This document shows positions 1-60,216 of a stretch of DNA of 60,216 bases, piece by piece. A model generated the notes under the pieces. That model saw only the letters and a list, made by a program, of their open reading frames with translations, did no database searches and was not told where the DNA came from. Both the position numbers and the translations under genes were made by a program. How positions within the stretch are numbered: the first letter of the stretch is position 1; every line of letters starts with the position of its first letter. Origin of the DNA: Opitutaceae bacterium. Its GTDB lineage: Bacteria > Verrucomicrobiota > Verrucomicrobiia > Opitutales > Coraliomargaritaceae. The stretch spans positions 1 through 60,216 of the forward strand of contig JBPOGA010000023.1 of the NCBI GenBank assembly GCA_051252415.1. Reading direction: 5' to 3'.

Positions 1-413
1 TTGCGGGCTTTTATGTCGGGCGGCTAAAGCCAACCCGACTACTTTTGGAGTCAAGTAGGAGAGGGTTTATCCCTCGATACGTATGAAGGCTCAACGGTCG
101 AGGGGTAAACCCTCTCCTACAACAGAAAGAAATGATGAATGCACCCGATTTGTAGCAGTGTGCTTCCCGCAAGGAGCGCGTGGCACCCGTAGTCAGGTTG
201 GCTTCAGCCGCCTGAGCGTTGCGGGCTTTTATGTCGGGCGGCTAAAGCCAACCCGACTACTTTTGGAGTCAAGTAGGAGAGGGTTTATCCCTCGACACGT
301 ATGGAGGGGCTCAATGGTCGAGGGGTAAACCCTCTCCTGCGGAAAAAGAATCATGTATACACGCAAGTTGTAGCACGTGCTTCCCGCAGGGAGCGCGTGG
401 CCTTTTAAGAAAG
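1..413 (+). repeat. Tandem duplication (copy 1 at 1-220, copy 2 at 221-413) of a structured element of about 220 bp. Each copy has a long hairpin, ggagagggtttatccctcga...tcgaggggtaaaccctctcc, and closing complementarity ttgcgggc...tcccgcaa.
   Basis: The two copies align directly with a few substitutions. The hairpin keeps a T-G (U-G wobble) pair on the plus strand in both copies. No ORF is conserved between copies; the ORF 83-328 is not. Confidence 0.6.
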
Positions 414-423
414 GGCCTTCAGT

Positions 424-1566
424 TTACTTCGAGCAGCAACTCGGAGCCGCCTTTGACCTGCGTAGGCGCAAAGCCATTGGTAAGGCAAGCAAACCCACCA
501 GAACGATTCCTGAGATATTCTGTAATGCGGAGAGCTGCATCGTTTCGTGGTGATGGATCACATCTCGAATACTTTGAGTACTGAGAACTGAGTTGAAAAT
601 TGTTCCCGCGATCCATGAGATTGCGATCAGACTGGAAATATAGATCAGTGTGGCATGACGTCCGAGCATTTTCCACACGGCCACCACTGTGGCAGTATTT
701 GTCGCCGGCCCCACAATCAGGAAGACTAGCGCCGCTCCAGGCGAGAGCCCTGCAGCGATTAAGGCATACGCCATCGGGATCGAAGAAGTCGCGCAGACGT
801 AAAGCGGCAGGCTGATCAGTGTGGCGAGGATGAACGCGAGAGGGCCATTGCTCAATGCGCCACTGAGCAGGTCGTCGGGTAGGAGTGTAGTGATCAGGCC
901 TGCGAGAAGGAGGCCAATTAGCAGCGCATTGCCTAGGTCTGCGGGTAAAGTCACGAAGCCATGACGAAGCCCATCACGGAGATTCGGTTTCGAGGTCGAA
1001 GGTTTCGCGCAGCATGTGGCTTCCGGCTCCACCGTCGGGCTTAGGCTGATCGAGTTGAAGTTGGCAGTCGCAGGTGCTAGTGGGGCGTTCGGCTGCAGAG
1101 AGAGCGTTGGCTCAGGTGCTTTCTTCGGTGCTTCTTTTGCAAAGAGATCCACGAGTGTGCCAGCGACTAGTCCTGAAATAAATGCGACCACAACCCGCAC
1201 AATTGTGAACGCGCCGCCGAGCAATGAATAAGTCGCTAGAATGCTATCCACGCCTGTCTGTGGTGTTGAGCTAAGGAAGGCTGCGGTTGCGCCTCGGCTC
1301 GCACCACTGCGATGTAAAGTCGCTGCAACAGGGATCACCGAGCACGAACAGAGCGGCATCGGCACGCCAATCAGACAGGCTTTCACGATCGTGCCGAAGC
1401 TGCGTTTGCCGAGCATCTTGCGCACTTTCTCGGCGTTTATTAGAATGTGCAGTAAGCCCGCCATCGCAAAGCCAAACAACAAGTAGGGCGCCATCTCGGC
1501 GACGAGCTGCCAGGTGTTGAGGGCGAATGCTCTGAGGAATGCGATCATCGGCTGCTTAGTATTCAC
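424..1566 (-). CDS. Permease of the YraQ/ArsP-like family (DUF318); predicted membrane permease with a CSCS motif
   Basis: 380 aa with multiple hydrophobic helices. The motif GVPMPLCSCSVIP is typical of DUF318 permeases. There is a hydrophilic central loop. Confidence 0.75.
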   Translation of the reverse strand: MNTKQPMIAFLRAFALNTWQLVAEMAPYLLFGFAMAGLLHILINAEKVRKMLGKRSFGTIVKACLIGVPMPLCSCSVIPVAATLHRSGASRGATAAFLSSTPQTGVDSILATYSLLGGAFTIVRVVVAFISGLVAGTLVDLFAKEAPKKAPEPTLSLQPNAPLAPATANFNSISLSPTVEPEATCCAKPSTSKPNLRDGLRHGFVTLPADLGNALLIGLLLAGLITTLLPDDLLSGALSNGPLAFILATLISLPLYVCATSSIPMAYALIAAGLSPGAALVFLIVGPATNTATVVAVWKMLGRHATLIYISSLIAISWIAGTIFNSVLSTQSIRDVIHHHETMQLSALQNISGIVLVGLLALPMALRLRRSKAAPSCCSK

Positions 1567-2092
1567 AGCGACTGAGCTCTGACAACTCTAAGAGGAGGGC
1601 GTTGAACATCGAATATTCAAGGTGCCATGTCGAATGGTGAACTTTGATCCGAGGTAGCGCGGCGCCGTCTCGAATGGCACTACCTTTAGGCGGATTTAGG
1701 ATCTGATCTCAGAAAACCTACAGTTAAAATGAAGCACCTTCCCTTGACAGGGAAGGTGTCTGCGCTTGTGGGTTCGACAGGCTCACCACCCTGAGCTCGT
1801 CGAAGGGTCGCAGACGGAATGGTAGTTCACGTATGAGCTGCTTAGACACGTTCGACGAGCCACCTCCTCGGCTTCGCCGAGACTCCTCCTTAACCAAGGA
1901 GGAGAGCTTGCACTTTGTATTCAAGTGGCTCTGTAGATCAGCTATACCAGTTTGCTTAGTGCTAAAGGTAGTGCCATTGCTTCGCCATCTTCACTCTGTT
2001 TCGTCGGGACGCGCCTGTGCTACCTTATATATCGACAGAGGTTTTAAAAATGATCTTGGCCTTTTATTTAGGAAAAGTGATTCTATGAGCTT

Positions 2093-2752
2093 ATGGCGAG
2101 TTCCACAGTCGAAGATTATATTAAGCACATCTATTTAGTAGCCGAGGAATCCGGAAACGAGGAAGTGTCGATGGGGCGCGTCGCTGAAGCGCTAGGTGTC
2201 GTGCCAGGGACCGCGACTACGATGGTCAAAGCGTTGTCAGACGCGGGCTTAGTGAACTACGCGCCGCGTGTCGGCGTTGCGTTAACATCCCCAGGCCGAA
2301 AACTCGCGCTGCATGTGCTACGACGTCACCGATTGATTGAGCAATTTCTGGTCGAGGTCTTAGATTTTGATTGGTCTGAAGTGCACGAAGAGGCGGAGCA
2401 ATTGGAACACGTGGTTTCAGATCTTTTATTGGAGCGCATTGATAAATATTTAGGGCACCCGACCGAGGATCCACATGGCGACCCCATCCCATCCGCCGAG
2501 GGGGAAGTGCTCGCCGATAATTTTGATAGCCTGATTCATTGCCCGCTCGACGCAGAAGTATCCGTCGCACGTATCAGCGATCAAGATACAGATTTCCTCC
2601 TCTATATCGCAAAGGCAGGATTAAATCCCGGAGCCAAGCTACGCGTGATCAGTCGCAGCCAAAGCGCAGAATCAGTAGAGTTACAAGTCGGCCCAGCGGC
2701 GACGAGCATTACCCTAGGCCTTGGAGCCGCGGCGAAGGTTCTGGTGCGCTAG
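2093..2752 (+). CDS. DtxR/MntR-family metal-dependent transcriptional repressor with a C-terminal FeoA/SH3-like domain
   Basis: N-terminal winged HTH (DYIKHIYLV...GRVAEALGVVPGTATTMVKAL). A metal-binding and dimerisation region follows (HVLRRHRLIEQFL...HEEAEQLEH), then a C-terminal SH3-like domain. Confidence 0.85.
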   Translation: MASSTVEDYIKHIYLVAEESGNEEVSMGRVAEALGVVPGTATTMVKALSDAGLVNYAPRVGVALTSPGRKLALHVLRRHRLIEQFLVEVLDFDWSEVHEEAEQLEHVVSDLLLERIDKYLGHPTEDPHGDPIPSAEGEVLADNFDSLIHCPLDAEVSVARISDQDTDFLLYIAKAGLNPGAKLRVISRSQSAESVELQVGPAATSITLGLGAAAKVLVR

Positions 2753-2887
2753 CGGTCTCGAGTCGCCATTATCCATCTCGTTGAAATCGTAAGGCGCTGA
2801 TTCGGTAGCCTTTTAATTTGGAGTGTCTGGTAATCTCTCGCGGAGTTTAGTAATCAAAGAGTCCGCTGGATTTGTAAATGATCGACT

Positions 2888-3319
2888 CTAAATCCGGCCT
2901 TCTTCGATGTCGTAAACGTCGAACCAGTGGTAAACGATTTTTTCAGTTGGGATATTTTCGGGGATGTAGCCTTCTAGGAAGACTTGCAACTGGATCGGCA
3001 TTTCGCTGATGCGCTTGTAGCGGAGGTCGTTATTCCACTGGACGATGGTTTCATTGCTTTGGGCTTTGGCGTTGGACTGTATCCACTCAGCGACGGCATC
3101 GTCGTCGGCACCTGTCGCAACGAAGGCTTGAAATGCGTCTGCGTCGATCCCTGTAAAGCTGAGGAACATTTGATCGAGTGGGCAGTTGAAATGGTATTCG
3201 CCTTGAGTGCCTGCAATCACGGCTCGGCATTTGTCGAGCATGCGGGCTGCGATGACATAGCCGGCAAGGGCGGTGCGTGGGCTACGTGGGAATTGATGGC
3301 TTAGATCGAGTGCTTTCAT
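2888..3319 (-). CDS. Conserved hypothetical protein of about 144 aa (possibly DUF5069-like)
   Basis: This is the C-terminal 144 codons of the long ORF 2888-3682, starting at the internal Met (MKALDLSHQ...). The upstream part of that ORF overlaps the neighbouring gene and is low-complexity. Confidence 0.5.
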   Translation of the reverse strand: MKALDLSHQFPRSPRTALAGYVIAARMLDKCRAVIAGTQGEYHFNCPLDQMFLSFTGIDADAFQAFVATGADDDAVAEWIQSNAKAQSNETIVQWNNDLRYKRISEMPIQLQVFLEGYIPENIPTEKIVYHWFDVYDIEEGRI

Positions 3320-3338
3320 ATTGGGAAGTAATGAGTGT

Positions 3339-4289
3339 TTAAAGTGTTTTGATTTGTGAGGGACTGAGCCATTTGTGTATTTCAATGTGGTCGCCTTTGC
3401 TGAGCGCTGCATTGATTTTTGTCTTCTGCACGGGGTTGAGTGATAAGTGCTTGAGCTTTGAAAATCGAAGGTGCCGTTTCTGGTCAGTGCTGCTAGCTGT
3501 GCGGTAATTTTTTGAAAGGTATAATTTGGAGCGTTTACTATGCTCACCCGCAATTTCGGTGAGTGCCGTCTTATCAGATGCATAGATCTGATTGGCGCAA
3601 CCATCGGCACGTGCTTTTTTGACAAGTTCGGCCCATTGGATTGTCTTAGGATCATATTTGAGTCGCACGACTTCGTGGCCATCCAGCCATCCTGCTTCGG
3701 TTTCTTGCACGCCGTCGATCGAGCCGAGCTTGGCTTCGCCGTCCCAGAAGCAATACATACTGAAGGCAGCTGTTTTCAATGTGTCTGCGTGCTCAGTCCA
3801 GGCTAGGGATTGTAAATAGTGAGGCACTGGCCGCTTGGCAGCCTCCAATGCCTCGACCATGCGTGATGCAGTGGCAGTAGGGGTCCACACACGGTCTTTG
3901 CGGGGAATCAGATCGTTGCCTTGTGTATCGATGAAGCGCATGACTTGAAAATTCCATGCTGGCTCCTTAAAACGTTTTAATATTTCGCCATCGTGGCCGC
4001 CTTTGTTGTTATGGATGGCGAGGGGGATGAAGCGCTCTTCGATGGCGTCGACAATCAGTGGGTGTGTTAAAGTGGATTGCCCGTAGTCAACACAGCCCTG
4101 ACAGCCAGGGACTTCTTGAAAGAGTAAGAGGATGGGTTTGTTCTGCGCTTTAGATGCGGCGACTGCTTGGTCGTAGTTGCGCAGCCAGTTCACATCGCCT
4201 AGCTCCTTTGGTTGTGCGGCAGAGGCGAGTGTTGCGTGTGAGAGTAGAGCGAGGGCGACTAATTGATAGGCTTTCTGAAATACATTCAT
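3339..4289 (-). CDS. Secreted two-domain redox protein: N-terminal thioredoxin-like domain (CQGC) and C-terminal MsrA-like domain (YCFWDGE...GH.EVV.L.YDP)
   Basis: Signal peptide MNVFQKAYQLVALALLSHATLASA. Thioredoxin-like motif PGCQGCV. The C-terminus resembles the peptide-methionine-sulfoxide-reductase (MsrA) GCFWG/GHxExV/YDP core. Start chosen at the internal Met 4289. Confidence 0.55.
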   Translation of the reverse strand: MNVFQKAYQLVALALLSHATLASAAQPKELGDVNWLRNYDQAVAASKAQNKPILLLFQEVPGCQGCVDYGQSTLTHPLIVDAIEERFIPLAIHNNKGGHDGEILKRFKEPAWNFQVMRFIDTQGNDLIPRKDRVWTPTATASRMVEALEAAKRPVPHYLQSLAWTEHADTLKTAAFSMYCFWDGEAKLGSIDGVQETEAGWLDGHEVVRLKYDPKTIQWAELVKKARADGCANQIYASDKTALTEIAGEHSKRSKLYLSKNYRTASSTDQKRHLRFSKLKHLSLNPVQKTKINAALSKGDHIEIHKWLSPSQIKTL

Positions 4290-4351
4290 GGGTCGTAGGG
4301 TTTGAGCACTCAGCCCTGAAATGTATTCCATAAAGGTTAAAAGAGTAGTTC

Positions 4352-4399
<48 letters not shown>

Positions 4400-4474
4400 A
4401 GAAGCTGACTATTAACTCCTGAATATAGTTTAAATGTATCGCGCACTTAGCTGGTTGGTATTTTTAATGAATGT

Positions 4475-5338
4475 GTGCATCCACGAAATCTACATATTGG
4501 TCGTTACAACTTTGATGAATTATTAGAGGCCTGCTCGGACTTGGCGACCTACTTGAAGCCGAACCCTGCTGGGGACCAAACGATTGATTTTGAAGACCCG
4601 GAGGCGGTGTTATGCTTAAATCGGGCTTTGTTAGCGAAATACTATTCAGTGAAGCTTTGGATGATTCCGGCGGGATATTTATGTCCACCGATTCCTGGAC
4701 GCGCCGATTACATACATCATTTGGCTGATCTGATTGGCGAGGATTTGCAGAAGGTTCGTGTGCTGGATGTTGGTGTGGGCGCGAATTGTATCTATCCCAT
4801 TTTGGGGAGTCAGGCATATGGCTGGAAGTTTGTCGGCTCAGAGGTGGACCCTCAGTCAATGAAGTCTGCTCGTGCGATTATTGAGGCGAACCCTTGTCTT
4901 CGGAATAAAGTAAGAGTAGTCGCTCAAAGGGATGTGAGCTCAATTTTCAAAGGCGTGATTCGTCCAGGTGATCGGTTTAACGCGACCATGTGTAATCCGC
5001 CGTTTCATGCGTCTGCGGAAGTGGCCGAAGCTAGCACAACGCGCAAGGTGCGTAATCTCTCAAAAGCGAGGTCCTCGAGTAAGCAAACTGCTCAGAATTT
5101 TGGCGGTCAACAGAACGAGCTCTGGTGCGCGGGGGGCGAGGTCACATTTATCAAACGAATGATTACTGAAAGCAGTGAGCATTCCGGGCAAGTTGGATGG
5201 TTTACGAGCCTCGTTTCCAAGAGCGAGCACTTGCCGCCGATTGAAAAAGCATTAGCTGAGGCCGGTGCTTCGGAAGTTAAAGTCGTGCCCATGCAACAAG
5301 GCCAAAAGCAGAGCCGCTTTATTGCGTGGCGGTTTTAA
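4475..5338 (+). CDS. rlmF: 23S rRNA (adenine1618-N6)-methyltransferase RlmF
   Basis: RlmF/YbiN family hallmarks: N-terminal part (LCLNRALLAKYY), Rossmann region LDVGVGANCIYP, catalytic NPPFH motif. Confidence 0.85.
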   Translation: MHPRNLHIGRYNFDELLEACSDLATYLKPNPAGDQTIDFEDPEAVLCLNRALLAKYYSVKLWMIPAGYLCPPIPGRADYIHHLADLIGEDLQKVRVLDVGVGANCIYPILGSQAYGWKFVGSEVDPQSMKSARAIIEANPCLRNKVRVVAQRDVSSIFKGVIRPGDRFNATMCNPPFHASAEVAEASTTRKVRNLSKARSSSKQTAQNFGGQQNELWCAGGEVTFIKRMITESSEHSGQVGWFTSLVSKSEHLPPIEKALAEAGASEVKVVPMQQGQKQSRFIAWRF

Positions 5339-5369
5339 TGAGGGAAGGGAAGGCAGAGTTAGGCGTTGC

Positions 5370-5729
5370 TCACATCTTCGATTGATAGTCTGGGTGAATT
5401 GCAGTGCCCTTGACTGTGTCGAGTCCCCAGTTCGCTATCGTTTTTATCAATTCGCGTAAGCTTTCGCCGCGTTTAGTGATCGTGTAGATAACCTTTCGTC
5501 CGTCTTCTGGATCGGTTTCTCGTTTGGCTAGGCCATTATCTACGAGCCACTTTAAACGCTGTGACAGTATGTTTGTGGCGATGCCCTCGGGGGATTTTAG
5601 GAATTCGTCGAAGCGTTGTTTGCCCCAGAGTAAATCACGGATGACTAGCAGCGTCCACTTGTCGCCGACAATATCAAGGGCATTGGCTACTGGGCAGCAG
5701 GATCGTTGATTCTCTATGCAAATTTTCAT
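5370..5729 (-). CDS. HxlR-family winged-helix transcriptional regulator
   Basis: CPVANALDIVGDKWTLLVIRDLLWGKQRFDEF...TNILSQRLKWLVDNGL is the canonical HxlR signature. It is divergent from a cupin gene. Confidence 0.85.
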   Translation of the reverse strand: MKICIENQRSCCPVANALDIVGDKWTLLVIRDLLWGKQRFDEFLKSPEGIATNILSQRLKWLVDNGLAKRETDPEDGRKVIYTITKRGESLRELIKTIANWGLDTVKGTAIHPDYQSKM

Positions 5730-5822
5730 TTATACGAAGATGTTACTTGCAATTTAAAAGTAATCAAGTTCTTTTGGCTAGCATTGCTTGCATTCTGCAA
5801 GTGATATTAACCAATACGAAAT

Positions 5823-6284
5823 ATGACTACATTAGATAATTCAATTATTCAAAATTTCCCCAATGCCAGTGTCGGCCACTTTGGCTCGCTGGAGAATTGG
5901 AGCACCACTCGTGTGCCACTCTCACAAACTGGGGACGTGTTTCCTGGTAAACTCTGGATCAAAGATTTACTTGGACTCACTGGGACTGAAGTCTCTTTGA
6001 GCTCGATTCCTGCGGGAGGTAGCGTGCCATACGATCACACCCATGATCAAAATGAAGAGCTCTACATTTTCTTAACCGGGGAAGGGCAGATGAAACTTGA
6101 TGGAGAAATCATCGATGTAAAGGCAGGCTCAGTGGTTCGAGTTGATCCTGTTGCTGTGCGTTGCTGGCGGAACACCGGTGAGACAGATTTGGTTCACATT
6201 GTGATTCAGTCCAAGGCGGGTTCACTCGCGCAGTGGACTGCTGGTGATGGCATGATTACCTCGAATGAACCCATTTGGGATTAA
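5823..6284 (+). CDS. Cupin-domain protein
   Basis: Cupin motifs (PYDHTHDQNEELYIFLTGEG...VVRVDPVAVRCWRN). Divergent from the HxlR regulator, which is a typical pairing. Confidence 0.65.
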   Translation: MTTLDNSIIQNFPNASVGHFGSLENWSTTRVPLSQTGDVFPGKLWIKDLLGLTGTEVSLSSIPAGGSVPYDHTHDQNEELYIFLTGEGQMKLDGEIIDVKAGSVVRVDPVAVRCWRNTGETDLVHIVIQSKAGSLAQWTAGDGMITSNEPIWD

Positions 6285-6407
6285 TCTGACAGTTGGATGT
6301 TACCATATTGTCAGGCAGTCCTGTGAAGGAGGCGGTGTTGCTCGCATCACCGTCTCTTTTCTTTATGAGCTTAATAATCGTCAAATTCGGTTATGCACTT
6401 CTGTTCT

Positions 6408-7166
6408 CTACTGAATGGATTTAAGAAACGCTTCTGCGCCACCTTCCACGTAGCCACTCATTTTGTGTAGTGTTCCATCGGGATTCAGCACTGCAATGGT
6501 GGGGTAGCCTGTAACTCGAAATTTTTTCGCAAGGGTTTTGTTTTGCTCGATGGTTTCTTTTGAGAGCGTCTTGTTGCGCGGAAAATCGATGGTGACTAGT
6601 ATGTAGTGCTCACTGGCATATTTTAGAAATTCCTGCTGTGAAAAGACTTCTTCGTCTAATCGAATGCACCAACCGCACCAATCGGAACCTGTAAAATTGA
6701 GTAGGAGTTTTTTATCCTCTTTCTGTGCAATATTGTATGCCGTCATGAAGTGTTCATACCACATGACGCCAGTGGATTTGTGCGCGAGTCGATTATTTTT
6801 CTTTAAACTCTCTGCTGACGAGAGCACCTCTTTTTCAGCAGGCGTCACCCATTGTCCGCGGTAACTGACGAGTCCCGCCTTTTTCTTCGAGGCATCCATT
6901 TCTGTTTTTGCTGCTCGCTTTGCGAGTAGCTCATTCAGTCTAGGGCTTACAGATACGACCTGTTCATTTTTGAGCGCGATTTTTGCCTCACCATAAGTAA
7001 GGATGTGCTTACTTCCTGCCTTCAACTCGCCATCTGGCTCGCCAAGTGCAATAATCACTTCTCCATAGCTCGCTCCAATGGATATTGTGGTGGCTGTAAG
7101 CAATGCAGGCGTCAACACCAACGAAAGTAAGAAGCAACAGGAGATTCGGAAAATGTTAGGAAGCAT
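6408..7166 (-). CDS. Secreted thioredoxin-fold protein (CGWC active site)
   Basis: Signal peptide. Thioredoxin-like motif FTGSDWCGWC with downstream GYPT (cis-Pro loop). Confidence 0.7.
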   Translation of the reverse strand: MLPNIFRISCCFLLSLVLTPALLTATTISIGASYGEVIIALGEPDGELKAGSKHILTYGEAKIALKNEQVVSVSPRLNELLAKRAAKTEMDASKKKAGLVSYRGQWVTPAEKEVLSSAESLKKNNRLAHKSTGVMWYEHFMTAYNIAQKEDKKLLLNFTGSDWCGWCIRLDEEVFSQQEFLKYASEHYILVTIDFPRNKTLSKETIEQNKTLAKKFRVTGYPTIAVLNPDGTLHKMSGYVEGGAEAFLKSIQ

Positions 7167-7246
7167 CCTTGCTTGATGCTTTAGGGGTCTCGGATAGTCA
7201 ACGGGTTTAAAGTATATTAAATCCGCATGCCTCGTCTACTTGATGC

Positions 7247-8803
7247 CTATTCAGTGTCGCGTTTTGCCTGGGCGCTTGAAGGTAAATCGCTGACTTCAAC
7301 CGTTTCACCTGTAGAATCTATTACAATACTGGATGCCTTGGCGGGTTTGTCTTCCTCGATTTGCTCGCTAGACTCCGCAGGTTCCACTGCCAGAGGGGTG
7401 CTTGTCTCTGTTTCATCAACTGCTATCTCCTCGGTGGCTGTGTTGGATTCAACTTTGTTCGATTCGGTGTCCTCGGATGTTTCACTAGGTTCAACGCCGT
7501 CTGATTCGATACCTTCCGGTTCTTGGCTGGATTCAGGAGCTTTCATCTCGGAGGCTTCACCTGCGACGTCCTCATTTGATGCTACCTTATCGGTAATGGC
7601 TGTGCTCATTGCGTCTTCTGTATCTTCAGTAGTTGTCGATAGATCTTCAGACTCAACTTCCGGCACTTCAACTGTATCGACTGTTTCCATAGTATCAACG
7701 TCTTCGTCAACTTCGATTCCTTCGACAGTATCGTCAAGTTCTGGAGCGGCTGCATCGACTGCATCATCGACCTCATCTGTCGGGAGTTCGGTGTCGCCTG
7801 TTGCTTCTTTTACATCATTCGAGAGATTGGAAAGTGCATCTTTGGTGGCTGATTCAATCATTTCCTCTGCTTCAGATACTTTTTCTGTGACGGTATCTTC
7901 CACAGCTTCTTTGACATCCTCGACTGTTGTTTCCACAGTTTCTTGGATGTCAGAAGTGATGGCTTCTGCGGTTTCGACAACCTCAGTGACGACTTCTTCG
8001 ACTGTTTCTGCAGCCTCACTCAGAGGGGTTTCTGCAGGAGCAGCGGGTGGCGTGTCATCAGCAGGTGCTTCAGGCGTTTGTGCCTGCTTTTGTTGTTCAA
8101 TATATACATATGCACCAGCACCGATTGCGATAATCAAGAGTAGGGGCACCACGAATACTCTCTTGAAGCCACTTTTTTTGACTGGAGAAAAATGCTCATC
8201 CAACGCTTCGCCATCCGTGACTTCGTCGCCTTCAATAAATGGGTTCAGTGTAGGGTCGACGGCAAGTTTGCTTGTATCTATGGACGCTTTTGGTTGTGGC
8301 GCGTCGTCATTGGCCATCTCAGGCTTATCAGTCATGTTCTGTGGGCTAGGGTTAACGGAATCTTCGCCGCCAGTCGAATCACTCGGTGCTTGGGCAGCTA
8401 CGGTAGGGTATGATTCCGGGTTTTTAACTTGGAAATCTGGATCCTCTGCATTCAGCGCCTCGTCGCTCATAAGTAGTCGTTTAAGGAGATGTTTCCCTAA
8501 GTCGTCATCTACAGATTGGATGTCTTTGGAAAATCCGATCACCTTCAGCTTGCGCATGATTTCGCTGTTGGTGTTTGGCTTATGGTGCTTTGGAGAGTGG
8601 AGGATCGTGTGCGTACAGATTGTAGGGGGCACGCCAAGTGCGTCGACGAGGTCAGAGACCGGCTGCAACTCACCGTCAAGGTTCGTCCAGTAAAAGTCTT
8701 TCATTAGCTCAAATTCATGCCATTCAACGATATGTTTCCAGTGATATGGGCCAGCTGGGGAACCGTCTTTTTTCTGGATCGTGAGTTTAATGCTAGAGGT
8801 CAT
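7247..8803 (-). CDS. Hypothetical membrane protein: N-terminal globular domain, one TM helix, long acidic low-complexity C-terminal region rich in E/D/T/V
   Basis: Proper N-terminus, a TM segment (RVFVVPLLLIIAIGAGAYVYI) and an acidic repetitive tail. The overlapping plus-strand ORF 7227-8693 is its S/T-rich antisense mirror. Confidence 0.5.
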   Translation of the reverse strand: MTSSIKLTIQKKDGSPAGPYHWKHIVEWHEFELMKDFYWTNLDGELQPVSDLVDALGVPPTICTHTILHSPKHHKPNTNSEIMRKLKVIGFSKDIQSVDDDLGKHLLKRLLMSDEALNAEDPDFQVKNPESYPTVAAQAPSDSTGGEDSVNPSPQNMTDKPEMANDDAPQPKASIDTSKLAVDPTLNPFIEGDEVTDGEALDEHFSPVKKSGFKRVFVVPLLLIIAIGAGAYVYIEQQKQAQTPEAPADDTPPAAPAETPLSEAAETVEEVVTEVVETAEAITSDIQETVETTVEDVKEAVEDTVTEKVSEAEEMIESATKDALSNLSNDVKEATGDTELPTDEVDDAVDAAAPELDDTVEGIEVDEDVDTMETVDTVEVPEVESEDLSTTTEDTEDAMSTAITDKVASNEDVAGEASEMKAPESSQEPEGIESDGVEPSETSEDTESNKVESNTATEEIAVDETETSTPLAVEPAESSEQIEEDKPAKASSIVIDSTGETVEVSDLPSSAQAKRDTE

Positions 8804-9013
8804 CTGTAAAGTGGGGCGGGGCCAATGATTTGAACCCTCGGCGGGGATAATTGCTTCGAAACTATATCTAAAAAGGCTTATTATCTGTTAGGCAAAGAGA
8901 AATTTGAGCCCTTTTTGTGAAACCTTCAAAAAAGTGCTCAAATTTCGGGTCGAGGGGCTTATTCATTGTCCGGCGTGAGAGGCCTGAGGATTGATTCAGC
9001 TGATGGCAGCCAT

Positions 9014-9784
9014 CTACTTAGCCCCTTGGTTATGCGGTTTGCGTGCGCAAATAAAAAATAAAGACCAATTCATTAGGCAGGCGTTTCTTTCTTCACGAAA
9101 GCCAATAGTTTGTTCGATTGCTTTAATCAATTCATCATCTGTCGGCGCGTGATCCATACAGAACAAAGTTCGGCAGTATTCTAGCATCTCAGCTCTCGTG
9201 TTAAACAGCCAAGGATACGCCTTCTCAACACCAGAGATTACTTCGAAGCCTACTTCATCCAATTGCACTAACTGGTTATTCGTTAAATATTTCCCATGGT
9301 GTCCCATCGAATTAAATTTTCCAACGACGCCGTCTAGAAATTTAGTAGTCATGGATTCTGTTTTAGCATCAGCAATCGCCAAAATGCCGCCAGGCTTGAG
9401 CAATCGATACCACTCTCTGAAAACGGCTACTTGGTCTTCTATATGGTGTAATCCTGCGAGGCTTAGAATGACGTCTGCCGTAGCATCGGGTAAGGGAATT
9501 GCGTCATGTTCAGCGCATAGTGTCTGATCCGCTTTTATATGGCTGCCCGCATGTAGGAAATTCGAAGCTGGATCGACAGAGATCAGTTGCGCAGCCATTG
9601 GTAAAAAGTCTGCGATGTAGCCACCACCAGAGGGTATATCCAGAATAACCGGATCAGTTTGATCGATACGTGCATGTTCAACGAGTGCCTGGAATTCTAA
9701 CTTTCTTGCATTCGGCCAGCGAACCATGGCCTTGTGATACATTTCGCCGCGTGTATCGTAAATGTCTGTATATTTATCATGCAT
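9014..9784 (-). CDS. Class I SAM-dependent methyltransferase
   Basis: Motif I VILDIPSGGGY. Motif post-I and II follow (LISVD...ADVILSLAGLHHIED) and LLKPGGILAI. Confidence 0.8.
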   Translation of the reverse strand: MHDKYTDIYDTRGEMYHKAMVRWPNARKLEFQALVEHARIDQTDPVILDIPSGGGYIADFLPMAAQLISVDPASNFLHAGSHIKADQTLCAEHDAIPLPDATADVILSLAGLHHIEDQVAVFREWYRLLKPGGILAIADAKTESMTTKFLDGVVGKFNSMGHHGKYLTNNQLVQLDEVGFEVISGVEKAYPWLFNTRAEMLEYCRTLFCMDHAPTDDELIKAIEQTIGFREERNACLMNWSLFFICARKPHNQGAK

Positions 9785-9854
9785 GTGATGTAGAATGATG
9801 CTATTTTACGGAATAACTCATCTTCTTTTACAGGGTGATCGATATAATCCAACT

Positions 9855-10745
9855 ATGAATACTCCGATTGTTTTTATCATCTATAACCGTCCTGATTTAA
9901 CGCTTCAGGTGTTTGAGATGATTCGTGCGCATCGGCCGAAATGTCTTTATGTGATTGGAGATGGGCCTAAGCCGAACTCTGCAGAAGATGCCAAGAACGT
10001 CGAACTAACTCGAGAAATCATAAAGCATGATTGGGATGGCTCAATTACACTGGATTATAGCGCTGAAAATCTTGGGTGCCAAAAACGAATTTTTTCAGGG
10101 CTAAGTTCGGTTTTTGAAAAGTATGAGCGCGCTATCATCCTTGAGGACGATTGTTTGCCACATAATGACTTTTTCGGTTTCTGTGAAGCTTACTTAGAAC
10201 TCTACGCAGATGATTCGAATGTGCGGCATATTACAGGGACTAATTTTTTAGCTGAAGGATTATTCAAGCATTCGCATGCGATGACTCAATATCCCACACC
10301 GTGGGGATGGGCTACTTGGCGGCGAGCATGGCAAGAGATGGACTTATCGATGGAATCTTTTTTGACTGATGAAGATGCTGTTCAGGAACGACTTAGGCTC
10401 TCGCGTCGTGCATGGAAGAAGCTAGTGAAGCGCTTGAAGAAAGTCCATACTGGTGAGGTGGACTCTTGGGCCTACCCTTGGTTGGCAACTTGTCTCGCAA
10501 AAAATGGATTGGTGGTAACGCCCAAACAGAATCTGGTATCTAATATTGGATTCGACAAGCGGAGCACGCATACATCAGACCCAAAGTCGTTTTTTGCGAA
10601 TAGAAGCACGAGCGCTTTTGAGTTTCCAATAGAGAAGGGGATTGATCCGAGCCTGGACTATAAAGTGAATCGTGCGCTCTTTGAGTTAATCTTCGGTGGA
10701 GGTTATCGTAAAAAAAACATCCTTAAGAAGTTACTTGGGAGATAG
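9855..10745 (+). CDS. Glycosyltransferase (nucleotide-diphospho-sugar transferase fold, GT2-like)
   Basis: Begins with the beta-strand IVFIIYNRPDL. Acidic EDDCLP (DXD-like) motif. Start taken at the internal Met (MNTPIVF). Confidence 0.6.
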   Translation: MNTPIVFIIYNRPDLTLQVFEMIRAHRPKCLYVIGDGPKPNSAEDAKNVELTREIIKHDWDGSITLDYSAENLGCQKRIFSGLSSVFEKYERAIILEDDCLPHNDFFGFCEAYLELYADDSNVRHITGTNFLAEGLFKHSHAMTQYPTPWGWATWRRAWQEMDLSMESFLTDEDAVQERLRLSRRAWKKLVKRLKKVHTGEVDSWAYPWLATCLAKNGLVVTPKQNLVSNIGFDKRSTHTSDPKSFFANRSTSAFEFPIEKGIDPSLDYKVNRALFELIFGGGYRKKNILKKLLGR

Positions 10746-11414
10746 TATTTTTGCTGGGATTGCCGTCTGTCTATTGAATAGAGATTCTGGTATCTTCAGC
10801 TGGTTCCATTTTTCAGGAAAGCGATTTTTAAAGGCGACTAGTTGAGCATGACGTGATTGCCATGAGACATAAGGACCGGACCAGCCTCGCCCCTGCTTAA
10901 CTGGGACATGTATGTATTTCAAAAAATCTTGTCTCGAATGTTGGATTAATCGGCCGAACCATCGTTCGAAAAGGCTTAGAGTCGCGGATTGGTTGATCGC
11001 TCGTATTTCAGGGTAAGTGCTATTTGCAGGTAGTGGCATAGATTTGGAGTCGAGCACCACGCCGTGGTCGCAGGTGTTCTCCATCCAGTGGAGGGTGGCG
11101 CCGCATTGATGCTTGTTGTGGATGAGTGGATACACATCGAATCCCACGCCGGGATAGGCTGGAAGCGCTGGATGTATATTAAGTGGAATGGTGATTCTGC
11201 GCAACGCGTGGGGTGGTAGGATGTAGTCGCTATAAACTGAAAATACGACATCCCAGTGTTGTTTCTCGTGCCATAATTCTTTGATCGTGTGCTTTCCCCA
11301 GCCTCGTTGCCAATAGATGACCCGTATGTCGTCGGATGTTTCATCCAGAATCGCTTCGATTCTGTCTTTTAATTGTGGGTCACAAATGACCAGTATTTTT
11401 AATGCACGATCCAT
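10731..11414 (-). CDS. Formyltransferase-family protein (Fmt/PurN-like N-terminal domain)
   Basis: Formyl-transferase core motif LNIHPALPAYPGVG. The N-terminus is Rossmann-like (KILVICD). It is the last gene of the AsnB-like operon. Confidence 0.7.
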   Translation of the reverse strand: MDRALKILVICDPQLKDRIEAILDETSDDIRVIYWQRGWGKHTIKELWHEKQHWDVVFSVYSDYILPPHALRRITIPLNIHPALPAYPGVGFDVYPLIHNKHQCGATLHWMENTCDHGVVLDSKSMPLPANSTYPEIRAINQSATLSLFERWFGRLIQHSRQDFLKYIHVPVKQGRGWSGPYVSWQSRHAQLVAFKNRFPEKWNQLKIPESLFNRQTAIPAKILSPK

Positions 11415-11439
11415 TCCTAGTTTTGGCCCATGGTCGCGC

Positions 11440-13242
11440 CTACTTTTGTCGATTCGCTAGCCAACAGATGCTGCCAATCAAGAGGCGTTGCGAATACACG
11501 CTGCGATCCACAGACTGAGTGGTTTCGTCGTCTTTATAGAAACTATCGATGTGCTTTTTGACTTTAGCTTTATTGAATACATCGGTGGCCGTTTCCAGTT
11601 GGCTAAGTGCTCGGTGCTTTGCTTCTTTCCAGCATGCGTCGCTGGTGTCTTTACTCGCTGATTTTTGTGATGAAAACTTCTTTCTAATCCGGAGACCAGA
11701 TCGCTCTAGTTTTTGTAGTTTTTTATAGTAGCGATTTCGGTTTGTATGGATGAGGGGGCGCGGCCTTGAGTTGACTGATGCGAAGGGGATCGCTGCGAGT
11801 TCTGGGCACATGGCCATGAATGTTTCGTTTTGTAATCTACGAAGTCTCATAAACTCTCCATTGATGCTTCGTATTGTTTCAGTCAGTGGCACGTCAAGTG
11901 CCGGTGAGACTGGCCAAAAATAAAATGCGTTTTTCCACATGAGTCGTCCATGGTGGGCGCGTGCTCGATAGCGAGCGATGGTATGCCAATGGCGTTCATT
12001 GGGATCTTGCGGAAAGGTGTTCCACTCGGAGCGGACTTCATTGAGCGCGGTATCAAGCGCTTCCGAGTAAGCTTTTTCATTGAGCAGGGCGGGCAATTCA
12101 TCGGGATTGATGCCGTAATGATGAATACATCGATCTTTGGAATCCTCATAAGTTCCGATCGATGCCTCTTTCTTTGCTGCACGAAATGGGGCATAGGTGA
12201 CATCTAAGTATAGCCCCGTTAGGCAGCGTGTGCCGCGAAGTGCTGATACGTGGTTCCATGAGTGCGATAGACCATTGAATCCTCCGCCGAGTGAAAATAG
12301 GTCTAACTCATCATCCAAGAGCTGCTGCGGAGATTCAGAAAAGTTACCCGAACATTCCCATGTGAGGTTCAGTTTTCGAGCGACCTTTCTAGCGTGAATA
12401 CTTTCATAGGATTCGCGGTTACCTAGTGTGACACATTTAGGACGCTGTTTCAGTTGCTGAGCGATGCTTAAAGTTTGGCGTGAGTCAAGCCCTCCAGAGA
12501 GCAGGCACGTGTCCACTGCCCGCCGAGTGTGACGTTTGACTGCTTTGTTTGTCGCTTCAATGGAGAGTTGTATAGCGTCATCGAAACTGTGTATACTTTT
12601 GACTGCGTTTTGTCCCGGGAAAAAGTGTTGTTCTACGTGAAGTCGATTCGATTTCGGTTCGTAACAAATTGATTCTGCGATGTTTAATCGGCTGCCTGTT
12701 ATTTCTACGGTCCGGTGACTGGCACAGCCGTTTTCTAGGATATGGCGACAGAACCCAACTGGATCGATAGACTGGTCATATTCAGGATGTGCATGGAGGG
12801 CCTTCAGTGAGGTGGCGACGCTTAAGGAACTTTTTCCATGGAAATAGTAGATTGGGAATAGGCCAAATGGATCGCTCCCAATATGAACCGATTCATCATC
12901 AAGAACGACGATCCACGCAAAGAAGCCACTGTAGCGTGATAGCTTTGCCGCCGTGGCTTCAACGTCTTGAGTCAGCATGTTGTAAAGTCTTTCGGCGCTG
13001 AGATAGTCGTCCATGTCGTCGGCTATGGCTTCACCGATGAGCAGCGCAAATCCATTTTGACTCGATTGGTATTCCTCGACGGGAGCATGGGTGGCGCAAT
13101 GCCACATTAATTTGCTGTTACGGCTTTCAACTTTTCCTCTGACGCCTTCAAAGCCTTTCGGGACGATGCACTCAGCACCATTACGGATCAGTAGACCAGT
13201 ATTCGCTTCGTTAGTGTTTGAGTGAAAAATGAAACTAGGCAT
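11440..13242 (-). CDS. Asparagine-synthetase-like adenylating enzyme, paralogue 1: PP-loop intact, N-terminal Cys nucleophile absent
   Basis: SGGLDS PP-loop (CLLSGGLDSRQTL). The N-terminal domain is homologous to the AsnB glutaminase domain (FFAWIVVLDDESVHIGSDPFGLFPIYYF) but begins MPSF..., with no Cys2. Confidence 0.85.
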   Translation of the reverse strand: MPSFIFHSNTNEANTGLLIRNGAECIVPKGFEGVRGKVESRNSKLMWHCATHAPVEEYQSSQNGFALLIGEAIADDMDDYLSAERLYNMLTQDVEATAAKLSRYSGFFAWIVVLDDESVHIGSDPFGLFPIYYFHGKSSLSVATSLKALHAHPEYDQSIDPVGFCRHILENGCASHRTVEITGSRLNIAESICYEPKSNRLHVEQHFFPGQNAVKSIHSFDDAIQLSIEATNKAVKRHTRRAVDTCLLSGGLDSRQTLSIAQQLKQRPKCVTLGNRESYESIHARKVARKLNLTWECSGNFSESPQQLLDDELDLFSLGGGFNGLSHSWNHVSALRGTRCLTGLYLDVTYAPFRAAKKEASIGTYEDSKDRCIHHYGINPDELPALLNEKAYSEALDTALNEVRSEWNTFPQDPNERHWHTIARYRARAHHGRLMWKNAFYFWPVSPALDVPLTETIRSINGEFMRLRRLQNETFMAMCPELAAIPFASVNSRPRPLIHTNRNRYYKKLQKLERSGLRIRKKFSSQKSASKDTSDACWKEAKHRALSQLETATDVFNKAKVKKHIDSFYKDDETTQSVDRSVYSQRLLIGSICWLANRQK

Positions 13243-13272
13243 ATGAGGTCGGAGGATTCCGTGTATGTATAG

Positions 13273-15069
13273 TTATTGGTTTGCGAGCCAACAGATGCTA
13301 CCAATGAGAAGCCTTTGGGAGTAGAGTTCACGGTTGATAGATCGAGAGGCGCGATCGCCTTTTTGGAAGCCATCGATGATCTTTTTTACTTTATCGATAT
13401 CATATATATCGGCTGCAGCATCTATATTTTTAAGTGCGTATTGCTTTGCTATATGCCAGCATGCGATGCTGGTGTTTCCGGGCTGTTTGTTGCTCTTTAA
13501 GTATTTTTTATTGAACCGGTAGAGACGTCTTTCGAACTTTTGTAATTTCGTAGCGTATTTGCTTCGTCTGGTTTGGATAAGTGGTTTGGGACGTCCTTCC
13601 ATAGATGCAAATGGAATTGTCGCTAGGTCTGGTCGTATTGCTATGAATGTTTCGTTCTGCAACTTTCTCGCTTGCATGAATCCTCCGTCGATACAGCGGA
13701 TGCTTTCGGTCAATGGCACATCCAGAGCTGGTATAATCGATTGAAAGTAGAATGCGTTTTTCCATGCAAGTCTTGCCACGTGAGAGCGCGCCCGGAAACG
13801 TGCAATTGTATGCCAGTGCCGTTCGTTGGGGTCTTCTGGGAATTGATTCCATTCACGACGCACTGTAGACAAAGCAGTTTCTAAGGATTCAGTTAATGGT
13901 TTTGTTTTCAATAGACCGTTCAATGAGTCTGGTAAGATTCCAAAATTATGAATGCAACGGTCTTTGGAGTCTTCGTAGCTCCCTGCGACTGTATTTGCTT
14001 CGGCCTTACGAAAGGGCGCATAAGTGACATCTAAGTAGAGTCCAGTGAGACATCGTGTGTTTTGAAGTGCTTTTATGTGTCCCCATGATTGTGACAAGCC
14101 GTTGAAACCTCCACCTAGTGAATACAAGTTAATTTCATCTTCCAGTAAGTTCTGTGAGGATTCGTAGAAACTTCCAGTGCATTGCCAGGGGAGTTGCAGT
14201 CTTCGTGCTACTTTTCTTGCGTTGATACATTCATAGCTGTCCCGATCGCCTACAGTGACGCAGTGCGGACGATAATCCAGTTTATGGGCAACACTTAAGA
14301 CATGGCGTGAATCTAGGCCTCCAGAAAGTAGGCAGGTGTCCACTCCATCTTTTGTGTGGCGCTTAACTGCTTTGCTTATCGCATCTGTAGATAGCTCTAT
14401 TGCTTCTTCGAAATTGTGGATGCGTTTGACTGCTTGTTCCCCTGGGAATTTGTGTTGTATTGTATCAATTGTATGAGTGGTCGGGGAGTAGTGAATCGAC
14501 TCTGCGATGTTTAATCGCTCTCCTGACTTTTCTAATGTGTGGGCTCCAGAGCAGCCGTTTTCGAGTAGGTAGCGGCAGAAGCCAACGGGATCTATAGATC
14601 TGTTGTATTCGGGATCTTTGTGTAGCGCTTTGAGTGATGTGGCGATGCTTAGCGAGTGTTTACTTTGGAAGTAATAGATCGGGAAAAATCCGAAGGGATC
14701 ACTGCCAATGTGAACCGATTCATCTTCAAGAACGACGATCCACGCAAAGAAGCCACTGAACTTAGAAAGTGTAGTAGCGGCATGGCTCTTATGTTGCGCT
14801 ACCATGTTGAAGAGAGTCTGCGCGCTCAGGTAATCATTAGAATCTGCATTAATAGCGTCGCCGATAAGCACTGCAAAGCCATGACCAGTTGACTGGTATA
14901 ATTCAAATGGAGTGTGGGCTCCAAGATGCCATCTCAAATTGCTGTTACGGCTTTCAACTTCCCCTCTGACGCCTTCAAAGTCTTTCGGGACGATGCATTC
15001 CGCACCATTACGGATCAGTAGATCAGCAGACGCTTCGTTAGTGTTTGAGTGGAAAATGAAACTAGGCAT
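13273..15069 (-). CDS. Asparagine-synthetase-like adenylating enzyme, paralogue 2
   Basis: N-terminus MPSFIFHSNTNEA is shared with paralogue 1. PP-loop CLLSGGLDSRHVL. The junction and RBS region are conserved with the neighbours. Confidence 0.85.
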   Translation of the reverse strand: MPSFIFHSNTNEASADLLIRNGAECIVPKDFEGVRGEVESRNSNLRWHLGAHTPFELYQSTGHGFAVLIGDAINADSNDYLSAQTLFNMVAQHKSHAATTLSKFSGFFAWIVVLEDESVHIGSDPFGFFPIYYFQSKHSLSIATSLKALHKDPEYNRSIDPVGFCRYLLENGCSGAHTLEKSGERLNIAESIHYSPTTHTIDTIQHKFPGEQAVKRIHNFEEAIELSTDAISKAVKRHTKDGVDTCLLSGGLDSRHVLSVAHKLDYRPHCVTVGDRDSYECINARKVARRLQLPWQCTGSFYESSQNLLEDEINLYSLGGGFNGLSQSWGHIKALQNTRCLTGLYLDVTYAPFRKAEANTVAGSYEDSKDRCIHNFGILPDSLNGLLKTKPLTESLETALSTVRREWNQFPEDPNERHWHTIARFRARSHVARLAWKNAFYFQSIIPALDVPLTESIRCIDGGFMQARKLQNETFIAIRPDLATIPFASMEGRPKPLIQTRRSKYATKLQKFERRLYRFNKKYLKSNKQPGNTSIACWHIAKQYALKNIDAAADIYDIDKVKKIIDGFQKGDRASRSINRELYSQRLLIGSICWLANQ

Positions 15070-15099
15070 ATGTGATTGGAGGATACCTTGTATGAATGG

Positions 15100-16890
15100 T
15101 TATTGGTTCGCTAGCCAATTAATGCCTGCGGAAAGAAGTCGTTGGCTGTATCTTTCTCGGTTTGATAAACCATCTTGTTTCTTGTCATTTGGATGGAAAA
15201 GAACCGTTTTTACTTTGTCGATATCGAAAATATTGGCGACTGTATCGAGTTGTTCGAATGCTCCTAATTGTGCGATTTTCCAACAATGAGTTCGAGAATT
15301 CTCTGCCTCCGATTTCGGCTTTAAATACGTCCTCTTGAATCTCGCGAAACGTCGTTCTAAGCGCTCCATTTTTTTGTAATATGGGGCAAGTTTTGTCGGT
15401 CTCAATGGGCGCGGTTTGGCACTTACGGATACCAGTGGAATTGCGGCTAATTCAGGGTCTAGAGCGATGAATGTTTGATTCTGTAGCTTACGATGGAACA
15501 TCAACTGCCCGTCGACGCTTCGAATTGCCTCAGTGAGTGGCACATCTAGTGCAGGGATCACGGGCCAGTTGTAAAACGCATTTTTCCATGTGATACCACC
15601 ATGATGAGCGCGTGCGCGGTAGCGGGCGATGGTTTGCCAGTGGCGTTCGATGGGATTTTCTGACAGCGCTTCCCATTCCGAGCGAACTTCCTCGATTGCT
15701 GCTTGAAAGCCATCTTTGTATGTGTCGGCAGTTAATATATCCTCTAAAACACTGGGAATTACACCGTAGCCGTGGATCCAGTAATCTTGTGCGAATTGAT
15801 AACTGCCAAATGACGGATCTTTGTCTACTGGGTCATTCGGGGCATAAGTTATATCCAAAAGGAGTCCGGTTAAGTAGCGGCTACATCGTATGGTTTCAAC
15901 CTCTTCCCATGACATCGGTGTGCTGTTAAAGCCGCCGCCGAGTGATAGGGTATTCATCTCGTCGTCCAGTAATTTTTGAGGCGGCACCGTGTTGTTTAAG
16001 ATGCACTCCCACGGTAGGCCGAGCTTTCGTGCGACTCGTCGTGCATTGATCGTTTCGTAAGTGTGGCGAATTCCTGTAGTCAGGCATATGGGGCGGTGCC
16101 CAAGCCTATGTGCGATGCTTAAAACGTGTCGCGAGTCGAGTCCGCCCGATAGCATGCAGGTGTCTATCGAGCGTTGTGTGTGGCGCTCAACTGCTTTGAT
16201 AGATGAATCAGCGGAAAGCTGAATGGCCTCGTTTGAATCATATACGGTTTTTTTAACGTTTTCACCAGGTAATGGATGCTGCGAATTTCTTAGTTTTCCT
16301 GACTTTGGATCGTAGCAAATGGATTCTGCGATGTTTAAGCGCTTTCCGGACTTTTCTAATGTCCGGTGACTTGAGCAGCCGTTTTCTAGAATGTAGCGAC
16401 AGAATCCAGCGGGATCCACAGACTTATCGTATTCGGGGTGTGCATGCAGGGCATTCAGTGAGGTGGCGATACCAAGTGAGTGCTTTCCATGAAAGTAATA
16501 AACTGGGAAAAACCCAAAAGGATCGCTCCCGCAGTAAACTGTTTCGTCATCTAGGATGACTATCCATGCAAAGAATCCGCTGAAGCGCGATAGTCTGACG
16601 GCAGAGTTGTTTTTGAGTCTAGACACCATTTCAAAGAGTTCGGAAGCAGTCAGGTAGTTGTCGGTGTCTTCAGCAATGGCTTCGCCAATGAGAAAAGCGT
16701 ATCCGTTATCATTAGATTTGTAGTGCTCAACAGGTGCGTGAGTGCCGTTACGCCATTTTAGATGGCTACATGCACTACGTAGTTCTCCGCGATTGCCCTC
16801 AAATCCGTCGGGCACAATGCACTGTGCATTGGCTCCTAGACTCTGGATTTCGTTTTTATCTCTACTTGTAAAAAAAGTGAAACTGGGCAT
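15100..16890 (-). CDS. Asparagine-synthetase-like adenylating enzyme, paralogue 3
   Basis: MPSFTFFTSRD...; PP-loop CMLSGGLDSRHVL; C-terminus ...RLLSAGINWLANQ, conserved with paralogues 1 and 2. Confidence 0.85.
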   Translation of the reverse strand: MPSFTFFTSRDKNEIQSLGANAQCIVPDGFEGNRGELRSACSHLKWRNGTHAPVEHYKSNDNGYAFLIGEAIAEDTDNYLTASELFEMVSRLKNNSAVRLSRFSGFFAWIVILDDETVYCGSDPFGFFPVYYFHGKHSLGIATSLNALHAHPEYDKSVDPAGFCRYILENGCSSHRTLEKSGKRLNIAESICYDPKSGKLRNSQHPLPGENVKKTVYDSNEAIQLSADSSIKAVERHTQRSIDTCMLSGGLDSRHVLSIAHRLGHRPICLTTGIRHTYETINARRVARKLGLPWECILNNTVPPQKLLDDEMNTLSLGGGFNSTPMSWEEVETIRCSRYLTGLLLDITYAPNDPVDKDPSFGSYQFAQDYWIHGYGVIPSVLEDILTADTYKDGFQAAIEEVRSEWEALSENPIERHWQTIARYRARAHHGGITWKNAFYNWPVIPALDVPLTEAIRSVDGQLMFHRKLQNQTFIALDPELAAIPLVSVSAKPRPLRPTKLAPYYKKMERLERRFARFKRTYLKPKSEAENSRTHCWKIAQLGAFEQLDTVANIFDIDKVKTVLFHPNDKKQDGLSNRERYSQRLLSAGINWLANQ

Positions 16891-16942
16891 GCGTGAGTAT
16901 TATAAGAATTGATCTACTCGGTAAAGCCCACTTACTTTTTTT

Positions 16943-18220
16943 ATGCAAAAAACACAGACTGGAATTTCTGTAGTCGATGGCTTCAAACTAATGGATGAGC
17001 GCTTCAATCAATTGAGCGGTGCGTCGAGCGGATTTGAGGCGTTAATTGGTAGCCAGTCTTATGCGTTGGATGACGCTGAACTTTCGGCAGCTGAATCGAG
17101 GTATGAGACTATTAAAGAGTTTCAGGTGTCTGCTATGAAACTGTTTAGGGCCAGCTTAGTCGGAGATGCGGATGCATCGATTGCTCAAGGCATCCTCTCA
17201 GACGTGCCGGAGAGTTACGGTTGGGAGTATCATAAGCATCTGCCCGATGCGGTTTGGAAGACACCGGTTTACTTTCGTACAGATGAAGCTCGGCTAGGCA
17301 AGTTGACCGAAGTTCAATGTTCTGGGTCTGGTTGGGATCTGGTCGAGACACTACGTGATTTCTATGGCGCATGTCCCCAGCACTATGGCGAACCTCAGCG
17401 CTTCAAACGTTCATTGGCTGACTTGTTTCAAGAGGCGACGAAGAACTATGTTGGGGCTCAGCCAGTGGTGCACCATTTGGCAGATAATGCGTCACGTCCA
17501 CACGGAGCGCGTTTCTTTATACAGAAAGTGCGTGAGCAGGGTGGCACGTTTTTCTCTTATGATGGCGGCGTGCGCCATTCGGATTGTAACTTTATCCGTA
17601 GCCACGATTGCTACAGTCTTTACCATCACAACTTCTTTGCCGACAGATTAGAGAGGTCCGAGCACGGCGAATGCTTCTTCGATTTGCCGCCGATTGCTTT
17701 GTATGATACAAAACTAATTATGGCATGGCCTTTCTGGAGCCGCACACGTGAGCATTTCTCCGATGAGGTGCGTGAGTTGTTCCCCTTTACCGCATTGATC
17801 GAAGCGGACGGAGTCGAGCTAGCTGATGGTAGGAAGGCCGATATTCAAACGATCATAGACATCGGAAATAATCAGCGGAATTACTTTGTTAAATATGCGG
17901 GCACCGATGTGGCGCGCAATTGGGGGAGTCGTGCCGTCTTCTCGTTGAGAGGCCTCAGTCGTGGGAAGTGTGAGGAGTTGTTGCGCACGATCACAGATGA
18001 AACGAGCAAAGGCCAACCATGGGTGCTTCAAGAGTCAGTGCACGAAAAGCAATCCGTCACCTTCTGGGAGCCAGGGACCGAAGAAGAGGGCTCCATGCAG
18101 GGCAACGGGAAGTGGAGCAGTTTCTATGGTCCTGAAGGGCTTATGGCGATGTTAGTCATGCACCTCGGCTCTCATAAAGTTCATGGTAGCGATAAGACTG
18201 TCATGAGCATTGTCTACTAA
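16943..18220 (+). CDS. Hypothetical protein of 425 aa, divergently transcribed from the AsnB-like operon; possible amidoligase partner
   Basis: Long ORF with a plausible start in the divergent promoter region and no confidently recognised motifs. A weak ATP-grasp-like C-terminal element (KGQPWVLQESV) is speculative. Confidence 0.45.
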   Translation: MQKTQTGISVVDGFKLMDERFNQLSGASSGFEALIGSQSYALDDAELSAAESRYETIKEFQVSAMKLFRASLVGDADASIAQGILSDVPESYGWEYHKHLPDAVWKTPVYFRTDEARLGKLTEVQCSGSGWDLVETLRDFYGACPQHYGEPQRFKRSLADLFQEATKNYVGAQPVVHHLADNASRPHGARFFIQKVREQGGTFFSYDGGVRHSDCNFIRSHDCYSLYHHNFFADRLERSEHGECFFDLPPIALYDTKLIMAWPFWSRTREHFSDEVRELFPFTALIEADGVELADGRKADIQTIIDIGNNQRNYFVKYAGTDVARNWGSRAVFSLRGLSRGKCEELLRTITDETSKGQPWVLQESVHEKQSVTFWEPGTEEEGSMQGNGKWSSFYGPEGLMAMLVMHLGSHKVHGSDKTVMSIVY

Positions 18221-18231
18221 GTGATTCTGGT

Positions 18232-19089
18232 ATGACTGAGATGACCCTACCTAGCGATACAAAGCTCCATATTCTCACTGCAGACGCTAGACAGTATCGA
18301 GAGTGCCATTTGCTGCATAAGCTCGCGGCGAATTGGGCCCAGCAGGGTGCGCAAATATCAACCGGGCCGTTGAATGAAATTCCGGAGGATTTGTCCGCGG
18401 TGATTTGTCATTGGGATAATACGAAGGTAGATCCGGCACTGTTTCCGGAGAATCCACATAACATCCCGCTTCTTAACGATCGTATACTCGATATTTCAAA
18501 GCGTTCGTTTTCATCATTTATCCTTACTCGGGATGATGTCTGGGAAGGCCCAGTAATTGTGAAGACCAATTTTAATTGCTTTGGTCAAGCAGAGCAGAAG
18601 AAAAAGAGGCGAACATGTATCCAGCGCCTTCAACGAAGGCTCTCGAAGCGAAATTGGAAGATGGCTCGATGCTTACCTCCATATAATTATCCGGTCTTGG
18701 ACGATAAATCAGAAGTGCCTAGCTGGGTGTGGGCGAATCCTAATTTGGTAGTTGAAAAGTTTTTGCCCGAACAAGAAGGGGAGCTTTATTGCATCCGGTT
18801 TTGGGTGTTCTTCGGCGAGCAAAGTTATTCCTACCGTTTGTGCTCGAATGAGCCAGTGGTGAAGAATCGAGAAGATGCTGTTCGCTTTGAATTCTTAGAG
18901 GCGGCCCCTCCGGAAGAGCTCGTGCGTTTTAGAGAAGCGCGTGGGCTTGATTTTGGAAAGATTGATTACGTGGAACATGAAGGGAAGGTTGTCGCGTTTG
19001 ATATCAATAAAACACCAACAGTAGCTTCTGATGCAGATGCGCCACATCTCCAGAAGCTAGCAGTCGGCATCGTTGATTTTCTTAAATGA
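18232..19089 (+). CDS. ATP-grasp-fold-like protein (putative carboxylate-amine ligase)
   Basis: Motif order typical of ATP-grasp enzymes: GPVIVKTNFNCFGQ (Lys/Gly-rich loop), LVVEKFLPEQEGELY, DYVEHEGKVVAFDINKTP (Mg-binding E/N region). Its start is 12 bp after the upstream gene. Confidence 0.5.
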   Translation: MTEMTLPSDTKLHILTADARQYRECHLLHKLAANWAQQGAQISTGPLNEIPEDLSAVICHWDNTKVDPALFPENPHNIPLLNDRILDISKRSFSSFILTRDDVWEGPVIVKTNFNCFGQAEQKKKRRTCIQRLQRRLSKRNWKMARCLPPYNYPVLDDKSEVPSWVWANPNLVVEKFLPEQEGELYCIRFWVFFGEQSYSYRLCSNEPVVKNREDAVRFEFLEAAPPEELVRFREARGLDFGKIDYVEHEGKVVAFDINKTPTVASDADAPHLQKLAVGIVDFLK

Positions 19090-19224
19090 TCGATCAAGGT
19101 TCGATGTGAGTCGCTATATAGAAAATGTGCCCGATTTTCTTTATGACGGTGATGCTGTGATATGAATTTTTAGATTATTTCAAACTTGTTTGCCGCGCGT
19201 GCTTTCATCGCTTTAACGTTGTGG

Positions 19225-20013
19225 ATGCTCACACTTCTTTCTCCTGCTAAGTCACTCGACTATCAATCACCGCTCCTGATCGGGCGGTCTACTCAGCCTC
19301 GTATGAAAGCAGACACCGCTGCGCTCATCGATCAGGTCAAAGACTTGTCCGCTCAAGAAATTGGAGGACTAATGAGCATCAGCAAAAAGCTGGCTTCGCT
19401 GAACCATGAGCGCTTTCAAAGTTTTGCTCCGTCCTTCACTAAGAAGAATAGCCGCCAAGCCATTTTAGCATTTGTTGGCGATGTTTACCAAGGCATGACG
19501 CTTGCCGACTGGTCGGCAGACGATTTTGCCGTGGCTCAAGATAAAGTGCGCATTTTGTCTGGTCTCTATGGTGTGCTCCGTCCACTCGACATGATACAAC
19601 CGTATCGCCTCGAAATGGGCACCGGATTCAAGAACGACCGAGGTAAAAACCTCTATCAATTCTGGGGCGACCGTATCACCGAATTGCTCAACGCCGATCT
19701 CAAAAAGTCGAAGTCCGATGTGGTGGTGAACTTGGCATCGAACGAATATTTTTCAGCCGTCAACACGTCCAAGCTCAACGGCACGTTAATCAGCCCAGTA
19801 TTCAAAGACGAAAAGAACGGGAAATATAAAATTATCTCATTCTACGCAAAAAAGGCCCGCGGGATGATGGCAGATTTCGTAGTGAAGAACGATTTAAAGC
19901 AAGCCAGCGAATTGCTGAAGTTCACCACAGGCGGCTACGCCTATGACCCTGACAGCTCGACCGAAGAAAAACCAGTCTTCCTCAGGTCAGAGGCTGCGGT
20001 CAGCTCCATATAA
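19225..20013 (+). CDS. yaaA: Peroxide stress protein YaaA (UPF0246/DUF328)
   Basis: N-terminus MLTLLSPAKSLDYQSPL matches the YaaA signature. Start chosen at the internal Met rather than the ORF-track start 19186. Confidence 0.85.
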   Translation: MLTLLSPAKSLDYQSPLLIGRSTQPRMKADTAALIDQVKDLSAQEIGGLMSISKKLASLNHERFQSFAPSFTKKNSRQAILAFVGDVYQGMTLADWSADDFAVAQDKVRILSGLYGVLRPLDMIQPYRLEMGTGFKNDRGKNLYQFWGDRITELLNADLKKSKSDVVVNLASNEYFSAVNTSKLNGTLISPVFKDEKNGKYKIISFYAKKARGMMADFVVKNDLKQASELLKFTTGGYAYDPDSSTEEKPVFLRSEAAVSSI

Positions 20014-20039
20014 ACTGAATCGATTATTCCGGCTCATAC

Positions 20040-20150
20040 TGGCAAGGGGAGAGGCGTGCGCGAGCCAAGCCGTAGCCTCGGCGAAGGTTGGTCCCTGCGC
20101 GCCATTGCGGTTTTGTGGACTTGCGGTTCGGGCAATCTAATCTCCCTGTT
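20040..20150 (+). repeat. GC-rich palindromic repeat family F2, copy 1 (partial)
   Basis: Shares ccctgcgcgccattgcggttttgtggacttgcggttcgggcaatctaatctc with 22786-22834. Confidence 0.7.
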
Positions 20151-20661
20151 TCTTTTTGAAGTCTGGGATGTGTCGGTGTGTTCGCGCATCCTCTTCGCTA
20201 AATGGATCGTGAACTTTACTATCGCTACAGTAATGGCAGCCAGTTCGAGCTATTTTTGAGCTGAGAATTTCAAGTGGGCGTTCGCCGTCTTTTTGAACAC
20301 GCAGAGGTGCTCCTCGAAAGATGACACTTCCGTTTTTTAGGCTCCAAGTGTAGTTTGCTTGTCGGCTGGCATTTGTGATGACTTCAGCCACCGATGCGTT
20401 TTCAAGTTTCACGCTGACGAATGGGTCGTAGGTTTCTCGGTTTAACTGGACGAAGTTTGGACTCAGACCTTTATCAATTTTTGTTTCCAAATGTTTAAGT
20501 AATTCAGAGAAATGAAGCTTTGTTACATTAACACGATCGATTATAACTGAATCCATTCGAGCGATGACCTCAGTTTCGACAGGGTGAACTTCGCTTGCCT
20601 CCATATTCGCAAACACGGTGCTTATTAAGCAGGCGAAAAGATATGAAATAGGTTTGTTCAT
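20137..20661 (-). CDS. Hypothetical secreted protein
   Basis: Signal-peptide-like N-terminus MNKPISYLFACLISTVFA. No recognisable domain. Start taken at the internal Met. Confidence 0.45.
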   Translation of the reverse strand: MNKPISYLFACLISTVFANMEASEVHPVETEVIARMDSVIIDRVNVTKLHFSELLKHLETKIDKGLSPNFVQLNRETYDPFVSVKLENASVAEVITNASRQANYTWSLKNGSVIFRGAPLRVQKDGERPLEILSSKIARTGCHYCSDSKVHDPFSEEDARTHRHIPDFKKKQGD

Positions 20662-20711
20662 CGCTGAGCATATGATTGCGTTCTGTGTTAGATTTACCAT
20701 AAAAATCGACT

Positions 20712-22505
20712 ATGGTTTCTAAAGTTAGAGTAGTGCTTTCATTTATACTATTGATGCTCTTATATTCGGCCAGTGCCGGGCGTTTTATAGCTGATCAAGT
20801 TCCAGCTGACTCTGTTTATGGCTATGTGTATCTCAAAGTAACCCAAACAGAAGGTGACGAAGTGCAGTCAATTCGCTACGTAGCAAGTTTGCCGATCATG
20901 AGAAGTGGTCAGAGGGTTCAGAAAGATTTGGTGTTTCATCTGGAGCCAATATTTACGTCAGATCAGCGTGCTAAGATTATCCCAAAGCTAGGGGATAGCT
21001 TCGTTTTGGATTTTACAACTACACCGAATGTTGAAGACGACATGGTCTCGTTTATAATGGAAATGGGTTCAGCAACTCTGCCTCATATTGATACGGAGTT
21101 TTCGACTAGGGGCATGGATTTACTGCGGCTAGCAAATGTTGAGATTTTATGTGACGAAGTCACAACTCAGGTCGAATGGCAGTGTCGGATTTTTGGTGGG
21201 TTCAAGGATATCTCCGATTCAATTGATATAGAAGCAGTTCATGCTTTCTTAGATGAGTTGCCTGAACCCGAGCAAGGCAGTGATTCCGCCGCTTTAAAGC
21301 GTTTATTTGAGTCATCAGGCATTGATTTTGCGAATCACCCGCGAAGTAGAATTATCGCGGATTGTCGTCAGATTCTATTTCGCTTACCTCCTAGGGAAAT
21401 GGCCATGGTTAAGTTGATTTTGGCACAGTATAGTGAAGTGAAGCAAAATTATACGACGGTTCGAGCAAGGTATGAAAGTTATCAAGGAACAGTCGAAGCC
21501 AGCGTTGGCATTCTGGGTCTATCGGGTAAACGCATAGACATCACTGGAATCTATCCTCATCTGTTTGGTTATTCTTTAGAAAATTCCGATCAAGCCGGTT
21601 TCGAATTTTCTGTAACATCGAACGCCGATTCCAATTCAGAAATAGCGGTAATTGCGGAATGGAATGCTAATAATATACTTGGAGGGCATGCGATTCGACT
21701 CAATTCGGAGTTATCAATGTATTCAGGTAATACTTTACTGGTCGCGTCTAGAACTCAAGAGCTTGGCGATGAGAAACAACAGTGGGAGTTCTTTATTAGT
21801 GCTATCGAATATTCTAATCCTGATATTCTGATTGAGTATTTAGATACTGATTTCATTCCGATTAGTCGCCGTGCAGTTAGGGTGATTTCTGATGGCATAT
21901 TTTTGAATGCTCCAGTAGATCCGTTTGCAGCGCCAACTGAAAAAGTGGAAAAGCATGGCCGCGTCTTAGAGTTGTCTGACTTTTACAGGAATGAAACCGA
22001 AGTCCCTGAGACGGAGGGCGCATCCTTTGGATTTGACGGCGAACAGATCATTATCAGAGATCGCCCTGAGGTAATTCGTCATGTGAAAGATGCTGTTAAG
22101 CAATTAGACTATGAAGCGCCAGTAGTCGGGGGATATAGCCTTACATATGAGAATTCAAGAGGCGCAGCAGTAATTGAGTCCGTCTCACTTTCAGCGCTAA
22201 GTGGAAAACTAGGATCTTTTAGTATGAAGTATTATTCGACGGACTCTATTGGAGGAAAAATAGTTTCAGGAATCGATTTTTCAGTATCACCTTATGCTAG
22301 TTGGAGTGACATAGAACTGGACCTGAGGCAAGTGAGAGGTGGCAATGGCGAGTTTAGTTTAATGCCTGAGGCGAGTGCTGACTGGTGGACATCTAACATT
22401 GAGCGAACAGATTCAGGGCAAAAGATAAAACAGCATCTGCCACCCATTTCAGAAAGTGAGTGGAGTTTTGAACTTTTCGAAATTGCAGATGAACAGTCGC
22501 CTTAG
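20712..22505 (+). CDS. Hypothetical secreted protein (597 aa)
   Basis: Signal peptide (VLSFILLMLLYSASA). Long non-repetitive ORF with no recognised domains. Confidence 0.6.
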   Translation: MVSKVRVVLSFILLMLLYSASAGRFIADQVPADSVYGYVYLKVTQTEGDEVQSIRYVASLPIMRSGQRVQKDLVFHLEPIFTSDQRAKIIPKLGDSFVLDFTTTPNVEDDMVSFIMEMGSATLPHIDTEFSTRGMDLLRLANVEILCDEVTTQVEWQCRIFGGFKDISDSIDIEAVHAFLDELPEPEQGSDSAALKRLFESSGIDFANHPRSRIIADCRQILFRLPPREMAMVKLILAQYSEVKQNYTTVRARYESYQGTVEASVGILGLSGKRIDITGIYPHLFGYSLENSDQAGFEFSVTSNADSNSEIAVIAEWNANNILGGHAIRLNSELSMYSGNTLLVASRTQELGDEKQQWEFFISAIEYSNPDILIEYLDTDFIPISRRAVRVISDGIFLNAPVDPFAAPTEKVEKHGRVLELSDFYRNETEVPETEGASFGFDGEQIIIRDRPEVIRHVKDAVKQLDYEAPVVGGYSLTYENSRGAAVIESVSLSALSGKLGSFSMKYYSTDSIGGKIVSGIDFSVSPYASWSDIELDLRQVRGGNGEFSLMPEASADWWTSNIERTDSGQKIKQHLPPISESEWSFELFEIADEQSP

Positions 22506-22635
22506 GTTCAACAGCATTGTAGAATATGAAACAAGAATCTTTATCGCAAGTCGTTGTATTATAATGGATAGTCGGATTTTTCAGGTGGAACATGAAACAA
22601 GATTGAAACAAGATTTAATAAGTTGATGGGTAGTT

Positions 22636-22763
22636 CTGATTGGTGGACCTCTAACATTGAACGAATCGAGAACGGGCAGGCAATAAAGCAGCATTCGCCG
22701 TCAATTTCAGAAAGTGAATGGAGTTTCGAACTCTTTGAAATTGTAGATGAGCAGTCGCCTTAG
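22636..22763 (+). repeat. Duplicated 3'-terminal gene fragment: about 128 bp copy of the last 43 codons of CDS 20712-22505, including the stop
   Basis: 22636-22763 aligns to 22377-22505 (ctgattggtggacctctaacattgaacgaa...gagcagtcgccttag versus gctgactggtggacatctaacattgagcgaa...gaacagtcgccttag). Confidence 0.85.
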
Positions 22764-22769
22764 AGTTCA

Positions 22770-22890
22770 AAGGTAGCGGCGTGCGTCCCTGCGCGCCATT
22801 GCGGTTTGTAGGCTGCGGTTCAGGCAATCTAATCTCTTGGCTCTGGCTGATCTAACGTGTGGCGCGCCGGGGCGCGCGCCGCTACCTAAG
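22770..22890 (+). repeat. GC-rich palindromic repeat family F2, full copy: a 27-bp stem (ggtagcggcgtgcgtccctgcgcgcca / tggcgcgccggggcgcgcgccgctacc) around a loop of about 60 nt
   Basis: Long-range inverted repeat read directly. The loop is the part shared with 20093-20143. Related palindromes occur at 27025-27110 and 49440-49480. Confidence 0.75.
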
Positions 22891-22892
22891 TA

Positions 22893-22927
22893 AGCACAAA
22901 AAAAGCGCCCCCATTTCTGGGGGCGCT
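22893..22927 (-). terminator. Rho-independent terminator of rtcB (minus strand)
   Basis: Stem gcgccccca/tgggggcgc followed by a T-run when read on the minus strand. Confidence 0.7.
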
Positions 22928-22933
22928 TGCTGT

Positions 22934-24373
22934 TTAATCTTCTGGTCGTTCTCCGGCTTGTGCCATCTTAACGAGTCGTGGATGAAAGCGTCCTAGTTTT
23001 TCAACGAGGTCGCTTTGCGCATCCATGACGGTTTCGATGTCTTTATAGACGGCGGGCACTTCGTCGAGACCGGCGGACATGAGTTCCACTTGGTTGGCCT
23101 TGAGTAGCTTGTTCGCGTCTTCCCAGCGCAAGTGCTGTTTTGCTTTGCTTCGGGACATGACACGTCCGGCTCCGTGCGAGGCGGATTGCAGCGATTCGGC
23201 ATTACCTTTACCTCGAACGAGGTAAGCAGGTGTCGCCATTGAGCCTGGGATGATTCCCATCACACCTACGCCAGCGGGCGTCGCGCCTTTTCGGTGAACG
23301 AAGACTTCCTTGCCGAAGTGGTTTTCCTTCCATGCGAAGTTATGGTGGTTTTCCACGTCGAGGAGGACTTCTGCGCCGAGGTGTCGTGCGATGTGTCGGT
23401 GGATGCAATCGTGATTGGCGGCTGCGTAATTACCCATGAGGTTCATGGCTGCCCAGTATTCTTGTCCGGCTGAACTGTTCATATCGAGCCACGCGAGGTG
23501 TTTCAATTTGTCTGGCAGTTCTCGGTGTTGCTCGCTGGCGAGCTTCGAATAATAGTTGGCGACATTTGCCCCAGCACCTCGGCTTCCGCTATGGGAGAGC
23601 AGGGCGAGATAGTTGCCTTGCGGGATTCCAAGTTCGTCGTTGTCGACCTCGAAGAGGCCAAACTCGACGAAGTGGTTGCCACTTCCAGAGGTTCCTAGCT
23701 GTGCCCATGCTTTGTCTTTCATTCGCTCAGTCACTTCGGTGATCGACCAGTCTTGATCCATCACTGCGTGTCGTCGCTTCACATCGCCTTTGAAGTGCGA
23801 ACCAATTCCGAAACGAGTTTCAGTTTCGATCGCTTTTTTAAGACGATCAATTTTGGTGCGCTTCTCGAGGTGCTTGAGTGGTAGATCGAGCACGGTGAGT
23901 TTCATACGACAGGCGATGTCGACACCGACCGCGTAGGGAATGATCGCATTTTCAGTCGCGAGGACTCCGCCGATTGGAAGGCCGTAACCTACGTGCGCAT
24001 CTGGCATGAGTGCGCCAGCTACCGCGACGGGTAGGTCGCAGGCGTTACGCATTTGATCGATGGACTGAGGCTCGAGATCTTTACCCCATTGTTTCCATGG
24101 AGCAGGTGCCGCGCGGGCTTCGAATCGTGGTATCGCGATGAGCATGGCTGCCAATTCGTTCCAATGGGAATGATCGGCATAGGCCTCTGGATCACGAGCG
24201 ACGTTGATCAGCTCGGAACGCACCGTTTCCACGGGGATCGTTTCGTTGATTAGACGTTTTATAATTTGATGTGCGAGTCGGGATGCATCGCCTGTAGGGA
24301 TGCCCCAACGTTGAAGGTCGGATGCTTTCATAAGTTTTCCTTTTGTTGATACGTTTATTTTAAGGTTCAGCAA
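22934..24373 (-). CDS. rtcB: RNA-splicing ligase RtcB (3'-phosphate/5'-hydroxyl RNA ligase) with an N-terminal extension
   Basis: Canonical RtcB motifs: PDAHVGYGLPIGGV, GVDIACRM, SGNHFVEFGL, HSGSRGAG, HNF, SASHGAGR. An alternative start at Met 24331 is possible. Confidence 0.85.
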   Translation of the reverse strand: MLNLKINVSTKGKLMKASDLQRWGIPTGDASRLAHQIIKRLINETIPVETVRSELINVARDPEAYADHSHWNELAAMLIAIPRFEARAAPAPWKQWGKDLEPQSIDQMRNACDLPVAVAGALMPDAHVGYGLPIGGVLATENAIIPYAVGVDIACRMKLTVLDLPLKHLEKRTKIDRLKKAIETETRFGIGSHFKGDVKRRHAVMDQDWSITEVTERMKDKAWAQLGTSGSGNHFVEFGLFEVDNDELGIPQGNYLALLSHSGSRGAGANVANYYSKLASEQHRELPDKLKHLAWLDMNSSAGQEYWAAMNLMGNYAAANHDCIHRHIARHLGAEVLLDVENHHNFAWKENHFGKEVFVHRKGATPAGVGVMGIIPGSMATPAYLVRGKGNAESLQSASHGAGRVMSRSKAKQHLRWEDANKLLKANQVELMSAGLDEVPAVYKDIETVMDAQSDLVEKLGRFHPRLVKMAQAGERPED

Positions 24374-24403
24374 AGCTGAAGACCGCTAATAGGCGCTAAT
24401 TAG

Positions 24404-24450
24404 TTTGGATGTTTGGATGTTTGGATGTTTGGATGTTTGGATGTTTGGAT
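24404..24450. repeat. 8-bp tandem repeat (TTTGGATG)n, about 6 units, between the upstream hypothetical gene and rtcB
   Basis: gtttggatgtttggatgtttggatgtttggatgtttggatgttgggtg. Confidence 0.85.
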
Positions 24451-24458
24451 GTTGGGTG

Positions 24459-24596
24459 ACTCTTGTTGGAGGGCTGTGCTTGCTCGGGTGAGCTTGTCGA
24501 ACCCTGTCACAGCCGCTTTTGTTAGCAGTTGCGGTTCGATTTGTTTGTGTGTTCGAAAGCGCTTGCCGAACGGCGGACACGGAGGCCCGCCCTCCA
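24459..24596. repeat. Structured repeat R1 of about 138 bp, closed by tggagggc...gccctcca, with internal hairpins
   Basis: The 5' 50 nt and 3' 30 nt are nearly identical to R2 (25650-25782). The centre is variable but keeps AAAGCRCTTGCC. The internal stem is ggctgtg...cacagcc. Confidence 0.8.
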
Positions 24597-24619
24597 TTTC
24601 AGTATGGTTTACGTCTTTT

Positions 24620-25615
24620 CTATGCTGATAGTCTCAGATCGATGAACCACCAGTGTGGCGATTCATCTTTAGGAGGTTGTTTACGTAGACGTTTACGGAT
24701 GTCGGGTCGCTCGAGGATGAACTCGGGCCCGTGCTCGACGCATTCGAAGCCGAAGCGTTGCGGCAGCTTGGTGTAGAGCGATCGAGGTGGAGCGAAGTGC
24801 TCGTCCAATCGCTTGAACCATAGGCCTGTTTTCCATGTGTGGTAGTAGACCTTTTGGATGCCGAGTTCTTCTCGTAGAAACCAGATCGCGGCCATGAGCG
24901 TCGTCTCGTCCCAAAGCTTTGTGAGTGGGGCGATGTGGCGGTCATAGTAGCGGATGATTTTACGGATAGGAATGCCCCACCATGTATCTGTCATCTTCAG
25001 TGTCTCATCTTGTATCATGCGGTTGAGTCGCATGCGTAGGCTTCGAGCGTCGCGCAGCCAATCGGTTTGAATTTCTTCAATGAGGGCGGTGCCCGAATCG
25101 AGATCGATGTCGAGGCGAGCCCATGACATGGTGTTCTCTTTGCCTGAACGAACCGGATGGCAGGAATTGCCCCAATTGAATGGGTCTTGGTCTTCGTCGT
25201 CTTGGTCGAGGTTTCGATAGTCTCGATTGTGTCCTGATGGGAAGTTGAGTTGTAGGACGAGGTTGCAACCACGGCGTGAGGTTTGGTTCCAGCCACGGTA
25301 GTCGTCCGAATCAAAATTCCCCCAGCGATCCAGGGTGAGCTTAAAGGCGCGCACGTCTTCGGATTGTGGCCAAAAGTAGTTTAAACTTTCAGGGTCCACT
25401 AAACCGTCGGGTGTGGCTTTTAGGTATTCACTGAAGATCGGTTTCTGGGCGTAGGTGCCGAGTTGCTTGTGCTGTTTGATTTCACGAGCGGGTAGGGCGT
25501 TCTTTCCTAGCTTCCATGAGAGGAGAGGGAACACGTAATGGTCTTTGTAGGAGTGGTATAAAGTGCGGCCTTCTGGTAGGCAGCCGCGTATGAGGTCAAT
25601 TTCTTGTGTATTCAT
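24620..25615 (-). CDS. Hypothetical protein of about 331 aa immediately upstream of rtcB on the same strand, flanked by direct repeats R1/R2
   Basis: Long ORF with no recognised domain. Start taken at the internal Met (MNTQEIDLIRG) because the first 26 codons of the ORF-track version are encoded by repeat R2. Confidence 0.55.
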   Translation of the reverse strand: MNTQEIDLIRGCLPEGRTLYHSYKDHYVFPLLSWKLGKNALPAREIKQHKQLGTYAQKPIFSEYLKATPDGLVDPESLNYFWPQSEDVRAFKLTLDRWGNFDSDDYRGWNQTSRRGCNLVLQLNFPSGHNRDYRNLDQDDEDQDPFNWGNSCHPVRSGKENTMSWARLDIDLDSGTALIEEIQTDWLRDARSLRMRLNRMIQDETLKMTDTWWGIPIRKIIRYYDRHIAPLTKLWDETTLMAAIWFLREELGIQKVYYHTWKTGLWFKRLDEHFAPPRSLYTKLPQRFGFECVEHGPEFILERPDIRKRLRKQPPKDESPHWWFIDLRLSA

Positions 25616-25649
25616 AGATGGATGCCTGTGAAGGCGTGTTGTTTTGTTC

Positions 25650-25782
25650 TTGAGGGCTGTGCTTGCTCGGGTGAGCTTGTCGAACCCTGTCACAGCCGCA
25701 TGTTGTATGTGGGTTGGCGTTTCGATTTGATTAGGTGTGCTAAAGCACTTGCCGAACGGCGGACACGGAGGTCCGCCCTCCA
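25650..25782. repeat. Structured repeat R2 (paralogue of R1)
   Basis: See R1. It is a direct-orientation copy lying on the other side of the hypothetical gene. Confidence 0.8.
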
Positions 25783-25844
25783 GTTGGATCGGTTGGTTAA
25801 AAATATAAAAAAAAGCTCCGGAGCTATGTTGCTCCGGAGCTTAG

Positions 25845-26960
25845 CTAGATGAGTTTGACGAGACGTTGAGTCAGGTCCTGTCCTTCACCGACGGTGATCT
25901 TCAGGTTGGCTTTCTCAGTGATCTTTTCGACAGACTCGAGTTCACGCAGACGCATGAGAGTTGGGTTTTGCTCTATCAGCTTCGCAGAGTTCAGCTGGCT
26001 TCGCATAGCCGCAGTTTCCTCGCGACGTTTGATGTTGTTTGCCTGAGCAGCTTTTTCGGCTTCGATGACTTGGTTGAGCAAATCCTTCATGTCACCTGGT
26101 AGGATGACGTCACGGATACCCAGACCTTTGACTTCGAGGCCGTAGCTTTCTGCTTTGGCACGAATTGCATGGAGCGCTTCGTTGGCCACGGCAGATTTGT
26201 CAGACAGCAACTGGTCGAGAGTGCGTCCACCAACTTCAGCACGGATGATGAGTTGGATCTCGCGGTAGAGCGCTTGCTCCACGTCTTTCGCAGTTTCAGC
26301 GACTTTGCGCACATCGACGATATTGTAGCTCAAGACCGCGTTGAGTCGCAGAGTTACTTTATCGGCAGTCATGATTTCTTGACCGGTTACGTCGACGATT
26401 TTTTCACGCAGGTCGAACTGGTAGATGCGGACAGTGCCTACATTTTTCCAGAACGCATAGCGTCCTGCGGAGAGGACTTCGACATACTTACCGTCGATGT
26501 AGAGCACGCCGACCTTACCATCCTCGATGTCGTGGATGTTTAGGTGCACGGCGACGTCTTTGTCTTTAGTGATGATGTCGAACTCAGCGTGTTGAAAACG
26601 TGCTTGTTCGATCTCGATGACTTCGACGCGGACGTTTACTAGAGACTTCCAGTAGCCGTAGAGTCCTGGTTTGAGGATACCGTAGAAGCGGCCGTCAAGC
26701 CAGACGAGGGCGCGTTGATTATCTTTGAGGTCAATGAATTCCGCTCGGTCAGTCACGTCTGCGTTGTCACGCAGTTGCTTGAGTTGTGCTGCTGGGACTT
26801 CGATCCATGGTTCACTTTGCCAAACGATGTTGACGTATAGTTCACCTCGTGGGTCGAATACCCAAGAGCGCCCAGGTTCGAGCAACTCGACGAAACGACC
26901 ATCACGGTATTTCAGACCTAGGTATTCGTGCGGAATGTGCACGCGGTTGATTAGGTTCAT
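25845..26960 (-). CDS. SPFH/band-7 domain membrane protein (stomatin/flotillin-like)
   Basis: SPFH core (KVTLRLNAVLSYNIVDVRKVAETAKDVEQALYREIQLIIRAEVGGRTLDQLLSDK) followed by a coiled-coil tail. Start taken at MNLINRV. Confidence 0.8.
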   Translation of the reverse strand: MNLINRVHIPHEYLGLKYRDGRFVELLEPGRSWVFDPRGELYVNIVWQSEPWIEVPAAQLKQLRDNADVTDRAEFIDLKDNQRALVWLDGRFYGILKPGLYGYWKSLVNVRVEVIEIEQARFQHAEFDIITKDKDVAVHLNIHDIEDGKVGVLYIDGKYVEVLSAGRYAFWKNVGTVRIYQFDLREKIVDVTGQEIMTADKVTLRLNAVLSYNIVDVRKVAETAKDVEQALYREIQLIIRAEVGGRTLDQLLSDKSAVANEALHAIRAKAESYGLEVKGLGIRDVILPGDMKDLLNQVIEAEKAAQANNIKRREETAAMRSQLNSAKLIEQNPTLMRLRELESVEKITEKANLKITVGEGQDLTQRLVKLI

Positions 26961-27024
26961 AATAGTTATGGGTTGTCGTTGTTTGTTGGATACAGCGACC
27001 AGAGTGGTCGCTGAGAGAAAGTAG

Positions 27025-27110
27025 GTAGCGCAGGCGCGTCCCGCGCCGCATCGATTATGGGTGTTTTGTTGAGTCTGATGCGGTGCGGGACGCACCTGCG
27101 CTACCTGGAA
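27025..27110. repeat. GC-rich palindrome (F2-related) with a stem of about 30 bp: ggtagcgcaggcgcgtcccgcgccgcatc...gatgcggtgcgggacgcacctgcgctacc
   Basis: Inverted repeat read directly. It lies upstream of the SPFH gene. Confidence 0.75.
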
Positions 27111-27422
27111 AATGGGCCCGCAGGGAGTGGCTTAGTGTGCTTGGCCACGCAGTCGTGCACGGGGTGATGGTTGAGCTCTCTGGTGGACTCGTTGAATCAA
27201 CAATCGAGCTGTGCCTATACTTGCAGTGGCTTGCACTGCGTCGCATGAGCTGAGCTGTTTTGCTGCTTCTTAGAATCGACCAAAGAACGGTATCCGCATC
27301 ACCACTGGTGACTTGTGCGCTGGGTGGTAGCCTACTGGCTAGCAGTCGGCAGCACCCCGGCGGTCGCACAGTAAGTGTGCTCCCCTTGGGCGGTTGGTGG
27401 TCATTTTAGAGCTGACCTAGCT

Positions 27423-27505
27423 CATGATCAGTGGGATTTGAACCCACAAGTCCTTGCGGACAACGGTTCCTTAAACCGACGCGTTTACCATTTCGCCATG
27501 ATCGT
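27423..27505 (-). tRNA. tRNA-like gene 1, type II (long variable arm, 3-bp D-stem), Leu-like: anticodon loop UUAAGGA gives a nominal AAG anticodon; C2-A71 mismatch
   Basis: Canonical T-arm GTGGG-TTCAAAT-CCCAC. D-loop AATGGTAAA. Variable hairpin GTCC-GCAA-GGAC. Acceptor ACGATCA/TGATCAT with one mismatch. Possibly a pseudogene. Confidence 0.55.
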
Positions 27506-27575
27506 TACTGTCCGGGAGTTGAACCCGGGACCAATGGAGTTACATCCATAGCTCTACCTTCTGAGCTAACAGTAT
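27504..27575 (-). tRNA. tRNA-like gene 2 with a 6-nt anticodon loop (stem ATGGA/TCCAT, loop TGTAAC), A1-A72 mismatch and discriminator C; identity unassigned
   Basis: Canonical D-arm TAGCTCAGAAGGTAGAGCT and T-arm CCGGG-TTCAACT-CCCGG. The anticodon loop is one nt short as read from the sequence. Confidence 0.45.
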
Positions 27576-27578
27576 CGG

Positions 27579-27651
27579 AGTAACTAGCTGGATTTGAACC
27601 AAGCTTCTTCTTGAATAACAAGACGCTCTGACCGGGCTGAGCTATAGTTAC
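27579..27651 (-). tRNA. tRNA-like gene 3 with a perfect 7-bp acceptor (GTAACTA/TAGTTAC) but a 5-nt anticodon loop (TCTTG-TTATT-CAAGA); identity unassigned
   Basis: Canonical D-arm TAGCTCAGCCCGGTCAGAGC and T-loop TTCAAAT. The anticodon arm is aberrant as read. Confidence 0.45.
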
Positions 27652-27750
27652 ATTGTGGATTCCGCTTAGAACGTCGAGCGGAACGCTGAACTCTAACAGG
27701 TGAAACCCGAGAGTGCCGCGCCGCCGACCGGAAGTGAGAGAATGTATGTG

Positions 27751-27889
27751 TAGGGGTTGTGCTTGTCTGAGATCATGAGCCTGTCGAATGGCGAAGACCG
27801 AGACAGGCTAAGGAGCTTAGGACTTTCGAAGGCTTCAAGTCGTTCTACCTTTTTGGCCATTGCCCGGTCCGCGCGAGCACGGCCCCTAC
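27751..27889 (+). repeat. Structured element family F4, copy 1 (139 bp), in a gap of the tRNA array: terminal 16-bp stem gtaggggttgtgcttg/cgagcacggcccctac with G-U wobbles on the plus strand
   Basis: Paralogue of 28231-28370. It shares tgtaggggYtKtgcttgtY..gatcatgagcYtgtcgaatggcgaagac....cggtccgcgcRagcacggcccctacg. Compensatory changes keep the stem. Internal hairpin gcctgtc/gacaggc. Confidence 0.75.
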
Positions 27890-27979
27890 GTTTTAATAAT
27901 CCTGCGGGAGAAGGAATTGCACCTTCTCTAGTGAAGTCAAAGTTCACGGTGCGTCTGTTACACTATCCCGCATGAAGGT

Positions 27980-28051
27980 TACCCGTAGCCAGAATCGAAC
28001 TGGCGTTTTCGCGTCGAAAGCGCGATGTCTTAACCACTTGACTATACGGGC
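27980..28051 (-). tRNA. tRNA-Glu (anticodon UUC), canonical
   Basis: GCCCGTA-TA-GTC-AAGTGGTTAA-GAC-A-TCGCG-CTTTCGA-CGCGA-AAAC-GCCAG-TTCGATT-CTGGC-TACGGGT-A. CCA is not encoded. Confidence 0.85.
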
Positions 28052-28056
28052 TAAAT

Positions 28057-28133
28057 TGGTCGCAGAGGTGGGATTTGCACCCACAGCTTCGGGCGTATGA
28101 GACCCGCGCTCTAACTGTTTGAGCTACTCTGCT
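28057..28133 (-). tRNA. tRNA-Met/Ile2 (anticodon CAU), non-canonical: D-loop AAACAGTTA lacks G18G19, T-loop TGCAAAT has G55, A1-G72 mismatch, CCA encoded
   Basis: AGCAGAG-TA-GCTC-AAACAGTTA-GAGC-G-CGGGT-CTCATAC-GCCCG-AAGCT-GTGGG-TGCAAAT-CCCAC-CTCTGCG-A-CCA. Confidence 0.7.
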
Positions 28134-28138
28134 TGAAA

Positions 28139-28214
28139 TGGTCGTAGAACTGGGACTTGCACCCAGACTCTCAGGCTTATCAAGCCCGTGCTTTGCTACT
28201 TAAGCTATTCTACT
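28139..28214 (-). tRNA. tRNA-Ile (anticodon GAU), non-canonical: D-loop AAGTAGCA without GG, T-loop TGCAAGT with G55, A1-G72 mismatch, CCA encoded
   Basis: AGTAGAA-TA-GCTT-AAGTAGCA-AAGC-A-CGGGC-TTGATAA-GCCTG-AGAGT-CTGGG-TGCAAGT-CCCAG-TTCTACG-A-CCA. Confidence 0.7.
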
Positions 28215-28230
28215 TAAATGGTCGTAATTT

Positions 28231-28370
28231 GTAGGGGCTTTGCTTGTTCCGGATCATGAGCTTGTCGAATGGCGAAGACGGTGACAGTTTTGAGGCAATT
28301 GGAGTTTCGATGGCATGTCGAACTCGGTTCGCTTTCTACATTCTGCGGTCCGCGCAAGCACGGCCCCTAC
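28231..28370 (+). repeat. Structured element family F4, copy 2 (140 bp), in the second gap of the tRNA array
   Basis: See 27751-27889. Terminal stem gtaggggctttgcttg/caagcacggcccctac. Confidence 0.75.
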
Positions 28371-28378
28371 GCTTAAAG

Positions 28379-28453
28379 TGGTGCCACATCATGGACTTGC
28401 ACCATGGCCTACCGGTTAAAAGCCGGCTGTTCTGCTTGTTGAACTAATGAGGC
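28379..28453 (-). tRNA. tRNA-Lys (anticodon UUU), non-canonical: D-loop AACAAGCA without GG, T-loop TGCAAGT with G55, U4-U69 mismatch, CCA encoded
   Basis: GCCTCAT-TA-GTTC-AACAAGCA-GAAC-A-GCCGG-CTTTTAA-CCGGT-AGGC-CATGG-TGCAAGT-CCATG-ATGTGGC-A-CCA. Confidence 0.7.
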
Positions 28454-28457
28454 AAAT

Positions 28458-28581
<124 letters not shown>

Positions 28582-28591
28582 ACATAGTGAT

Positions 28592-28667
28592 TGGTGGGAG
28601 CACATGGAATCGCACCATGACTTTCTGAACTTCAATCAGACGTGCAGACTATCTACACTATACTCCC
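28592..28667 (-). tRNA. tRNA-Phe (anticodon GAA), non-canonical: D-loop AGATAGTCT without GG, T-loop TGCGATT with G55, CCA encoded
   Basis: GGGAGTA-TA-GTGT-AGATAGTCT-GCAC-G-TCTGA-TTGAAGT-TCAGA-AAGT-CATGG-TGCGATT-CCATG-TGCTCCC-A-CCA. Confidence 0.7.
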
Positions 28668-28672
28668 TTAAA

Positions 28673-28804
28673 TGATCGCGGAGACAGGACTTGTTCCGAG
28701 GAACGTAGTGACGACAAGACCGGGCGCTTTGCGAACCGGAACACCGACTTTTTAAGAATAGCCGGTGTCCAAGACCGGAGCCTTACCAATTTGGCCACTC
28801 CACG
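28673..28804 (-). ncRNA. tRNA-like element B (about 132 nt), paralogue of A: acceptor CGTGGAG/CTCCGCG, D-arm GCC-AAATTGGTAA-GGC, anticodon-like arm CCGGU-CUUGGAC-ACCGG (UGG), 3' end ...A-UCA instead of CCA
   Basis: Same architecture as A, with compensatory base changes in the acceptor stem and inner hairpin. Confidence 0.5.
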
Positions 28805-28818
28805 TGATGATTGAAAAT

Positions 28819-28909
28819 TGGTGGACAGGGCAGGACTCAAACCTGCAAGGCAAAGAGATGCTCCGGGTTTACAATCCGGTGCCGCTATCAATTACGGCTC
28901 TACCTGTCC
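28819..28909 (-). tRNA. tRNA-Tyr (anticodon GUA), type II (91 nt with CCA), non-canonical: D-loop without GG, T-loop TTTGAGT with U56
   Basis: GGACAGG...CCGGA-TTGTAAA-CCCGG...variable hairpin GCA-TCTCTT-TGC...GCAGG-TTTGAGT-CCTGC-CCTGTCC-A-CCA. The D-arm register is irregular. Confidence 0.6.
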
Positions 28910-30076
28910 ATTGGCGTAGGGCTGTCGTTTGCTGAGACAGCGAATGCATTTGTCTAGTTCGATTGCACGACGCAGCATCGAGCAAGCTCGAGCCCTACGC
29001 ATAGTAAGTTGGCTCGGACTTCGGCGAGCTCAGTCGAGTCGCGGGCAGGCCACGATCCTGCAACATTGGCCTTAACAGGGCCACGTTCTACCAATTGAAC
29101 TACCGCCGAATTTTGAAAGTTGAGTCCAGCATAGCTGGAGACCGCTAATGTTCGCTTATTGACGCTAATGATTAACGTTTGCTGAGATAAGCGTTTATTA
29201 GTGAAAATAAGCGGTCTCCGGCTTTGCCGGATTTCTATTGGAAATTATATGTTTCCACCAAGGACGGCTGTTTCGCCCCTCTCATACTTCAACATAAAGT
29301 CATGGTTTGGACGCCATTTATAAGACGTTTTACCCTCTGCTTTTGGTGAGTGGGGAACCGTTAAACTGTAAGTGGTGGAAACAAAAAAGCCCAAGCGCGG
29401 TATGAGTGCGGCTTGGGCTTTAAGAAAGTTTTGGTATTTCATCGTCTAAAAGAGACTGAATATTCGACCACATAGACGCGGCGGAAATACCTGTTTTCTA
29501 CAAGCCCTTGCTTGCGGATTATCAAATGTCTGCGCGAGCAGCTCATCGGTCTTTTCGATTAACCGAAGATAACTGCCGCAGGGCATTTGAATGTGAGTGT
29601 GTGGTTTCATGTGATTAAAATTTATGTTGCCGAACTTGTGCACAGATTTCCTGTATGTCAAATATTAAATTGCATAAAATGCTAATTATTAATTACTTAC
29701 GAATCATTCAAGGCTCCGCCCTGACGCAGGTCATATTCCTTTATGGAAACGGTCAATGTCGTGATTTGGGCAAGCAAAAGGCCCGGCTGCAATGTGCAGT
29801 CCGGGCCTTTTGAAAGGGGTAATGTGCGCTAACTTATTCGTTTATAAATACGATGATGTTGTGAGTGCTACCTTTCTAGAACCGGACATGCGGGTGCATG
29901 TATCTCCCTTCGGATATTCATTAAGAAAATCCGCTTTGGGCTGCATGGTTCTGTGGATGGATAATAGCATGATGTTTTGAAGAAGAGGCGTTTCTCTAAA
30001 ACGACTGAAGTGCTGTCAACCTCCAAGGGTGTATCAGAAACATATTATGATATCGTTATATATTGATTGTTAAGAG

Positions 30077-33000
30077 CTATGATAAGAACTTTGCCGTCAC
30101 GCTATGTTTAGTCTGTTTCAATCCTTCGATGTTTCCCTGATATAGTAGTTCGCCGCCCGCTTCACCGCCGTTGGGGCCGATCTCTATCGTGTAGTCTGCA
30201 TCTGTAATCACATCGAGATGGTGTTCAATGACGATGACCGTGTGGCCTTTGTCGACGAGTCGGTGGAGGAGTTCGATGAGGCGTTCGACATCGGAGAGGT
30301 GGAGGCCGATGGTGGGTTCTTCGAGGATATAGAGGTTGCCTTGGCCTTTGTTGTATTGGCGCTCCTTGAAAGTGGGTTGGCCTTTGGCGAGTTCGCTGAC
30401 GAGTTTCATGCGCTGGGCTTCTCCGCCGGACAGAGTCGGGGAGTATTGACCTAGTTCGATGTAGCCGAGTCCTGTTTCGACCATTAGCTTCATGAGGCTA
30501 CTGAGTTGTGTGTGGAAACTGAAGAACTCTGCGGCTTCTTCGAAACTCATGGCGAGCACGTCGGCGATACTTTTTCCATGCCAACGCAATTCATCGAGCT
30601 CGGCACCGTAGCGACGGCCGTCGCAATCTTCGCAGGTCACATAGGTGTCGGGCATGAAATTCATTTCAAGCTTCACTCGGCCTGCGCCTTTGCAGGTTTC
30701 GCAGCGGCCGCCTTTGGTGTTGAACGAGAAGGTGCTCTTTGTGTAGCCACGCATATTCGCTTCGGGGAGCTTTGCGAAAATGTCGCGGATGATATCGAAT
30801 GCGCCGATGTAAGTTGCGGGTGTTGAGCGGTTAGTTTTGCCGATGGGTGAATGATCGACCTCAATCAAGCGGCGCACATCATTTGCATGATGAAGTGCCT
30901 TGAATGCTTTTGTAGGGGCGTTGCTTGTCGACGCCCGTGACGTCAGGCTTGGGTTCGAGCGGGCGTCGGCAAGCAACGCCCCTACGACTTTGTTAGTTAG
31001 CTTTGACGACCTTTTCTCGATTGCTGCCTCTACTAAAGGTTTCAACAAAGCGCGAACGAGCGTGCTTTTACCTGCTCCGGAAACGCCGCAAACGACGGTG
31101 AGGCGCTGCTTGGGAATCTGCACATCGAAGCCTTTGAGGTTTCTGAGTGCGGCTCCTTGTAATGCAATCCAGTTCTCGTTGCCCTTCTTTTTGCGCGGGC
31201 TCCATGGTGCTGGTAGTTCGCGGTGGCTGCCGCGTAAGGGATGCGGCATACTCTTGTGTAGATATTTTCCGGTGAGTGATGTCTTTGCTTTTTTGATTTG
31301 GGTGATTTTTCCAGAGGCAACGATCTCGCCGCCGTGGATGCCGGCTGCGGGGCCGATGTCGATGATTTGGTCAGCCGCGCGCATGGTTGCTTCGTTGTGC
31401 TCGACGATCACGAGTGTGTTGCCTCGGTCGCGGAGCTGTTTGAGTGATGTGAGTAGTTTCTCGTTGTCGCGTGCGTGCAAACCGATGGAGGGTTCATCCA
31501 GCACGTAGAGCACGCCTGAGAGGTTAGAGCCGAGTTGTGCTGCTAGGCGAATGCGCTGTGCTTCGCCTCCTGAGAGAGTGGCGGTCGCCCGATCAAGGCC
31601 GAGGTAATCGAGGCCGACACGATCCATGAAGCGCATGCGTTCTTGGATCTCGGGGAGGAGCTCGGCCAACACCGTTTCGCTACGTTTGTCGGTCTTAATC
31701 TGTGTTAGTGTGGCGAGTAGATTAGACGGCGTTAAGCTGAGCAGTTCGGGCAGCGAAACGGAGTTGGGAACGTCGAACGTTGAACATCGAACGTCCAATT
31801 TTGAATGGCTCTGATTCTGATTATTTGATGTTGAGCGTTGGACGTTCGATGTTCGACGTTCCCTTCGTTCCTTCAGCGGGAGGCGGACGGCGCGACTGAG
31901 TGGGTTTAATCGTGCGCCTTCACAATCGGGACAGGTTTCGCCATCTTCGAAGTCATCGAGATGGATGGTGGTAGATTCTTCTTCTTTATCCATCCACTCG
32001 AACAGTTGTCCGTAGCCACGGCATGTTGGGCACCAGCCGCGTTGGCTGTTCCAAGAGAAATGCTTTGGGTCGAGTTCGGGGAAGGCGTCTCCTGTCGTGG
32101 GATCGGTGCGCTTTGTGGAAAGCCATGAGAGCACTTCGCCTTTGTTAGTGAGGATAAAGGCGCTGCCTTTGCCTAGTCTCAAGGCATCTTTGAGGGCGGC
32201 GGGCGATGCTCCGTCATCGCCGCCGTTCTTGCCCTTTGCGGCTGTGACGGAGCACAGCCCTCCAGTTAGGTGTGCAACAACTAGATCGATGTCGTGCTCG
32301 ACGTAGCGGTCTAGTTTTTTGAAGTCTGAAATATTGATGAGTTCGCCATCGATGCGAAGTTGTGTGTAGCCGTGGTCGCGTGCCCAGTTGGCAAGTGGCT
32401 CGTGGTGGCCTTTACGTCCGCGAATTAATGGAGCGCAGAGGAGGAGGTTTTGAGGTTTTGAGGTTCTGAGGTTCTGAGGTTTTGAGGTTCTGAGGTTTTG
32501 AGGTTTTGAGGTTTTGAGGTTTTGAGGTTTTGAGGTTCTGAGGTTTTGAGGTTGTGCGTGCTCGGCTAGGATGGTTTCGAGGCGTTTTTGTAGGGCGGCT
32601 TCGCTTTGGCTGACAACGGCTTCGCCAGTTGTTGGGGAATGTTGGATGCCAATGCGTGCGTAAAGCAGGCGAAGGTATTGCGCGACTTCGGTAATTGTCG
32701 CGACGGTTGATTTTCGTGTGCCTTTGGTGACGCGTTGCTCGATAGCGACGGTGGGGGCGATCCCGCTTAGCTCGTCGACATCGGCACGTGGCATTTGCTC
32801 GACGAATTGTCGTGCGTAGGCTGACATCGATTCCATGAAACGGCGTTGGCCTTCAGCGAAGATGATGTCGAAAGCGAGTGAGGACTTGCCCGAGCCTGAA
32901 ACGCCAGTGATGACGGTGGTTTTGCCATGGGGGATTTCGCAGCTGATGCTCTTTAGGTTGTGCTGGCGGGCGCCGCGAATGCGGAGGGTATTGGGGAACG

Positions 33001-36000
33001 TCGAACGTCCAACGTTCAACTTTGAATTTTGACGGAGGTCTGCCGGAGATGGCGCAGCAACTTTGTATGCGCCTGCAGGCTCTGCGGCTAGTAATTCGTT
33101 ATTATTCGACGTTGAACGTTCGACGTTCGACGTTCGATGTTCACCCAGCGCTTCGCTTAGATACTTGGCGGTTTCGCATTTGGCTTTGGTGATTTGCTGG
33201 GGTGTGCCTTCCGCGATGACTTGTCCGCCATTGGCGCCGGCTTCGGGGCCTAGCTCGATAACCCAGTCGGCAACTTTTAGAATGTCGAGGTTGTGTTCGA
33301 TGACGATTAAGGAGTGACCTGCGTCGACTAGGTTTTGCAAAACGTCGATCAGGCGTTTCACGTCGGCTCGGTGGAGTCCTGTTGTGGGTTCGTCGATGAG
33401 GATGAGTGCATGATGGGATGGCGCGGAGGGACCCGCGCCGCTACCTTTGATCTTGCCGAGATAGCTGACGAGCTTGAGGCGTTGGGATTCGCCGCCTGAG
33501 AGTGTGTTGAGTGGCTGCCCGAGCTTTAGGTAGCCGAGTCCGACATCGATCATCGGTTGAAGACAGCGTGTGATCTTAGTATATTCACCGAAGATGAGCA
33601 GTGCTTCGTCGATATCCATTTCAAGGATGTCGGCGATGGAGCGGCCGTTGAATTCGATTTCTAAAACCTCGGGTTTGAAGCGTTGACCTTCGCAGCTTTC
33701 ACAGGGCACGAAGACGTCGGAGACGAATTGCATTTCAATGCGTTCGAAGCCGAGGCCAGAGCAGGTCGGGCAGCGGCCATCACCACTGTTGAACGAGAAG
33801 TGGCCTGGGCCCATGCCTGAGGATTGCGCGGCTTCGAGTTTTGAAAAGAGCTTTCTAACTTCGTCCCATGCTTTGGAATAACTGGCAGGGTTGGAACGCG
33901 GTGTTTTACTTACTGGGCTTTGATCGATGAGGACGATGTCAGAAAGTGGGAGGGTGGATTCGATATCTTTGATTTGCGCAGGTTCTTCAACGGAGAGGCC
34001 TTTGCGTGCGAGCAGGTTTTGATAGATGACGTTGTTGAGTAGCGTGCTTTTCCCTGATCCAGAAACACCGCTTAGACAGACGAAGCTTTGCTGCGGTATG
34101 TGAAGGGTGATATTGTTGAGGTTGTGTTTTGATGCATCGTAAATGGAAAGGAGGGGGAGACCACCCCGACTCGACAAGCGAGTCACCCCTCCTTTGAAAG
34201 GAGGGGAGCTAGGATCTTGCTTTAGACGCCGTTGCTTCGGTGCCTCTATAGTTTCGCGACCAGAGAGGTAGCGCCCCGTGTGGGTGTCGGATTTTAAGAT
34301 CTGTTGGTAGCTGCCGCTGAAACTGAGTTGGCCGCCATTCTTACCTGGTTGTGGGCCTATCTCGATGAGGTTGTCGGCTGCGCGCATGACGGCTTCGTCG
34401 TGCTCGACAACCACGACGGTGTTGCCGAGGTTGGTGAGGCGGCGGAGGATCAAGATGAGACGATCCATGTCACGCGGGTGTAGGCCGACAGAGGGTTCAT
34501 CAAGCACGAAGAGTGTGTCTACGAGTGAGGAGCCGAGGCATGAGGTGAGATTGACGCGCATCGTCTCGCCGCCTGATAGCGTGCGCGAGGTGCGATCAAG
34601 AGTCAGATAGCCGAGGCCGACTTGATCGAGGAAACTGAGGCGTGAGAGGATGCCTTGAAGTGCGGAGTCGGGTTCTTGGTAGGGACTGCTGCCCTCAGCA
34701 GTCCGCTTACTTGATGTGGCGGACGCCTGAGGGCAGGCGTCCCTACCTAAGATGCCTAGCAAATCAGCGACACTTTTTTGGTAGAGCTCGTGGAGTTGGT
34801 GCCCATTCCATTTCCAGTTTAGAGATTCGGGTTGTAAGCGTGCGCCACCGCACTCTGGGCAGGTTGTGTAACTGCGGAATTTTGAGAGAAACACGCGGAC
34901 GTGCATCTTGTAGAGGTTCTGATTGAGCCAATCGAAGAAGCGATGGACTCCATACCATTGTCCATTGTCTTGTTTATACTTAGGGTCGCCCTCCATGACG
35001 AACTTGAGCTCTTTTTTGTTGAGCTTCGACCATGGGATATGTGTGCGCACATTGTGCTTCTTGGCGGCGCGTTGGAGATCGCGCAGGCTCTCGCTGTAGA
35101 CCTGACCTTGAAAGGCGCGTATCGCGCCGTCATCGATCGACTTGCTGTGATCGGGGATGACTAAGTTGTCGTCGATCTCTATCACGCGTCCAAAACCACG
35201 GCATTCGGAACACGCTCCGATCGGGGAATTGAACGAGAATAGTGCAGGTATGGCTGGACGAAAAGTCTGTCCGGTCTCGGGCGAGCTGAGTCCATGGGTG
35301 AATTCGGCCACCGGTTTGCATTGAGCATCTAGAATTTGAATGTGTCCCTTGCCAAATTTGAATGCTTGCTGTGCGGCTTCGATGAAACGGGAGCGGACTT
35401 TGTCATTCGTGATCGTTACACGATCCTGAATGACAAAGAGTGATGAGTGAGAAGTGAGGAGTGAGGAGTTGCCTTTTAATAACTCTTGGATGCGAAAAAT
35501 TTCATACTGGTTCTTTCCACTTTCCACTACCTTCTTCCTACTCTTGCGTAGCAAGACTCTGGAATAACCTTGGCTGCTAAGAGAACTCAGGATTTCGGAC
35601 CACTTTAGTTTTTCGGGCTTGGTGACTTCAAAGGTGATGAGGACGGTTTTGTCTTTGCTACTTTCGAGTAGCGATTTCCAGGCAGACTGTGCGTTGTCGT
35701 CGGTGATCGGGGCGCCTGTAGCTGGATCGTAAAGTGTGGCGGCGTTGGCGAACCAGACTTTGAAGTAGTCGCAGAGTTCGGTGATCGTGCCGACAGTGGA
35801 GCGCGAGGTTTTGACGGTATTGGACTGGTGAATCGCGATGGAAGGGCGGATGTTTTCCACGCTGTCGACCTTCGGTCGGTCGAGTAGATCCATGAATTGC
35901 CGTGTGTAGGGCGAGAAGGTCTCGACGTAGCGGCGCTGGCCTTCGGCGTGGAGTGTTTCAAAAACGAGCGAGGATTTACCTGCACCGCTGAGTCCTGTGA

Positions 36001-36118
36001 CTACAGTGAGTTGACCGATTGGTAGATCGAGATCGAAACCTTTGAGATTGTTTTGGCGAACGCCTTTTAGGCGGATGAAATCTTTGGTCGAAGGCATTGG
36101 TTCACGAAGATTAGACAT
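30077..36118 (-). CDS. Tandem UvrA-UvrA fusion (2013 aa, four ABC ATPase modules), excinuclease ABC subunit A-like; carries multiple in-frame repeat insertions
   Basis: Four Walker A sites (GLSGAGKSSL, GVSGSGKSTL, GVSGSGKSSLAFD, GVSGAGKSTL) and four LSGGE signature/Walker B pairs. UvrA Zn-finger cysteines are present. N-terminus IRLKGVRQNNLKG and the start of the second unit IRGARQHNLKSIS are UvrA-like. Confidence 0.85.
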   Translation of the reverse strand: MSNLREPMPSTKDFIRLKGVRQNNLKGFDLDLPIGQLTVVTGLSGAGKSSLVFETLHAEGQRRYVETFSPYTRQFMDLLDRPKVDSVENIRPSIAIHQSNTVKTSRSTVGTITELCDYFKVWFANAATLYDPATGAPITDDNAQSAWKSLLESSKDKTVLITFEVTKPEKLKWSEILSSLSSQGYSRVLLRKSRKKVVESGKNQYEIFRIQELLKGNSSLLTSHSSLFVIQDRVTITNDKVRSRFIEAAQQAFKFGKGHIQILDAQCKPVAEFTHGLSSPETGQTFRPAIPALFSFNSPIGACSECRGFGRVIEIDDNLVIPDHSKSIDDGAIRAFQGQVYSESLRDLQRAAKKHNVRTHIPWSKLNKKELKFVMEGDPKYKQDNGQWYGVHRFFDWLNQNLYKMHVRVFLSKFRSYTTCPECGGARLQPESLNWKWNGHQLHELYQKSVADLLGILGRDACPQASATSSKRTAEGSSPYQEPDSALQGILSRLSFLDQVGLGYLTLDRTSRTLSGGETMRVNLTSCLGSSLVDTLFVLDEPSVGLHPRDMDRLILILRRLTNLGNTVVVVEHDEAVMRAADNLIEIGPQPGKNGGQLSFSGSYQQILKSDTHTGRYLSGRETIEAPKQRRLKQDPSSPPFKGGVTRLSSRGGLPLLSIYDASKHNLNNITLHIPQQSFVCLSGVSGSGKSTLLNNVIYQNLLARKGLSVEEPAQIKDIESTLPLSDIVLIDQSPVSKTPRSNPASYSKAWDEVRKLFSKLEAAQSSGMGPGHFSFNSGDGRCPTCSGLGFERIEMQFVSDVFVPCESCEGQRFKPEVLEIEFNGRSIADILEMDIDEALLIFGEYTKITRCLQPMIDVGLGYLKLGQPLNTLSGGESQRLKLVSYLGKIKGSGAGPSAPSHHALILIDEPTTGLHRADVKRLIDVLQNLVDAGHSLIVIEHNLDILKVADWVIELGPEAGANGGQVIAEGTPQQITKAKCETAKYLSEALGEHRTSNVERSTSNNNELLAAEPAGAYKVAAPSPADLRQNSKLNVGRSTFPNTLRIRGARQHNLKSISCEIPHGKTTVITGVSGSGKSSLAFDIIFAEGQRRFMESMSAYARQFVEQMPRADVDELSGIAPTVAIEQRVTKGTRKSTVATITEVAQYLRLLYARIGIQHSPTTGEAVVSQSEAALQKRLETILAEHAQPQNLRTSKPQNLKTSKPQNLRTSKPQNLRTSKPQNLLLCAPLIRGRKGHHEPLANWARDHGYTQLRIDGELINISDFKKLDRYVEHDIDLVVAHLTGGLCSVTAAKGKNGGDDGASPAALKDALRLGKGSAFILTNKGEVLSWLSTKRTDPTTGDAFPELDPKHFSWNSQRGWCPTCRGYGQLFEWMDKEEESTTIHLDDFEDGETCPDCEGARLNPLSRAVRLPLKERRERRTSNVQRSTSNNQNQSHSKLDVRCSTFDVPNSVSLPELLSLTPSNLLATLTQIKTDKRSETVLAELLPEIQERMRFMDRVGLDYLGLDRATATLSGGEAQRIRLAAQLGSNLSGVLYVLDEPSIGLHARDNEKLLTSLKQLRDRGNTLVIVEHNEATMRAADQIIDIGPAAGIHGGEIVASGKITQIKKAKTSLTGKYLHKSMPHPLRGSHRELPAPWSPRKKKGNENWIALQGAALRNLKGFDVQIPKQRLTVVCGVSGAGKSTLVRALLKPLVEAAIEKRSSKLTNKVVGALLADARSNPSLTSRASTSNAPTKAFKALHHANDVRRLIEVDHSPIGKTNRSTPATYIGAFDIIRDIFAKLPEANMRGYTKSTFSFNTKGGRCETCKGAGRVKLEMNFMPDTYVTCEDCDGRRYGAELDELRWHGKSIADVLAMSFEEAAEFFSFHTQLSSLMKLMVETGLGYIELGQYSPTLSGGEAQRMKLVSELAKGQPTFKERQYNKGQGNLYILEEPTIGLHLSDVERLIELLHRLVDKGHTVIVIEHHLDVITDADYTIEIGPNGGEAGGELLYQGNIEGLKQTKHSVTAKFLS
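30912..30985. repeat. F4-type palindrome (near-perfect 26-bp inverted repeat gtaggggcgttgcttgtcgacgcccg / cgggcgtcggcaagcaacgcccctac) inserted in frame in the UvrA-like CDS
   Basis: Read directly. It encodes about 25 extra residues (...ADARSNPSLTSRASTSNAPTK...) within the ORF. Confidence 0.75.
31766..31863. repeat. F5 palindromic element copy 1 (98 bp; stem of about 30 bp gggaacgtcgaac...gttcgacgttccc) in frame within the UvrA-like CDS
   Basis: Read directly. It encodes ...ERRTSNVQRSTSNNQNQSHSKLDVRCSTFDVP... Confidence 0.8.
32444..32552. repeat. 8-bp tandem repeat (GAGGTTYT) x about 13.5, in frame within the UvrA-like CDS; encodes (PQNL[RK]TSK)n
   Basis: gaggttttgaggttttgaggttctgaggttctgaggttttgagg...; every three units make one 8-aa peptide repeat. 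Confidence 0.85.
32994..33146. repeat. F5 palindromic element copy 2 (about 153 bp) in frame within the UvrA-like CDS
   Basis: Termini gggaacgtcgaacgtccaacgttcaac...gttgaacgttcgacgttcgacgttcgatgttcaccc. The loop segment gacggaggtctgccggagatggcgcagcaac is shared with copy 3. It encodes ...EHRTSNVERSTSNNNELL...NSKLNVGRSTF... Confidence 0.8.
34141..34200. repeat. GC-rich nested hairpins (ggagggg...cccctcc; cccctcctttgaaaggagggg) in frame within the UvrA-like CDS
   Basis: Read directly. It encodes ...PPFKGGVTRLSSRGGLPLLS... Confidence 0.6.
34682..34746. repeat. Pair of palindromes (ggactgctg-ccctc-agcagtcc; ggacgcctg-agg-caggcgtcc) in frame within the UvrA-like CDS
   Basis: Read directly. It encodes ...ATSSKRTAEGSSPYQEPDS... 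Confidence 0.6.
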
Positions 36119-36154
36119 CTATGAGCGGACGTCGAATTCAAGTGACACTTTTTT

Positions 36155-37270
36155 TTACCGAGTGAGAACGATGGCAGCATTGACGCGGCTATTGCCGTAA
36201 CTGCTCATCCTTGCGAAGTCTTTTTTCGAGATCGGGATATGCTGGCAATCCATCTCACTACGGGAAGGGTGATCCATGTCGGGGTCATGCACGTAGATGC
36301 AGAATTCGTCATATGTTGTGATCACGACCCAGTGCGGCGCTTTATCACCATTGATCCGGTAGCTGCTAACAAGTGCAATAATCGCGGCTCCCCCATCTAA
36401 ATGCTTGGTGATTTGGTTTAGTGATAGGCTCTTCTTTTGCGTTTCTATGCCAGATGTTCGAGCTTTTTGAACGAACTGTTGATGAACGACTTTGAGGATT
36501 TCCTTTTTATGCGGGGCGCGCACACCTTCAATAAAGAGTGGGGTCGTTTGGTTGATGTATGTGCTAACTGTAAAACCGCGTTTCTGAGCAGCCAATGCGA
36601 GGCCCAGAGGGTGACAACCACCATGGCCGGAAGTCATAAAGATTGTGGTGCTTTCGCGCCAGAGATCCAATTCGAGTTCCTGATTCAGGGGCAGTGAGCG
36701 ATCAATGCTGCGCATGGCCATCATAAGGCAGGCAGGTCCGCATGTAAAATCAGTAGTTTGTCGATACCACGGAACTTCGGTGGCTCGATATTCTTGTTCG
36801 GGGAAGCGGATTTTCTTCTGCATACGCAGTGCAGCTGAATGGTCTTCGTAATAGTCGTGCCATTCATCGAAGACTTGGTAACCAGATTTTTCGTAGAGTT
36901 GGATCGCTTGCTGGTTTTTCGTCGAAACTTCTAGTCGCATGAAAAAGCGTTCTTCGAGAACGGCCTGTTCTTCCAGATCTTGCAGCATGATGCGCCCGTA
37001 GCCTTTGCCCTTGATCGAATCATTGAGTGCCAAGGAATAAAGACGTGCCAAGCGTGTTCCCGAATGTAGCAAGGCCAGTCCGTAGCCGACCAGCAAATTA
37101 TCGATTATCAACACCCTTAAGATGCTGTTATCAACTTTGATCCAGCGCAGAAAGGAGCGCCGACTGATACGGTCAACTTCGAAGGATGTTTCCTCGAGTT
37201 GAACAAGTGCATCCAAGTCTTCGAGGCAAACATTTCGGATGCAATATGTGCTGGGTGAAGGGGGGCTCAT
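36155..37270 (-). CDS. Two-domain protein: N-terminal GNAT acetyltransferase-like domain fused to a C-terminal papain-fold (C39-like) peptidase-like domain
   Basis: GNAT motif region (LLVGYGLALL...KGKGYGRIMLQDLEE...RLEVSTKNQQAIQLYEKSGY). C-terminal Cys motif TDFTCGPACLMMAM with downstream His/Asp. Confidence 0.6.
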   Translation of the reverse strand: MSPPSPSTYCIRNVCLEDLDALVQLEETSFEVDRISRRSFLRWIKVDNSILRVLIIDNLLVGYGLALLHSGTRLARLYSLALNDSIKGKGYGRIMLQDLEEQAVLEERFFMRLEVSTKNQQAIQLYEKSGYQVFDEWHDYYEDHSAALRMQKKIRFPEQEYRATEVPWYRQTTDFTCGPACLMMAMRSIDRSLPLNQELELDLWRESTTIFMTSGHGGCHPLGLALAAQKRGFTVSTYINQTTPLFIEGVRAPHKKEILKVVHQQFVQKARTSGIETQKKSLSLNQITKHLDGGAAIIALVSSYRINGDKAPHWVVITTYDEFCIYVHDPDMDHPSRSEMDCQHIPISKKDFARMSSYGNSRVNAAIVLTR

Positions 37271-37283
37271 TATAGAATCGAGA

Positions 37284-38765
37284 CTATTTACGTCCCCGCT
37301 TCTCTAGACGCTCGACGAATTCTTGCATGATAATCATGTAGAGTTCGTCGCCTAGATATTGATCTTCGACGCGATGCTCGATGCTAGGATTGTCATTTAC
37401 TTCGATGACGTAGATGTGGTTATTCCGTTGTTTGATATCTACTCCGTAGAGGCCTTTGCCGATAACGGATGCGGCTTTCAAGGCGGCTTTCAAGACCGCT
37501 GCGGGTGCTTCAAATGTGGGTATGGTCTCGAATCCTCCGGATTGGCTTCGTTTGCTTGAGGAGGCGTGATTATAAATTTGCCAGTGATCGCGAGCCATGA
37601 AGTATTTACAGGCGTAGATCGCACGACCGTTGAGCACGCCAATACGCCAGTCGTAGTCGGTGAATAAATATTCTTGGACGAGTGCTAGGGCAGACTCTTT
37701 GAACATGAGTGCGAGCTTTTCTTCTAACTCAGCACGTGTCTTGACCTTGAAGACTCCGAGCGAAAATGAGCTTTCGGGCATTTTCAGGACGATCGGATAT
37801 GCGAAAGTAGCTTCGATGCGGGTGAGCTCGGCTTCGCTTGAGTTGGAGATGACGAGTGTCTTGGGCGCACTGACGGAGTTGTAGGAAAATGCGTCGTGTA
37901 GAAAGATCTTATTACAGCAGCGCATGATGGAGGTGGCATCATCGATGACGATGAGTCCTTCATTCTCTGCTTTGCGTGCGAGTCGATAGGTGGGGTGATC
38001 GATGCTGGTGGTCTCGCGGATGAACAGAGCGTCGTATTGCGAGACGTGCTTCAGTTGGTCCGAGCGGATTAGTTCGGCGTGGATGCCGTTTTTATCAGCA
38101 GCTTTTACGAAGCGTTTTATGGCTTCAGGGTCGCTGGGGGCTGTGGCTTCGTCCGGGTTATAGAGGATGGCCATGTCCCAGCGATGTTTTCGCCGAACTG
38201 GGCTGCGCCAGACTTGTTCAGTAAAGATCCGTAAACGGTCATAGAATATATTAAGTTCACTCGGGCTTAATTCTGTAGGACTTTCACGTTTGAGTTGGAC
38301 CTTCTTCTTGTTCGCATCGTTGTGGAATGTCACCCGGATAATGGGGGCGGAATATTGCTCAAAAAGTGTTCGGGCGACTTTCCGATTCGCTTCCAGAGGA
38401 GTCCATCCAAAGAATACTAGGATGTCTTCATCCGTCGCGATTGTGCTGTCGGAAGTATTGGTGAAGAGGGCTTTGATCAGTTGGGGTTCCTCTTCATCGT
38501 TTTCCAAAGTGCGCAAATCGTTTATGGTATTTACGCTAGGGAGCACGCGGTGTTGTCGGGATTCCGCGAGGAGGGAGCAGTAATAGCCGCGGCTTAGATA
38601 TTGCTGGGTGTTACATAAGTTAATTATGCGTGTGCGCGGCTCCGCTATCTTTGGGTAATCTGCTAGATACTGGTCGAAAGTAATAACTTCGAGTTGAAGT
38701 TCAGGTAGTTCTAGCTGATCTGTGACGATGAGGGTTTTATACATTTGGTTGTGGTCTGATGCCAC
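37284..38765 (-). CDS. RimK-family ATP-grasp ligase (alpha-L-glutamate ligase-like) with an N-terminal RimK-like ATP-grasp N-terminal (RLAN-type) extension
   Basis: ATP-grasp core: PIVLKMPESSFSLGV, LVQEYLFTDYDWRIGVLNGRAIYACKY, GLYGVDIKQRNNHIYVIEVNDNPSIEH. Long N-terminal domain. It is 14 bp upstream of the GNAT-peptidase gene. Confidence 0.75.
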   Translation of the reverse strand: MASDHNQMYKTLIVTDQLELPELQLEVITFDQYLADYPKIAEPRTRIINLCNTQQYLSRGYYCSLLAESRQHRVLPSVNTINDLRTLENDEEEPQLIKALFTNTSDSTIATDEDILVFFGWTPLEANRKVARTLFEQYSAPIIRVTFHNDANKKKVQLKRESPTELSPSELNIFYDRLRIFTEQVWRSPVRRKHRWDMAILYNPDEATAPSDPEAIKRFVKAADKNGIHAELIRSDQLKHVSQYDALFIRETTSIDHPTYRLARKAENEGLIVIDDATSIMRCCNKIFLHDAFSYNSVSAPKTLVISNSSEAELTRIEATFAYPIVLKMPESSFSLGVFKVKTRAELEEKLALMFKESALALVQEYLFTDYDWRIGVLNGRAIYACKYFMARDHWQIYNHASSSKRSQSGGFETIPTFEAPAAVLKAALKAASVIGKGLYGVDIKQRNNHIYVIEVNDNPSIEHRVEDQYLGDELYMIIMQEFVERLEKRGRK

Positions 38766-38919
38766 TTATTCAAAAATTGCTTAGTGCACGGTCTATTTTA
38801 CCGATTGGAACCAAAAGTCTAATGTATTCTGTAATTGTCGGATTAAATCTCTGTCACCGAGTTGACCACGGGAGGTGCCGTTTAAATGCTATAAAAGTGG
38901 GGCAGGTGCCCTAAATGAA

Positions 38920-41229
38920 TTATACCTTAGGCTCTGTTTGGTTTCTTAGCCGCGCTTGTAGGTGTGTGCGGCGCACTTGTTGGTCGTTGTTGCGAACGGC
39001 CATGGAGTAGGCTTCAATTTGGCCGACGAGGTAGACTTTCGCTTTTGCTCGGGTGATGCCGGTGTAGACTAGATTGCGCTGAAGCATCATGAAATGCTGC
39101 TTGAGGAGTGGAATCACGACTACGGGGTATTCGCTACCCTGGCTTTTGTGAATGCTGATCGCGTAGGCGAGTTGGATTTCGGAGAGTTCGCCTTTGGTAT
39201 ATTCGATGGGTTCGCCAGAAAAGTTGACGGTGAGCCCTGAGCTGTCAGGGGCGATCCCGAGAATGATGCCGGTGTCGCCGTTGAAAATGTTCTTATCGTA
39301 ATTGTTGCGGGTCTGGATGACTTTGTCGCCAATCCGATAAGTGACAGCTCCGTAGGCGAGTTCTGCGGGAAGTGGCTTGCGGGTTTTTTCGCGAAAATGT
39401 GATTGGCGCGCTGGCACGTAGTCAGGGTCAGAGCGTAAGCGTGAGAGTGCTTTCTCCTTACTATTGAGCGCTTGCTGTAGTTCGACGTTGAGTGCGCTAA
39501 TGCCGGCTGTGCCGCGATGCATCGGAGAGAGCACTTGGAGGTCTTTGACGGGATCGCATTTGTGCGCCTTTGGAATGTATTCACGAGTTAAATACGTGAT
39601 GGCTTTGGCGCACTGCTCGGCGTCTTCGACTTCGACGAAAGTGAAGTCGTCGGTGGCATCTAGATCGCGCAGGCTGGTGATGGTTTTTCCAGGATGGGAT
39701 TCACCTTTCAGAATTGCGTGGGCAGTGGTGATAATACCGCTGGTTTCACCTTGGCGAAAGATGGTGTCGAGGCGTGTCACATGAGCGGGTGGAGCTGCCA
39801 TGAGGTCACCGAGGACGTTGCCTGAGCCAACAGCAGGGAGTTGGTCGGCATCGCCAACAAGTAGGAGATGTGCGCTGCTTGGGATGGCTTGGAAAAGACT
39901 GTCGGCGAGACGCGTATCTAGCATGCTGGCCTCGTCGACGATCAGTAGATCGCAGGGGAGTGGGTTGTCGGCGTTATAAACAAAGGTGCGTGTGGCGCCG
40001 TCGTATTTTAACAGGCGGTGTATTGTGCTGGCTTCTGCCCCCGAGGCTTCGGCGAGGCGTTGCGCTGCGCGGCCCGTTGGTGAGGCGAGTTGAATGCGGG
40101 CTCGTTTGGCGCGGAGAATGTCGACGACTGCGCGTAGAATCGTCGTTTTACCTGTGCCTGGTCCGCCTGTGATAATCGCGACCTTGGAGCTGAGTGCCTT
40201 TTTCAGTGCGGCGGATTGTTGGTCGGCAAACGTGAAGCCCGCCTTGTCTTGCGCCCATGCAATAGCCGCATCGAGTTTGATGGGGGGAATTGTTGAGGCG
40301 GTATCGTTGATTCGGTGGAGTGCTTCGGCGATACGTTTCTCTGCGCCAGCGAGTTTGGGGCGCTGGCATGCTGGGCCGAGGACTTGTTGTTTTTCATCGT
40401 AGGCGATGACAGAAAAGAGTGTTTCGCGTTCAATAAGTGCTCGGATGCGTTCCTGAATTAGCTGTGGTTCGACGCCGAGTAGCTGTAGGGCATGCTCGGT
40501 GATCGCTTGCTGGGTGCCGAGCGTGTGCCCGTCGTCTTCGAGTGTTTGCATCGTGTGCACGATGCCTGCGTCGACGCGCTCTTTGGAATTGGTTGGAAAT
40601 CCGAGATTGAGGGCGAGTTTATCCGCAGTCTTGAAGCCGATGCGCTCGATGTCTTCCGCGAGTCGGTAGGGCTCGTCTTGTAGGATACGCTTCGCGCCGC
40701 TGCCGTATTTTTTAACCAGGCGCACGCATTGTGATGGCGTGACGCCATAAGTTTGAAGGAACATCATCACATCGCGGACGGCGGCTTGTTCCTCCCATGC
40801 GGCTTTGATTGATTTGGCGCGACTCTTGCCAATGCCTGGCACTTCGTGGAGGCGGCCGGAGTCTTCGCTGATGACGCGTAGAGTGTCGGCCCCGAAATGA
40901 TCGACGATCTTCTTGGCGTAGGATTTACCGATGCCGTGCACCATGCCGCTACCTAGATATTTGCGAATGCCGTGGATCGAGGCGGGGAGTTGCGACTTAA
41001 AATTGGCAATTTTGAATTGATCGCCGTGAGTGGCGTGGCGTGTCCATTCGCCATTGAGCTTGAGCGTCTCGCCACACTGCACGCCTGGCAGGTTGCCAAG
41101 GACTGTGACTGGTTGCTTGCCTTCGGCGACAGCGACTTCGGCGACGCAGTAGGCATTCTCTTCGTTGAAGAAGATAATACGCTCTAATACGCCGGTGATG
41201 CTTTGGTCGCTATTTGGGGAGTGGGCCAT
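38920..41229 (-). CDS. recD2: ATP-dependent RecD-like DNA helicase (RecD2 family)
   Basis: N-terminal OB/HhH regions. Walker A GGPGTGKTT. DEASM Walker B. C-terminal UvrD-like helicase motifs (VSPMHRGTAG, SIHKSQGSE). Confidence 0.8.
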   Translation of the reverse strand: MAHSPNSDQSITGVLERIIFFNEENAYCVAEVAVAEGKQPVTVLGNLPGVQCGETLKLNGEWTRHATHGDQFKIANFKSQLPASIHGIRKYLGSGMVHGIGKSYAKKIVDHFGADTLRVISEDSGRLHEVPGIGKSRAKSIKAAWEEQAAVRDVMMFLQTYGVTPSQCVRLVKKYGSGAKRILQDEPYRLAEDIERIGFKTADKLALNLGFPTNSKERVDAGIVHTMQTLEDDGHTLGTQQAITEHALQLLGVEPQLIQERIRALIERETLFSVIAYDEKQQVLGPACQRPKLAGAEKRIAEALHRINDTASTIPPIKLDAAIAWAQDKAGFTFADQQSAALKKALSSKVAIITGGPGTGKTTILRAVVDILRAKRARIQLASPTGRAAQRLAEASGAEASTIHRLLKYDGATRTFVYNADNPLPCDLLIVDEASMLDTRLADSLFQAIPSSAHLLLVGDADQLPAVGSGNVLGDLMAAPPAHVTRLDTIFRQGETSGIITTAHAILKGESHPGKTITSLRDLDATDDFTFVEVEDAEQCAKAITYLTREYIPKAHKCDPVKDLQVLSPMHRGTAGISALNVELQQALNSKEKALSRLRSDPDYVPARQSHFREKTRKPLPAELAYGAVTYRIGDKVIQTRNNYDKNIFNGDTGIILGIAPDSSGLTVNFSGEPIEYTKGELSEIQLAYAISIHKSQGSEYPVVVIPLLKQHFMMLQRNLVYTGITRAKAKVYLVGQIEAYSMAVRNNDQQVRRTHLQARLRNQTEPKV

Positions 41230-41377
41230 GGTTCTCTCTTAGTGCTAAGCGTGCGAAGGTGAAGGTCAATGCGGTCCTTGTTTTTGGCACGAAAAAGCCC
41301 TCGTTGTGTCGCGAGGGCTATAGAAAAGGCTATTGGCATGCAATCCGTGCGCCTGTGTTTTAGGGCTCTGCAGAACT

Positions 41378-41986
41378 TTAACCTTTACCGAGTGAAAACT
41401 CTGCTTTGGCGGTGGCAGATGGACCAGTTGCGCCGAAGTTGCCAATTAGACCTGCATTCGCGATGTTTAAGCGCACATGAATATAGCGTGTCTCAATTTC
41501 TGGAAATGTAGCCGATGGTATGACACCATTGTTAAACTTAATTTTTTGGGTCAGTTTTACCCACTGATTACTTTCAATCGGTTCTAAGGTGCTAGAGGCT
41601 GCGAGGCTAAAACTACCACCTGCGCTTTGGTTATTTAGGAAAAAGCGTGAAACACGCATGAACTGTCCTAAATCGATTATAAAGTCGTGGTGGCCTTGGT
41701 CTATCTTGTAGGTCAGAGCGGAATTATCGCTTAGGAAGATCGATTCCTCAAAGTAGCCGACATCAGGGATTTGAACACGTTGAAATTTTTCGTCTTTAAT
41801 TAAAACCAAGGTAGCTCCCATATGCCAACGTGCTAAATTTTTTTGTATTCGCTGATGGTCGTGTGGGCTCGTTTTAGATTCAACAGAGTCGTCAGAAACT
41901 GCGTAGTTTGCTGGAGCCGTGAGGATAATGCCTGCAAATAGGAGCCTGTGGCGCCATTTACTTAGTATGGTCGTCGCTGTGCGCAT
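41378..41986 (-). CDS. Hypothetical secreted protein
   Basis: Signal-peptide-like N-terminus (RLLFAGIILTAPANYA). No recognised domain. Confidence 0.45.
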   Translation of the reverse strand: MRTATTILSKWRHRLLFAGIILTAPANYAVSDDSVESKTSPHDHQRIQKNLARWHMGATLVLIKDEKFQRVQIPDVGYFEESIFLSDNSALTYKIDQGHHDFIIDLGQFMRVSRFFLNNQSAGGSFSLAASSTLEPIESNQWVKLTQKIKFNNGVIPSATFPEIETRYIHVRLNIANAGLIGNFGATGPSATAKAEFSLGKG

Positions 41987-42346
41987 TGTGTAGGGTAAAT
42001 CCGTAGTTCTGGGGGGGTGTATCTGCTAAAATATAGCCTGTTTGCTACTTGGTGCAATCATCTTTTAGGCATATCCTCTTCGGCGCTGGATCCGCTTTGT
42101 TGACGTTGGTTGAGTTGAACAATGCTTGTTAAATAGACTTGGTGATTAAAGCTGGCGATATGGTAATTGTAGATGAGAGAATGATCAGCTTTACTGATTG
42201 ATCGTATTCAAATGGTCTGCATAGATTTCCATATTACCAATACAAGTGAAATTTACATGGATGATCTATTTCAAGATGACAACATATTCAAAGCGTAACG
42301 AGGGAGCTGTGACTAGTGCATAGGCTGGCCGACGCGAATTATAATT

Positions 42347-44860
42347 ATGGACTCAGGTTCGGGTAAACGTCGTCGATCATCATCGAGTAGTCGAAGTCGA
42401 GGTCGAAGTCGTTCAAAGGGGGAGAGGTCTAAGAAGTCACGCTCGATTAAAAGCATGAGCTCATCTTTTGCTCCTGCCCCTTTACCGTCGCGTTCGACTT
42501 TAAAATTACCAAGTCAGAAGGCGGAAAAGCCCATCTGGCGTGCTTACTTGTTAGGTTTTATCGGTGTCGTGGTGCTCGTTCTATTTGGTGGGAGTCACAA
42601 TGTATTAGCATTAGGTGTTTCGCTGATCTTACCGGGGGTAGCGCTTTTTCTTCGGCCGCCTGAGAGTGGCTTGGGTAAGCGTGTCGACTTCGCCGTAGTT
42701 GGCTTTGTGGCATGTCTGCTGTTTGCCTTTGTGCCTCCGTTGTTTTGGAGTTCGCCGAATTGGCGTGCCCAAGCGGCGCAAGATTTTGGGATCGATTTAC
42801 CGTCTATATTGAGTGTGCAACCATGGGTCAGTTTGGAAGCATGCTTTATGGCAGTCGCAGGTCTTGCATGGTTTTATGCGGCAACCAGCTGGTCGATCAA
42901 TGCGAGTGGTCGTAAGCGGCTGTTTGTTGTGATGAGCTTTGTGGTTGCAGGGCTTGCGAGTTTTGTGATCTGGGGAAATCTTTACGGGTTTCGCTATCCG
43001 GGCGCAGAGGAGTCGCAAGTTTTTAGCTTTTTCGAAAATCAAAATCTAACTGCAAATTTTCTCGTGCTCGCAGGTGTTGCGAGTTTTGCATTTACCATAG
43101 AGGGGCTGCGTGGGCGTAAGCTTCTGTATTTGATTGGAGCAGCGGCGGGTGGTCTTTGCCTCGCGGCTCTGATCCTGAGTAATTGTCGTTCAGGTGTATT
43201 TTTATTTTTTACCGGTATTGGAGTGTGGTTCTTAACACGGTTGCGTGCAAAATCAGTGCCGAAATTATTTAAAGTCTGGTTTCCGCTGGTGTTAATCGCA
43301 TTCAGTGCAGTGATCGTTAGTAATAGTGGGTCCGTTACACGTATAAAAAACTTTCTGACGGCACCGACCGCATGGGAGCAAGAAAACCGCGCCTTGATTT
43401 ACCAGGACTCGCTAGGAATGTTCACGGATGCACCTATTTTTGGACATGGAGTGGGGACATTCGCAGCAGTTTTTCCGCAGTATCGTGAACATTCTCGTCA
43501 TTTTCAGGCGGCGCTACATCCCGAGAGCGATGTGTTCTGGTTAGTCAGTGAAGTGGGCTTACTTGGTACGGGGCTCTTCATTTGGTTTATAGTGAGTTAC
43601 TTTTTGAAGTGCCGTGGATTAAGTTATGGGCGATCTGGAGCATATCGTATCATCGCATTTGTAGCAGTTGTCATATTTTGTATACACTCCTTGGTGGATG
43701 TCCCCGGGCATCACCCAGGAACTGTTTATTTTGCAATACTGTTTGCCGCACTTGCCTTGCCGACTTCGTCTCATGAGCCATCAAAATTGAAGCCTGTAAT
43801 TTGGCGTGGTCTTGGAGTCGTATTGGTCTTGATGGGGAGTGTTTGGTTTGTCTCTGGTCTCTTTAATACGCCCTGGCATTCCAGTGTCGCAAAATCACTT
43901 CACAAGCAAAACGCAGAGGAATACTCGAGTGGTAAAGATTACAAATCTGCGATCTTCAGTATAGACTCAGTCATTTCAAGCCATCCACTGGATTGGCAGA
44001 GTTACTTTTCCCGGGCTCAATTGCGGATCGCTTCTACTGGAGAAGGTGCTGAAGTCGACGCGGACTTTAGGCGTGCCCGATTTGTTGAACCGACTTTGGG
44101 TCAATTCTGCGTAGAAGAAGGTTTCATTTGGCTTCCATATGATAAAGATCGTGCCGTTTCGGCGTGGGAAGAAGCCCTTTCCAGTGAACTTGAGGACAAG
44201 GAGGAAACTTACTTGCGGTTTTTACAGGCTGGAACTGAAGACCCAGATTTAATGCCGCGATTGGTGGAACTTTCTAAAGTTGGTCCCGAGTATCGGGCCA
44301 AGATTTTTGCTTTTTTGAGAGGTCAACAGTTCATCGATGAATTGGAGCATGAGTTAGCGATTGATCCTGTATTGGGGCATTTTAGTGAGCAGCAGCGAGA
44401 GGAGATCATTAAGGCTTGGATATGGTTCGGAGATTTGGATTCCGTGCAGGCATTTATTCAACGGCATGAAATGGAGCTCGAAGACGCTTGGTGGTTCTGG
44501 TCGTTGATTATGAAGGAACGAGCCGATTTTTCGGCGGCCGTAGATTATGCACGTGAGAATATGCCTATTCCAGAGATTCCGAAGGTAAGCATGGCAGAGG
44601 CTACTCTGACACGTTTGTCTAGAGAGTTCGCCGTGATGCCTAGCGATGTGGCTAAGGGCACAGCATTGTTGAGCCAATATATCGATAAAGAGAACTATGA
44701 TAGTGCTCTCGATGTGGCCGATGCGATTTTGATGGTGCGCAATCCGCCAGCATATATTTATTATTGGCGTGCCGAAGTTTTATACCAGTTAGGCCGTAAT
44801 CTGGAGAGCTGGAATTCTTTTAATGCCTACATGGAGGCGACTCAAGCCGATGAAGATTAG
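42347..44860 (+). CDS. O-antigen ligase (Wzy_C/WaaL)-family polytopic membrane protein with an N-terminal Arg/Ser-rich low-complexity region and a C-terminal TPR-like domain
   Basis: About 10 TM helices. Wzy_C-like loop FGHGVGTFAAVFPQYRE...H. The C-terminal 300 aa are soluble and helical. The N-terminal RRRSSSSSRSRGRSRSKGERSKKSRS is encoded by a short hexamer-like repeat (tcgaag/tcgagg). Confidence 0.6.
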   Translation: MDSGSGKRRRSSSSSRSRGRSRSKGERSKKSRSIKSMSSSFAPAPLPSRSTLKLPSQKAEKPIWRAYLLGFIGVVVLVLFGGSHNVLALGVSLILPGVALFLRPPESGLGKRVDFAVVGFVACLLFAFVPPLFWSSPNWRAQAAQDFGIDLPSILSVQPWVSLEACFMAVAGLAWFYAATSWSINASGRKRLFVVMSFVVAGLASFVIWGNLYGFRYPGAEESQVFSFFENQNLTANFLVLAGVASFAFTIEGLRGRKLLYLIGAAAGGLCLAALILSNCRSGVFLFFTGIGVWFLTRLRAKSVPKLFKVWFPLVLIAFSAVIVSNSGSVTRIKNFLTAPTAWEQENRALIYQDSLGMFTDAPIFGHGVGTFAAVFPQYREHSRHFQAALHPESDVFWLVSEVGLLGTGLFIWFIVSYFLKCRGLSYGRSGAYRIIAFVAVVIFCIHSLVDVPGHHPGTVYFAILFAALALPTSSHEPSKLKPVIWRGLGVVLVLMGSVWFVSGLFNTPWHSSVAKSLHKQNAEEYSSGKDYKSAIFSIDSVISSHPLDWQSYFSRAQLRIASTGEGAEVDADFRRARFVEPTLGQFCVEEGFIWLPYDKDRAVSAWEEALSSELEDKEETYLRFLQAGTEDPDLMPRLVELSKVGPEYRAKIFAFLRGQQFIDELEHELAIDPVLGHFSEQQREEIIKAWIWFGDLDSVQAFIQRHEMELEDAWWFWSLIMKERADFSAAVDYARENMPIPEIPKVSMAEATLTRLSREFAVMPSDVAKGTALLSQYIDKENYDSALDVADAILMVRNPPAYIYYWRAEVLYQLGRNLESWNSFNAYMEATQADED

Positions 44861-44894
44861 CTGCCTCCTAGAAAGAAGCGCATAAAATCACCAA

Positions 44895-45164
44895 TTAGCG
44901 GCTGAGCATACCGATCGCATTGATGCTCTCGTAGACGAGCCAACCAAAAATAGCCAGCAAGGTGAAGGTGATCAGTAACTGTATTCCACGCCGACGGCGG
45001 TTTGGTAGGTCAAAACGATCAAAAGTCCTTCCGCGAACGGTTGTTTGGCTAAGATAACTACCAAGAGTCATCTTATTTCCACTGCTGTTTTGACCTTCTG
45101 GCAGCTTGAAAGAGCGGGCCCGTTGGGAGCGATTGTAGCGCCATTTATAATAAGTTTTAAACAT
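44895..45164 (-). CDS. Small hypothetical membrane protein (89 aa)
   Basis: Single TM (LLITFTLLAIFGWLVY). Weak support. Confidence 0.3.
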   Translation of the reverse strand: MFKTYYKWRYNRSQRARSFKLPEGQNSSGNKMTLGSYLSQTTVRGRTFDRFDLPNRRRRGIQLLITFTLLAIFGWLVYESINAIGMLSR

Positions 45165-45274
45165 TCAGTAGTCGGTGCTTCTTTAATCGGATGAAGACTA
45201 AGAGTTGTCAAATCCAAGAACCACACACACAGTGTTTTTTTCTATAAAATTGGAGTTCCAATATTTCGTCTTCA

Positions 45275-46051
45275 GTGAGCACTACTACACAAACTATTTC
45301 ACGACTCAAAGGGCAGCGACCGATCGTCGCAGTGACCGCATATGATGCAGTCATGGCGAGCTACGCCGATGCTGCTGGAGTCGATATAATCTTGGTCGGC
45401 GATTCCGTCGGCACGACTCAGCTAGGTTTTGAATCTACTGTGCCGGTCACATTGGATATGATGGTGCATCACACTGCGGCAGTTGCGCGGGCGAAGCCTA
45501 AGGCCTTGCTCGTTGCGGACATCCCTTTTGGCGTCGCACACGACGAATTTGGAGTGTTGCTCGATGCCTGCCGCCGTCTAATGCAAGAGGGTGGTGCTCA
45601 GGCGATTAAAATTGAAGGTGACGCATCGATGGCACCTACAGTAGAGCGATTGACTCGTGCTGGTGTCCCAGTGCTTGGGCATTTCGGATTACTTCCACAG
45701 AATTTCCATCAACTCGGAGGTTACCGCAAGTTCGGCCGTAATAAGGTAGAGAAGGCTCGTCTGCTCGACGACGCCCTAGCATTTGAAGGAGCCAATTGCT
45801 TTGCCGTGCTATGTGAGATGACCGACGCACCCACCGCAGGCTTGATCGCGGCAAAATTGAAAGTTCCTTTGATTGGAATCGGCAGTGGCGTTGAGTGTGA
45901 TGGCCAGATATTAGTTTCCAACGACTTACTCGGTATGACCGCCGGCTACGTCCCTTCTTTTGTTAAGCAATATGCCAAACTCGGTGAAGCCACGCGCAAA
46001 GCATTTGCCGCGTATGCCGACGATGTGCGCAACCGTAAATTTCCTTCATGA
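45275..46051 (+). CDS. panB: 3-methyl-2-oxobutanoate hydroxymethyltransferase PanB
   Basis: PanB signature ([11 protein letters not shown]...[12 protein letters not shown]...VADIPFG...IKIEGD...GHFGLLPQ). Confidence 0.9.
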
Positions 46052-47046
46052 ATTGTTGTATTTTAGGAGCTGGTGCCTGGGGCACTGCCATGGCATTACA
46101 TCTCGATCGTTGTGGTCACTCAGTCACATTGGTGCCGCGCCGTATGGAGCACGCGCTCGCGATTGCTTCTTCGCGTGAAAATGTCGATTACTTGCCCGGC
46201 TATAAACTGCCGCATCGTATTCAGATCGGCTGTGAAGTCGCACCTGTCTTGATGGAAGCAGAAGCAGTCTTTCTTGCCTGTCCATCGAAGGCCCTGCGTC
46301 CATTGTGCGAAAGTTTACGTGAGGGCGTCTCAGAGGCATGGCAACTCAAACTCTTCGTGGTCATGTGCAAGGGCCTAGAGCTCGAAACGTTTAAGACGCC
46401 AGCTGAGATCGTGAATGAAATTTTTCCCGAGATCGCATGTGGTGTTTTGTCCGGTCCAACCTTCGCAGGTGAAGTAGCTGCGGGTAAGCCGACGGCCGTT
46501 TCTTTTGCGGTTGATGCAGGTTTTACGGATGCAGAAAGTTACCAGCAGGCTTTTAGCAATGCATCGCTACGCGCCTATCTCTCAAGAGATGTGCGAGGCA
46601 CCGAGCTCGGTGGAACCTTGAAAAATATCTATGCAATCGCTTCAGGGCTGTGCGACGGACTTAAGCTCGGGGATAATGCCAAAGCAGCCTTACTCACACG
46701 CAGCCTGAACGAACTCGTGAAACTCGGTGTCATGCTAGGAGGTCAGGAAGAAACATTTTTTGGTCTTAGTGGATTTGGAGATTTGGTCGCAACTTGCTCA
46801 GGAAGTTGGAGCCGCAATCGCACCTTCGGTGAACGTGTAGGCAAGGGCGAAGCACCCGCAGACATTATCTCTGGTCAAAAAAGCGTGGTTGAAGGCTATC
46901 GTGCTACAGACTGCTTGAAGCGACTCTGCGAAGAGAAAGGCGTCGATGCACCGATCCTCTCACAGATCTATGCGATTTGCTATGAAGCCCAGAATCCACT
47001 CGAAGCGCTGCAAGCATTGATGAGCCGCGATCTGAAAAGTGAGTAA
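46048..47046 (+). CDS. gpsA: NAD(P)H-dependent glycerol-3-phosphate dehydrogenase GpsA
   Basis: N-terminal GAGAWGTA Rossmann motif. GpsA core ([21 protein letters not shown]). It overlaps the panB stop by 4 bp. Confidence 0.9.
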
Positions 47047-47086
47047 TTGTTTAACTATTATCTATTAGTCATTACGAATTTCTACC

Positions 47087-47929
47087 ATGCCCGAACTCCT
47101 AAAAGTCTCTGATCTGAAGATCGCGTTTCATTCACGCGGTCAATTCAATGAGGTCGTTAAAGGTATTAATTTCTCAATCGAAAGTGGCGGTAAGACCGTC
47201 GCGATTCTCGGTGAGAGTGGCAGTGGCAAGAGTGTTACCTGTTTATCGCTCACACGTCTCTTGCCCGAGCCACCGACCTGCACAGTGAGTGGGCAGATTC
47301 TTTTTGAAGGTAAAGATGTCCTCACTATGGGGGCCGATGCGATTCGTGGGGTGCGCGGCAATGGTATTGCTTATATTTTTCAAGAAGCCTCGGCTTCACT
47401 GAATCCCGTTTTCACTGTTGGCTATCAGGTCGCGGAGGCTGTTAAGTTGCATCGCCCCGATATTTCAGATGTCAAAGCGCGTGTTATCGAACTACTCGAC
47501 CTCGTTGGTATTCGCGATGCCGAGAAACGTTTTAAGGCCTATCCACATGAGATGAGTGGCGGTATGCAGCAACGTGTCATGATCGCCATGGCACTTGCCT
47601 GTGAGCCAAAGCTACTCGTCGCTGACGAACCGACCACCGCACTCGATGTGACGATTCAAGCGCAGATTATGGATTTGCTTCGCGACCTACGCGAACGCCT
47701 GGGTATGAGTATCGCGTTAATTACACACAACTTTGGTATTGTGAAAGGCTTCGCCGACGAAGTGATCGTCATGTATCGCGGCGAGATAGTAGAGCAAGGC
47801 CCAGTTGATGATGTATTAAACAATCCACAGCATCCATATACGAAGGCGTTGATTGCCTGTATCCCGAAGCTCGGTGTGAAACAGCATCGATTGACCACCA
47901 TCGATAAAGAGATGGCTGCGGTGGATTAG
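47087..47929 (+). CDS. ABC transporter ATP-binding protein (peptide/nickel DppD/OppD-like family)
   Basis: Walker A GESGSGKS. Signature MSGGMQQRV. Walker B LLVADEPTTALD. H-loop ITHN. Confidence 0.8.
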   Translation: MPELLKVSDLKIAFHSRGQFNEVVKGINFSIESGGKTVAILGESGSGKSVTCLSLTRLLPEPPTCTVSGQILFEGKDVLTMGADAIRGVRGNGIAYIFQEASASLNPVFTVGYQVAEAVKLHRPDISDVKARVIELLDLVGIRDAEKRFKAYPHEMSGGMQQRVMIAMALACEPKLLVADEPTTALDVTIQAQIMDLLRDLRERLGMSIALITHNFGIVKGFADEVIVMYRGEIVEQGPVDDVLNNPQHPYTKALIACIPKLGVKQHRLTTIDKEMAAVD

Positions 47930-47981
47930 TGAGCTGCGTGATATTTGAGTGTTGTAAGATTTATGAGTCTTCACTTGAAAC

Positions 47982-48500
47982 TCAATTTTGAGATTCGGCG
48001 TAGATGGCATTCATCTGTTTATATGAGTTCTCAAAACTTATACTTCTTCTAAAGTATAGATCACTAATTGCATTATTGGCTGCTCTAGATGTATCAGGGT
48101 TTAAAATCCTGCTAAGCCATGTCCGTGCCACTTGATCACCTAATTTGTCTTGAATTTCTCGTAATCCGGCTGCTGTGACATCTCCTCGAAGTGAGCCGTA
48201 AAGGCTGCTTCCTTGGCCGATCGCACATCTGATAGTTCCACCGCTGCCTTGAGCAAATAGCCAGCTATGCTCGTTTGTTGAACCAAAGTTTAGTTGTCTG
48301 TGAAATTCCGATATAGGTGTATCATTCACTATACTACTTGGTATCCAAAAGGAACGGGTGGTTTGTTTGGTAGAACCGCAATGTGTGCATACGTAGTTGC
48401 TTGTGAAAGACCCATTGGTAAAAAATGCAGCCAGCCAAACCCCGCCAACTATCAGTGCAGTTGCGAGTATGAATTTGGTGAGGCGGGGCATGCTCATCAT
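47982..48500 (-). CDS. Hypothetical membrane-anchored protein
   Basis: N-terminal TM (FILATALIVGGVWLAAFF). No recognised domain. Confidence 0.4.
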   Translation of the reverse strand: MMSMPRLTKFILATALIVGGVWLAAFFTNGSFTSNYVCTHCGSTKQTTRSFWIPSSIVNDTPISEFHRQLNFGSTNEHSWLFAQGSGGTIRCAIGQGSSLYGSLRGDVTAAGLREIQDKLGDQVARTWLSRILNPDTSRAANNAISDLYFRRSISFENSYKQMNAIYAESQN

Positions 48501-48689
48501 TTATCGAAACTTCTTTTGCTCAGGGAAATAATCGTAGCCTGCTTTGGCCAAGTAACTGATGAGAGCATCTTGATCGATGTCGTGTGTGCGGCATAGGTCT
48601 TCGAGGTCGTCGCAGTTATTGCGAATCTCGGTGTTTACGAGTCCGACGAGCAGGTGAGGATCCATTGTGGCGTATTGTGTCCAATCCAT
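48501..48689 (-). CDS. Small conserved protein (DUF4250-like, 62 aa)
   Basis: MDW...LLVGLVNTEIRNNCDDLEDLCRTHDIDQDALISYLAKAGYDY resembles the DUF4250 pattern. Its stop abuts the start of the downstream ORF. Confidence 0.45.
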   Translation of the reverse strand: MDWTQYATMDPHLLVGLVNTEIRNNCDDLEDLCRTHDIDQDALISYLAKAGYDYFPEQKKFR

Positions 48690-48855
48690 GTAGCTGAATT
48701 TGCAGTTTATTTGAGAATAAGGAAAGCAGGAAGGTAGGAAATTATTGGAGGACTTGGGGACTTCGAACGTTCATCGTTTAGTATTCGTGGCGTCCGAGCT
48801 TGCGCGGGCCTTGCGAATGAGGAGCCGCTGCAGCGAGGGCGCGAGCAAGCCACAT

Positions 48856-49392
48856 TCAGTTGAGGGCACTACCCAGTGCAACCAACCACAGCTTTGCTTC
48901 GTCGGGATGTCCAAATTTCTTCAACAGCTCTTCAATTTCTTGAATACTCGGTGCGTCGAAAGCCTGTTTTATGTCGGCAGGTAAACTGGGGCGAACTTTA
49001 CAGATGAGTGCCCACACGGCCCAGGCGCGGGCGCGGCGTTGTTCTTGGCGTTCGCCTCTTAGTCGTGTGGCCTGATGCTGGAAGCTGATGCGTGGGTTTC
49101 CGGGGAAGTCGTCGTTAGAATGATTTTTGATGATCCATGCTAGGGCGGCGTAGGGGAGTGGCCATTGCTTGAGAACGGGTGCTTCATTGGTGACGTTGGC
49201 ATAGAGAGCCCTTGTGATGGCTAGTATCGCCCGCCCTGCTTGTCCATTCAGCCAAAGATAGTGTCCGTATTGAAGTGCTTTGAAATAGAACTCCGCGGCT
49301 TGTTCCCTCGTATCCAGATCAGTTAGACAACGATGCGACATCGTAGCTTCAGGTGTGGGGAGATGTGGGCAAGCGTTCTTAATCTTACTCAT
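48856..49392 (-). CDS. Hypothetical protein (178 aa)
   Basis: ORF with a plausible start. No recognised domain. Confidence 0.4.
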   Translation of the reverse strand: MSKIKNACPHLPTPEATMSHRCLTDLDTREQAAEFYFKALQYGHYLWLNGQAGRAILAITRALYANVTNEAPVLKQWPLPYAALAWIIKNHSNDDFPGNPRISFQHQATRLRGERQEQRRARAWAVWALICKVRPSLPADIKQAFDAPSIQEIEELLKKFGHPDEAKLWLVALGSALN

Positions 49393-49439
49393 ACTCTTAA
49401 TCCTAATCGATTTTTCAGCGTTGTTAGTTTCTTAACTGT

Positions 49440-49480
49440 GTGGCTTCGCATGCGTGTGGCGCGCAGGGACGCGCGCCGCT
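49440..49480. repeat. F2-related GC palindrome (gtggcgcgcagggacgcgcgccgctacct) downstream of gdh
   Basis: Read directly. Similar to 22855-22890. Confidence 0.6.
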
Positions 49481-49527
49481 ACCTCTAGGATAAGAGTAAG
49501 CTTGGGAGTAGGATTATGACTTAAGAC

Positions 49528-50853
49528 CTAAGGGAAAACGCCGCGGACGTTGTAAACTTTATCGATATGCTCGATGGCGGAAGCATAAGAAGCGACGCGC
49601 ATGTTGCAGTTTAATTTATCTGCCATTGTGAGCACGCGTTGAGCGGCCGCAGTCATGGTTTTCTTAAGACGTTCATCAATGAGCTCTTCATCCCATGTTT
49701 CAGATTGACGGTTTTGTTTCCACTCAAAGTAACTGACAGTGACACCGCCAGAGTTGCATAGGATCGCGGGCAGAATTTGCACGCCTTTATCTAGGAGGAA
49801 GCGTTCAGCATGTGGCGTTGTTGGGGCGTTCGCGGCCTCTACTAGAACCTTGCAGTTCATGCGCTCGGCATGTTCGAGGTCAACCATCTGCTCGAGTGCT
49901 GCAGGGATGAATAAATCAACAGCTGTGCTATAAAAGGCTTCGTTTGATATGACTTCTGCGTCAGCAAAACCAGCCACGCCGCCTGTTGTAATAACGTGTG
50001 CGGCAAGCGCCTCAGCGTCGAGGCCATCCGCATTGTAAATGGCGCCAGTATGATCCATCACGGTGAGGAGCTTTGCGCCGCGTTCTTGTAGGAGACGTCC
50101 TGTCCATGAGCCGACATTTCCGTAACCAATCAGGCTATAAGTGAGTTGGCTGATGTCCATTTCCATGCCAGGAAGCAGGGCATCGAGCACAAAGACTAGG
50201 CCTTGTCCGGTCGCTTTTTCACGGCCTTTTGAACCGCCGAATTCGAGTGGTTTGCCAGTGACTACGCCGAGCGCAGTTGCCTTTTTTGAGTGATCTGAAA
50301 AATTGATATAGGTATCAGCCATCCACGCCATAATCTGTGCATTGGTCCCGACGTCGGGTGCTGGGATGTCATGGTCTGGGCCGATGTTACTGCCGAGTGC
50401 AGCAGTTAGGCGCCGAGTGACACGTTGTAGTTCATTTGCGCTGAGCGAGCGCGGGTCGACTCGTAGTGCTCCTTTGGCTCCACCATACGGAAGGCGGGCG
50501 AGCGCGCACTTCATAGTCATGAGAAGTGAGAGCGTTTTGACTTCGTCGAGTTTGACCTCGGGGTGAAAGCGTATGCCGCCTTTGTAGGGGCCGAGCACAT
50601 TATTATGCTGCACACGGTAACCTTTGAAAAGTCGCCATGATCCATCGTCCATTCGGACGGGGTAATGAATCATGATCTCGTTCTTAGGCTGTGTGAGAAT
50701 GAGCTTTAACCTATGTGGGACTTCAAGTGCATTGGCCGCTTCAAGGACGGATCCGATGGTTTGGAAGTAGAGGTTATGCTCGTCGTAGTGTTCCTCCAAC
50801 TCGTGAAAAATATCGCGGGCAGATTGGTAGGCGGGGGTATCGCAGGACTCCAT
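49528..50853 (-). CDS. gdhA: Glu/Leu/Phe/Val-family amino-acid dehydrogenase (glutamate dehydrogenase-like)
   Basis: Catalytic Lys region GGAKGALRVDP. Substrate-binding KGGIRFHP. NAD(P) Rossmann IGYGNVGSWTG. Confidence 0.85.
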   Translation of the reverse strand: MESCDTPAYQSARDIFHELEEHYDEHNLYFQTIGSVLEAANALEVPHRLKLILTQPKNEIMIHYPVRMDDGSWRLFKGYRVQHNNVLGPYKGGIRFHPEVKLDEVKTLSLLMTMKCALARLPYGGAKGALRVDPRSLSANELQRVTRRLTAALGSNIGPDHDIPAPDVGTNAQIMAWMADTYINFSDHSKKATALGVVTGKPLEFGGSKGREKATGQGLVFVLDALLPGMEMDISQLTYSLIGYGNVGSWTGRLLQERGAKLLTVMDHTGAIYNADGLDAEALAAHVITTGGVAGFADAEVISNEAFYSTAVDLFIPAALEQMVDLEHAERMNCKVLVEAANAPTTPHAERFLLDKGVQILPAILCNSGGVTVSYFEWKQNRQSETWDEELIDERLKKTMTAAAQRVLTMADKLNCNMRVASYASAIEHIDKVYNVRGVFP

Positions 50854-51126
50854 ATGGCTAGACTGTTCACTAATCTGAGAATGACAAGTGCTGTTCGAGA
50901 AATGTAGGGCTCGGGCTTTGAAACTGTCTTAAAATTGCGAAAAGTATCCTATTGGAGCGTCGGGCTCCGTCCCGACATTACGTCAGATTCAGTCCACTGA
51001 AGGTATGATGTCCGGACGGAGCCGGACGCTCCCATTTATTGAATTTTGAGGCAGTTTCCTTGCGCGATGCTTCCGGAGCAGAGTCTGCTATCACGTGTGA
51101 GCGTCGCGCAAGCGCGAGCCCTACGT

Positions 51127-51588
51127 CTAGCAATCCGGCTCTAATAGCTTTTCTATATTGCGACGGTCTTTCTTGGTCGGGCGTCCTCCACCTTTGTGTG
51201 TGACGAGTCGTGCGTTGGCTCGTTTCTCTCGTGCGGCTTCAAGGTCGGACTCGGGTGTGCGGTCTTCGTAATATTCGGCAACCGCTGGGGCGCCGACGCG
51301 TTTTTCGGTGAGGCCGATGACGTAGAGCGTCTTGGTAATCGCTTTAGTGCGGGCGATGATTGTGTCGCCAATTCGGACTTTATTGGAGGGCTTCGCGATG
51401 ACATTGTTGACGCGCACGGCTGAGCCTCGGCAAGCCTCGGAGGCATCACTGCGGGTTTTATAGACGCGCACAGCCCATAGCCACTTGTCGATACGAAGGG
51501 AGGGAACATCGAACTTCGACGGAGGTCTGCCGGAGATGGCGGAGCAACGTCCAACGTTCAATTTTGAATGCGATTGTTCGGAGCTCAT
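51127..51588 (-). CDS. S4-domain RNA-binding protein (Hsp15/YlmH-like); the N-terminal ~30 codons are encoded by an F5 palindromic element
   Basis: S4 motif IDKWLWAVRVYKTRSDASEACRGSAVRVNNVIAKPSNKVRIGDTI. The first 30 codons (MSSEQSHSKLNVGRCSAISGRPPSKFDVPS) lie inside repeat 51503-51654. Confidence 0.65.
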   Translation of the reverse strand: MSSEQSHSKLNVGRCSAISGRPPSKFDVPSLRIDKWLWAVRVYKTRSDASEACRGSAVRVNNVIAKPSNKVRIGDTIIARTKAITKTLYVIGLTEKRVGAPAVAEYYEDRTPESDLEAAREKRANARLVTHKGGGRPTKKDRRNIEKLLEPDC

Positions 51589-51654
51589 TTAAGTGAAGAA
51601 TCTTCTATCTGGAATTCAATATTGGGCGTTCGAAGTTGGACGTTCGACGTTCCC
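51503..51654. repeat. F5 palindromic element copy 3 (152 bp), overlapping the 5' end of the S4 gene
   Basis: gggaacatcgaacttcgacggaggtctgccggagatggcggagcaacgtccaacg...gggcgttcgaagttggacgttcgacgttccc. It shares the loop segment with copy 2. A half-site fragment is also found at 48760-48790. Confidence 0.8.
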
Positions 51655-51662
51655 ATAACTCC

Positions 51663-52820
51663 TTAGCGGTTATCCAGCGCGGCCTTCATTTTTTCGAGGC
51701 CTTCGATTAGGCGGCTACGCGGGCAGCCGAAGTTGAGGCGCACATGTTGCTGTCCGCCGAAGGGACCCCCATCAGTAAGGCCTACGCCGTTGTCCTCGAA
51801 AAACTTGATTGGGTTGTCGAGGCCGAGCGCGTTGACGTCGAACCACGCGAGGTAGGTCGACTCCATTGGGCGAAAGGTGATACCTGAGAGCTCTTCGTTG
51901 ATAAATTTATAGAGCAGATCGTAGTTGCCGCGCAAATACGTGAGCAATTGCTGACGCCAAGGTTCACCATGATTGTAAGCCGCTTCGCAACCAGCATAGC
52001 CAAAGCAATTCACCTCGGTGATGATGCCGCGTATGGTCTTCTGAAATTGTAGGCGTAGTTTGCTGTCTTCGATTACCGAAAAAGCGCAAGCGAGGCCGGG
52101 TAGATTGTAAGTCTTACTCGGAGCCATCAGCGTGACGGTGCGGGCGGCTACTTGTTCACTGAGTGTTGCGGTGACGATGTGTTGTTTCGTTTCGTCGAAG
52201 ACGAGGTCACAGTGGATTTCGTCCGAAATTAGGATGAGGTCGTGACGTTCACAGAACTCGCCGACCTTCAGTAGTTCGTCGCGTGTGTAGACGCGGCCGA
52301 CTGGATTGTGTGGACTGCAAAGGACGAAGATTTTTGTGCTCGGTTTGACGGCGGCCTCCATTGCATCGAAGTCGAGGGTCCACTGGTCATCTGCATTGAG
52401 GCAGAGTGGCACTTTGATTAGCTCGCGGTTTGCGTAGTCTGGTGCCGACAGGAATGGCGGGTAGACTGGTGTGGCAGTCATGACTGAGTCTCCCACTTCT
52501 GTGAACGCATGGCAGCAGAGGTTGATCGCGGGCACGAGGCCCGGAAGGAAATTCAGCCAGTGTGATTTTGCAGAGTAACTGTGTGCGCGTTCGAGGTAGT
52601 CGAGCACGGCCTGTGTGGGGCCTTCGAAAGGCACGGTATAGCCAAAGATCTGATGGTCGAGGCGCTGCTGGAGGCCGGCGACGATTTCCGGGGCTGTCTC
52701 AAAATCCATATCCGCGACCCAGAGCGGCAAGATATCGCGACCTTTGTATTTGTCCCACTTTAAGCTGCCGTAGCCTGTGCGGTCGGGGCAGCTGTCAAAA
52801 TTGTAAATGCTGTCTGTCAT
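51663..52820 (-). CDS. PLP-dependent aminotransferase of the MalY/PatB cystathionine beta-lyase family
   Basis: Class I aminotransferase fold with PLP-Lys region (LMAPSKTYNLPGLACAF) and N-terminal GYGSLKWD typical of MalY/PatB. Confidence 0.85.
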   Translation of the reverse strand: MTDSIYNFDSCPDRTGYGSLKWDKYKGRDILPLWVADMDFETAPEIVAGLQQRLDHQIFGYTVPFEGPTQAVLDYLERAHSYSAKSHWLNFLPGLVPAINLCCHAFTEVGDSVMTATPVYPPFLSAPDYANRELIKVPLCLNADDQWTLDFDAMEAAVKPSTKIFVLCSPHNPVGRVYTRDELLKVGEFCERHDLILISDEIHCDLVFDETKQHIVTATLSEQVAARTVTLMAPSKTYNLPGLACAFSVIEDSKLRLQFQKTIRGIITEVNCFGYAGCEAAYNHGEPWRQQLLTYLRGNYDLLYKFINEELSGITFRPMESTYLAWFDVNALGLDNPIKFFEDNGVGLTDGGPFGGQQHVRLNFGCPRSRLIEGLEKMKAALDNR

Positions 52821-52963
52821 ATGGTGGAGACGATCAACGCGCGAGCGGATTGCTGCAAATCATTTTGGGCGATTGTGGATAAGTCTTTATGAGAATCTGG
52901 GTAAGATTAACGCTGTGAGACTTACGTCTTGCCAATTGTGTCTCAAATCGACGGCTTAAATGC

Positions 52964-53677
52964 ATGAAACCTAAAATCAAATTGGCCGAAGCTCCTATCG
53001 TGGGCGGTGCAGTGATGGCGCTCTATGAGCACGATGGTGCATATTCCATGAGTGTGAATGGTCAGGAGCTGATGCATTCGGAGGCGCATGCTTCGGAGCG
53101 CTTGATGGGCACGCTTGGTGTTGAGAAAATACCCCTAGATGTGCAGCCGCGAATTTTAATCGGCGGGTTGGGCCTTGGTTTTACGCTGCGTAGTGTAATT
53201 GATGCGGTGGGGCCAGATGCCTTGATCGATGTGGCTGAACTCGTTCCAGAGGTGATCGAATGGAACAAGACGCATTTGAAAGATCTTAACGGCGCTCTTG
53301 TGGATAATAAAGGTGTTGATGTGTTTGCCGATGATGTGGTCGATGTGATCAGAAAGGTTAAAGCGGTTTACGATACGATTATAGTAGACGTGGATAATGG
53401 TCCCTGTGCGATGGTGGCCGATTCTAATGTGTCGCTCTATTCGAATACGGGCTTGAAACGTGTATGGGGCGCATTGAAGCCCGAGGGGCGTGCCGTTTTT
53501 TGGTCAGCCAAGCAAGATGTCGCCTTTGAGCAACGTTTGAAACGTGCTGGCTATAAGGTGCAGGCAGTGCCTGCTAAGGTTCATGCACGGGCGAAACGTG
53601 CAGCCTATATGCTTTACATCGCAGATCGCCGTAAAGGCACCGGCGAGCATCCCGACGAACTGGAGTCTGAGGACTAA
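52964..53677 (+). CDS. Spermidine-synthase-like (polyamine aminopropyltransferase fold) protein
   Basis: ILIGGLGLGFTLRSV...IIVDVDNGP resembles the spermine/spermidine synthase family Rossmann core. Confidence 0.55.
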   Translation: MKPKIKLAEAPIVGGAVMALYEHDGAYSMSVNGQELMHSEAHASERLMGTLGVEKIPLDVQPRILIGGLGLGFTLRSVIDAVGPDALIDVAELVPEVIEWNKTHLKDLNGALVDNKGVDVFADDVVDVIRKVKAVYDTIIVDVDNGPCAMVADSNVSLYSNTGLKRVWGALKPEGRAVFWSAKQDVAFEQRLKRAGYKVQAVPAKVHARAKRAAYMLYIADRRKGTGEHPDELESED

Positions 53678-53767
53678 AAAGTGCTGAGCGTCGGCTGAGT
53701 CATACTCCTACTTTTAATTGTAATCCTTTCTTTTTCAAGATCGTGATGGAGGCTCGTATCGCGATTA

Positions 53768-53930
53768 TACTGCCGCGCATCACTTTTTGTAAAGATACGC
53801 GCGATAGGAACGGGAGCAAGACGCTCCCGCCACTTTGCGAATGGCTGATCTAGGACAGTAGTGGGAGCATCTTGCTCCCGTTTTTTTATCTTTTTCGAAA
53901 TCACAAATCATCATGTGCGGCAGTATAGTT
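53768..53930. repeat. Composite palindromic element: outer 17-bp inverted repeats (tatactgccgcgcatca / tgtgcggcagtatagt) enclosing two mutually inverted gggagc...gctccc hairpins
   Basis: Read directly. The second hairpin acts as the terminator of the upstream gene. Confidence 0.6.
53863..53890 (+). terminator. Rho-independent terminator (gggagcatcttgctccc followed by TTTTTTT)
   Basis: GC stem followed by a T-run on the plus strand after CDS 52964-53677. Confidence 0.75.
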
Positions 53931-54056
53931 GACGACTTGCCGAAAGCGCTTCGCGCTTCCGCGACATTCTTAGGTAGAGGCGGACGTCCCGACCGCCATT
54001 GCAGCGTTGTTCGCTTTTGCTCGGACTTATTATTAGGATTAAGCGTAAGACTTAAC

Positions 54057-55454
54057 CTAAAATCCGATTACATAGATCGAGCCTTGTGAAACTTGCTCGG
54101 CTTGTTCGGCTGATATCCAACGCTCGCGGTAAGAAGGCCCCCAAGAGTCGCTTACGGCGATTTCTTCAGTCTCTTTATTGTAACCCACGATCATACATGC
54201 GTGTGCCGTATTGATGTCTTTGATTAGGTTGGTCGATCGGGCATCGGATTTCACATGCTTCTCCCAGGCTTCCCAATCAGTTACCTCCTGTCGCGCTTTA
54301 GTGCGCTCGTTGGCATAGTTGTTGTATTCTCTGGAAGAAAACATCGTCCAGATGATCGGTAAACCTTTGTCGATATGCTTTTGAACTGTGCGCACTTTGA
54401 TCGGCTCCTGTAGTTTCTTCATCGAACGATTTTGAGATGAGATGTAGCCATCGATCGACTCGATGATCGCCGAGAGTGACGTCCCCCCGCCGACACTTGT
54501 TTGGCCAGCCATCGCGAGGATATACATGTCTGCAGGTATCTGCATATAGCGTAAGTAGCGTTCAAAGGTTGCTGGCACGCAGTATCCTTTCGGGCCTTGA
54601 TTTACCATCGGGATATTGCCGACGATATTGTCTCCATTCTCGCGTTGAATTAGGTAGTCTGAAGTGATGGCACGCAGGGCGGCATCGGAAAGCTTTTCGC
54701 TGCGGCCTTTATTGTCGGCCATTGTCGTGCTCATTATTTTGAGCGATGCATATTCGCCATCTTGTGATGCGAGCAGAAAAGCGTGCCCTTTCCAGTCCCA
54801 GCGTTGAATGAGCTGCTTCATGCCGCGACCAGAACCGAATTGTTGGCGATCAGGCTCGCCTAATTGCTCCGTGAGCTGCGATTGGATACGGTCAACGTCT
54901 TGATCGATGGCACGCTCCATATCGCTAATTTCGCCAGCTGTGGGTTCTGGGCTGAATTTGTAGTCACCCTTATTCGCGAATACGATACTGAGGTGCTTTG
55001 TTGCACCATTGTCCCCATACAGTGCTGCCGAATAGGGGCGACTTTCGAGGATGCGGTAGTCGGATTTAGGGTAGCTTCGGTAGCTTGACTGCGTATCCGT
55101 TTTAGATTCTTGGGGCCACTTGAGCCTTTTTGCGACACTGCTTGGTTTATCATCCCAGAGAGAGTTGTCATTAAACAGCTCAATGCCTAAGCGTGCATTG
55201 ATTTCTTTATACAGATCCTTGCCTTCGGACTCTTTGGTGCTGATGAGCACTTGGCTTTCATCGGATAGTAGTGCGCGGTCGAACCAGATTACTTGCCCGT
55301 TTTCTAGGCGTATTTGGATTTGATCGGCATTTGTATCAAGAATATCGACTTCAATGACCTTACCTTCTCGGTTTGAGAGTGAAACCGCAGTGACTTGTGA
55401 AAAGAGTCCAGTCGCGAGGATTCCAAAAAGCGCGTAACGAAGGATTCTAGCCAT
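54057..55454 (-). CDS. Secreted protein with a C-terminal papain-fold (C39-like) cysteine-peptidase-like domain
   Basis: Signal peptide. Putative Cys (GPKGYCVPATFERYLRYM) and His (NTAHACMIVGY) motifs. Confidence 0.5.
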   Translation of the reverse strand: MARILRYALFGILATGLFSQVTAVSLSNREGKVIEVDILDTNADQIQIRLENGQVIWFDRALLSDESQVLISTKESEGKDLYKEINARLGIELFNDNSLWDDKPSSVAKRLKWPQESKTDTQSSYRSYPKSDYRILESRPYSAALYGDNGATKHLSIVFANKGDYKFSPEPTAGEISDMERAIDQDVDRIQSQLTEQLGEPDRQQFGSGRGMKQLIQRWDWKGHAFLLASQDGEYASLKIMSTTMADNKGRSEKLSDAALRAITSDYLIQRENGDNIVGNIPMVNQGPKGYCVPATFERYLRYMQIPADMYILAMAGQTSVGGGTSLSAIIESIDGYISSQNRSMKKLQEPIKVRTVQKHIDKGLPIIWTMFSSREYNNYANERTKARQEVTDWEAWEKHVKSDARSTNLIKDINTAHACMIVGYNKETEEIAVSDSWGPSYRERWISAEQAEQVSQGSIYVIGF

Positions 55455-55466
55455 AGCTGAAAGGTG

Positions 55467-56471
55467 TTAAGCCGAGATGTCTTTGAGCGGCACCAATTTT
55501 TGTTGGTCTGAATCCCAGATTTTCAGATTTAAGCAACGTAGCACTTCAAGGGGGTTAAGTGTCGTTGTCTTTGCATTCTGTAGCTCTGGCATTTTTGCAT
55601 ACACTTCAGGTAAACGATAGAATGGGATCTTCGAGTTGAGGTGGTGAATGTGGTGGTAGCCGATATTACCTGTAAAGTAATGCATGATCGGGCTCATTTT
55701 GCAGAAGCTTGATGATTCCAGTGCAGCGCCTTCGTAGGTCCAACCAGCATTTTCTTTGAAAACTACAGTTGGAAAATTGTGTTGTGCGTAGAAAAGGTAT
55801 GAGCCCATTGCACAGGCGATGAAGTAGGGGATGAAAATGGCGAAGATCGCTGTGGTGAACCCAAATAGGGAAATCACGATTGTGTAGAGTGCGATGTGGA
55901 GGATCAGTGAAATTAAGGAATCCTTATGGTCTTTGGTTTCAGTCAGCGCAGGCACGATACACATGCCGACTAGGAAAATAGAAAAGTAGCCGAAGATAAT
56001 CGTCATCGGGTGCCGCATGGCGAGGTATTGAGCGCGCTCTTTCTTGGTCGCACGTAGGTAGCGCTCCTTAGTCATTACCGGATAGGAGCCAATGTGTGCG
56101 CTACGCAGCTTAGAGTTGTGGTTGTGGTGGTGGTTGTGCGAGTGAGTCCAAATACTAGTCGGTGTGATTGCGATGATACCCCAGATCTGCATGAAAACTT
56201 TGGCAGCCTTTGACTTGGTCAAGATCGCATTGTGCTGGTGGTCATGATAAATGACGAAAAGGCGCACCATCAATAAGCCTAGTATGATTGAGCATGCGAA
56301 TTGAGCGATCCAGTGGAAATTATAAAGTGTGCCGCCAACTGTGAGAAGTATCAGTAGTGTGGTAGACACGACGGCCCACCAGCTTTTAGCAGTATTGTCT
56401 TTCGCGTATTGTTTTGTTGCTAAAATTAGCTCTTTGCCTGTTCTCATCGAATGTCGTTTCTTAGGGTGCAA
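55467..56471 (-). CDS. Membrane fatty-acid desaturase
   Basis: Three His boxes (HDHQHN; HSHNHHHNHN; HHIHHL). Four TM regions. Confidence 0.85.
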   Translation of the reverse strand: MHPKKRHSMRTGKELILATKQYAKDNTAKSWWAVVSTTLLILLTVGGTLYNFHWIAQFACSIILGLLMVRLFVIYHDHQHNAILTKSKAAKVFMQIWGIIAITPTSIWTHSHNHHHNHNSKLRSAHIGSYPVMTKERYLRATKKERAQYLAMRHPMTIIFGYFSIFLVGMCIVPALTETKDHKDSLISLILHIALYTIVISLFGFTTAIFAIFIPYFIACAMGSYLFYAQHNFPTVVFKENAGWTYEGAALESSSFCKMSPIMHYFTGNIGYHHIHHLNSKIPFYRLPEVYAKMPELQNAKTTTLNPLEVLRCLNLKIWDSDQQKLVPLKDISA

Positions 56472-56802
56472 AGGCGCACTGAGTGTTAACCTTCTAGGGC
56501 AATGCCATCCTTATTAAGACGCTTGCGTGAGTGTGAAGTGATCTATGCAGCCTACTTTTGCAATGATCGAATGCGTTTCGATTTTTAGGATGCAATTTTA
56601 AGTGCGGTGTAAAAAGAATAAGTTCCCTGATTTGGTAGTGTCGGCCTCCGTGCCGACTCCCGCGTTGGAGGCGCGACTCATAACAGATGCGGACACCCAT
56701 TTACGCTCTGCGAGCTACGCTGGACATTGCGGAGGTCCGCGCCCCCGTTTCCATAGTTACCCCGTTCTTAAAATTACACCCCGAGTTTTAGATCAGATGT
56801 AA

Positions 56803-57825
56803 ATGAGCTTGCGGGCAGGGGCTCTTGTCGTCGAATTCTATGTAATGGAAAACGAGCAAGCATCGGAGGAAAAGACCTTACTAGAGTGGGCTGTGCGCCT
56901 GTGCCCAGATTCTCCGAGAAAGCGGATCAAGGAATGGATCGTCGCTGGTCGCTTCTGCTTAGATGGTGCTGTGGTGACTAAGGCAGGGCTTCGTATGGCA
57001 GATCCAGGGGAGCGCTTGATTATGGGGGCTCCCGATAAAGCTCCCAAGGATTGGGGCCATCGTAAGCGTATTCACCCGAAGCTGGTGCTGGTGCACCTTG
57101 ATTCCTCTATGGCAATTGTGGATAAAGAGTCGGGCCTGCTGTCGGTGCCCGCGGATGGACAGGATAAGATCTCTGCCATCGAAGTGCTTGCGAATTATTT
57201 AAATGACCCGCGCGGTGAAGCCACACGCCGCAGCTTTTTTGGTAAAAAAGACGCGGTAAAGCCATTGCCCGTGCATCGTCTCGACCAATACACCAGTGGA
57301 TTGCTTTGTATCGCGCTGAACGATGACGCGCGTCGCAATTTGATTCAGCAGCTCCGCAGTCACGATTTTTTACGCGAATACATCGCATATGCGGATGGCG
57401 ATGCGCCGACACCTGAGGGCACATGGCGCAATCACATGCTGCTCGATGAGTCTGGCTATAATCAGACGGTTGTCGAAGCGGGCACTCCGAATGCTGTTGA
57501 GGCTGTCACTCACTACAAAGTTGAAAAAGTCTTTGAGCGTCACCATGTCAGCAAGTTGCGTATTCGGCTAGAAACAGGTCTAAAGCATCAGATTCGTATT
57601 CAAGCAGCCGAGCACGATATGGCACTTCTCGGAGATCGCTCCTATCATGACGGCACGCAAAAAGCGGTGAAGCGAAAAGGCGCAAAACTACCTTATCAAT
57701 TTCAGCGCCAAGCTTTGCATGCCGCCGTGATCGGGATCAAACACCCAGACGACGGTCGTAAGGTCCGTTTCGAATCTCGGATTCCAGGCGATATGCAAGA
57801 CCTCGAAGTCAGGCTGAGTGATTGA
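56803..57825 (+). CDS. RluA-family 23S rRNA pseudouridine synthase (RluC/RluD-like) with an N-terminal S4-like domain
   Basis: Catalytic motif HRLDQYTSGLLCIALN. Motif III (KHQIRIQAA) follows. An alternative start at MENEQ (56848) is possible. Confidence 0.85.
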   Translation: MSLRAGALVVEFYVMENEQASEEKTLLEWAVRLCPDSPRKRIKEWIVAGRFCLDGAVVTKAGLRMADPGERLIMGAPDKAPKDWGHRKRIHPKLVLVHLDSSMAIVDKESGLLSVPADGQDKISAIEVLANYLNDPRGEATRRSFFGKKDAVKPLPVHRLDQYTSGLLCIALNDDARRNLIQQLRSHDFLREYIAYADGDAPTPEGTWRNHMLLDESGYNQTVVEAGTPNAVEAVTHYKVEKVFERHHVSKLRIRLETGLKHQIRIQAAEHDMALLGDRSYHDGTQKAVKRKGAKLPYQFQRQALHAAVIGIKHPDDGRKVRFESRIPGDMQDLEVRLSD

Positions 57826-57832
57826 GGATTCC

Positions 57833-59098
57833 CTAGGCGGCTTCGGTCAGGTGGAGTTGCTTGAGAATTGCAGTTAGCGATTCCCCAGATGCGGGCAGGT
57901 TGCCAATGATGTTGTCGCGATGCTCTAGCAGCCATTTGGCAGTTGTGTCATGGCCAATAAGGTGGTGATTGATGTCGAGAAGACGCTTCCACTCGCCCAT
58001 ATGGTCGTTGTCATACGCATGTAATCGGAATTCGCGCACTTCATCGCTTTGATCAGTGCTGAGTCGAGTGGCAAGGTCGGCGGCTTCGTGCATGCCGATA
58101 TTCATACTGAGCATCCCCGCTGGTGGCGTCATGTGCGCGGCATCGCCTGCGAGCCAGATACGATTATTGCCAAAGCGGTCAACTAGGTGCTTTTCGAAAT
58201 GCACCATTGTGCGCCATTTGACCTCGTCCACCGTGCCCGTAAACCAAGGTGCGTGAGCCTTAAGCAGTGCCTTGAGGTTACTGTCTTCCAGCTCTGGGGC
58301 GTGTTGTGCGGCCTCATCAACCATTTCGTGTTCCTTATTGTAAGCACCTCGGCCTGTAAACTCAGCACTCATTTGGAAGCTGAAGCGGCAGCGTCTTTTC
58401 CCCAGTGGCCAGTAGACATGCGTGCGGTCACCGTCGAGAGTCATACACATTTCTGTGAGCAGCTTTGCATCGGTATCGAACTCAAAGATCGCGTAGTCGA
58501 TACTGTGAGCCATCTCTGGGAAAATAATGCCTGCGGATTTGCGTGCTTGAGAACTATAGCCATCGGCTGCGATTAAGTAGTTCGCTTGGTATTCGAAAAT
58601 CTTGTCGATCTCCGTTTCCATATGAGCCACTGCATAGCCAGTCATGCCTTCGGTGAGTCTATCTACTGTAAAGGTGACATTCGAGTCGGTCTGTTCGATA
58701 CCGCGGGCGCGATGGTGCCACATCGGCTTATGACCTTTTTCTTTGAGTGTTCGGACGAGGATAGACTCAAGCTCATCTTGGCCGATTACCGCCAGGAAGG
58801 GGTATTTCACGGGAAGTTCGCCATAATTTATGACGGCTCGTCGTACTTGTGCATGGTCGAAGATGCTCGCGCGATGCAACTTTGTAGCTGTTTCAAGCAC
58901 AGGGTCGAGCACACCGAGTTTCTCTAGTAACTCTAGGGTTTCAGGGTGGAGGGCGAGTGCATGAGTTTCTGTATTTGTATGTGCCTCTTTGTCGAAGAGG
59001 ACGAAGTCCATACCTTTATCTGCTAAGGTGTGGGCCGCGGTCAGTCCAGCGGGGCCAGCCCCGAGAACTGCGATGTCGACTGTCTTGTGGTTAAACAT
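57833..59098 (-). CDS. FAD-dependent monooxygenase (UbiH/VisC-like aromatic hydroxylase family)
   Basis: N-terminal GAGPAGL FAD-binding motif. GD motif LAGDAAHMTPPAG. Confidence 0.8.
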   Translation of the reverse strand: MFNHKTVDIAVLGAGPAGLTAAHTLADKGMDFVLFDKEAHTNTETHALALHPETLELLEKLGVLDPVLETATKLHRASIFDHAQVRRAVINYGELPVKYPFLAVIGQDELESILVRTLKEKGHKPMWHHRARGIEQTDSNVTFTVDRLTEGMTGYAVAHMETEIDKIFEYQANYLIAADGYSSQARKSAGIIFPEMAHSIDYAIFEFDTDAKLLTEMCMTLDGDRTHVYWPLGKRRCRFSFQMSAEFTGRGAYNKEHEMVDEAAQHAPELEDSNLKALLKAHAPWFTGTVDEVKWRTMVHFEKHLVDRFGNNRIWLAGDAAHMTPPAGMLSMNIGMHEAADLATRLSTDQSDEVREFRLHAYDNDHMGEWKRLLDINHHLIGHDTTAKWLLEHRDNIIGNLPASGESLTAILKQLHLTEAA

Positions 59099-59262
59099 GT
59101 CATTGCGGGTTAGGTGGATATGCGCGTCTGCAGGATGGCTTTCGCGCTTAACGCCACTCTATAATTTTCACCGCAAAGGTCAACTGTGCATTCCGCAGTT
59201 GTGGTAGCTACAAACCCCCTTAATCACTGCTATTAATGCAGATTCTAGTGGAGTAATAAGCT

Positions 59263-59556
59263 TTAGTCTTCTGTGGGGATATCCCGATTTCGGATCAACA
59301 CTTTCCCCTCATATATCCAACGATACGTCTTAGAACTACCTCTCGTGATTTGTTTTCGGGTGAATTTGATCAATTTCTGTTTCCCACTAACAGTTATATT
59401 ACAACTGTATGAGTCATCATCCCAATCTTGTGCATCGGGCAAATTCAGAGTGGCCTCTTGAAGTTGAGTTAAATTGGGGATGAATTTAGGACCCGAGCGC
59501 TTGGATCGAGAGCTGCCAGACCTAGAGGATCGGCCAGTTGAGGAAGTTTCAGGCAT
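59263..59556 (-). CDS. Hypothetical small protein
   Basis: ORF only. Ser/Arg-rich N-terminus. Weak. Confidence 0.25.
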   Translation of the reverse strand: MPETSSTGRSSRSGSSRSKRSGPKFIPNLTQLQEATLNLPDAQDWDDDSYSCNITVSGKQKLIKFTRKQITRGSSKTYRWIYEGKVLIRNRDIPTED

Positions 59557-59698
59557 CTTGAAGTAGGGATAAAAGTGGGGGAGTCGCTAAGCTAGCAAAT
59601 AGCTGGTGCAGCAAAAGCAAATTCGTAAAAGAAAGTAGAATGCGAAATTTCACTTGATCTTCGTCCCTTCCTGCTTCTACTTGCCGCATTGAATTTAG

Positions 59699-59772
<74 letters not shown>

Positions 59773-59779
59773 TCTTTTA

Positions 59780-59812
59780 AACCGTTTCAGTTTTGGCTGG
59801 AACGGTTTTTTT
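59780..59812 (+). terminator. Rho-independent terminator after tRNA-Cys
   Basis: aaccgtttcag...ctggaacggtt followed by a T-run. Confidence 0.65.
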
Positions 59813-59882
59813 AGATCTAATCTAAACCCAATCTTCTCTTGACTTGCTCCGTGCGAGTCTTTTTCTACGCTCTTTCTTTTTA

Positions 59883-59957
<75 letters not shown>

Positions 59958-59966
59958 TTTATAAAT

Positions 59967-60003
59967 CAGACGCTTTCGATTTAATCGGAGGCGTCTTTTT
60001 TTG
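59967..60003 (+). terminator. Rho-independent terminator after tRNA-Met
   Basis: cagacgc...gcgtct followed by a T-run. Confidence 0.75.
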
Positions 60004-60139
60004 ACGTCAATTGCGGGGCAGCTTTGAACTGCCGGCAGTCTCAAATGTTACTTCCGCTGCCCAGAGGGCACCTGCGTCAGTCATCCTACGCTTCGCTACG
60101 GACAAGCTGTGCTCGCCATCTTCGTGCTGTCGCACTACG

Positions 60140-60216
60140 TCTGCCCTTTGGCACCATTTATAAATCAGACGCTTTCGATTTAATCGGAGGCGTCTTTTTT
60201 TGACGTCAATTGCGGG
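60140..60216 (+). repeat. Direct repeat of 59942-60018 (last 16 nt of tRNA-Met plus its terminator), offset 198 bp, running to the window edge
   Basis: ctgccctttggcaccatttataaatcagacgctttcgatttaatcggaggcgtctttttttgacgtcaattgcggg occurs twice. Confidence 0.85.

Follow-up and report, generated by a model that had tools for sequence, protein, structure and literature searches.

Gene content of the cassette

In the stretch of marine Opitutaceae DNA analysed here (the window, 60,216 nt) we found a cassette that, judged by sequence, encodes five ATP-dependent carboxylate-amine ligase-type enzymes, three of them AsnB-like and two of the ATP-grasp class, next to genes for a formyltransferase, a glycosyltransferase (GT) and a methyltransferase (MT) (Table 1). 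Every open reading frame (ORF) of an earlier note on this DNA was found again at its position. The cassette is not a known, characterised cluster. Housekeeping genes flank it on the window, and genes for Wzx, Wzy, Wzm-Wzt, an initiating transferase, a UDP-sugar dehydrogenase or a sugar aminotransferase were not found in the window. The AsnB-like and ATP-grasp operons diverge from an intergenic region that is too short to hold a precursor ORF and in which promoter scans gave chance-level results only. In three of three Opitutales loci the YaaA gene follows the 285-aa gene, and it is probably a conserved neighbour outside the pathway; thioredoxin-like genes are conserved neighbours of the cassette as well.

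Table 1. Features of the cassette and its downstream neighbour
Feature	Position	Strand	Evidence
Methyltransferase, class I SAM-dependent, 256 aa	9014..9784	-	Methyltransf_11 E=5e-17
GT-A-type glycosyltransferase-like protein, 296 aa	9855..10745	+	NCBI name; weak GNT-I match
Formyltransferase-like protein, 227 aa	10731..11414	-	Formyl_trans_N 30.3 bits
AsnB-like paralogue A, 600 aa, type 3	11440..13242	-	MPSF, SGGLDS, Asn_synthase, GATase_7
AsnB-like paralogue B, 598 aa, type 3	13273..15069	-	MPSF, SGGLDS, Asn_synthase, GATase_7
AsnB-like paralogue C, 596 aa, type 2, first gene of operon	15100..16890	-	MPSF, SGGLDS, Asn_synthase, GATase_7
Divergent intergenic region between AsnB-like and ATP-grasp operons, 52 nt	16891..16942	.	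Sequence read
GspS/YgiC/Cp1B-like ATP-grasp acid-amine ligase, circularly permuted, eukaryotic-GSH-synthetase-type, 425 aa	16943..18220	+	
RimK/LysX/GshB-like ATP-grasp ligase, 285 aa	18232..19089	+	
YaaA, peroxide stress protein	19186..20013	+	H2O2_YaaD E=6e-87

The AsnB-like paralogues and their family

The three tandem genes had been described as AsnB-like paralogues of about 600 aa that start with MPSF, lack Cys1 and retain the SGGLDS PP-loop, and this description holds for all of them. They share the block GFFAWIV..GSDPFG..PIYYF, their Asn_synthase matches reach 27-30 bits against a cut-off of 21 bits with GATase_7 matched as well, and MPSF and SGGLDS are invariant among 13 family members. 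Class II amidotransferases require Cys1 for glutamine use. In the paralogues all canonical glutaminase residues (Cys1, the Arg of HRGPD, R49, N74 and D98) are substituted; from these residues we predict non-glutamine-dependent adenylating enzymes that cannot use glutamine. Since the Ntn glutaminase domain is degenerate, their amine should not be glutamine-derived ammonia. NCBI names them 'asparagine synthase-related protein'.

All curated models stay far below their cut-offs for paralogues A-C. The best NCBIfam match is canonical AsnB (TIGR01536, 45-56 bits, cut-off 267), followed by AsnO of NAGGN synthesis (TIGR03104, 40-50 bits, cut-off 570); the WbpS-type uronamide amidotransferases (TIGR03108) give 33-41 bits (cut-off 816.9) and lasso cyclase or macrolactam models 12-28 bits (cut-offs 300-525). 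The similarity to beta-lactam synthetase is marginal, with 1jgt as the only PDB sequence match (E=0.016). An exhaustive HMM search defined a wider clade of Cys-less proteins of about 600 aa with MANF, MAGF or MPSF at their N-termini. This clade has at least 130 cluster representatives at E<1e-30, with homology along the full protein length, and is well separated, its members scoring about 120 bits or higher and canonical MCGI AsnB below 50 bits. The window family is very rare (15 matches in 5.8 billion clusters, Verrucomicrobia only), and its identity to the MANF clade is only about 20-22%. We place the paralogues as a tiny Verrucomicrobia subfamily within a wider, uncurated and uncharacterised Cys-less AsnB-like clade. 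The earlier note had asked whether they belong to ordinary AsnB or to WbpS-like enzymes of a glycan cluster: they fall outside both, but the wider clade lies consistently within polysaccharide loci.

The paralogues are 64% (A versus B) and 55% identical in amino acid sequence. At the DNA level A and B are 68% identical overall, with 87% over the first 150 nt and 59-77% in the other 150-nt windows, and the 30-nt spacers between the paralogues are 77% identical. A neighbour-joining tree (moderate bootstrap, 65-95%) resolves three paralogue types that are common to the window and other Opitutales. The window carries one type 2 gene, C, whose orthologues are the paralogues in second position at the DCX06 and SRR6713914 loci (59-62% identity), and two type 3 genes, A and B, which cluster with third-position paralogues of related loci. 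The recent duplication proposed earlier is thus not borne out: with 55-64% amino acid identity and types shared among related Opitutales, the duplication is old. The junctions ahead of A and B are alike, but no others are: C is preceded by the divergent promoter region. The proposed ribosome-binding site GGAGGA lies on the plus strand and reads TCCTCC on the coding (minus) strand, hence it is not a Shine-Dalgarno sequence.

Partner enzymes and genomic context

The formyltransferase that had been proposed as the last gene of the operon passes the Formyl_trans_N cut-off (26.1 bits). It consists of the N-terminal catalytic domain only, with the triad Asn-His-Asp (N-x-H and D) aligned, and the solved proteins nearest to it are sugar N-formyltransferases, first 7n7a and WlaRD 4lxq (E~1e-7) and then VioF and WbtJ 4nv1. 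In 5 of 5 cassette-bearing Verrucomicrobia loci such a gene stands last, after the AsnB-like gene or genes. This strict coupling, which includes a two-gene locus, suggests that both enzymes act on one substrate and not on separate sugars.

The glycosyltransferase call agrees with the NCBI name 'glycosyltransferase family 2 protein' (an orthologue is called 'hemolytic protein HlpA-like') and with a weak GNT-I match over an IILEDD motif (E=0.014). The gene probably starts at 9855 and not at the ORF opening at 9795, and its 3' end overlaps the convergent formyltransferase gene by 15 bp; orthologues with 70% identity occupy the equivalent position in both other Opitutales loci. The methyltransferase, also called correctly before, shares 56% identity with its counterpart in a Coraliomargarita locus, where the methyltransferase gene immediately precedes the AsnB-like gene, and 33% with that of the SRR6713914 Opitutales locus; the DCX06 locus has none.

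Both proteins of the divergent operon, previously a 425-aa unknown and a 285-aa ATP-grasp-like candidate, turned out to be ATP-grasp ligases that retain the catalytic motifs of their class. The nearest folds are GspS, YgiC, Cp1B and GSH synthetases for the 425-aa protein and RimK, LysX and GshB for the 285-aa protein, with ATP-grasps of RiPP systems scoring lower for the latter. The Pfam models ATPgrasp_ST and TupA match neither protein. The 425-aa protein does not match GSP_synth, shares 8-13% sequence identity with GspS, YgiC and Cp1B and has different partner enzymes. The two families do not co-occur outside Opitutales and therefore appear accessory to the AsnB-like/formyltransferase core. 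In both non-Opitutales contexts examined a 285-family gene is followed by a second ATP-grasp gene of the LdmS_N type; one 285-family member lies within a Wzy/GT/ATPgrasp_ST/TupA glycan locus, and in Hyphomonas the pair stands alone, without glycan genes.

The tight co-linearity of AsnB-like, formyltransferase-like, GT and ATP-grasp genes is conserved in three Opitutales lineages, which speaks for a dedicated pathway. In the closest outgroup, a Coraliomargarita locus with 38% identity, the gene order is MT, AsnB-like, formyltransferase-like, GT2 (EpsD-like) and PS_pyruv_trans, and Oceaniferula spumae has AsnB-like and formyltransferase-like genes only. Neighbours that recur around the wider clade in 32 metagenome loci include GT2 (9), polysaccharide pyruvyl transferase (6, plus 1 more), Wzt (6), Wzm (4), Wzx (3) and TylF MT (3), as well as epimerase, CMP-sugar cytidylyltransferase and FemAB-type GNAT genes. 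Clade members also occur in an EPS locus of the exosortase kind, together with UDP-glucose dehydrogenase, two ATPgrasp_ST, GT2, GT4 and a canonical Cys1-domain AsnB (GATase_6/GATase_7 + Asn_synthase); the presence of canonical and Cys-less members in one locus points to different roles.

A possible role in glycan amide tailoring

With moderate confidence we propose that the cassette is a cytoplasmic system that attaches groups through amide bonds to a sugar or to a polysaccharide of the cell surface. The intact PP-loop domain of each AsnB-like paralogue would adenylate a carboxylate (ATP to acyl-AMP and PPi), most plausibly one supplied by a uronic-acid-type sugar in an intermediate linked to a nucleotide or a lipid, and the acyl-AMP might then be joined to an amine such as free ammonia or an amino acid. 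Because three paralogue types have long been maintained, three different carboxylate/amine pairs might be served. The ATP-grasp ligases, working via acyl-phosphate, could make or extend an amino-acid or peptide substituent or synthesise the amine donor. The formyltransferase, drawing formate from N10-formyl-THF, would cap a free amine of either an amino sugar or a side chain, and the methyltransferase and GT-A enzyme would finish and transfer the decorated sugar; in what order these reactions run and where the product goes are our inference.

There is precedent for such chemistry. Genetic work shows that the ATP-dependent amidation of a hexuronic acid in glycans depends on the AsnB-type enzymes WbpS, WbqG and PGN_1234 (PMC7468200, PMC6025236). 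These enzymes share with the paralogues the AsnB architecture (Ntn-like N-domain and PP-loop synthetase domain) and, with the wider clade, a place in glycan loci, but they form a curated family (eps_aminotran_1, TIGR03108) that the paralogues, with Cys1 and other glutaminase residues replaced, do not enter. In Campylobacter jejuni the C-terminal TupA-like amidoligase domain of Cj1438, also of the amide-forming ATP-grasp class, forms an amide on the glucuronate C6 carboxylate of capsular polysaccharide (PMC11800379). Genes for such 'sugar-transfer associated' ATPgrasp_ST/TupA ligases adjoin a 285-family gene and Cys-less AsnB-like genes, although both window ligases fall outside these models. 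A uronamide and an N-formyl sugar occur together in the Francisella O-antigen, where Qui4NFm, made by WbtJ of the wbt locus, stands alongside GalNAcAN (PMC10924466). WlaRD, VioF and WbtJ share the Formyl_trans_N domain and aligned triad with the window protein, but its similarity to them is only about 30-35 bits, and dTDP-sugar dehydratase or aminotransferase genes are not found nearby.

The intact PP-loop beside a dead glutaminase domain, the GT gene conserved inside the cassette, the GT2 and PS_pyruv_trans genes of the Coraliomargarita locus and the 285-family member in a glycan locus all speak for glycan tailoring. A sugar or glycan is a likelier substrate than a peptide, since the clade occurs in polysaccharide loci and the formyltransferase is of sugar type. 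Against it count the housekeeping flanks and the lack of polymer assembly, export or sugar-precursor genes in the window, the Hyphomonas pair, the O. spumae locus without a GT and the fold of the 425-aa ligase, whose closest matches act on small molecules (PMC12568646). Substrates may also differ, given the low identity to the context-bearing MANF clade.

Several of these points would suit the main rival reading, which we regard as possible but rather unlikely: a route that makes, independently of NRPSs, a soluble metabolite of peptide-like or glyco-peptide type, for instance an NAGGN-like osmolyte, a glutathione- or glutathionylspermidine-like thiol conjugate or a small antibiotic. Here the ATP-grasps would build a di- or tripeptide whose carboxylates are amidated or coupled by the AsnB-like enzymes, the formyltransferase would N-cap it, and the methyltransferase and GT would complete the product. 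The locus is compact and self-contained, the 425-aa protein is nearest to Cp1B (E-64 pathway), YgiC, GspS and GSH synthetases (PMC12568646), the 285-aa protein resembles GshB, RimK and LysX, a 285-family gene followed by an LdmS_N-type ATP-grasp fits successive peptide ligations (PMC4431377), the NAGGN amidotransferase is the second-best NCBIfam match, and YaaA and thioredoxin-like genes are conserved nearby. However, that NAGGN match lies far below its cut-off, and the two ATP-grasp families separate outside Opitutales. A transporter, a GNAT or a peptidase as in established osmolyte and antibiotic systems is missing, and the polysaccharide-associated clade and outgroup locus, the sugar-type formyltransferase and the conserved GT all favour a glycan.

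It is improbable that the cassette is a RiPP or protein-modification system, in which the AsnB-like enzymes would form isopeptide or lactam bonds as lasso-type cyclases and an ATP-grasp would serve as graspetide macrocyclase or RimK-type C-terminal ligase on a target, a ribosomal peptide or a protein, whose gene lies elsewhere. Lasso cyclases and beta-lactam and carbapenam synthetases do combine a vestigial Cys1-less N-domain with an active carboxylate-adenylating PP-loop domain, and NF033535 and NF033561 are weakly matched. But the lasso and macrolactam scores are far too low, RiPP ATP-grasps score below RimK, LysX and GshB, and the genes around the clade point to polysaccharide, not to peptide. 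The usual partners of those cyclases and synthetases (B protease, precursor peptide, clavulanate or carbapenem enzymes) are absent at the locus, as are RRE/PqqD and an ABC exporter. Intergenic gaps are 10-100 nt, and the only nearby small ORF (8868-8966) has no counterpart in related loci, which agrees with the earlier statement that no precursor-peptide ORF is evident. Of the amide-bond and N-formylation locus envisaged there, the Cys-less adenylating system and the formyltransferase are supported and even strengthened, but the peptide, lasso and beta-lactam analogies are not supported. Finally, the NCBI name and the best match TIGR01536 might suggest redundant ammonia-dependent asparagine synthetases, or peptidoglycan or amino-acid amidotransferases, clustered by chance with unrelated genes. 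This we consider very improbable in view of the low TIGR01536 score, the rarity of the family and its tight co-linearity with formyltransferase-like, GT and ATP-grasp genes in three Opitutales lineages.

A Cys-less clade of AsnB-like enzymes

The tandem paralogues A, B and C match the Asn_synthase and GATase_7 models weakly. In their PP-loop the motif SGGLDS, seen in the three paralogues by the earlier note, is invariant, and it fits the SGGxDS pattern of the AsnB synthetase domain. The N-terminus reads MPSF, without Cys1, in all three paralogues and in all 13 family members. When aligned with six canonical AsnB proteins beginning with MCGI, Cys1, the Arg of HRGPD, the R49 motif, Asn74 and Asp98 were all found to be replaced; the HRGPD, HRRL, N(GE) and SD(xE) positions are changed, and NGE retains only its Gly and an acidic residue. 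The Arg of HRGPD, Arg49, Asn74 and Asp98 (E. coli numbering) are residues of glutamine binding and of the oxyanion hole. The Ntn glutaminase domain of the paralogues is therefore degenerate, which bears out what had been proposed from the missing Cys1. Clade members are predicted to be unable to hydrolyse glutamine. Pro1, the invariant residue at the N-terminus, was considered as a catalytic group and rejected because the wider clade carries Ala at this position; its conservation is therefore more likely due to burial of the N-terminal strand in the Ntn fold.

Among 5.8 billion clusters a word-indexed search returned only 15 relatives, all from Verrucomicrobia (Opitutae MAGs and Oceaniferula spumae). 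When 1.84 billion representatives were searched exhaustively with a profile, 130 of them reached E<1e-30. The clade comprises at least 130 clusters, formed at 50% identity. Its members are about 600 aa long and homologous over their full length. The N-termini nearly always read MANF..DPD, with MAGF in a relative from Coraliomargarita, and the invariant columns include the PP-loop S-G-G-x-D-x-R, G70, D124, P130, W436 and R468. Against the family profile canonical AsnB proteins score below 50 bits and clade members about 120 bits or more. Judged from sequence, these proteins are a distinct, uncurated, Cys-less AsnB-like clade with the window enzymes as its MPSF subfamily. A scan of GTDB genome contigs with the generic pattern C[LM]LSGGLDS gave, among the matches listed, only canonical MCGI AsnB loci and is uninformative on the distribution of the family.

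All curated models gave scores far below their cut-offs: 45.3-56.1 bits for TIGR01536 (AsnB; cut-off 267.1), 40.1-49.9 for TIGR03104 (NAGGN AsnO; 570.1), 33.4-40.6 for TIGR03108 (WbpS-type eps_aminotran_1; 816.9), 25.1-27.7 for NF033535 (lasso-peptide cyclase; 525) and 11.7-18.7 for NF033561 (macrolactam cyclase; 300). By these membership tests the window enzymes are placed outside every characterised family. Their sole PDB sequence match is beta-lactam synthetase (E=0.016, residues 104-291). Aligned by eye on this weak match, the position of K443 of that enzyme, which we take to be the catalytic Lys working with a Tyr-Glu dyad, is the invariant Arg R468. As to partner genes, the GNAT of the NAGGN partner Ngg (GNAT plus ATP-grasp) was not found in the locus by Pfam, and matches to the lasso partners, transglutaminase-like and PqqD proteins, are absent among the locus proteins.

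Layout and history of the cassette

Every ORF that had been listed from the sequence was found in the window (one contig of 60,216 bp from an Opitutaceae MAG), and the coordinates are collected in the table.

Features of the cassette and of the surrounding contig
Feature	Position	Strand	Remarks
488-aa Ser-rich ORF	7227-8693	+	most likely an antisense shadow of the 518-aa protein gene
518-aa protein	7247-8803	-	very acidic, low-complexity, one hydrophobic segment
32-aa ORF	8868-8966		unconserved
Class I SAM methyltransferase	9014-9784	-	
Glycosyltransferase-like (GT-like) gene	ORF opens 9795, start 9855 per NCBI and orthologues		convergent with Fmt-like gene, 15-bp overlap
Formyltransferase-like (Fmt-like) gene, 227 aa	10731-11414	-	last of the AsnB-like operon
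AsnB-like A	11440-13242	-	third in transcription order
AsnB-like B	13273-15069	-	second in transcription order
AsnB-like C	15100-16890	-	first in transcription order
425-aa gene	16943-18220	+	52-nt gap from paralogue C
285-aa gene	18232-19089	+	followed by yaaA
10 tRNA genes	27423-29106	-	packed in ~1.7 kb (Rfam tRNA, 43-70 bits)
Largest ORF of the window, 2013 aa	30077-36118	-	
Two further tRNA genes	59699-59954	+	Rfam tRNA, 43-70 bits

Three Opitutales lineages (the window, DCX06 and SRR6713914) keep the full set, in which yaaA and the 285-aa and 425-aa genes are divergent from three AsnB-like genes that are followed by the Fmt-like and GT-like genes; the methyltransferase is variable, being present or absent. 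The 518-aa acidic protein adjoins the cassette in all three loci. The window flanks consist of housekeeping genes, without genes for glycan assembly or export. Promoter and terminator scans of the locus gave signals no better than shuffled sequence, and Rfam found no riboswitch in it.

Two claims about the AsnB-like genes had to be given up. The conserved ribosome-binding site at the junctions, ggagga, had been read on the plus strand; the spacer on the coding strand ends ...GGAATCCTCCGACCTCAT-ATG and carries no Shine-Dalgarno sequence. Recent duplication does not agree with a DNA identity of 68% between A and B and of 77% between the 30-nt spacers, or with paralogue types that are common to the three Opitutales lineages. 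At the protein level A is 64% identical to B and 55% to C. A neighbour-joining tree separates three paralogue types across the three lineages (bootstrap 65-95%), and in the window C is of type 2, A and B are of type 3, and type 1 is missing. Over their first 150 nt A and B agree at 87% of positions, compared to 59-77% in the remaining 150-nt windows (11440-15099, minus strand), which hints at local gene conversion or at constraint on the 5' region. A fourth, solitary paralogue of the MPSF type lies away from the cassette in the DCX06 Opitutae MAG (L089:10001-11806), with a RidA-family gene on one side, a tryptophan 2,3-dioxygenase gene on the other and no Fmt-like partner.

The formyltransferase that had been recognised at the end of the operon indeed follows C, B and A as its last gene. 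It passes the Formyl_trans_N model (30.3 bits, cut-off 26.1), its closest relatives are the sugar N-formyltransferases 7n7a, WlaRD, VioF and WbtJ, and an Asn-His-Asp triad is present, with N-I-H and D aligning with WlaRD and 7n7a. In 5/5 Verrucomicrobia loci that hold the cassette the Fmt-like gene comes after the AsnB-like gene or genes; among these, O. spumae has a two-gene version of AsnB-like and Fmt-like alone. The proteins encoded downstream in O. spumae are unrelated coiled-coil membrane proteins and were discarded as cassette members. No gene for an NDP-sugar aminotransferase or dehydratase was seen in the locus.

The 285-aa protein, in which ATP-grasp-like motifs had been noticed, has the ATP-grasp fold with the conserved ATP-binding Lys and the Mg-binding acidic/Asn residues. 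It matches neither RimK nor any other Pfam or NCBIfam model at E 0.1 or better, and its profile found nothing in the PDB. The 425-aa protein, formerly an unknown, has the GspS/YgiC fold; 0/49 members of its family match the GSP_synth Pfam HMM, and its profile search of the PDB gave only noise.

Glycan context and possible function

Loci of the wider clade were examined for recurrent neighbours. An exosortase (EpsH/EpsI) locus that contains one member also encodes UDP-glucose dehydrogenase, a canonical AsnB, a further pair of AsnB-like proteins, two ATPgrasp_ST proteins, GT2 and GT4. A targeted metagenome scan with a C-terminal alignment of five sequences, followed by ORF clustering and Pfam annotation, gave 32 loci. 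Here GT2 occurs in 9/32, polysaccharide pyruvyl transferase in six and in one more, Wzt with Wzt_C in 6/32, Wzm in 4/32, Wzx in 3/32 and a TylF methyltransferase in 3/32; NDP-sugar epimerase, CMP-sugar cytidylyltransferase and a FemAB-type GNAT are further neighbours. In the nearest outgroup, Coraliomargarita (38% identity), the order is methyltransferase, AsnB-like, Fmt-like, GT2 (EpsD-like) and PS_pyruv_trans, where the methyltransferase is 56% and the Fmt-like protein 37% identical to those of the window. These contexts therefore associate the clade with polysaccharide loci. Directly beside the MANF-type gene, 15/32 metagenome loci encode a PP-loop protein of about 400 aa that belongs to no Pfam or NCBIfam family and carries SGGVDS and C-x2-C-x2-C (for example L113:10703-11926, with 14 others in L097-L123). 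We take this pattern to resemble QueC, and the protein may be a second carboxylate-amidating partner; its gene is absent from the window.

O-antigens, capsules and exopolysaccharides commonly carry amide-linked amino acids or amines on uronic acids. To our knowledge the installing enzymes are known in few cases only, namely WbpS-type amidotransferases, which form plain uronamides, and Cj1438, an ATP-grasp of Campylobacter, and for most bacterial glycans we know of no enzyme that attaches such substituents to sugar carboxylates. The reading with most support takes the cassette to be a cytoplasmic system for amide tailoring of a sugar or glycan. Its PP-loop domains would adenylate carboxylates and join them to amines of non-glutamine origin, the ATP-grasp ligases would attach amino-acid substituents or prepare them, the formyltransferase would cap an amine, and the methyltransferase and glycosyltransferase would complete and transfer the decorated unit. 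There are precedents for several of these elements. Uronamides genetically require WbpS, WbqG and PGN_1234 (PMC7468200, PMC6025236), Cj1438 amidates the glucuronate of a capsule (PMC11800379), Qui4NFm and GalNAcAN are combined in a Francisella O-antigen (PMC10924466), and the combination of linked ligases and a capping acyltransferase is an established theme (PMC4431377). The locus resembles known glycan amidation of AsnB and ATP-grasp type, although its enzymes themselves are outside the characterised families. The glycan-locus setting of WbpS and WbqG is seen in the nearest outgroup and in the clade at large; the window has only a glycosyltransferase and a sugar-type formyltransferase. WbpS-type enzymes are defined by a glutamine chemistry that the window enzymes presumably cannot use.

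We give the glycan-tailoring reading about an even chance. The window lacks polymer genes, the MPSF subfamily is only ~20% identical to the clade whose loci supply the context, and the two ATP-grasp proteins have folds usually seen in small-molecule ligases. The main rival, which we consider possible but distinctly less probable, has the locus make a soluble peptide-like or glyco-peptide metabolite independently of an NRPS; such a product, if real, would mark a new assembly line of the NRPS-independent type. A system that modifies a RiPP or a protein is unlikely: the locus is without a precursor, a peptidase and an RRE, and its proteins miss the curated models. That no precursor had been evident was confirmed by a small-ORF scan, in which the gaps proved too short and the lone nearby candidate was the unconserved 32-aa ORF. 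Housekeeping asparagine synthesis is very unlikely.

Returning to tailoring of sugars, we tentatively suggest, as a rather doubtful proposal in its full extent, that the MANF/MPSF clade comprises unrecognised glutamine-independent carboxylate-amine ligases that decorate the carboxylates of sugars with amino acids or amines in amide linkage. The Opitutales cassette might use three specialised paralogues, the formyltransferase and a recruited pair of ATP-grasp ligases to build an N-formyl-capped multi-amide (peptide-like) sugar substituent, the product being either a surface polymer that resembles a teichuronopeptide or a glyco-peptide in soluble form (thiol, osmolyte). Delimiting this sizeable uncurated clade provides concrete candidates for the enzymes that join sugar carboxylates to amines or amino acids. 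With five putative ATP-dependent amide-forming enzymes and a formyl cap within 10 kb the Opitutales cassette is unusually dense, and the two-gene version in the named and sequenced O. spumae may permit genetics.

The ATP-grasp families beyond Opitutales

The 425-aa and 285-aa proteins each belong to a sizeable unannotated family; plasmid tblastn with both gave no matches. They are no universal pair, since among the contigs listed none outside Opitutales carries members of both families. There the 285 family directly precedes, and overlaps, a ~400-aa LdmS_N-type ATP-grasp (L126:10001-12042, L008:8001-10086), forming a recurrent two-ligase module. Between the two LdmS_N-type partners the identity is 30%; one pair lies inside a Wzy/GT/ATPgrasp_ST/TupA glycan locus and another stands alone in Hyphomonas. 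The 425-aa protein was dismissed as a diverged LdmS_N-type partner (hhalign probability 0.5%). Allocoleopsis franciscana (L005:6858-13744) offers a different context for the GspS-like ligase: the 425-homologue has an Amidohydro_2 gene on one side and on the other a 287-aa protein that is unrelated and not of the 285 family, and the locus continues with GT4 and a large radical-SAM protein. Upstream in the same locus lies a 46-aa ORF with a radical SAM/FGE-sulfatase pair.

Follow-up and report, generated by a model that had tools for sequence, protein, structure and literature searches.

REPs inside coding regions of uvrA genes have been described in the order Opitutales before. Di Nocera, De Gregorio and Rocco (2013; BMC Genomics 14:522, PMC3733652) reported GTAG REPs inside both uvrA genes of Opitutus terrae, one of which (Oter_2709, a 1995-aa excinuclease A subunit) is an orthologue of the gene presented here. 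Intragenic REPs were found to be enriched in repair and replication genes and were suggested to occupy flexible loops (PMC3733652). The Rickettsia palindromic elements (RPEs), as cited in that paper, are in-frame palindromic inserts which add a surface peptide to genes that stay functional. REPINs are described as two inverted REP hairpins with a short spacer which form long-lived populations, and are defined there as extragenic elements linked to a RAYT transposase encoded in single copy (Bertels and Rainey 2011, PMC3116915; PMC3337134; PMC8049555).

In this study we analysed a contig of 60,216 nucleotides (the window) with a double-length uvrA gene. Our favoured reading, which we hold to be quite probable, is that a functional fused UvrA gene has accumulated at least nine in-frame inserts of small repeats of non-coding type.

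The double-length uvrA gene

The 2013 aa encoded by the minus-strand ORF at 30077-36118 form a UvrA-UvrA fusion in which all four ABC modules are complete; the first unit comprises approximately aa 12-991, the linker aa 992-1042 and the second unit aa 1043-2013. Both the four-module architecture and the intact UvrA motifs, as originally predicted, are upheld by profile matches and motif counts. Several stretches covering both halves of the protein match two UvrA equivalogs, NF001503 (1804 bits, cut-off 1147) and TIGR00630, and the protein contains four Walker A, four LSGGE and eight CxxC motifs. Two Walker B motifs were found by regular expression and two more by eye (LYVLDEPSIGLH and LYILEEPTIGLH). 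AF2 models of the two halves fold with a mean pLDDT of 80 and 75. The core is under strong purifying selection, with a dN/dS of 0.075-0.11 (about 0.09), and 0.08-0.09 against the nearest orthologues. Judged by this ratio and the intact motifs, the fusion is a functional nucleotide-excision-repair gene whose single chain contains two UvrA units, both complete. Double length is normal for UvrA in Opitutales (orthologues of 1817-2078 aa), and the architecture is common to the whole order. The source genome belongs to marine Verrucomicrobia and the contig stems from a metagenome-assembled genome.

Inserts along the reading frame

At least nine in-frame insertion events were detected, where the original prediction had listed at least six. 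Four of those counted are inverted REP doublets and two are lone heptamer-palindrome units; a triple hairpin and two arrays, with units of 7 bp and 8 bp, make up the rest. Every repeat element named in that prediction was found by inverted-repeat and tandem-repeat detection and is non-random. Single-strand DNA folds, scored as z against 200 shuffles, gave -8.7 for site H, -7.9 for site A, -7.8 for site G, -6.9 for sites D1 and D2 together and -4.2 for both B and F, while the array at site E showed no structure at all. The heptamer motif had 15 matches against 0.03 expected.

Site 0 (35438-35469, minus strand) is a 7-bp tandem array detected by TRF, (CTCACTC)n on the coding strand with about 4.6 units, encoding aa 217-227 (LLTSHSSLF). 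It had not been named before, and among the related uvrA loci (labelled L) it is shorter or missing in L053, L012, L006 and L022-24. Site A (34678-34747; aa 458-481, GRDACPQASATSSKRTAEGSSPY) is a REPIN-like, GTAG-headed inverted REP doublet with arms of 29 nt each (34678-34706/34719-34747). The element has the same borders in L014 and L006, while in L002 it has lost 21 nt internally without a change of frame; L031 has a single unit and the site is empty in L022/23. In L014 it is also present at another loop (site C). Site B (34154-34206; aa 638-655, SSPPFKGGVTRLSSRGG), located in the linker between ABC modules 1 and 2 of the first unit, consists of three adjacent hairpins within a GC-rich hairpin region of 34141-34208; they had been predicted as nested, and their presence is borne out, but they lie side by side. 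DNA matches of about 90% occur at different uvrA loops in L012 and L028, and the site corresponds to an 18-aa gap in Thermotoga maritima UvrA (3PIH).

Two single heptamer-palindrome units follow in the linker between the two UvrA units. D1 (33097-33146; aa 991-1008, EHRTSNVERSTSNN), of the (GAACGTC)n type, lies upstream of the conserved linker motif ELxxAEPxxxY, and D2 (32993-33034; aa 1029-1042, NSKLNVGRSTFP) has the inverse orientation and pairs with D1 over a 62-nt spacer (arms 32996-33034/33097-33135, 39 nt each). L033 has D1 without D2 and L001 D2 without D1. Site E (32444-32553, minus strand) is an 8-bp tandem array, (AAAACCTC)n on the coding strand, with 13-13.8 units and 94% matches, encoding (PQNL[RK]TSK)x4.5 at aa 1189-1225. 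L002 and L014 have shorter 8-bp arrays here, and L019 has three arrays at three loops. Site F (32198-32263; aa 1286-1307, GGLCSVTAAKGKNGGDDGASPA), likewise not named before, is an inverted doublet of a family with GGAG, a 7-bp stem and a CTCCGT loop, and is 97% identical to the L001 element. The heptamer-palindrome dimer at site G (31766-31863; arms 31766-31798/31831-31863, 33 nt each; aa 1419-1451, RERRTSNVQRSTSNNQNQSHSKLDVRCSTFDVP) is also present in L001, L004 and L003, the last from the cultured relative Thalassobacterium sedimentorum; L014 and L033 have collapsed remnants, L002 and L012 different families, and the site is empty in L030 and L022. The GTAG-headed inverted doublet at site H (30912-30985; arms 30912-30937/30960-30985, 26 nt, 96% complementary; aa 1712-1736, VGALLADARSNPSLTSRASTSNAP) was found just once across the window and the 80 loci and is a candidate member of a repeat family. 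In close relatives, this loop is occupied by heptamer-palindrome dimers.

The insert segments are gaps when aligned to the solved UvrA structures 3PIH and 2R6F. In the models, the pLDDT falls below 50 in the first half at aa 196-199, 462-482 (A), 649-651 (B) and 892-900, and from the linker on at aa 994-1041 (994-1010 for D1, 1011-1041 for D2), 1192-1219 (E), 1288-1302 (F), 1420-1446 (G) and 1718-1735 (H). Otherwise, such low values are confined to the N-terminus (aa 1-9) and, in each half, a single conserved flexible loop (aa 99-109 and 1129-1139). Thus, the inserts are predicted to sit in disordered coil on an otherwise well-folded UvrA; at site B confidence merely dips, with means of 62 and 50 for the 10-residue blocks of aa 631-650. 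According to structure alignments and pLDDT, the predicted position in inter-domain linkers applies to sites B and D only, the others being surface loops within domains. The frames in which the inserts are read have no stops and rank with the most hydrophilic of the six available.

Origin of the inserts and competing explanations

We aligned 117 protein and 70 genomic orthologues; compared with those of 1817-1834 aa, the shortest of which carry none of the nine, every segment is inserted. Some orthologues do share segments, as conserved protein sequence would, yet the shared inserts are 83-97% identical in DNA (third codon positions 76-95%) in a gene whose synonymous sites are saturated (third-position identity about 0.5 gene-wide, dS 1.3-1.5). 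They are therefore unlike inherited coding sequence, and the repeat-DNA reading survives; the flanks of site A show no raised identity. By blastn, the same element families were found at non-orthologous uvrA loops of other genomes and, for some of them, in flanks and intergenic DNA. Different families occupy one loop in close relatives, which show fast gain, in-frame internal deletion and replacement of inserts, and the frame in which one family is read differs between sites, two frames being in use. For the GGAG/CTCCGT family we counted 37 units in the window and 80 loci, 27 of them in uvrA, including two extragenic units in the window (24570-24595 and 25756-25781, both minus strand); five of the seven stem pairs covary (70 compensatory cells against 19±4 in shuffles). 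The heptamer palindrome has an extragenic copy at 51518-51655, flanked by genes for an S4-domain protein and an aminotransferase, and occurs in more than 120 metagenome contigs, mainly outside long ORFs. Since the inserts are absent from the shortest orthologues, their families recur elsewhere, their stems covary and DNA identity is high, we regard them as repeat DNA and not as conserved protein; in-frame insertion with the ORF kept open, as first proposed, is thereby supported.

Across the window and 79 loci, the density of the heptamer palindrome is 0.91 per 10 kb in uvrA and 0.04 in flanking ORFs. Hairpins with a stem of at least 16 reach 0.56 against 0.17 per 10 kb (p = 9e-5, an optimistic value because copies across orthologues are not phylogenetically independent), and with a looser threshold the enrichment is just 1.5-fold. 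In the 1.6 Mb examined, the 7- and 8-bp arrays were confined to uvrA (24, against none in flanking ORFs); for the 7-bp family, 14 loci have an array at a different loop of the gene. A GTGG REP of L070 was likewise found inside uvrA only in the sequences examined. For these arrays and this REP, spread within the gene or gene-specific targeting fits better than genome-wide transposition. No RAYT transposase was present in 10 scanned ORFs of the 60-kb contig. Taken together, uvrA appears to be a strong order-wide sink for repeats with rapid turnover, which goes beyond the earlier report (PMC3733652).

We propose that the inserted repeats comprise hairpin doublets, REP/REPIN-like and from at least three families, units of the very widespread (GAACGTC)n palindrome and the 7- and 8-bp arrays. 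The hairpin elements may enter uvrA as DNA via REP-type transposition, and the arrays may arise through replication slippage. Selection would spare only copies landing in tolerant loops in a stop-free, hydrophilic frame, and the survivors would be translated as harmless disordered peptide. Their high DNA conservation suggests one of two things: the inserts arose long after the species had separated, or their nucleotide sequence or RNA is under constraint.

Such a constraint would be expected if the hairpins were selected structures acting in mRNA or DNA, for example as pause or cleavage sites separating the folding of successive domains or in setting transcript stability. This explanation is compatible with an origin by insertion, and we consider it possible, though on the unlikely side. 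The stems are maintained by compensatory change while loops and tags stay constant, shared elements are much more conserved than synonymous sites without a similar rise in the flanks of site A, and the elements are located at domain borders and loops. However, distant orthologues with the same peptide types have lost the hairpin potential (z about 0), close relatives have empty sites, unrelated families or unstructured arrays at these positions, and the 8-bp array is without any structure.

The 8-bp array, perhaps with the 7-bp arrays, could serve as an on/off switch by slippage, which we regard as rather doubtful. It has 13 near-perfect units inside the ORF with a unit length not divisible by three: a change by one or two units introduces a stop codon at aa 1226-1241, beyond the first UvrA unit, and a change by three units keeps the frame. 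Such a switch would produce sub-populations that differ reversibly in excision repair and mutation rate. In L019, a frameshift in uvrA falls precisely on an array of this kind, although this may be an assembly error in the repeat, and the restriction of arrays to uvrA in the sequences examined would also fit. On the other hand, the array is absent or limited to 1.5 units in most orthologues, and neutral slippage would likewise give arrays in disordered loops.

It is still less probable that the inserts are low-complexity linkers selected as flexible hydrophilic loops of the protein, spreading or converging without mobile DNA. All lie in disordered loops in hydrophilic frames, and nine of nine copies of the L070 REP use one of six open combinations of frame and orientation. 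The heptamer elements had been predicted to keep the same encoded frame, and the left-arm heads are indeed in one phase in 13 of 13 cases; part of the similarity in encoded frame is plain arithmetic, however, since a 7-nt periodic repeat gives the same cyclic heptapeptide in all three frames. Against protein-level selection, these sequences are also found between genes and have a very wide non-coding distribution, stems covary in DNA while the peptide changes, third codon positions are conserved and one family is read in two frames. Finally, although palindromes and arrays are difficult to assemble from metagenomes and disrupted uvrA copies exist in L019 and L053, a decaying pseudogene or an assembly artefact is highly improbable given 2013 uninterrupted codons with all motifs intact, a dN/dS of about 0.09 and independent assemblies which share the same inserts with the same borders.

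Comparison with known systems

The 8-bp array resembles simple-sequence contingency loci, in which slippage of a tandem repeat with a unit not a multiple of three shifts the reading frame. Known loci of this type are mostly surface or restriction-modification genes, whereas the uvrA array sits in a core repair gene. The long UvrA of chlamydiae (NCBIfam NF001885 / PRK00635, a model of 1809 positions), from another lineage of the PVC group, is also double-length; assignment of the fusion to this equivalog was rejected (1059 bits, cut-off 3054). With RPEs, the uvrA inserts share in-frame palindromes, functional genes and added surface peptide. RPE-1, at about 100-150 bp, is the longer element and is restricted to Rickettsia, whereas several shorter families are found here. 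The inverted hairpin pairs with a short spacer and the GTAG heads at sites A and H are REPIN-like. Unlike REPINs, the copies described here lie inside a gene.

The closest system is that of O. terrae, which has the order, the gene family and in-frame palindromic repeats in common with our locus, as well as single units and inverted dimers encoding about 7-25 residues. The original prediction of a process comparable to REPs and RPEs is thus correct but too cautious, as REPs in the orthologous O. terrae uvrA were already published (PMC3733652). O. terrae has two events per gene as opposed to nine in one gene here; the repeat families are not the same, those found here including a GGAG-tagged one and a heptamer palindrome of non-GTAG type, and the 7- and 8-bp tandem arrays are not described in that paper. 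Since the same type of event was reported in 2013, the uvrA fusion is an extreme example and not a new kind; new here are the comparison of 80 genomes, the turnover of inserts, their DNA conservation relative to synonymous sites and the mapping of disorder.

The double-length uvrA gene and its inserts

The uvrA reading frame (30077-36118, minus strand) is uninterrupted for 2013 codons in this contig, which the window covers completely (60,216 bp) and whose source is an NCBI metagenome-assembled 'Opitutaceae bacterium'. The protein scores 1804 bits against the UvrA equivalog NF001503 (cut-off 1147) and 1770 bits against TIGR00630 (cut-off 730). The best profile stretch comprises aa 12-991, further stretches cover the second UvrA unit, and each half of the product aligns to UvrA chains of the PDB with an E value of about 1e-200. 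Four Walker A, four LSGGE and four Walker B motifs (two of the latter recognized by regular expression, two by eye) were found together with eight CxxC motifs, and both units contain the two ABC modules and the CxxC zinc module of a UvrA. The predicted four-module UvrA-UvrA ORF with intact motifs was thereby confirmed. An identity with the chlamydial-type long UvrA (NF001885) could be ruled out by a score of 1059 bits, below the cut-off of 3054. Because all close homologues (Coraliomargarita, Lentimonas, Puniceicoccaceae and Opitutales MAGs) have the same double-length fusion of 1817-2078 aa, the fusion is a clade trait and not a peculiarity of this contig. Compared with the nearest orthologues, the core of the gene has a dN/dS of 0.075-0.11 (about 0.09) at a dS of 1.3-1.5, where synonymous sites are near saturation. 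Such purifying selection argues for a working protein and therefore for a functional gene; damage recognition and UvrB loading are its predicted tasks. The readings as a pseudogene or an assembly artefact were dropped in view of the open frame, the intact motifs, the low dN/dS and insert borders that are shared among relatives.

Every element listed in the original prediction was found at its coordinates; the 'nested' hairpins at 34141-34200 proved to be three adjacent hairpins. Two elements had been missed: a 7-bp array at 35438-35469 and, at site F (32198-32263), an inverted doublet. What had been read as a pair at 32993-33146 consists of two separate units, D1 (33097-33146) and D2 (32993-33034), since some relatives have just one of them. 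These single units flank a conserved linker motif and are counted separately, and therefore the gene carries nine in-frame insertion events.

As single-stranded DNA, the six palindromic inserts form much more stable folds than dinucleotide shuffles do (z = -8.7, -7.8, -4.2, -6.9, -4.2 and -7.9), and the same comparison revealed no structure for the 8-bp array. These values refer to whole elements, as first folds of segments cut at alignment borders split the elements and understated their structure. Like REPs, which are imperfect palindromes of 20-40 nt, the units at sites A (34678-34747), F and H (30912-30985) are short palindromes that form stem-loops, with stems of 6-9 bp. A GTAG-type head is present at site A (GGTAGGGAC), at site H (TTGTAGGGGCG) and in other hairpins of the window; the site-F family is headed by GGAG and not by GTAG, and the heptamer palindrome, (GAACGTC)n, begins with GGGAAC and lacks GTAG. 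Two inverted units with a spacer, the arrangement typical of REPINs, occur at sites A, F, G (31766-31863) and H, and the two halves of the site-A doublet have each retained a stem of their own. Further GTAG-headed inverted hairpin doublets of several families are located at 51-340, 22771-22887, 27023-27106, 50951-51035 and 53804-53887, each of them either between genes or at the very 5′ end of a stop-to-stop ORF. Two tandem arrays within the uvrA ORF have a unit length not divisible by three, 8 bp x 13.8 (32444-32553, site E) and 7 bp x 4.6 (35438-35469). The latter adjoins a palindrome at 35398-35438 (19-nt arms, 89% complementary, 3-nt spacer), which lies within conserved coding sequence of uvrA (VIQDRVTITNDK) and is not an insertion relative to the orthologues.

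Repeat DNA in variable loops

Alignments of 117 orthologous proteins and of 70 genes out of 80 genomic loci placed every insert segment in a hot spot of variable length where the orthologues of 1817-1834 aa have nothing, so that each segment is an insertion relative to these proteins, as had been expected. AlphaFold modelled both halves with good overall confidence (mean pLDDT 80 and 75). Values below 50 occur in the hot spots, at aa 196-199, 462-482, 649-651, 892-900, 994-1041, 1192-1219, 1288-1302, 1420-1446 and 1718-1735; outside of them, such values are confined to the N-terminus and, in each half, to a single flexible loop that is conserved. The variable sites aa 196-199 and 892-900 are not obviously repeat-derived in the window gene. 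At site B (34154-34206) three residues are below 50, and the means of 10-residue blocks are 62 and 50. Comparison with solved structures shows that site B links the two ABC modules and site D the two UvrA units. The proposed position in inter-domain linkers thus applies to these two sites, whereas the others are surface loops. In the domain naming of the B. stearothermophilus structure, sites E and F are within the counterpart of the UvrB-binding domain in the second unit. The case also offers a carefully mapped collection of UvrA loops that tolerate inserts.

Conserved protein sequence in the orthologues would be an alternative explanation of these segments. It is contradicted by the recurrence of the families at different loops in other genomes: the site-A doublet was found at a non-orthologous loop (site C) in locus L014, L012 and L028 carry the triple hairpin of site B at other uvrA loops, and L019 has the 8-bp array at three of them. 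Some insert families are also present in flanking or intergenic DNA, including 51518-51655, 24570-24595 and 25756-25781 of the window. This contig, 60 kb of the genome, holds one extragenic copy of the heptamer palindrome and two extragenic GGAG units; extragenic copies of the element types of sites A and H were not found within these 60 kb. A 25-nt degenerate pattern detected the heptamer palindrome in at least 120 metagenome contigs with a GC content from 0.34 to 0.72; among the matches listed, most are outside long ORFs and none is in uvrA. These contigs derive from many habitats, and a few copies appear to be internal and in frame (L094, before a P-loop, L111 and L137). The stems themselves covary. 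Within 31 units of the site-F family, built from GGAG, a 7-bp stem, a CTCCGT loop and the second stem strand, changes on both sides were observed in five of seven stem pairs, with 70 compensatory cells versus 19±4 in shuffles. Since pairing was the criterion by which units had been chosen, the percentage of paired positions is circular; this does not apply to the variety of pairs. Shared inserts, finally, are 83-97% identical in DNA. In searches for other proteins with insert peptides, a 40-aa phmmer query against 1.84 billion representatives returned just five matches, and no candidate was scored with four insert peptides joined to a 90-aa concatenate. Rfam detected tRNAs only over the window, no transposase was found among the ten window ORFs scanned, and a literature search by element sequence or insert peptide yielded nothing relevant and no paper describing the (GAACGTC)n palindrome by sequence. 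As judged from their nucleotide sequence, the segments are repeat DNA and not conserved protein. Orthologues without inserts, dispersed families and turnover support the interpretation as in-frame repeat insertions.

This turnover is apparent among relatives with about 80% protein identity, where one loop may contain the same doublet, either with identical borders or shortened in frame by an internal deletion of 21 nt. Other relatives have a single unit there, another family or a heptamer array, and in some the loop is empty. Orthologues at a greater distance keep these peptide types in DNA that no longer folds; such inserts are decayed relics. The identity of shared inserts (76-95% at third codon positions) despite near-saturated synonymous sites means that they are either much younger than the species splits, by repeated insertion at the same spot or by conversion, or constrained at the nucleotide level. 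The flanks of sites D and F are unusually similar between the window gene and locus L001, which suggests a recombination tract. However, the flanks of site A show no raised identity; recombination would therefore account for at most some cases.

Accumulation in uvrA and the question of switching

The density of repeats was determined for the window and 79 loci, comprising 0.45 Mb of uvrA, 1.02 Mb of other ORFs and 0.10 Mb of intergenic DNA. Per 10 kb, the heptamer palindrome reaches 0.91 in uvrA, 0.04 in other ORFs and 0.48 in intergenic DNA; the corresponding values for strong hairpins (stem of 16 or more) are 0.56, 0.17 and 2.61. At a loose threshold (stem of 12 or more) the enrichment in uvrA is just 1.5-fold, because chance hairpins dilute it, and the values given here are based on stricter thresholds. 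Each of the 18 (CTCACTC)n arrays and of the six (AAAACCTC)n arrays in the sample is inside uvrA. The direction of the enrichment is clear, with counts that are phylogenetically non-independent and flanks of about 20 kb per genome. In locus L070 a 25-nt GTGG-tagged REP, GTGGCGCTGCTCGCCAGAGCAGCGA, is present in nine copies (10626-15471), of which seven are identical; all nine are within uvrA, and 20 kb of flanks contain none. They use the coding strand and one frame (RGAARQSSD) out of six open combinations of frame and orientation. In general, the frames used by the inserts are open and among the most hydrophilic, which fits a selection that filters the loop peptide. The notion that the palindromes keep the same encoded frame is partly arithmetic, since a 7-nt repeat gives the same cyclic heptapeptide in every frame. 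Nevertheless, the left-arm heads in uvrA, 13 of 13, share a single phase. Upstream of uvrA, at a distance of 2.8 kb, lies a RecD2-type helicase gene (38923-41238, minus strand), with RimK-like ATP-grasp and GNAT/peptidase-C39-like genes in between; no hairpin inserts were found in any of these.

The thirteen units of the 8-bp array encode (PQNL[RK]TSK)x4.5. If one or two units were gained or lost, translation would stop within 15 codons, at aa 1226-1241; a change by three units keeps the frame. At the same site the array is shorter in L002 and L014. In L019, the uvrA frame breaks exactly at an (AAAACCTC)n array (10612-10681); the break reflects either a genuine off-state or a faulty assembly. 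Two more such arrays are located in this gene (11909-11947 and 13733-13787), and a dimer of the heptamer palindrome (9887-10041) immediately precedes its start. In another relative (L053) the segment equivalent to aa 1383-1490 is missing from uvrA, with the frame kept (13849-13949), and a separate fragment resembling a UvrA C-terminus lies 1.6 kb downstream (17124-17551). A far-reaching reading would be that uvrA is specifically targeted, that 7- and 8-bp arrays multiply there alone, as do certain REPs, and that the arrays act as reversible switches of the second unit. The 24 arrays and the nine REP copies of L070, all in uvrA, at loops and in one phase, are the facts behind this reading, which we nevertheless regard as improbable. 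If true, these marine bacteria would control excision repair and mutation rate in a stochastic and heritable manner, in line with the mutator idea on which the 2013 study of Opitutus terrae (PMC3733652) only speculated. Should the arrays switch uvrA by frameshifting, this DNA-repair gene would be a contingency locus; if they do not, it is an extreme but ordinary case of in-frame REP insertion.

Short tandem arrays also occur elsewhere in the window. A perfect 8-bp array, (GTTTGGAT)x6.4 at 24403-24453, is located a short distance upstream of where an RtcB RNA-ligase gene starts (22937-24385, minus strand) and is neighboured by a GGAG/CTCCGT hairpin unit (24570-24595); slippage in this array could alter promoter spacing. 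A 7-bp array, (GGAGACA)x6.6 at 4352-4397, is located at the 5′ end of an ORF at 3339-4397 (minus strand). Directly downstream of uvrA, 11 tightly packed tRNA genes (27423-29109, minus strand) include a tRNA-Ile(tat) and a tRNA with an 8-nt anticodon loop (27503-27576).

Relation to known repeat systems

GTAG- and CGTC-tagged REPs were described by Di Nocera, De Gregorio and Rocco in 2013, and intragenic GTAG REPs were most numerous in Opitutus terrae (PMC3733652). In that study intragenic REPs were enriched in replication and repair genes, and both uvrA genes of O. terrae carry dual REP inserts; in Oter_2709, a 1995-aa excinuclease A subunit, they are at aa 638-644 and 1601-1623 (PMC3733652). 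By numbering alone, we infer that the insert at aa 638-644 coincides with site B. A placement in flexible loops was also suggested there, and mutator effects were only speculated on (PMC3733652). In-frame REP insertion into uvrA is hence already known, and the window gene is an extreme case with some unexplained features: a core, strongly conserved enzyme bears a heavy load of selfish or slippage-derived DNA with its reading frame kept. Beyond the 2013 report, our analysis adds the order-wide pattern of hot spots, the turnover among close relatives and the confinement of short arrays to uvrA. With these three results, the question raised by the 2013 report becomes testable: why repeats gather in repair genes and most of all in uvrA.

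With phase-variable simple-sequence loci, the gene shares tandem repeats within an ORF whose unit is not divisible by three. However, such loci switch frame by variation of the unit number within a population, and the sole hint here is the frameshift in L019, a possible assembly error. REPINs have the same doublet architecture as the window inserts (PMC3116915, PMC3337134). The REP/REPIN class is characterized by many dispersed, mostly extragenic copies and by a cognate RAYT (Y1) transposase in the genome, and this comparison covers 60 kb of the genome. The Rickettsia palindromic elements (RPE-1 to RPE-8) are alike in behaviour only, the host here being an Opitutaceae MAG and not Rickettsia: in both cases palindromic DNA is inserted in frame into genes that are still functional.
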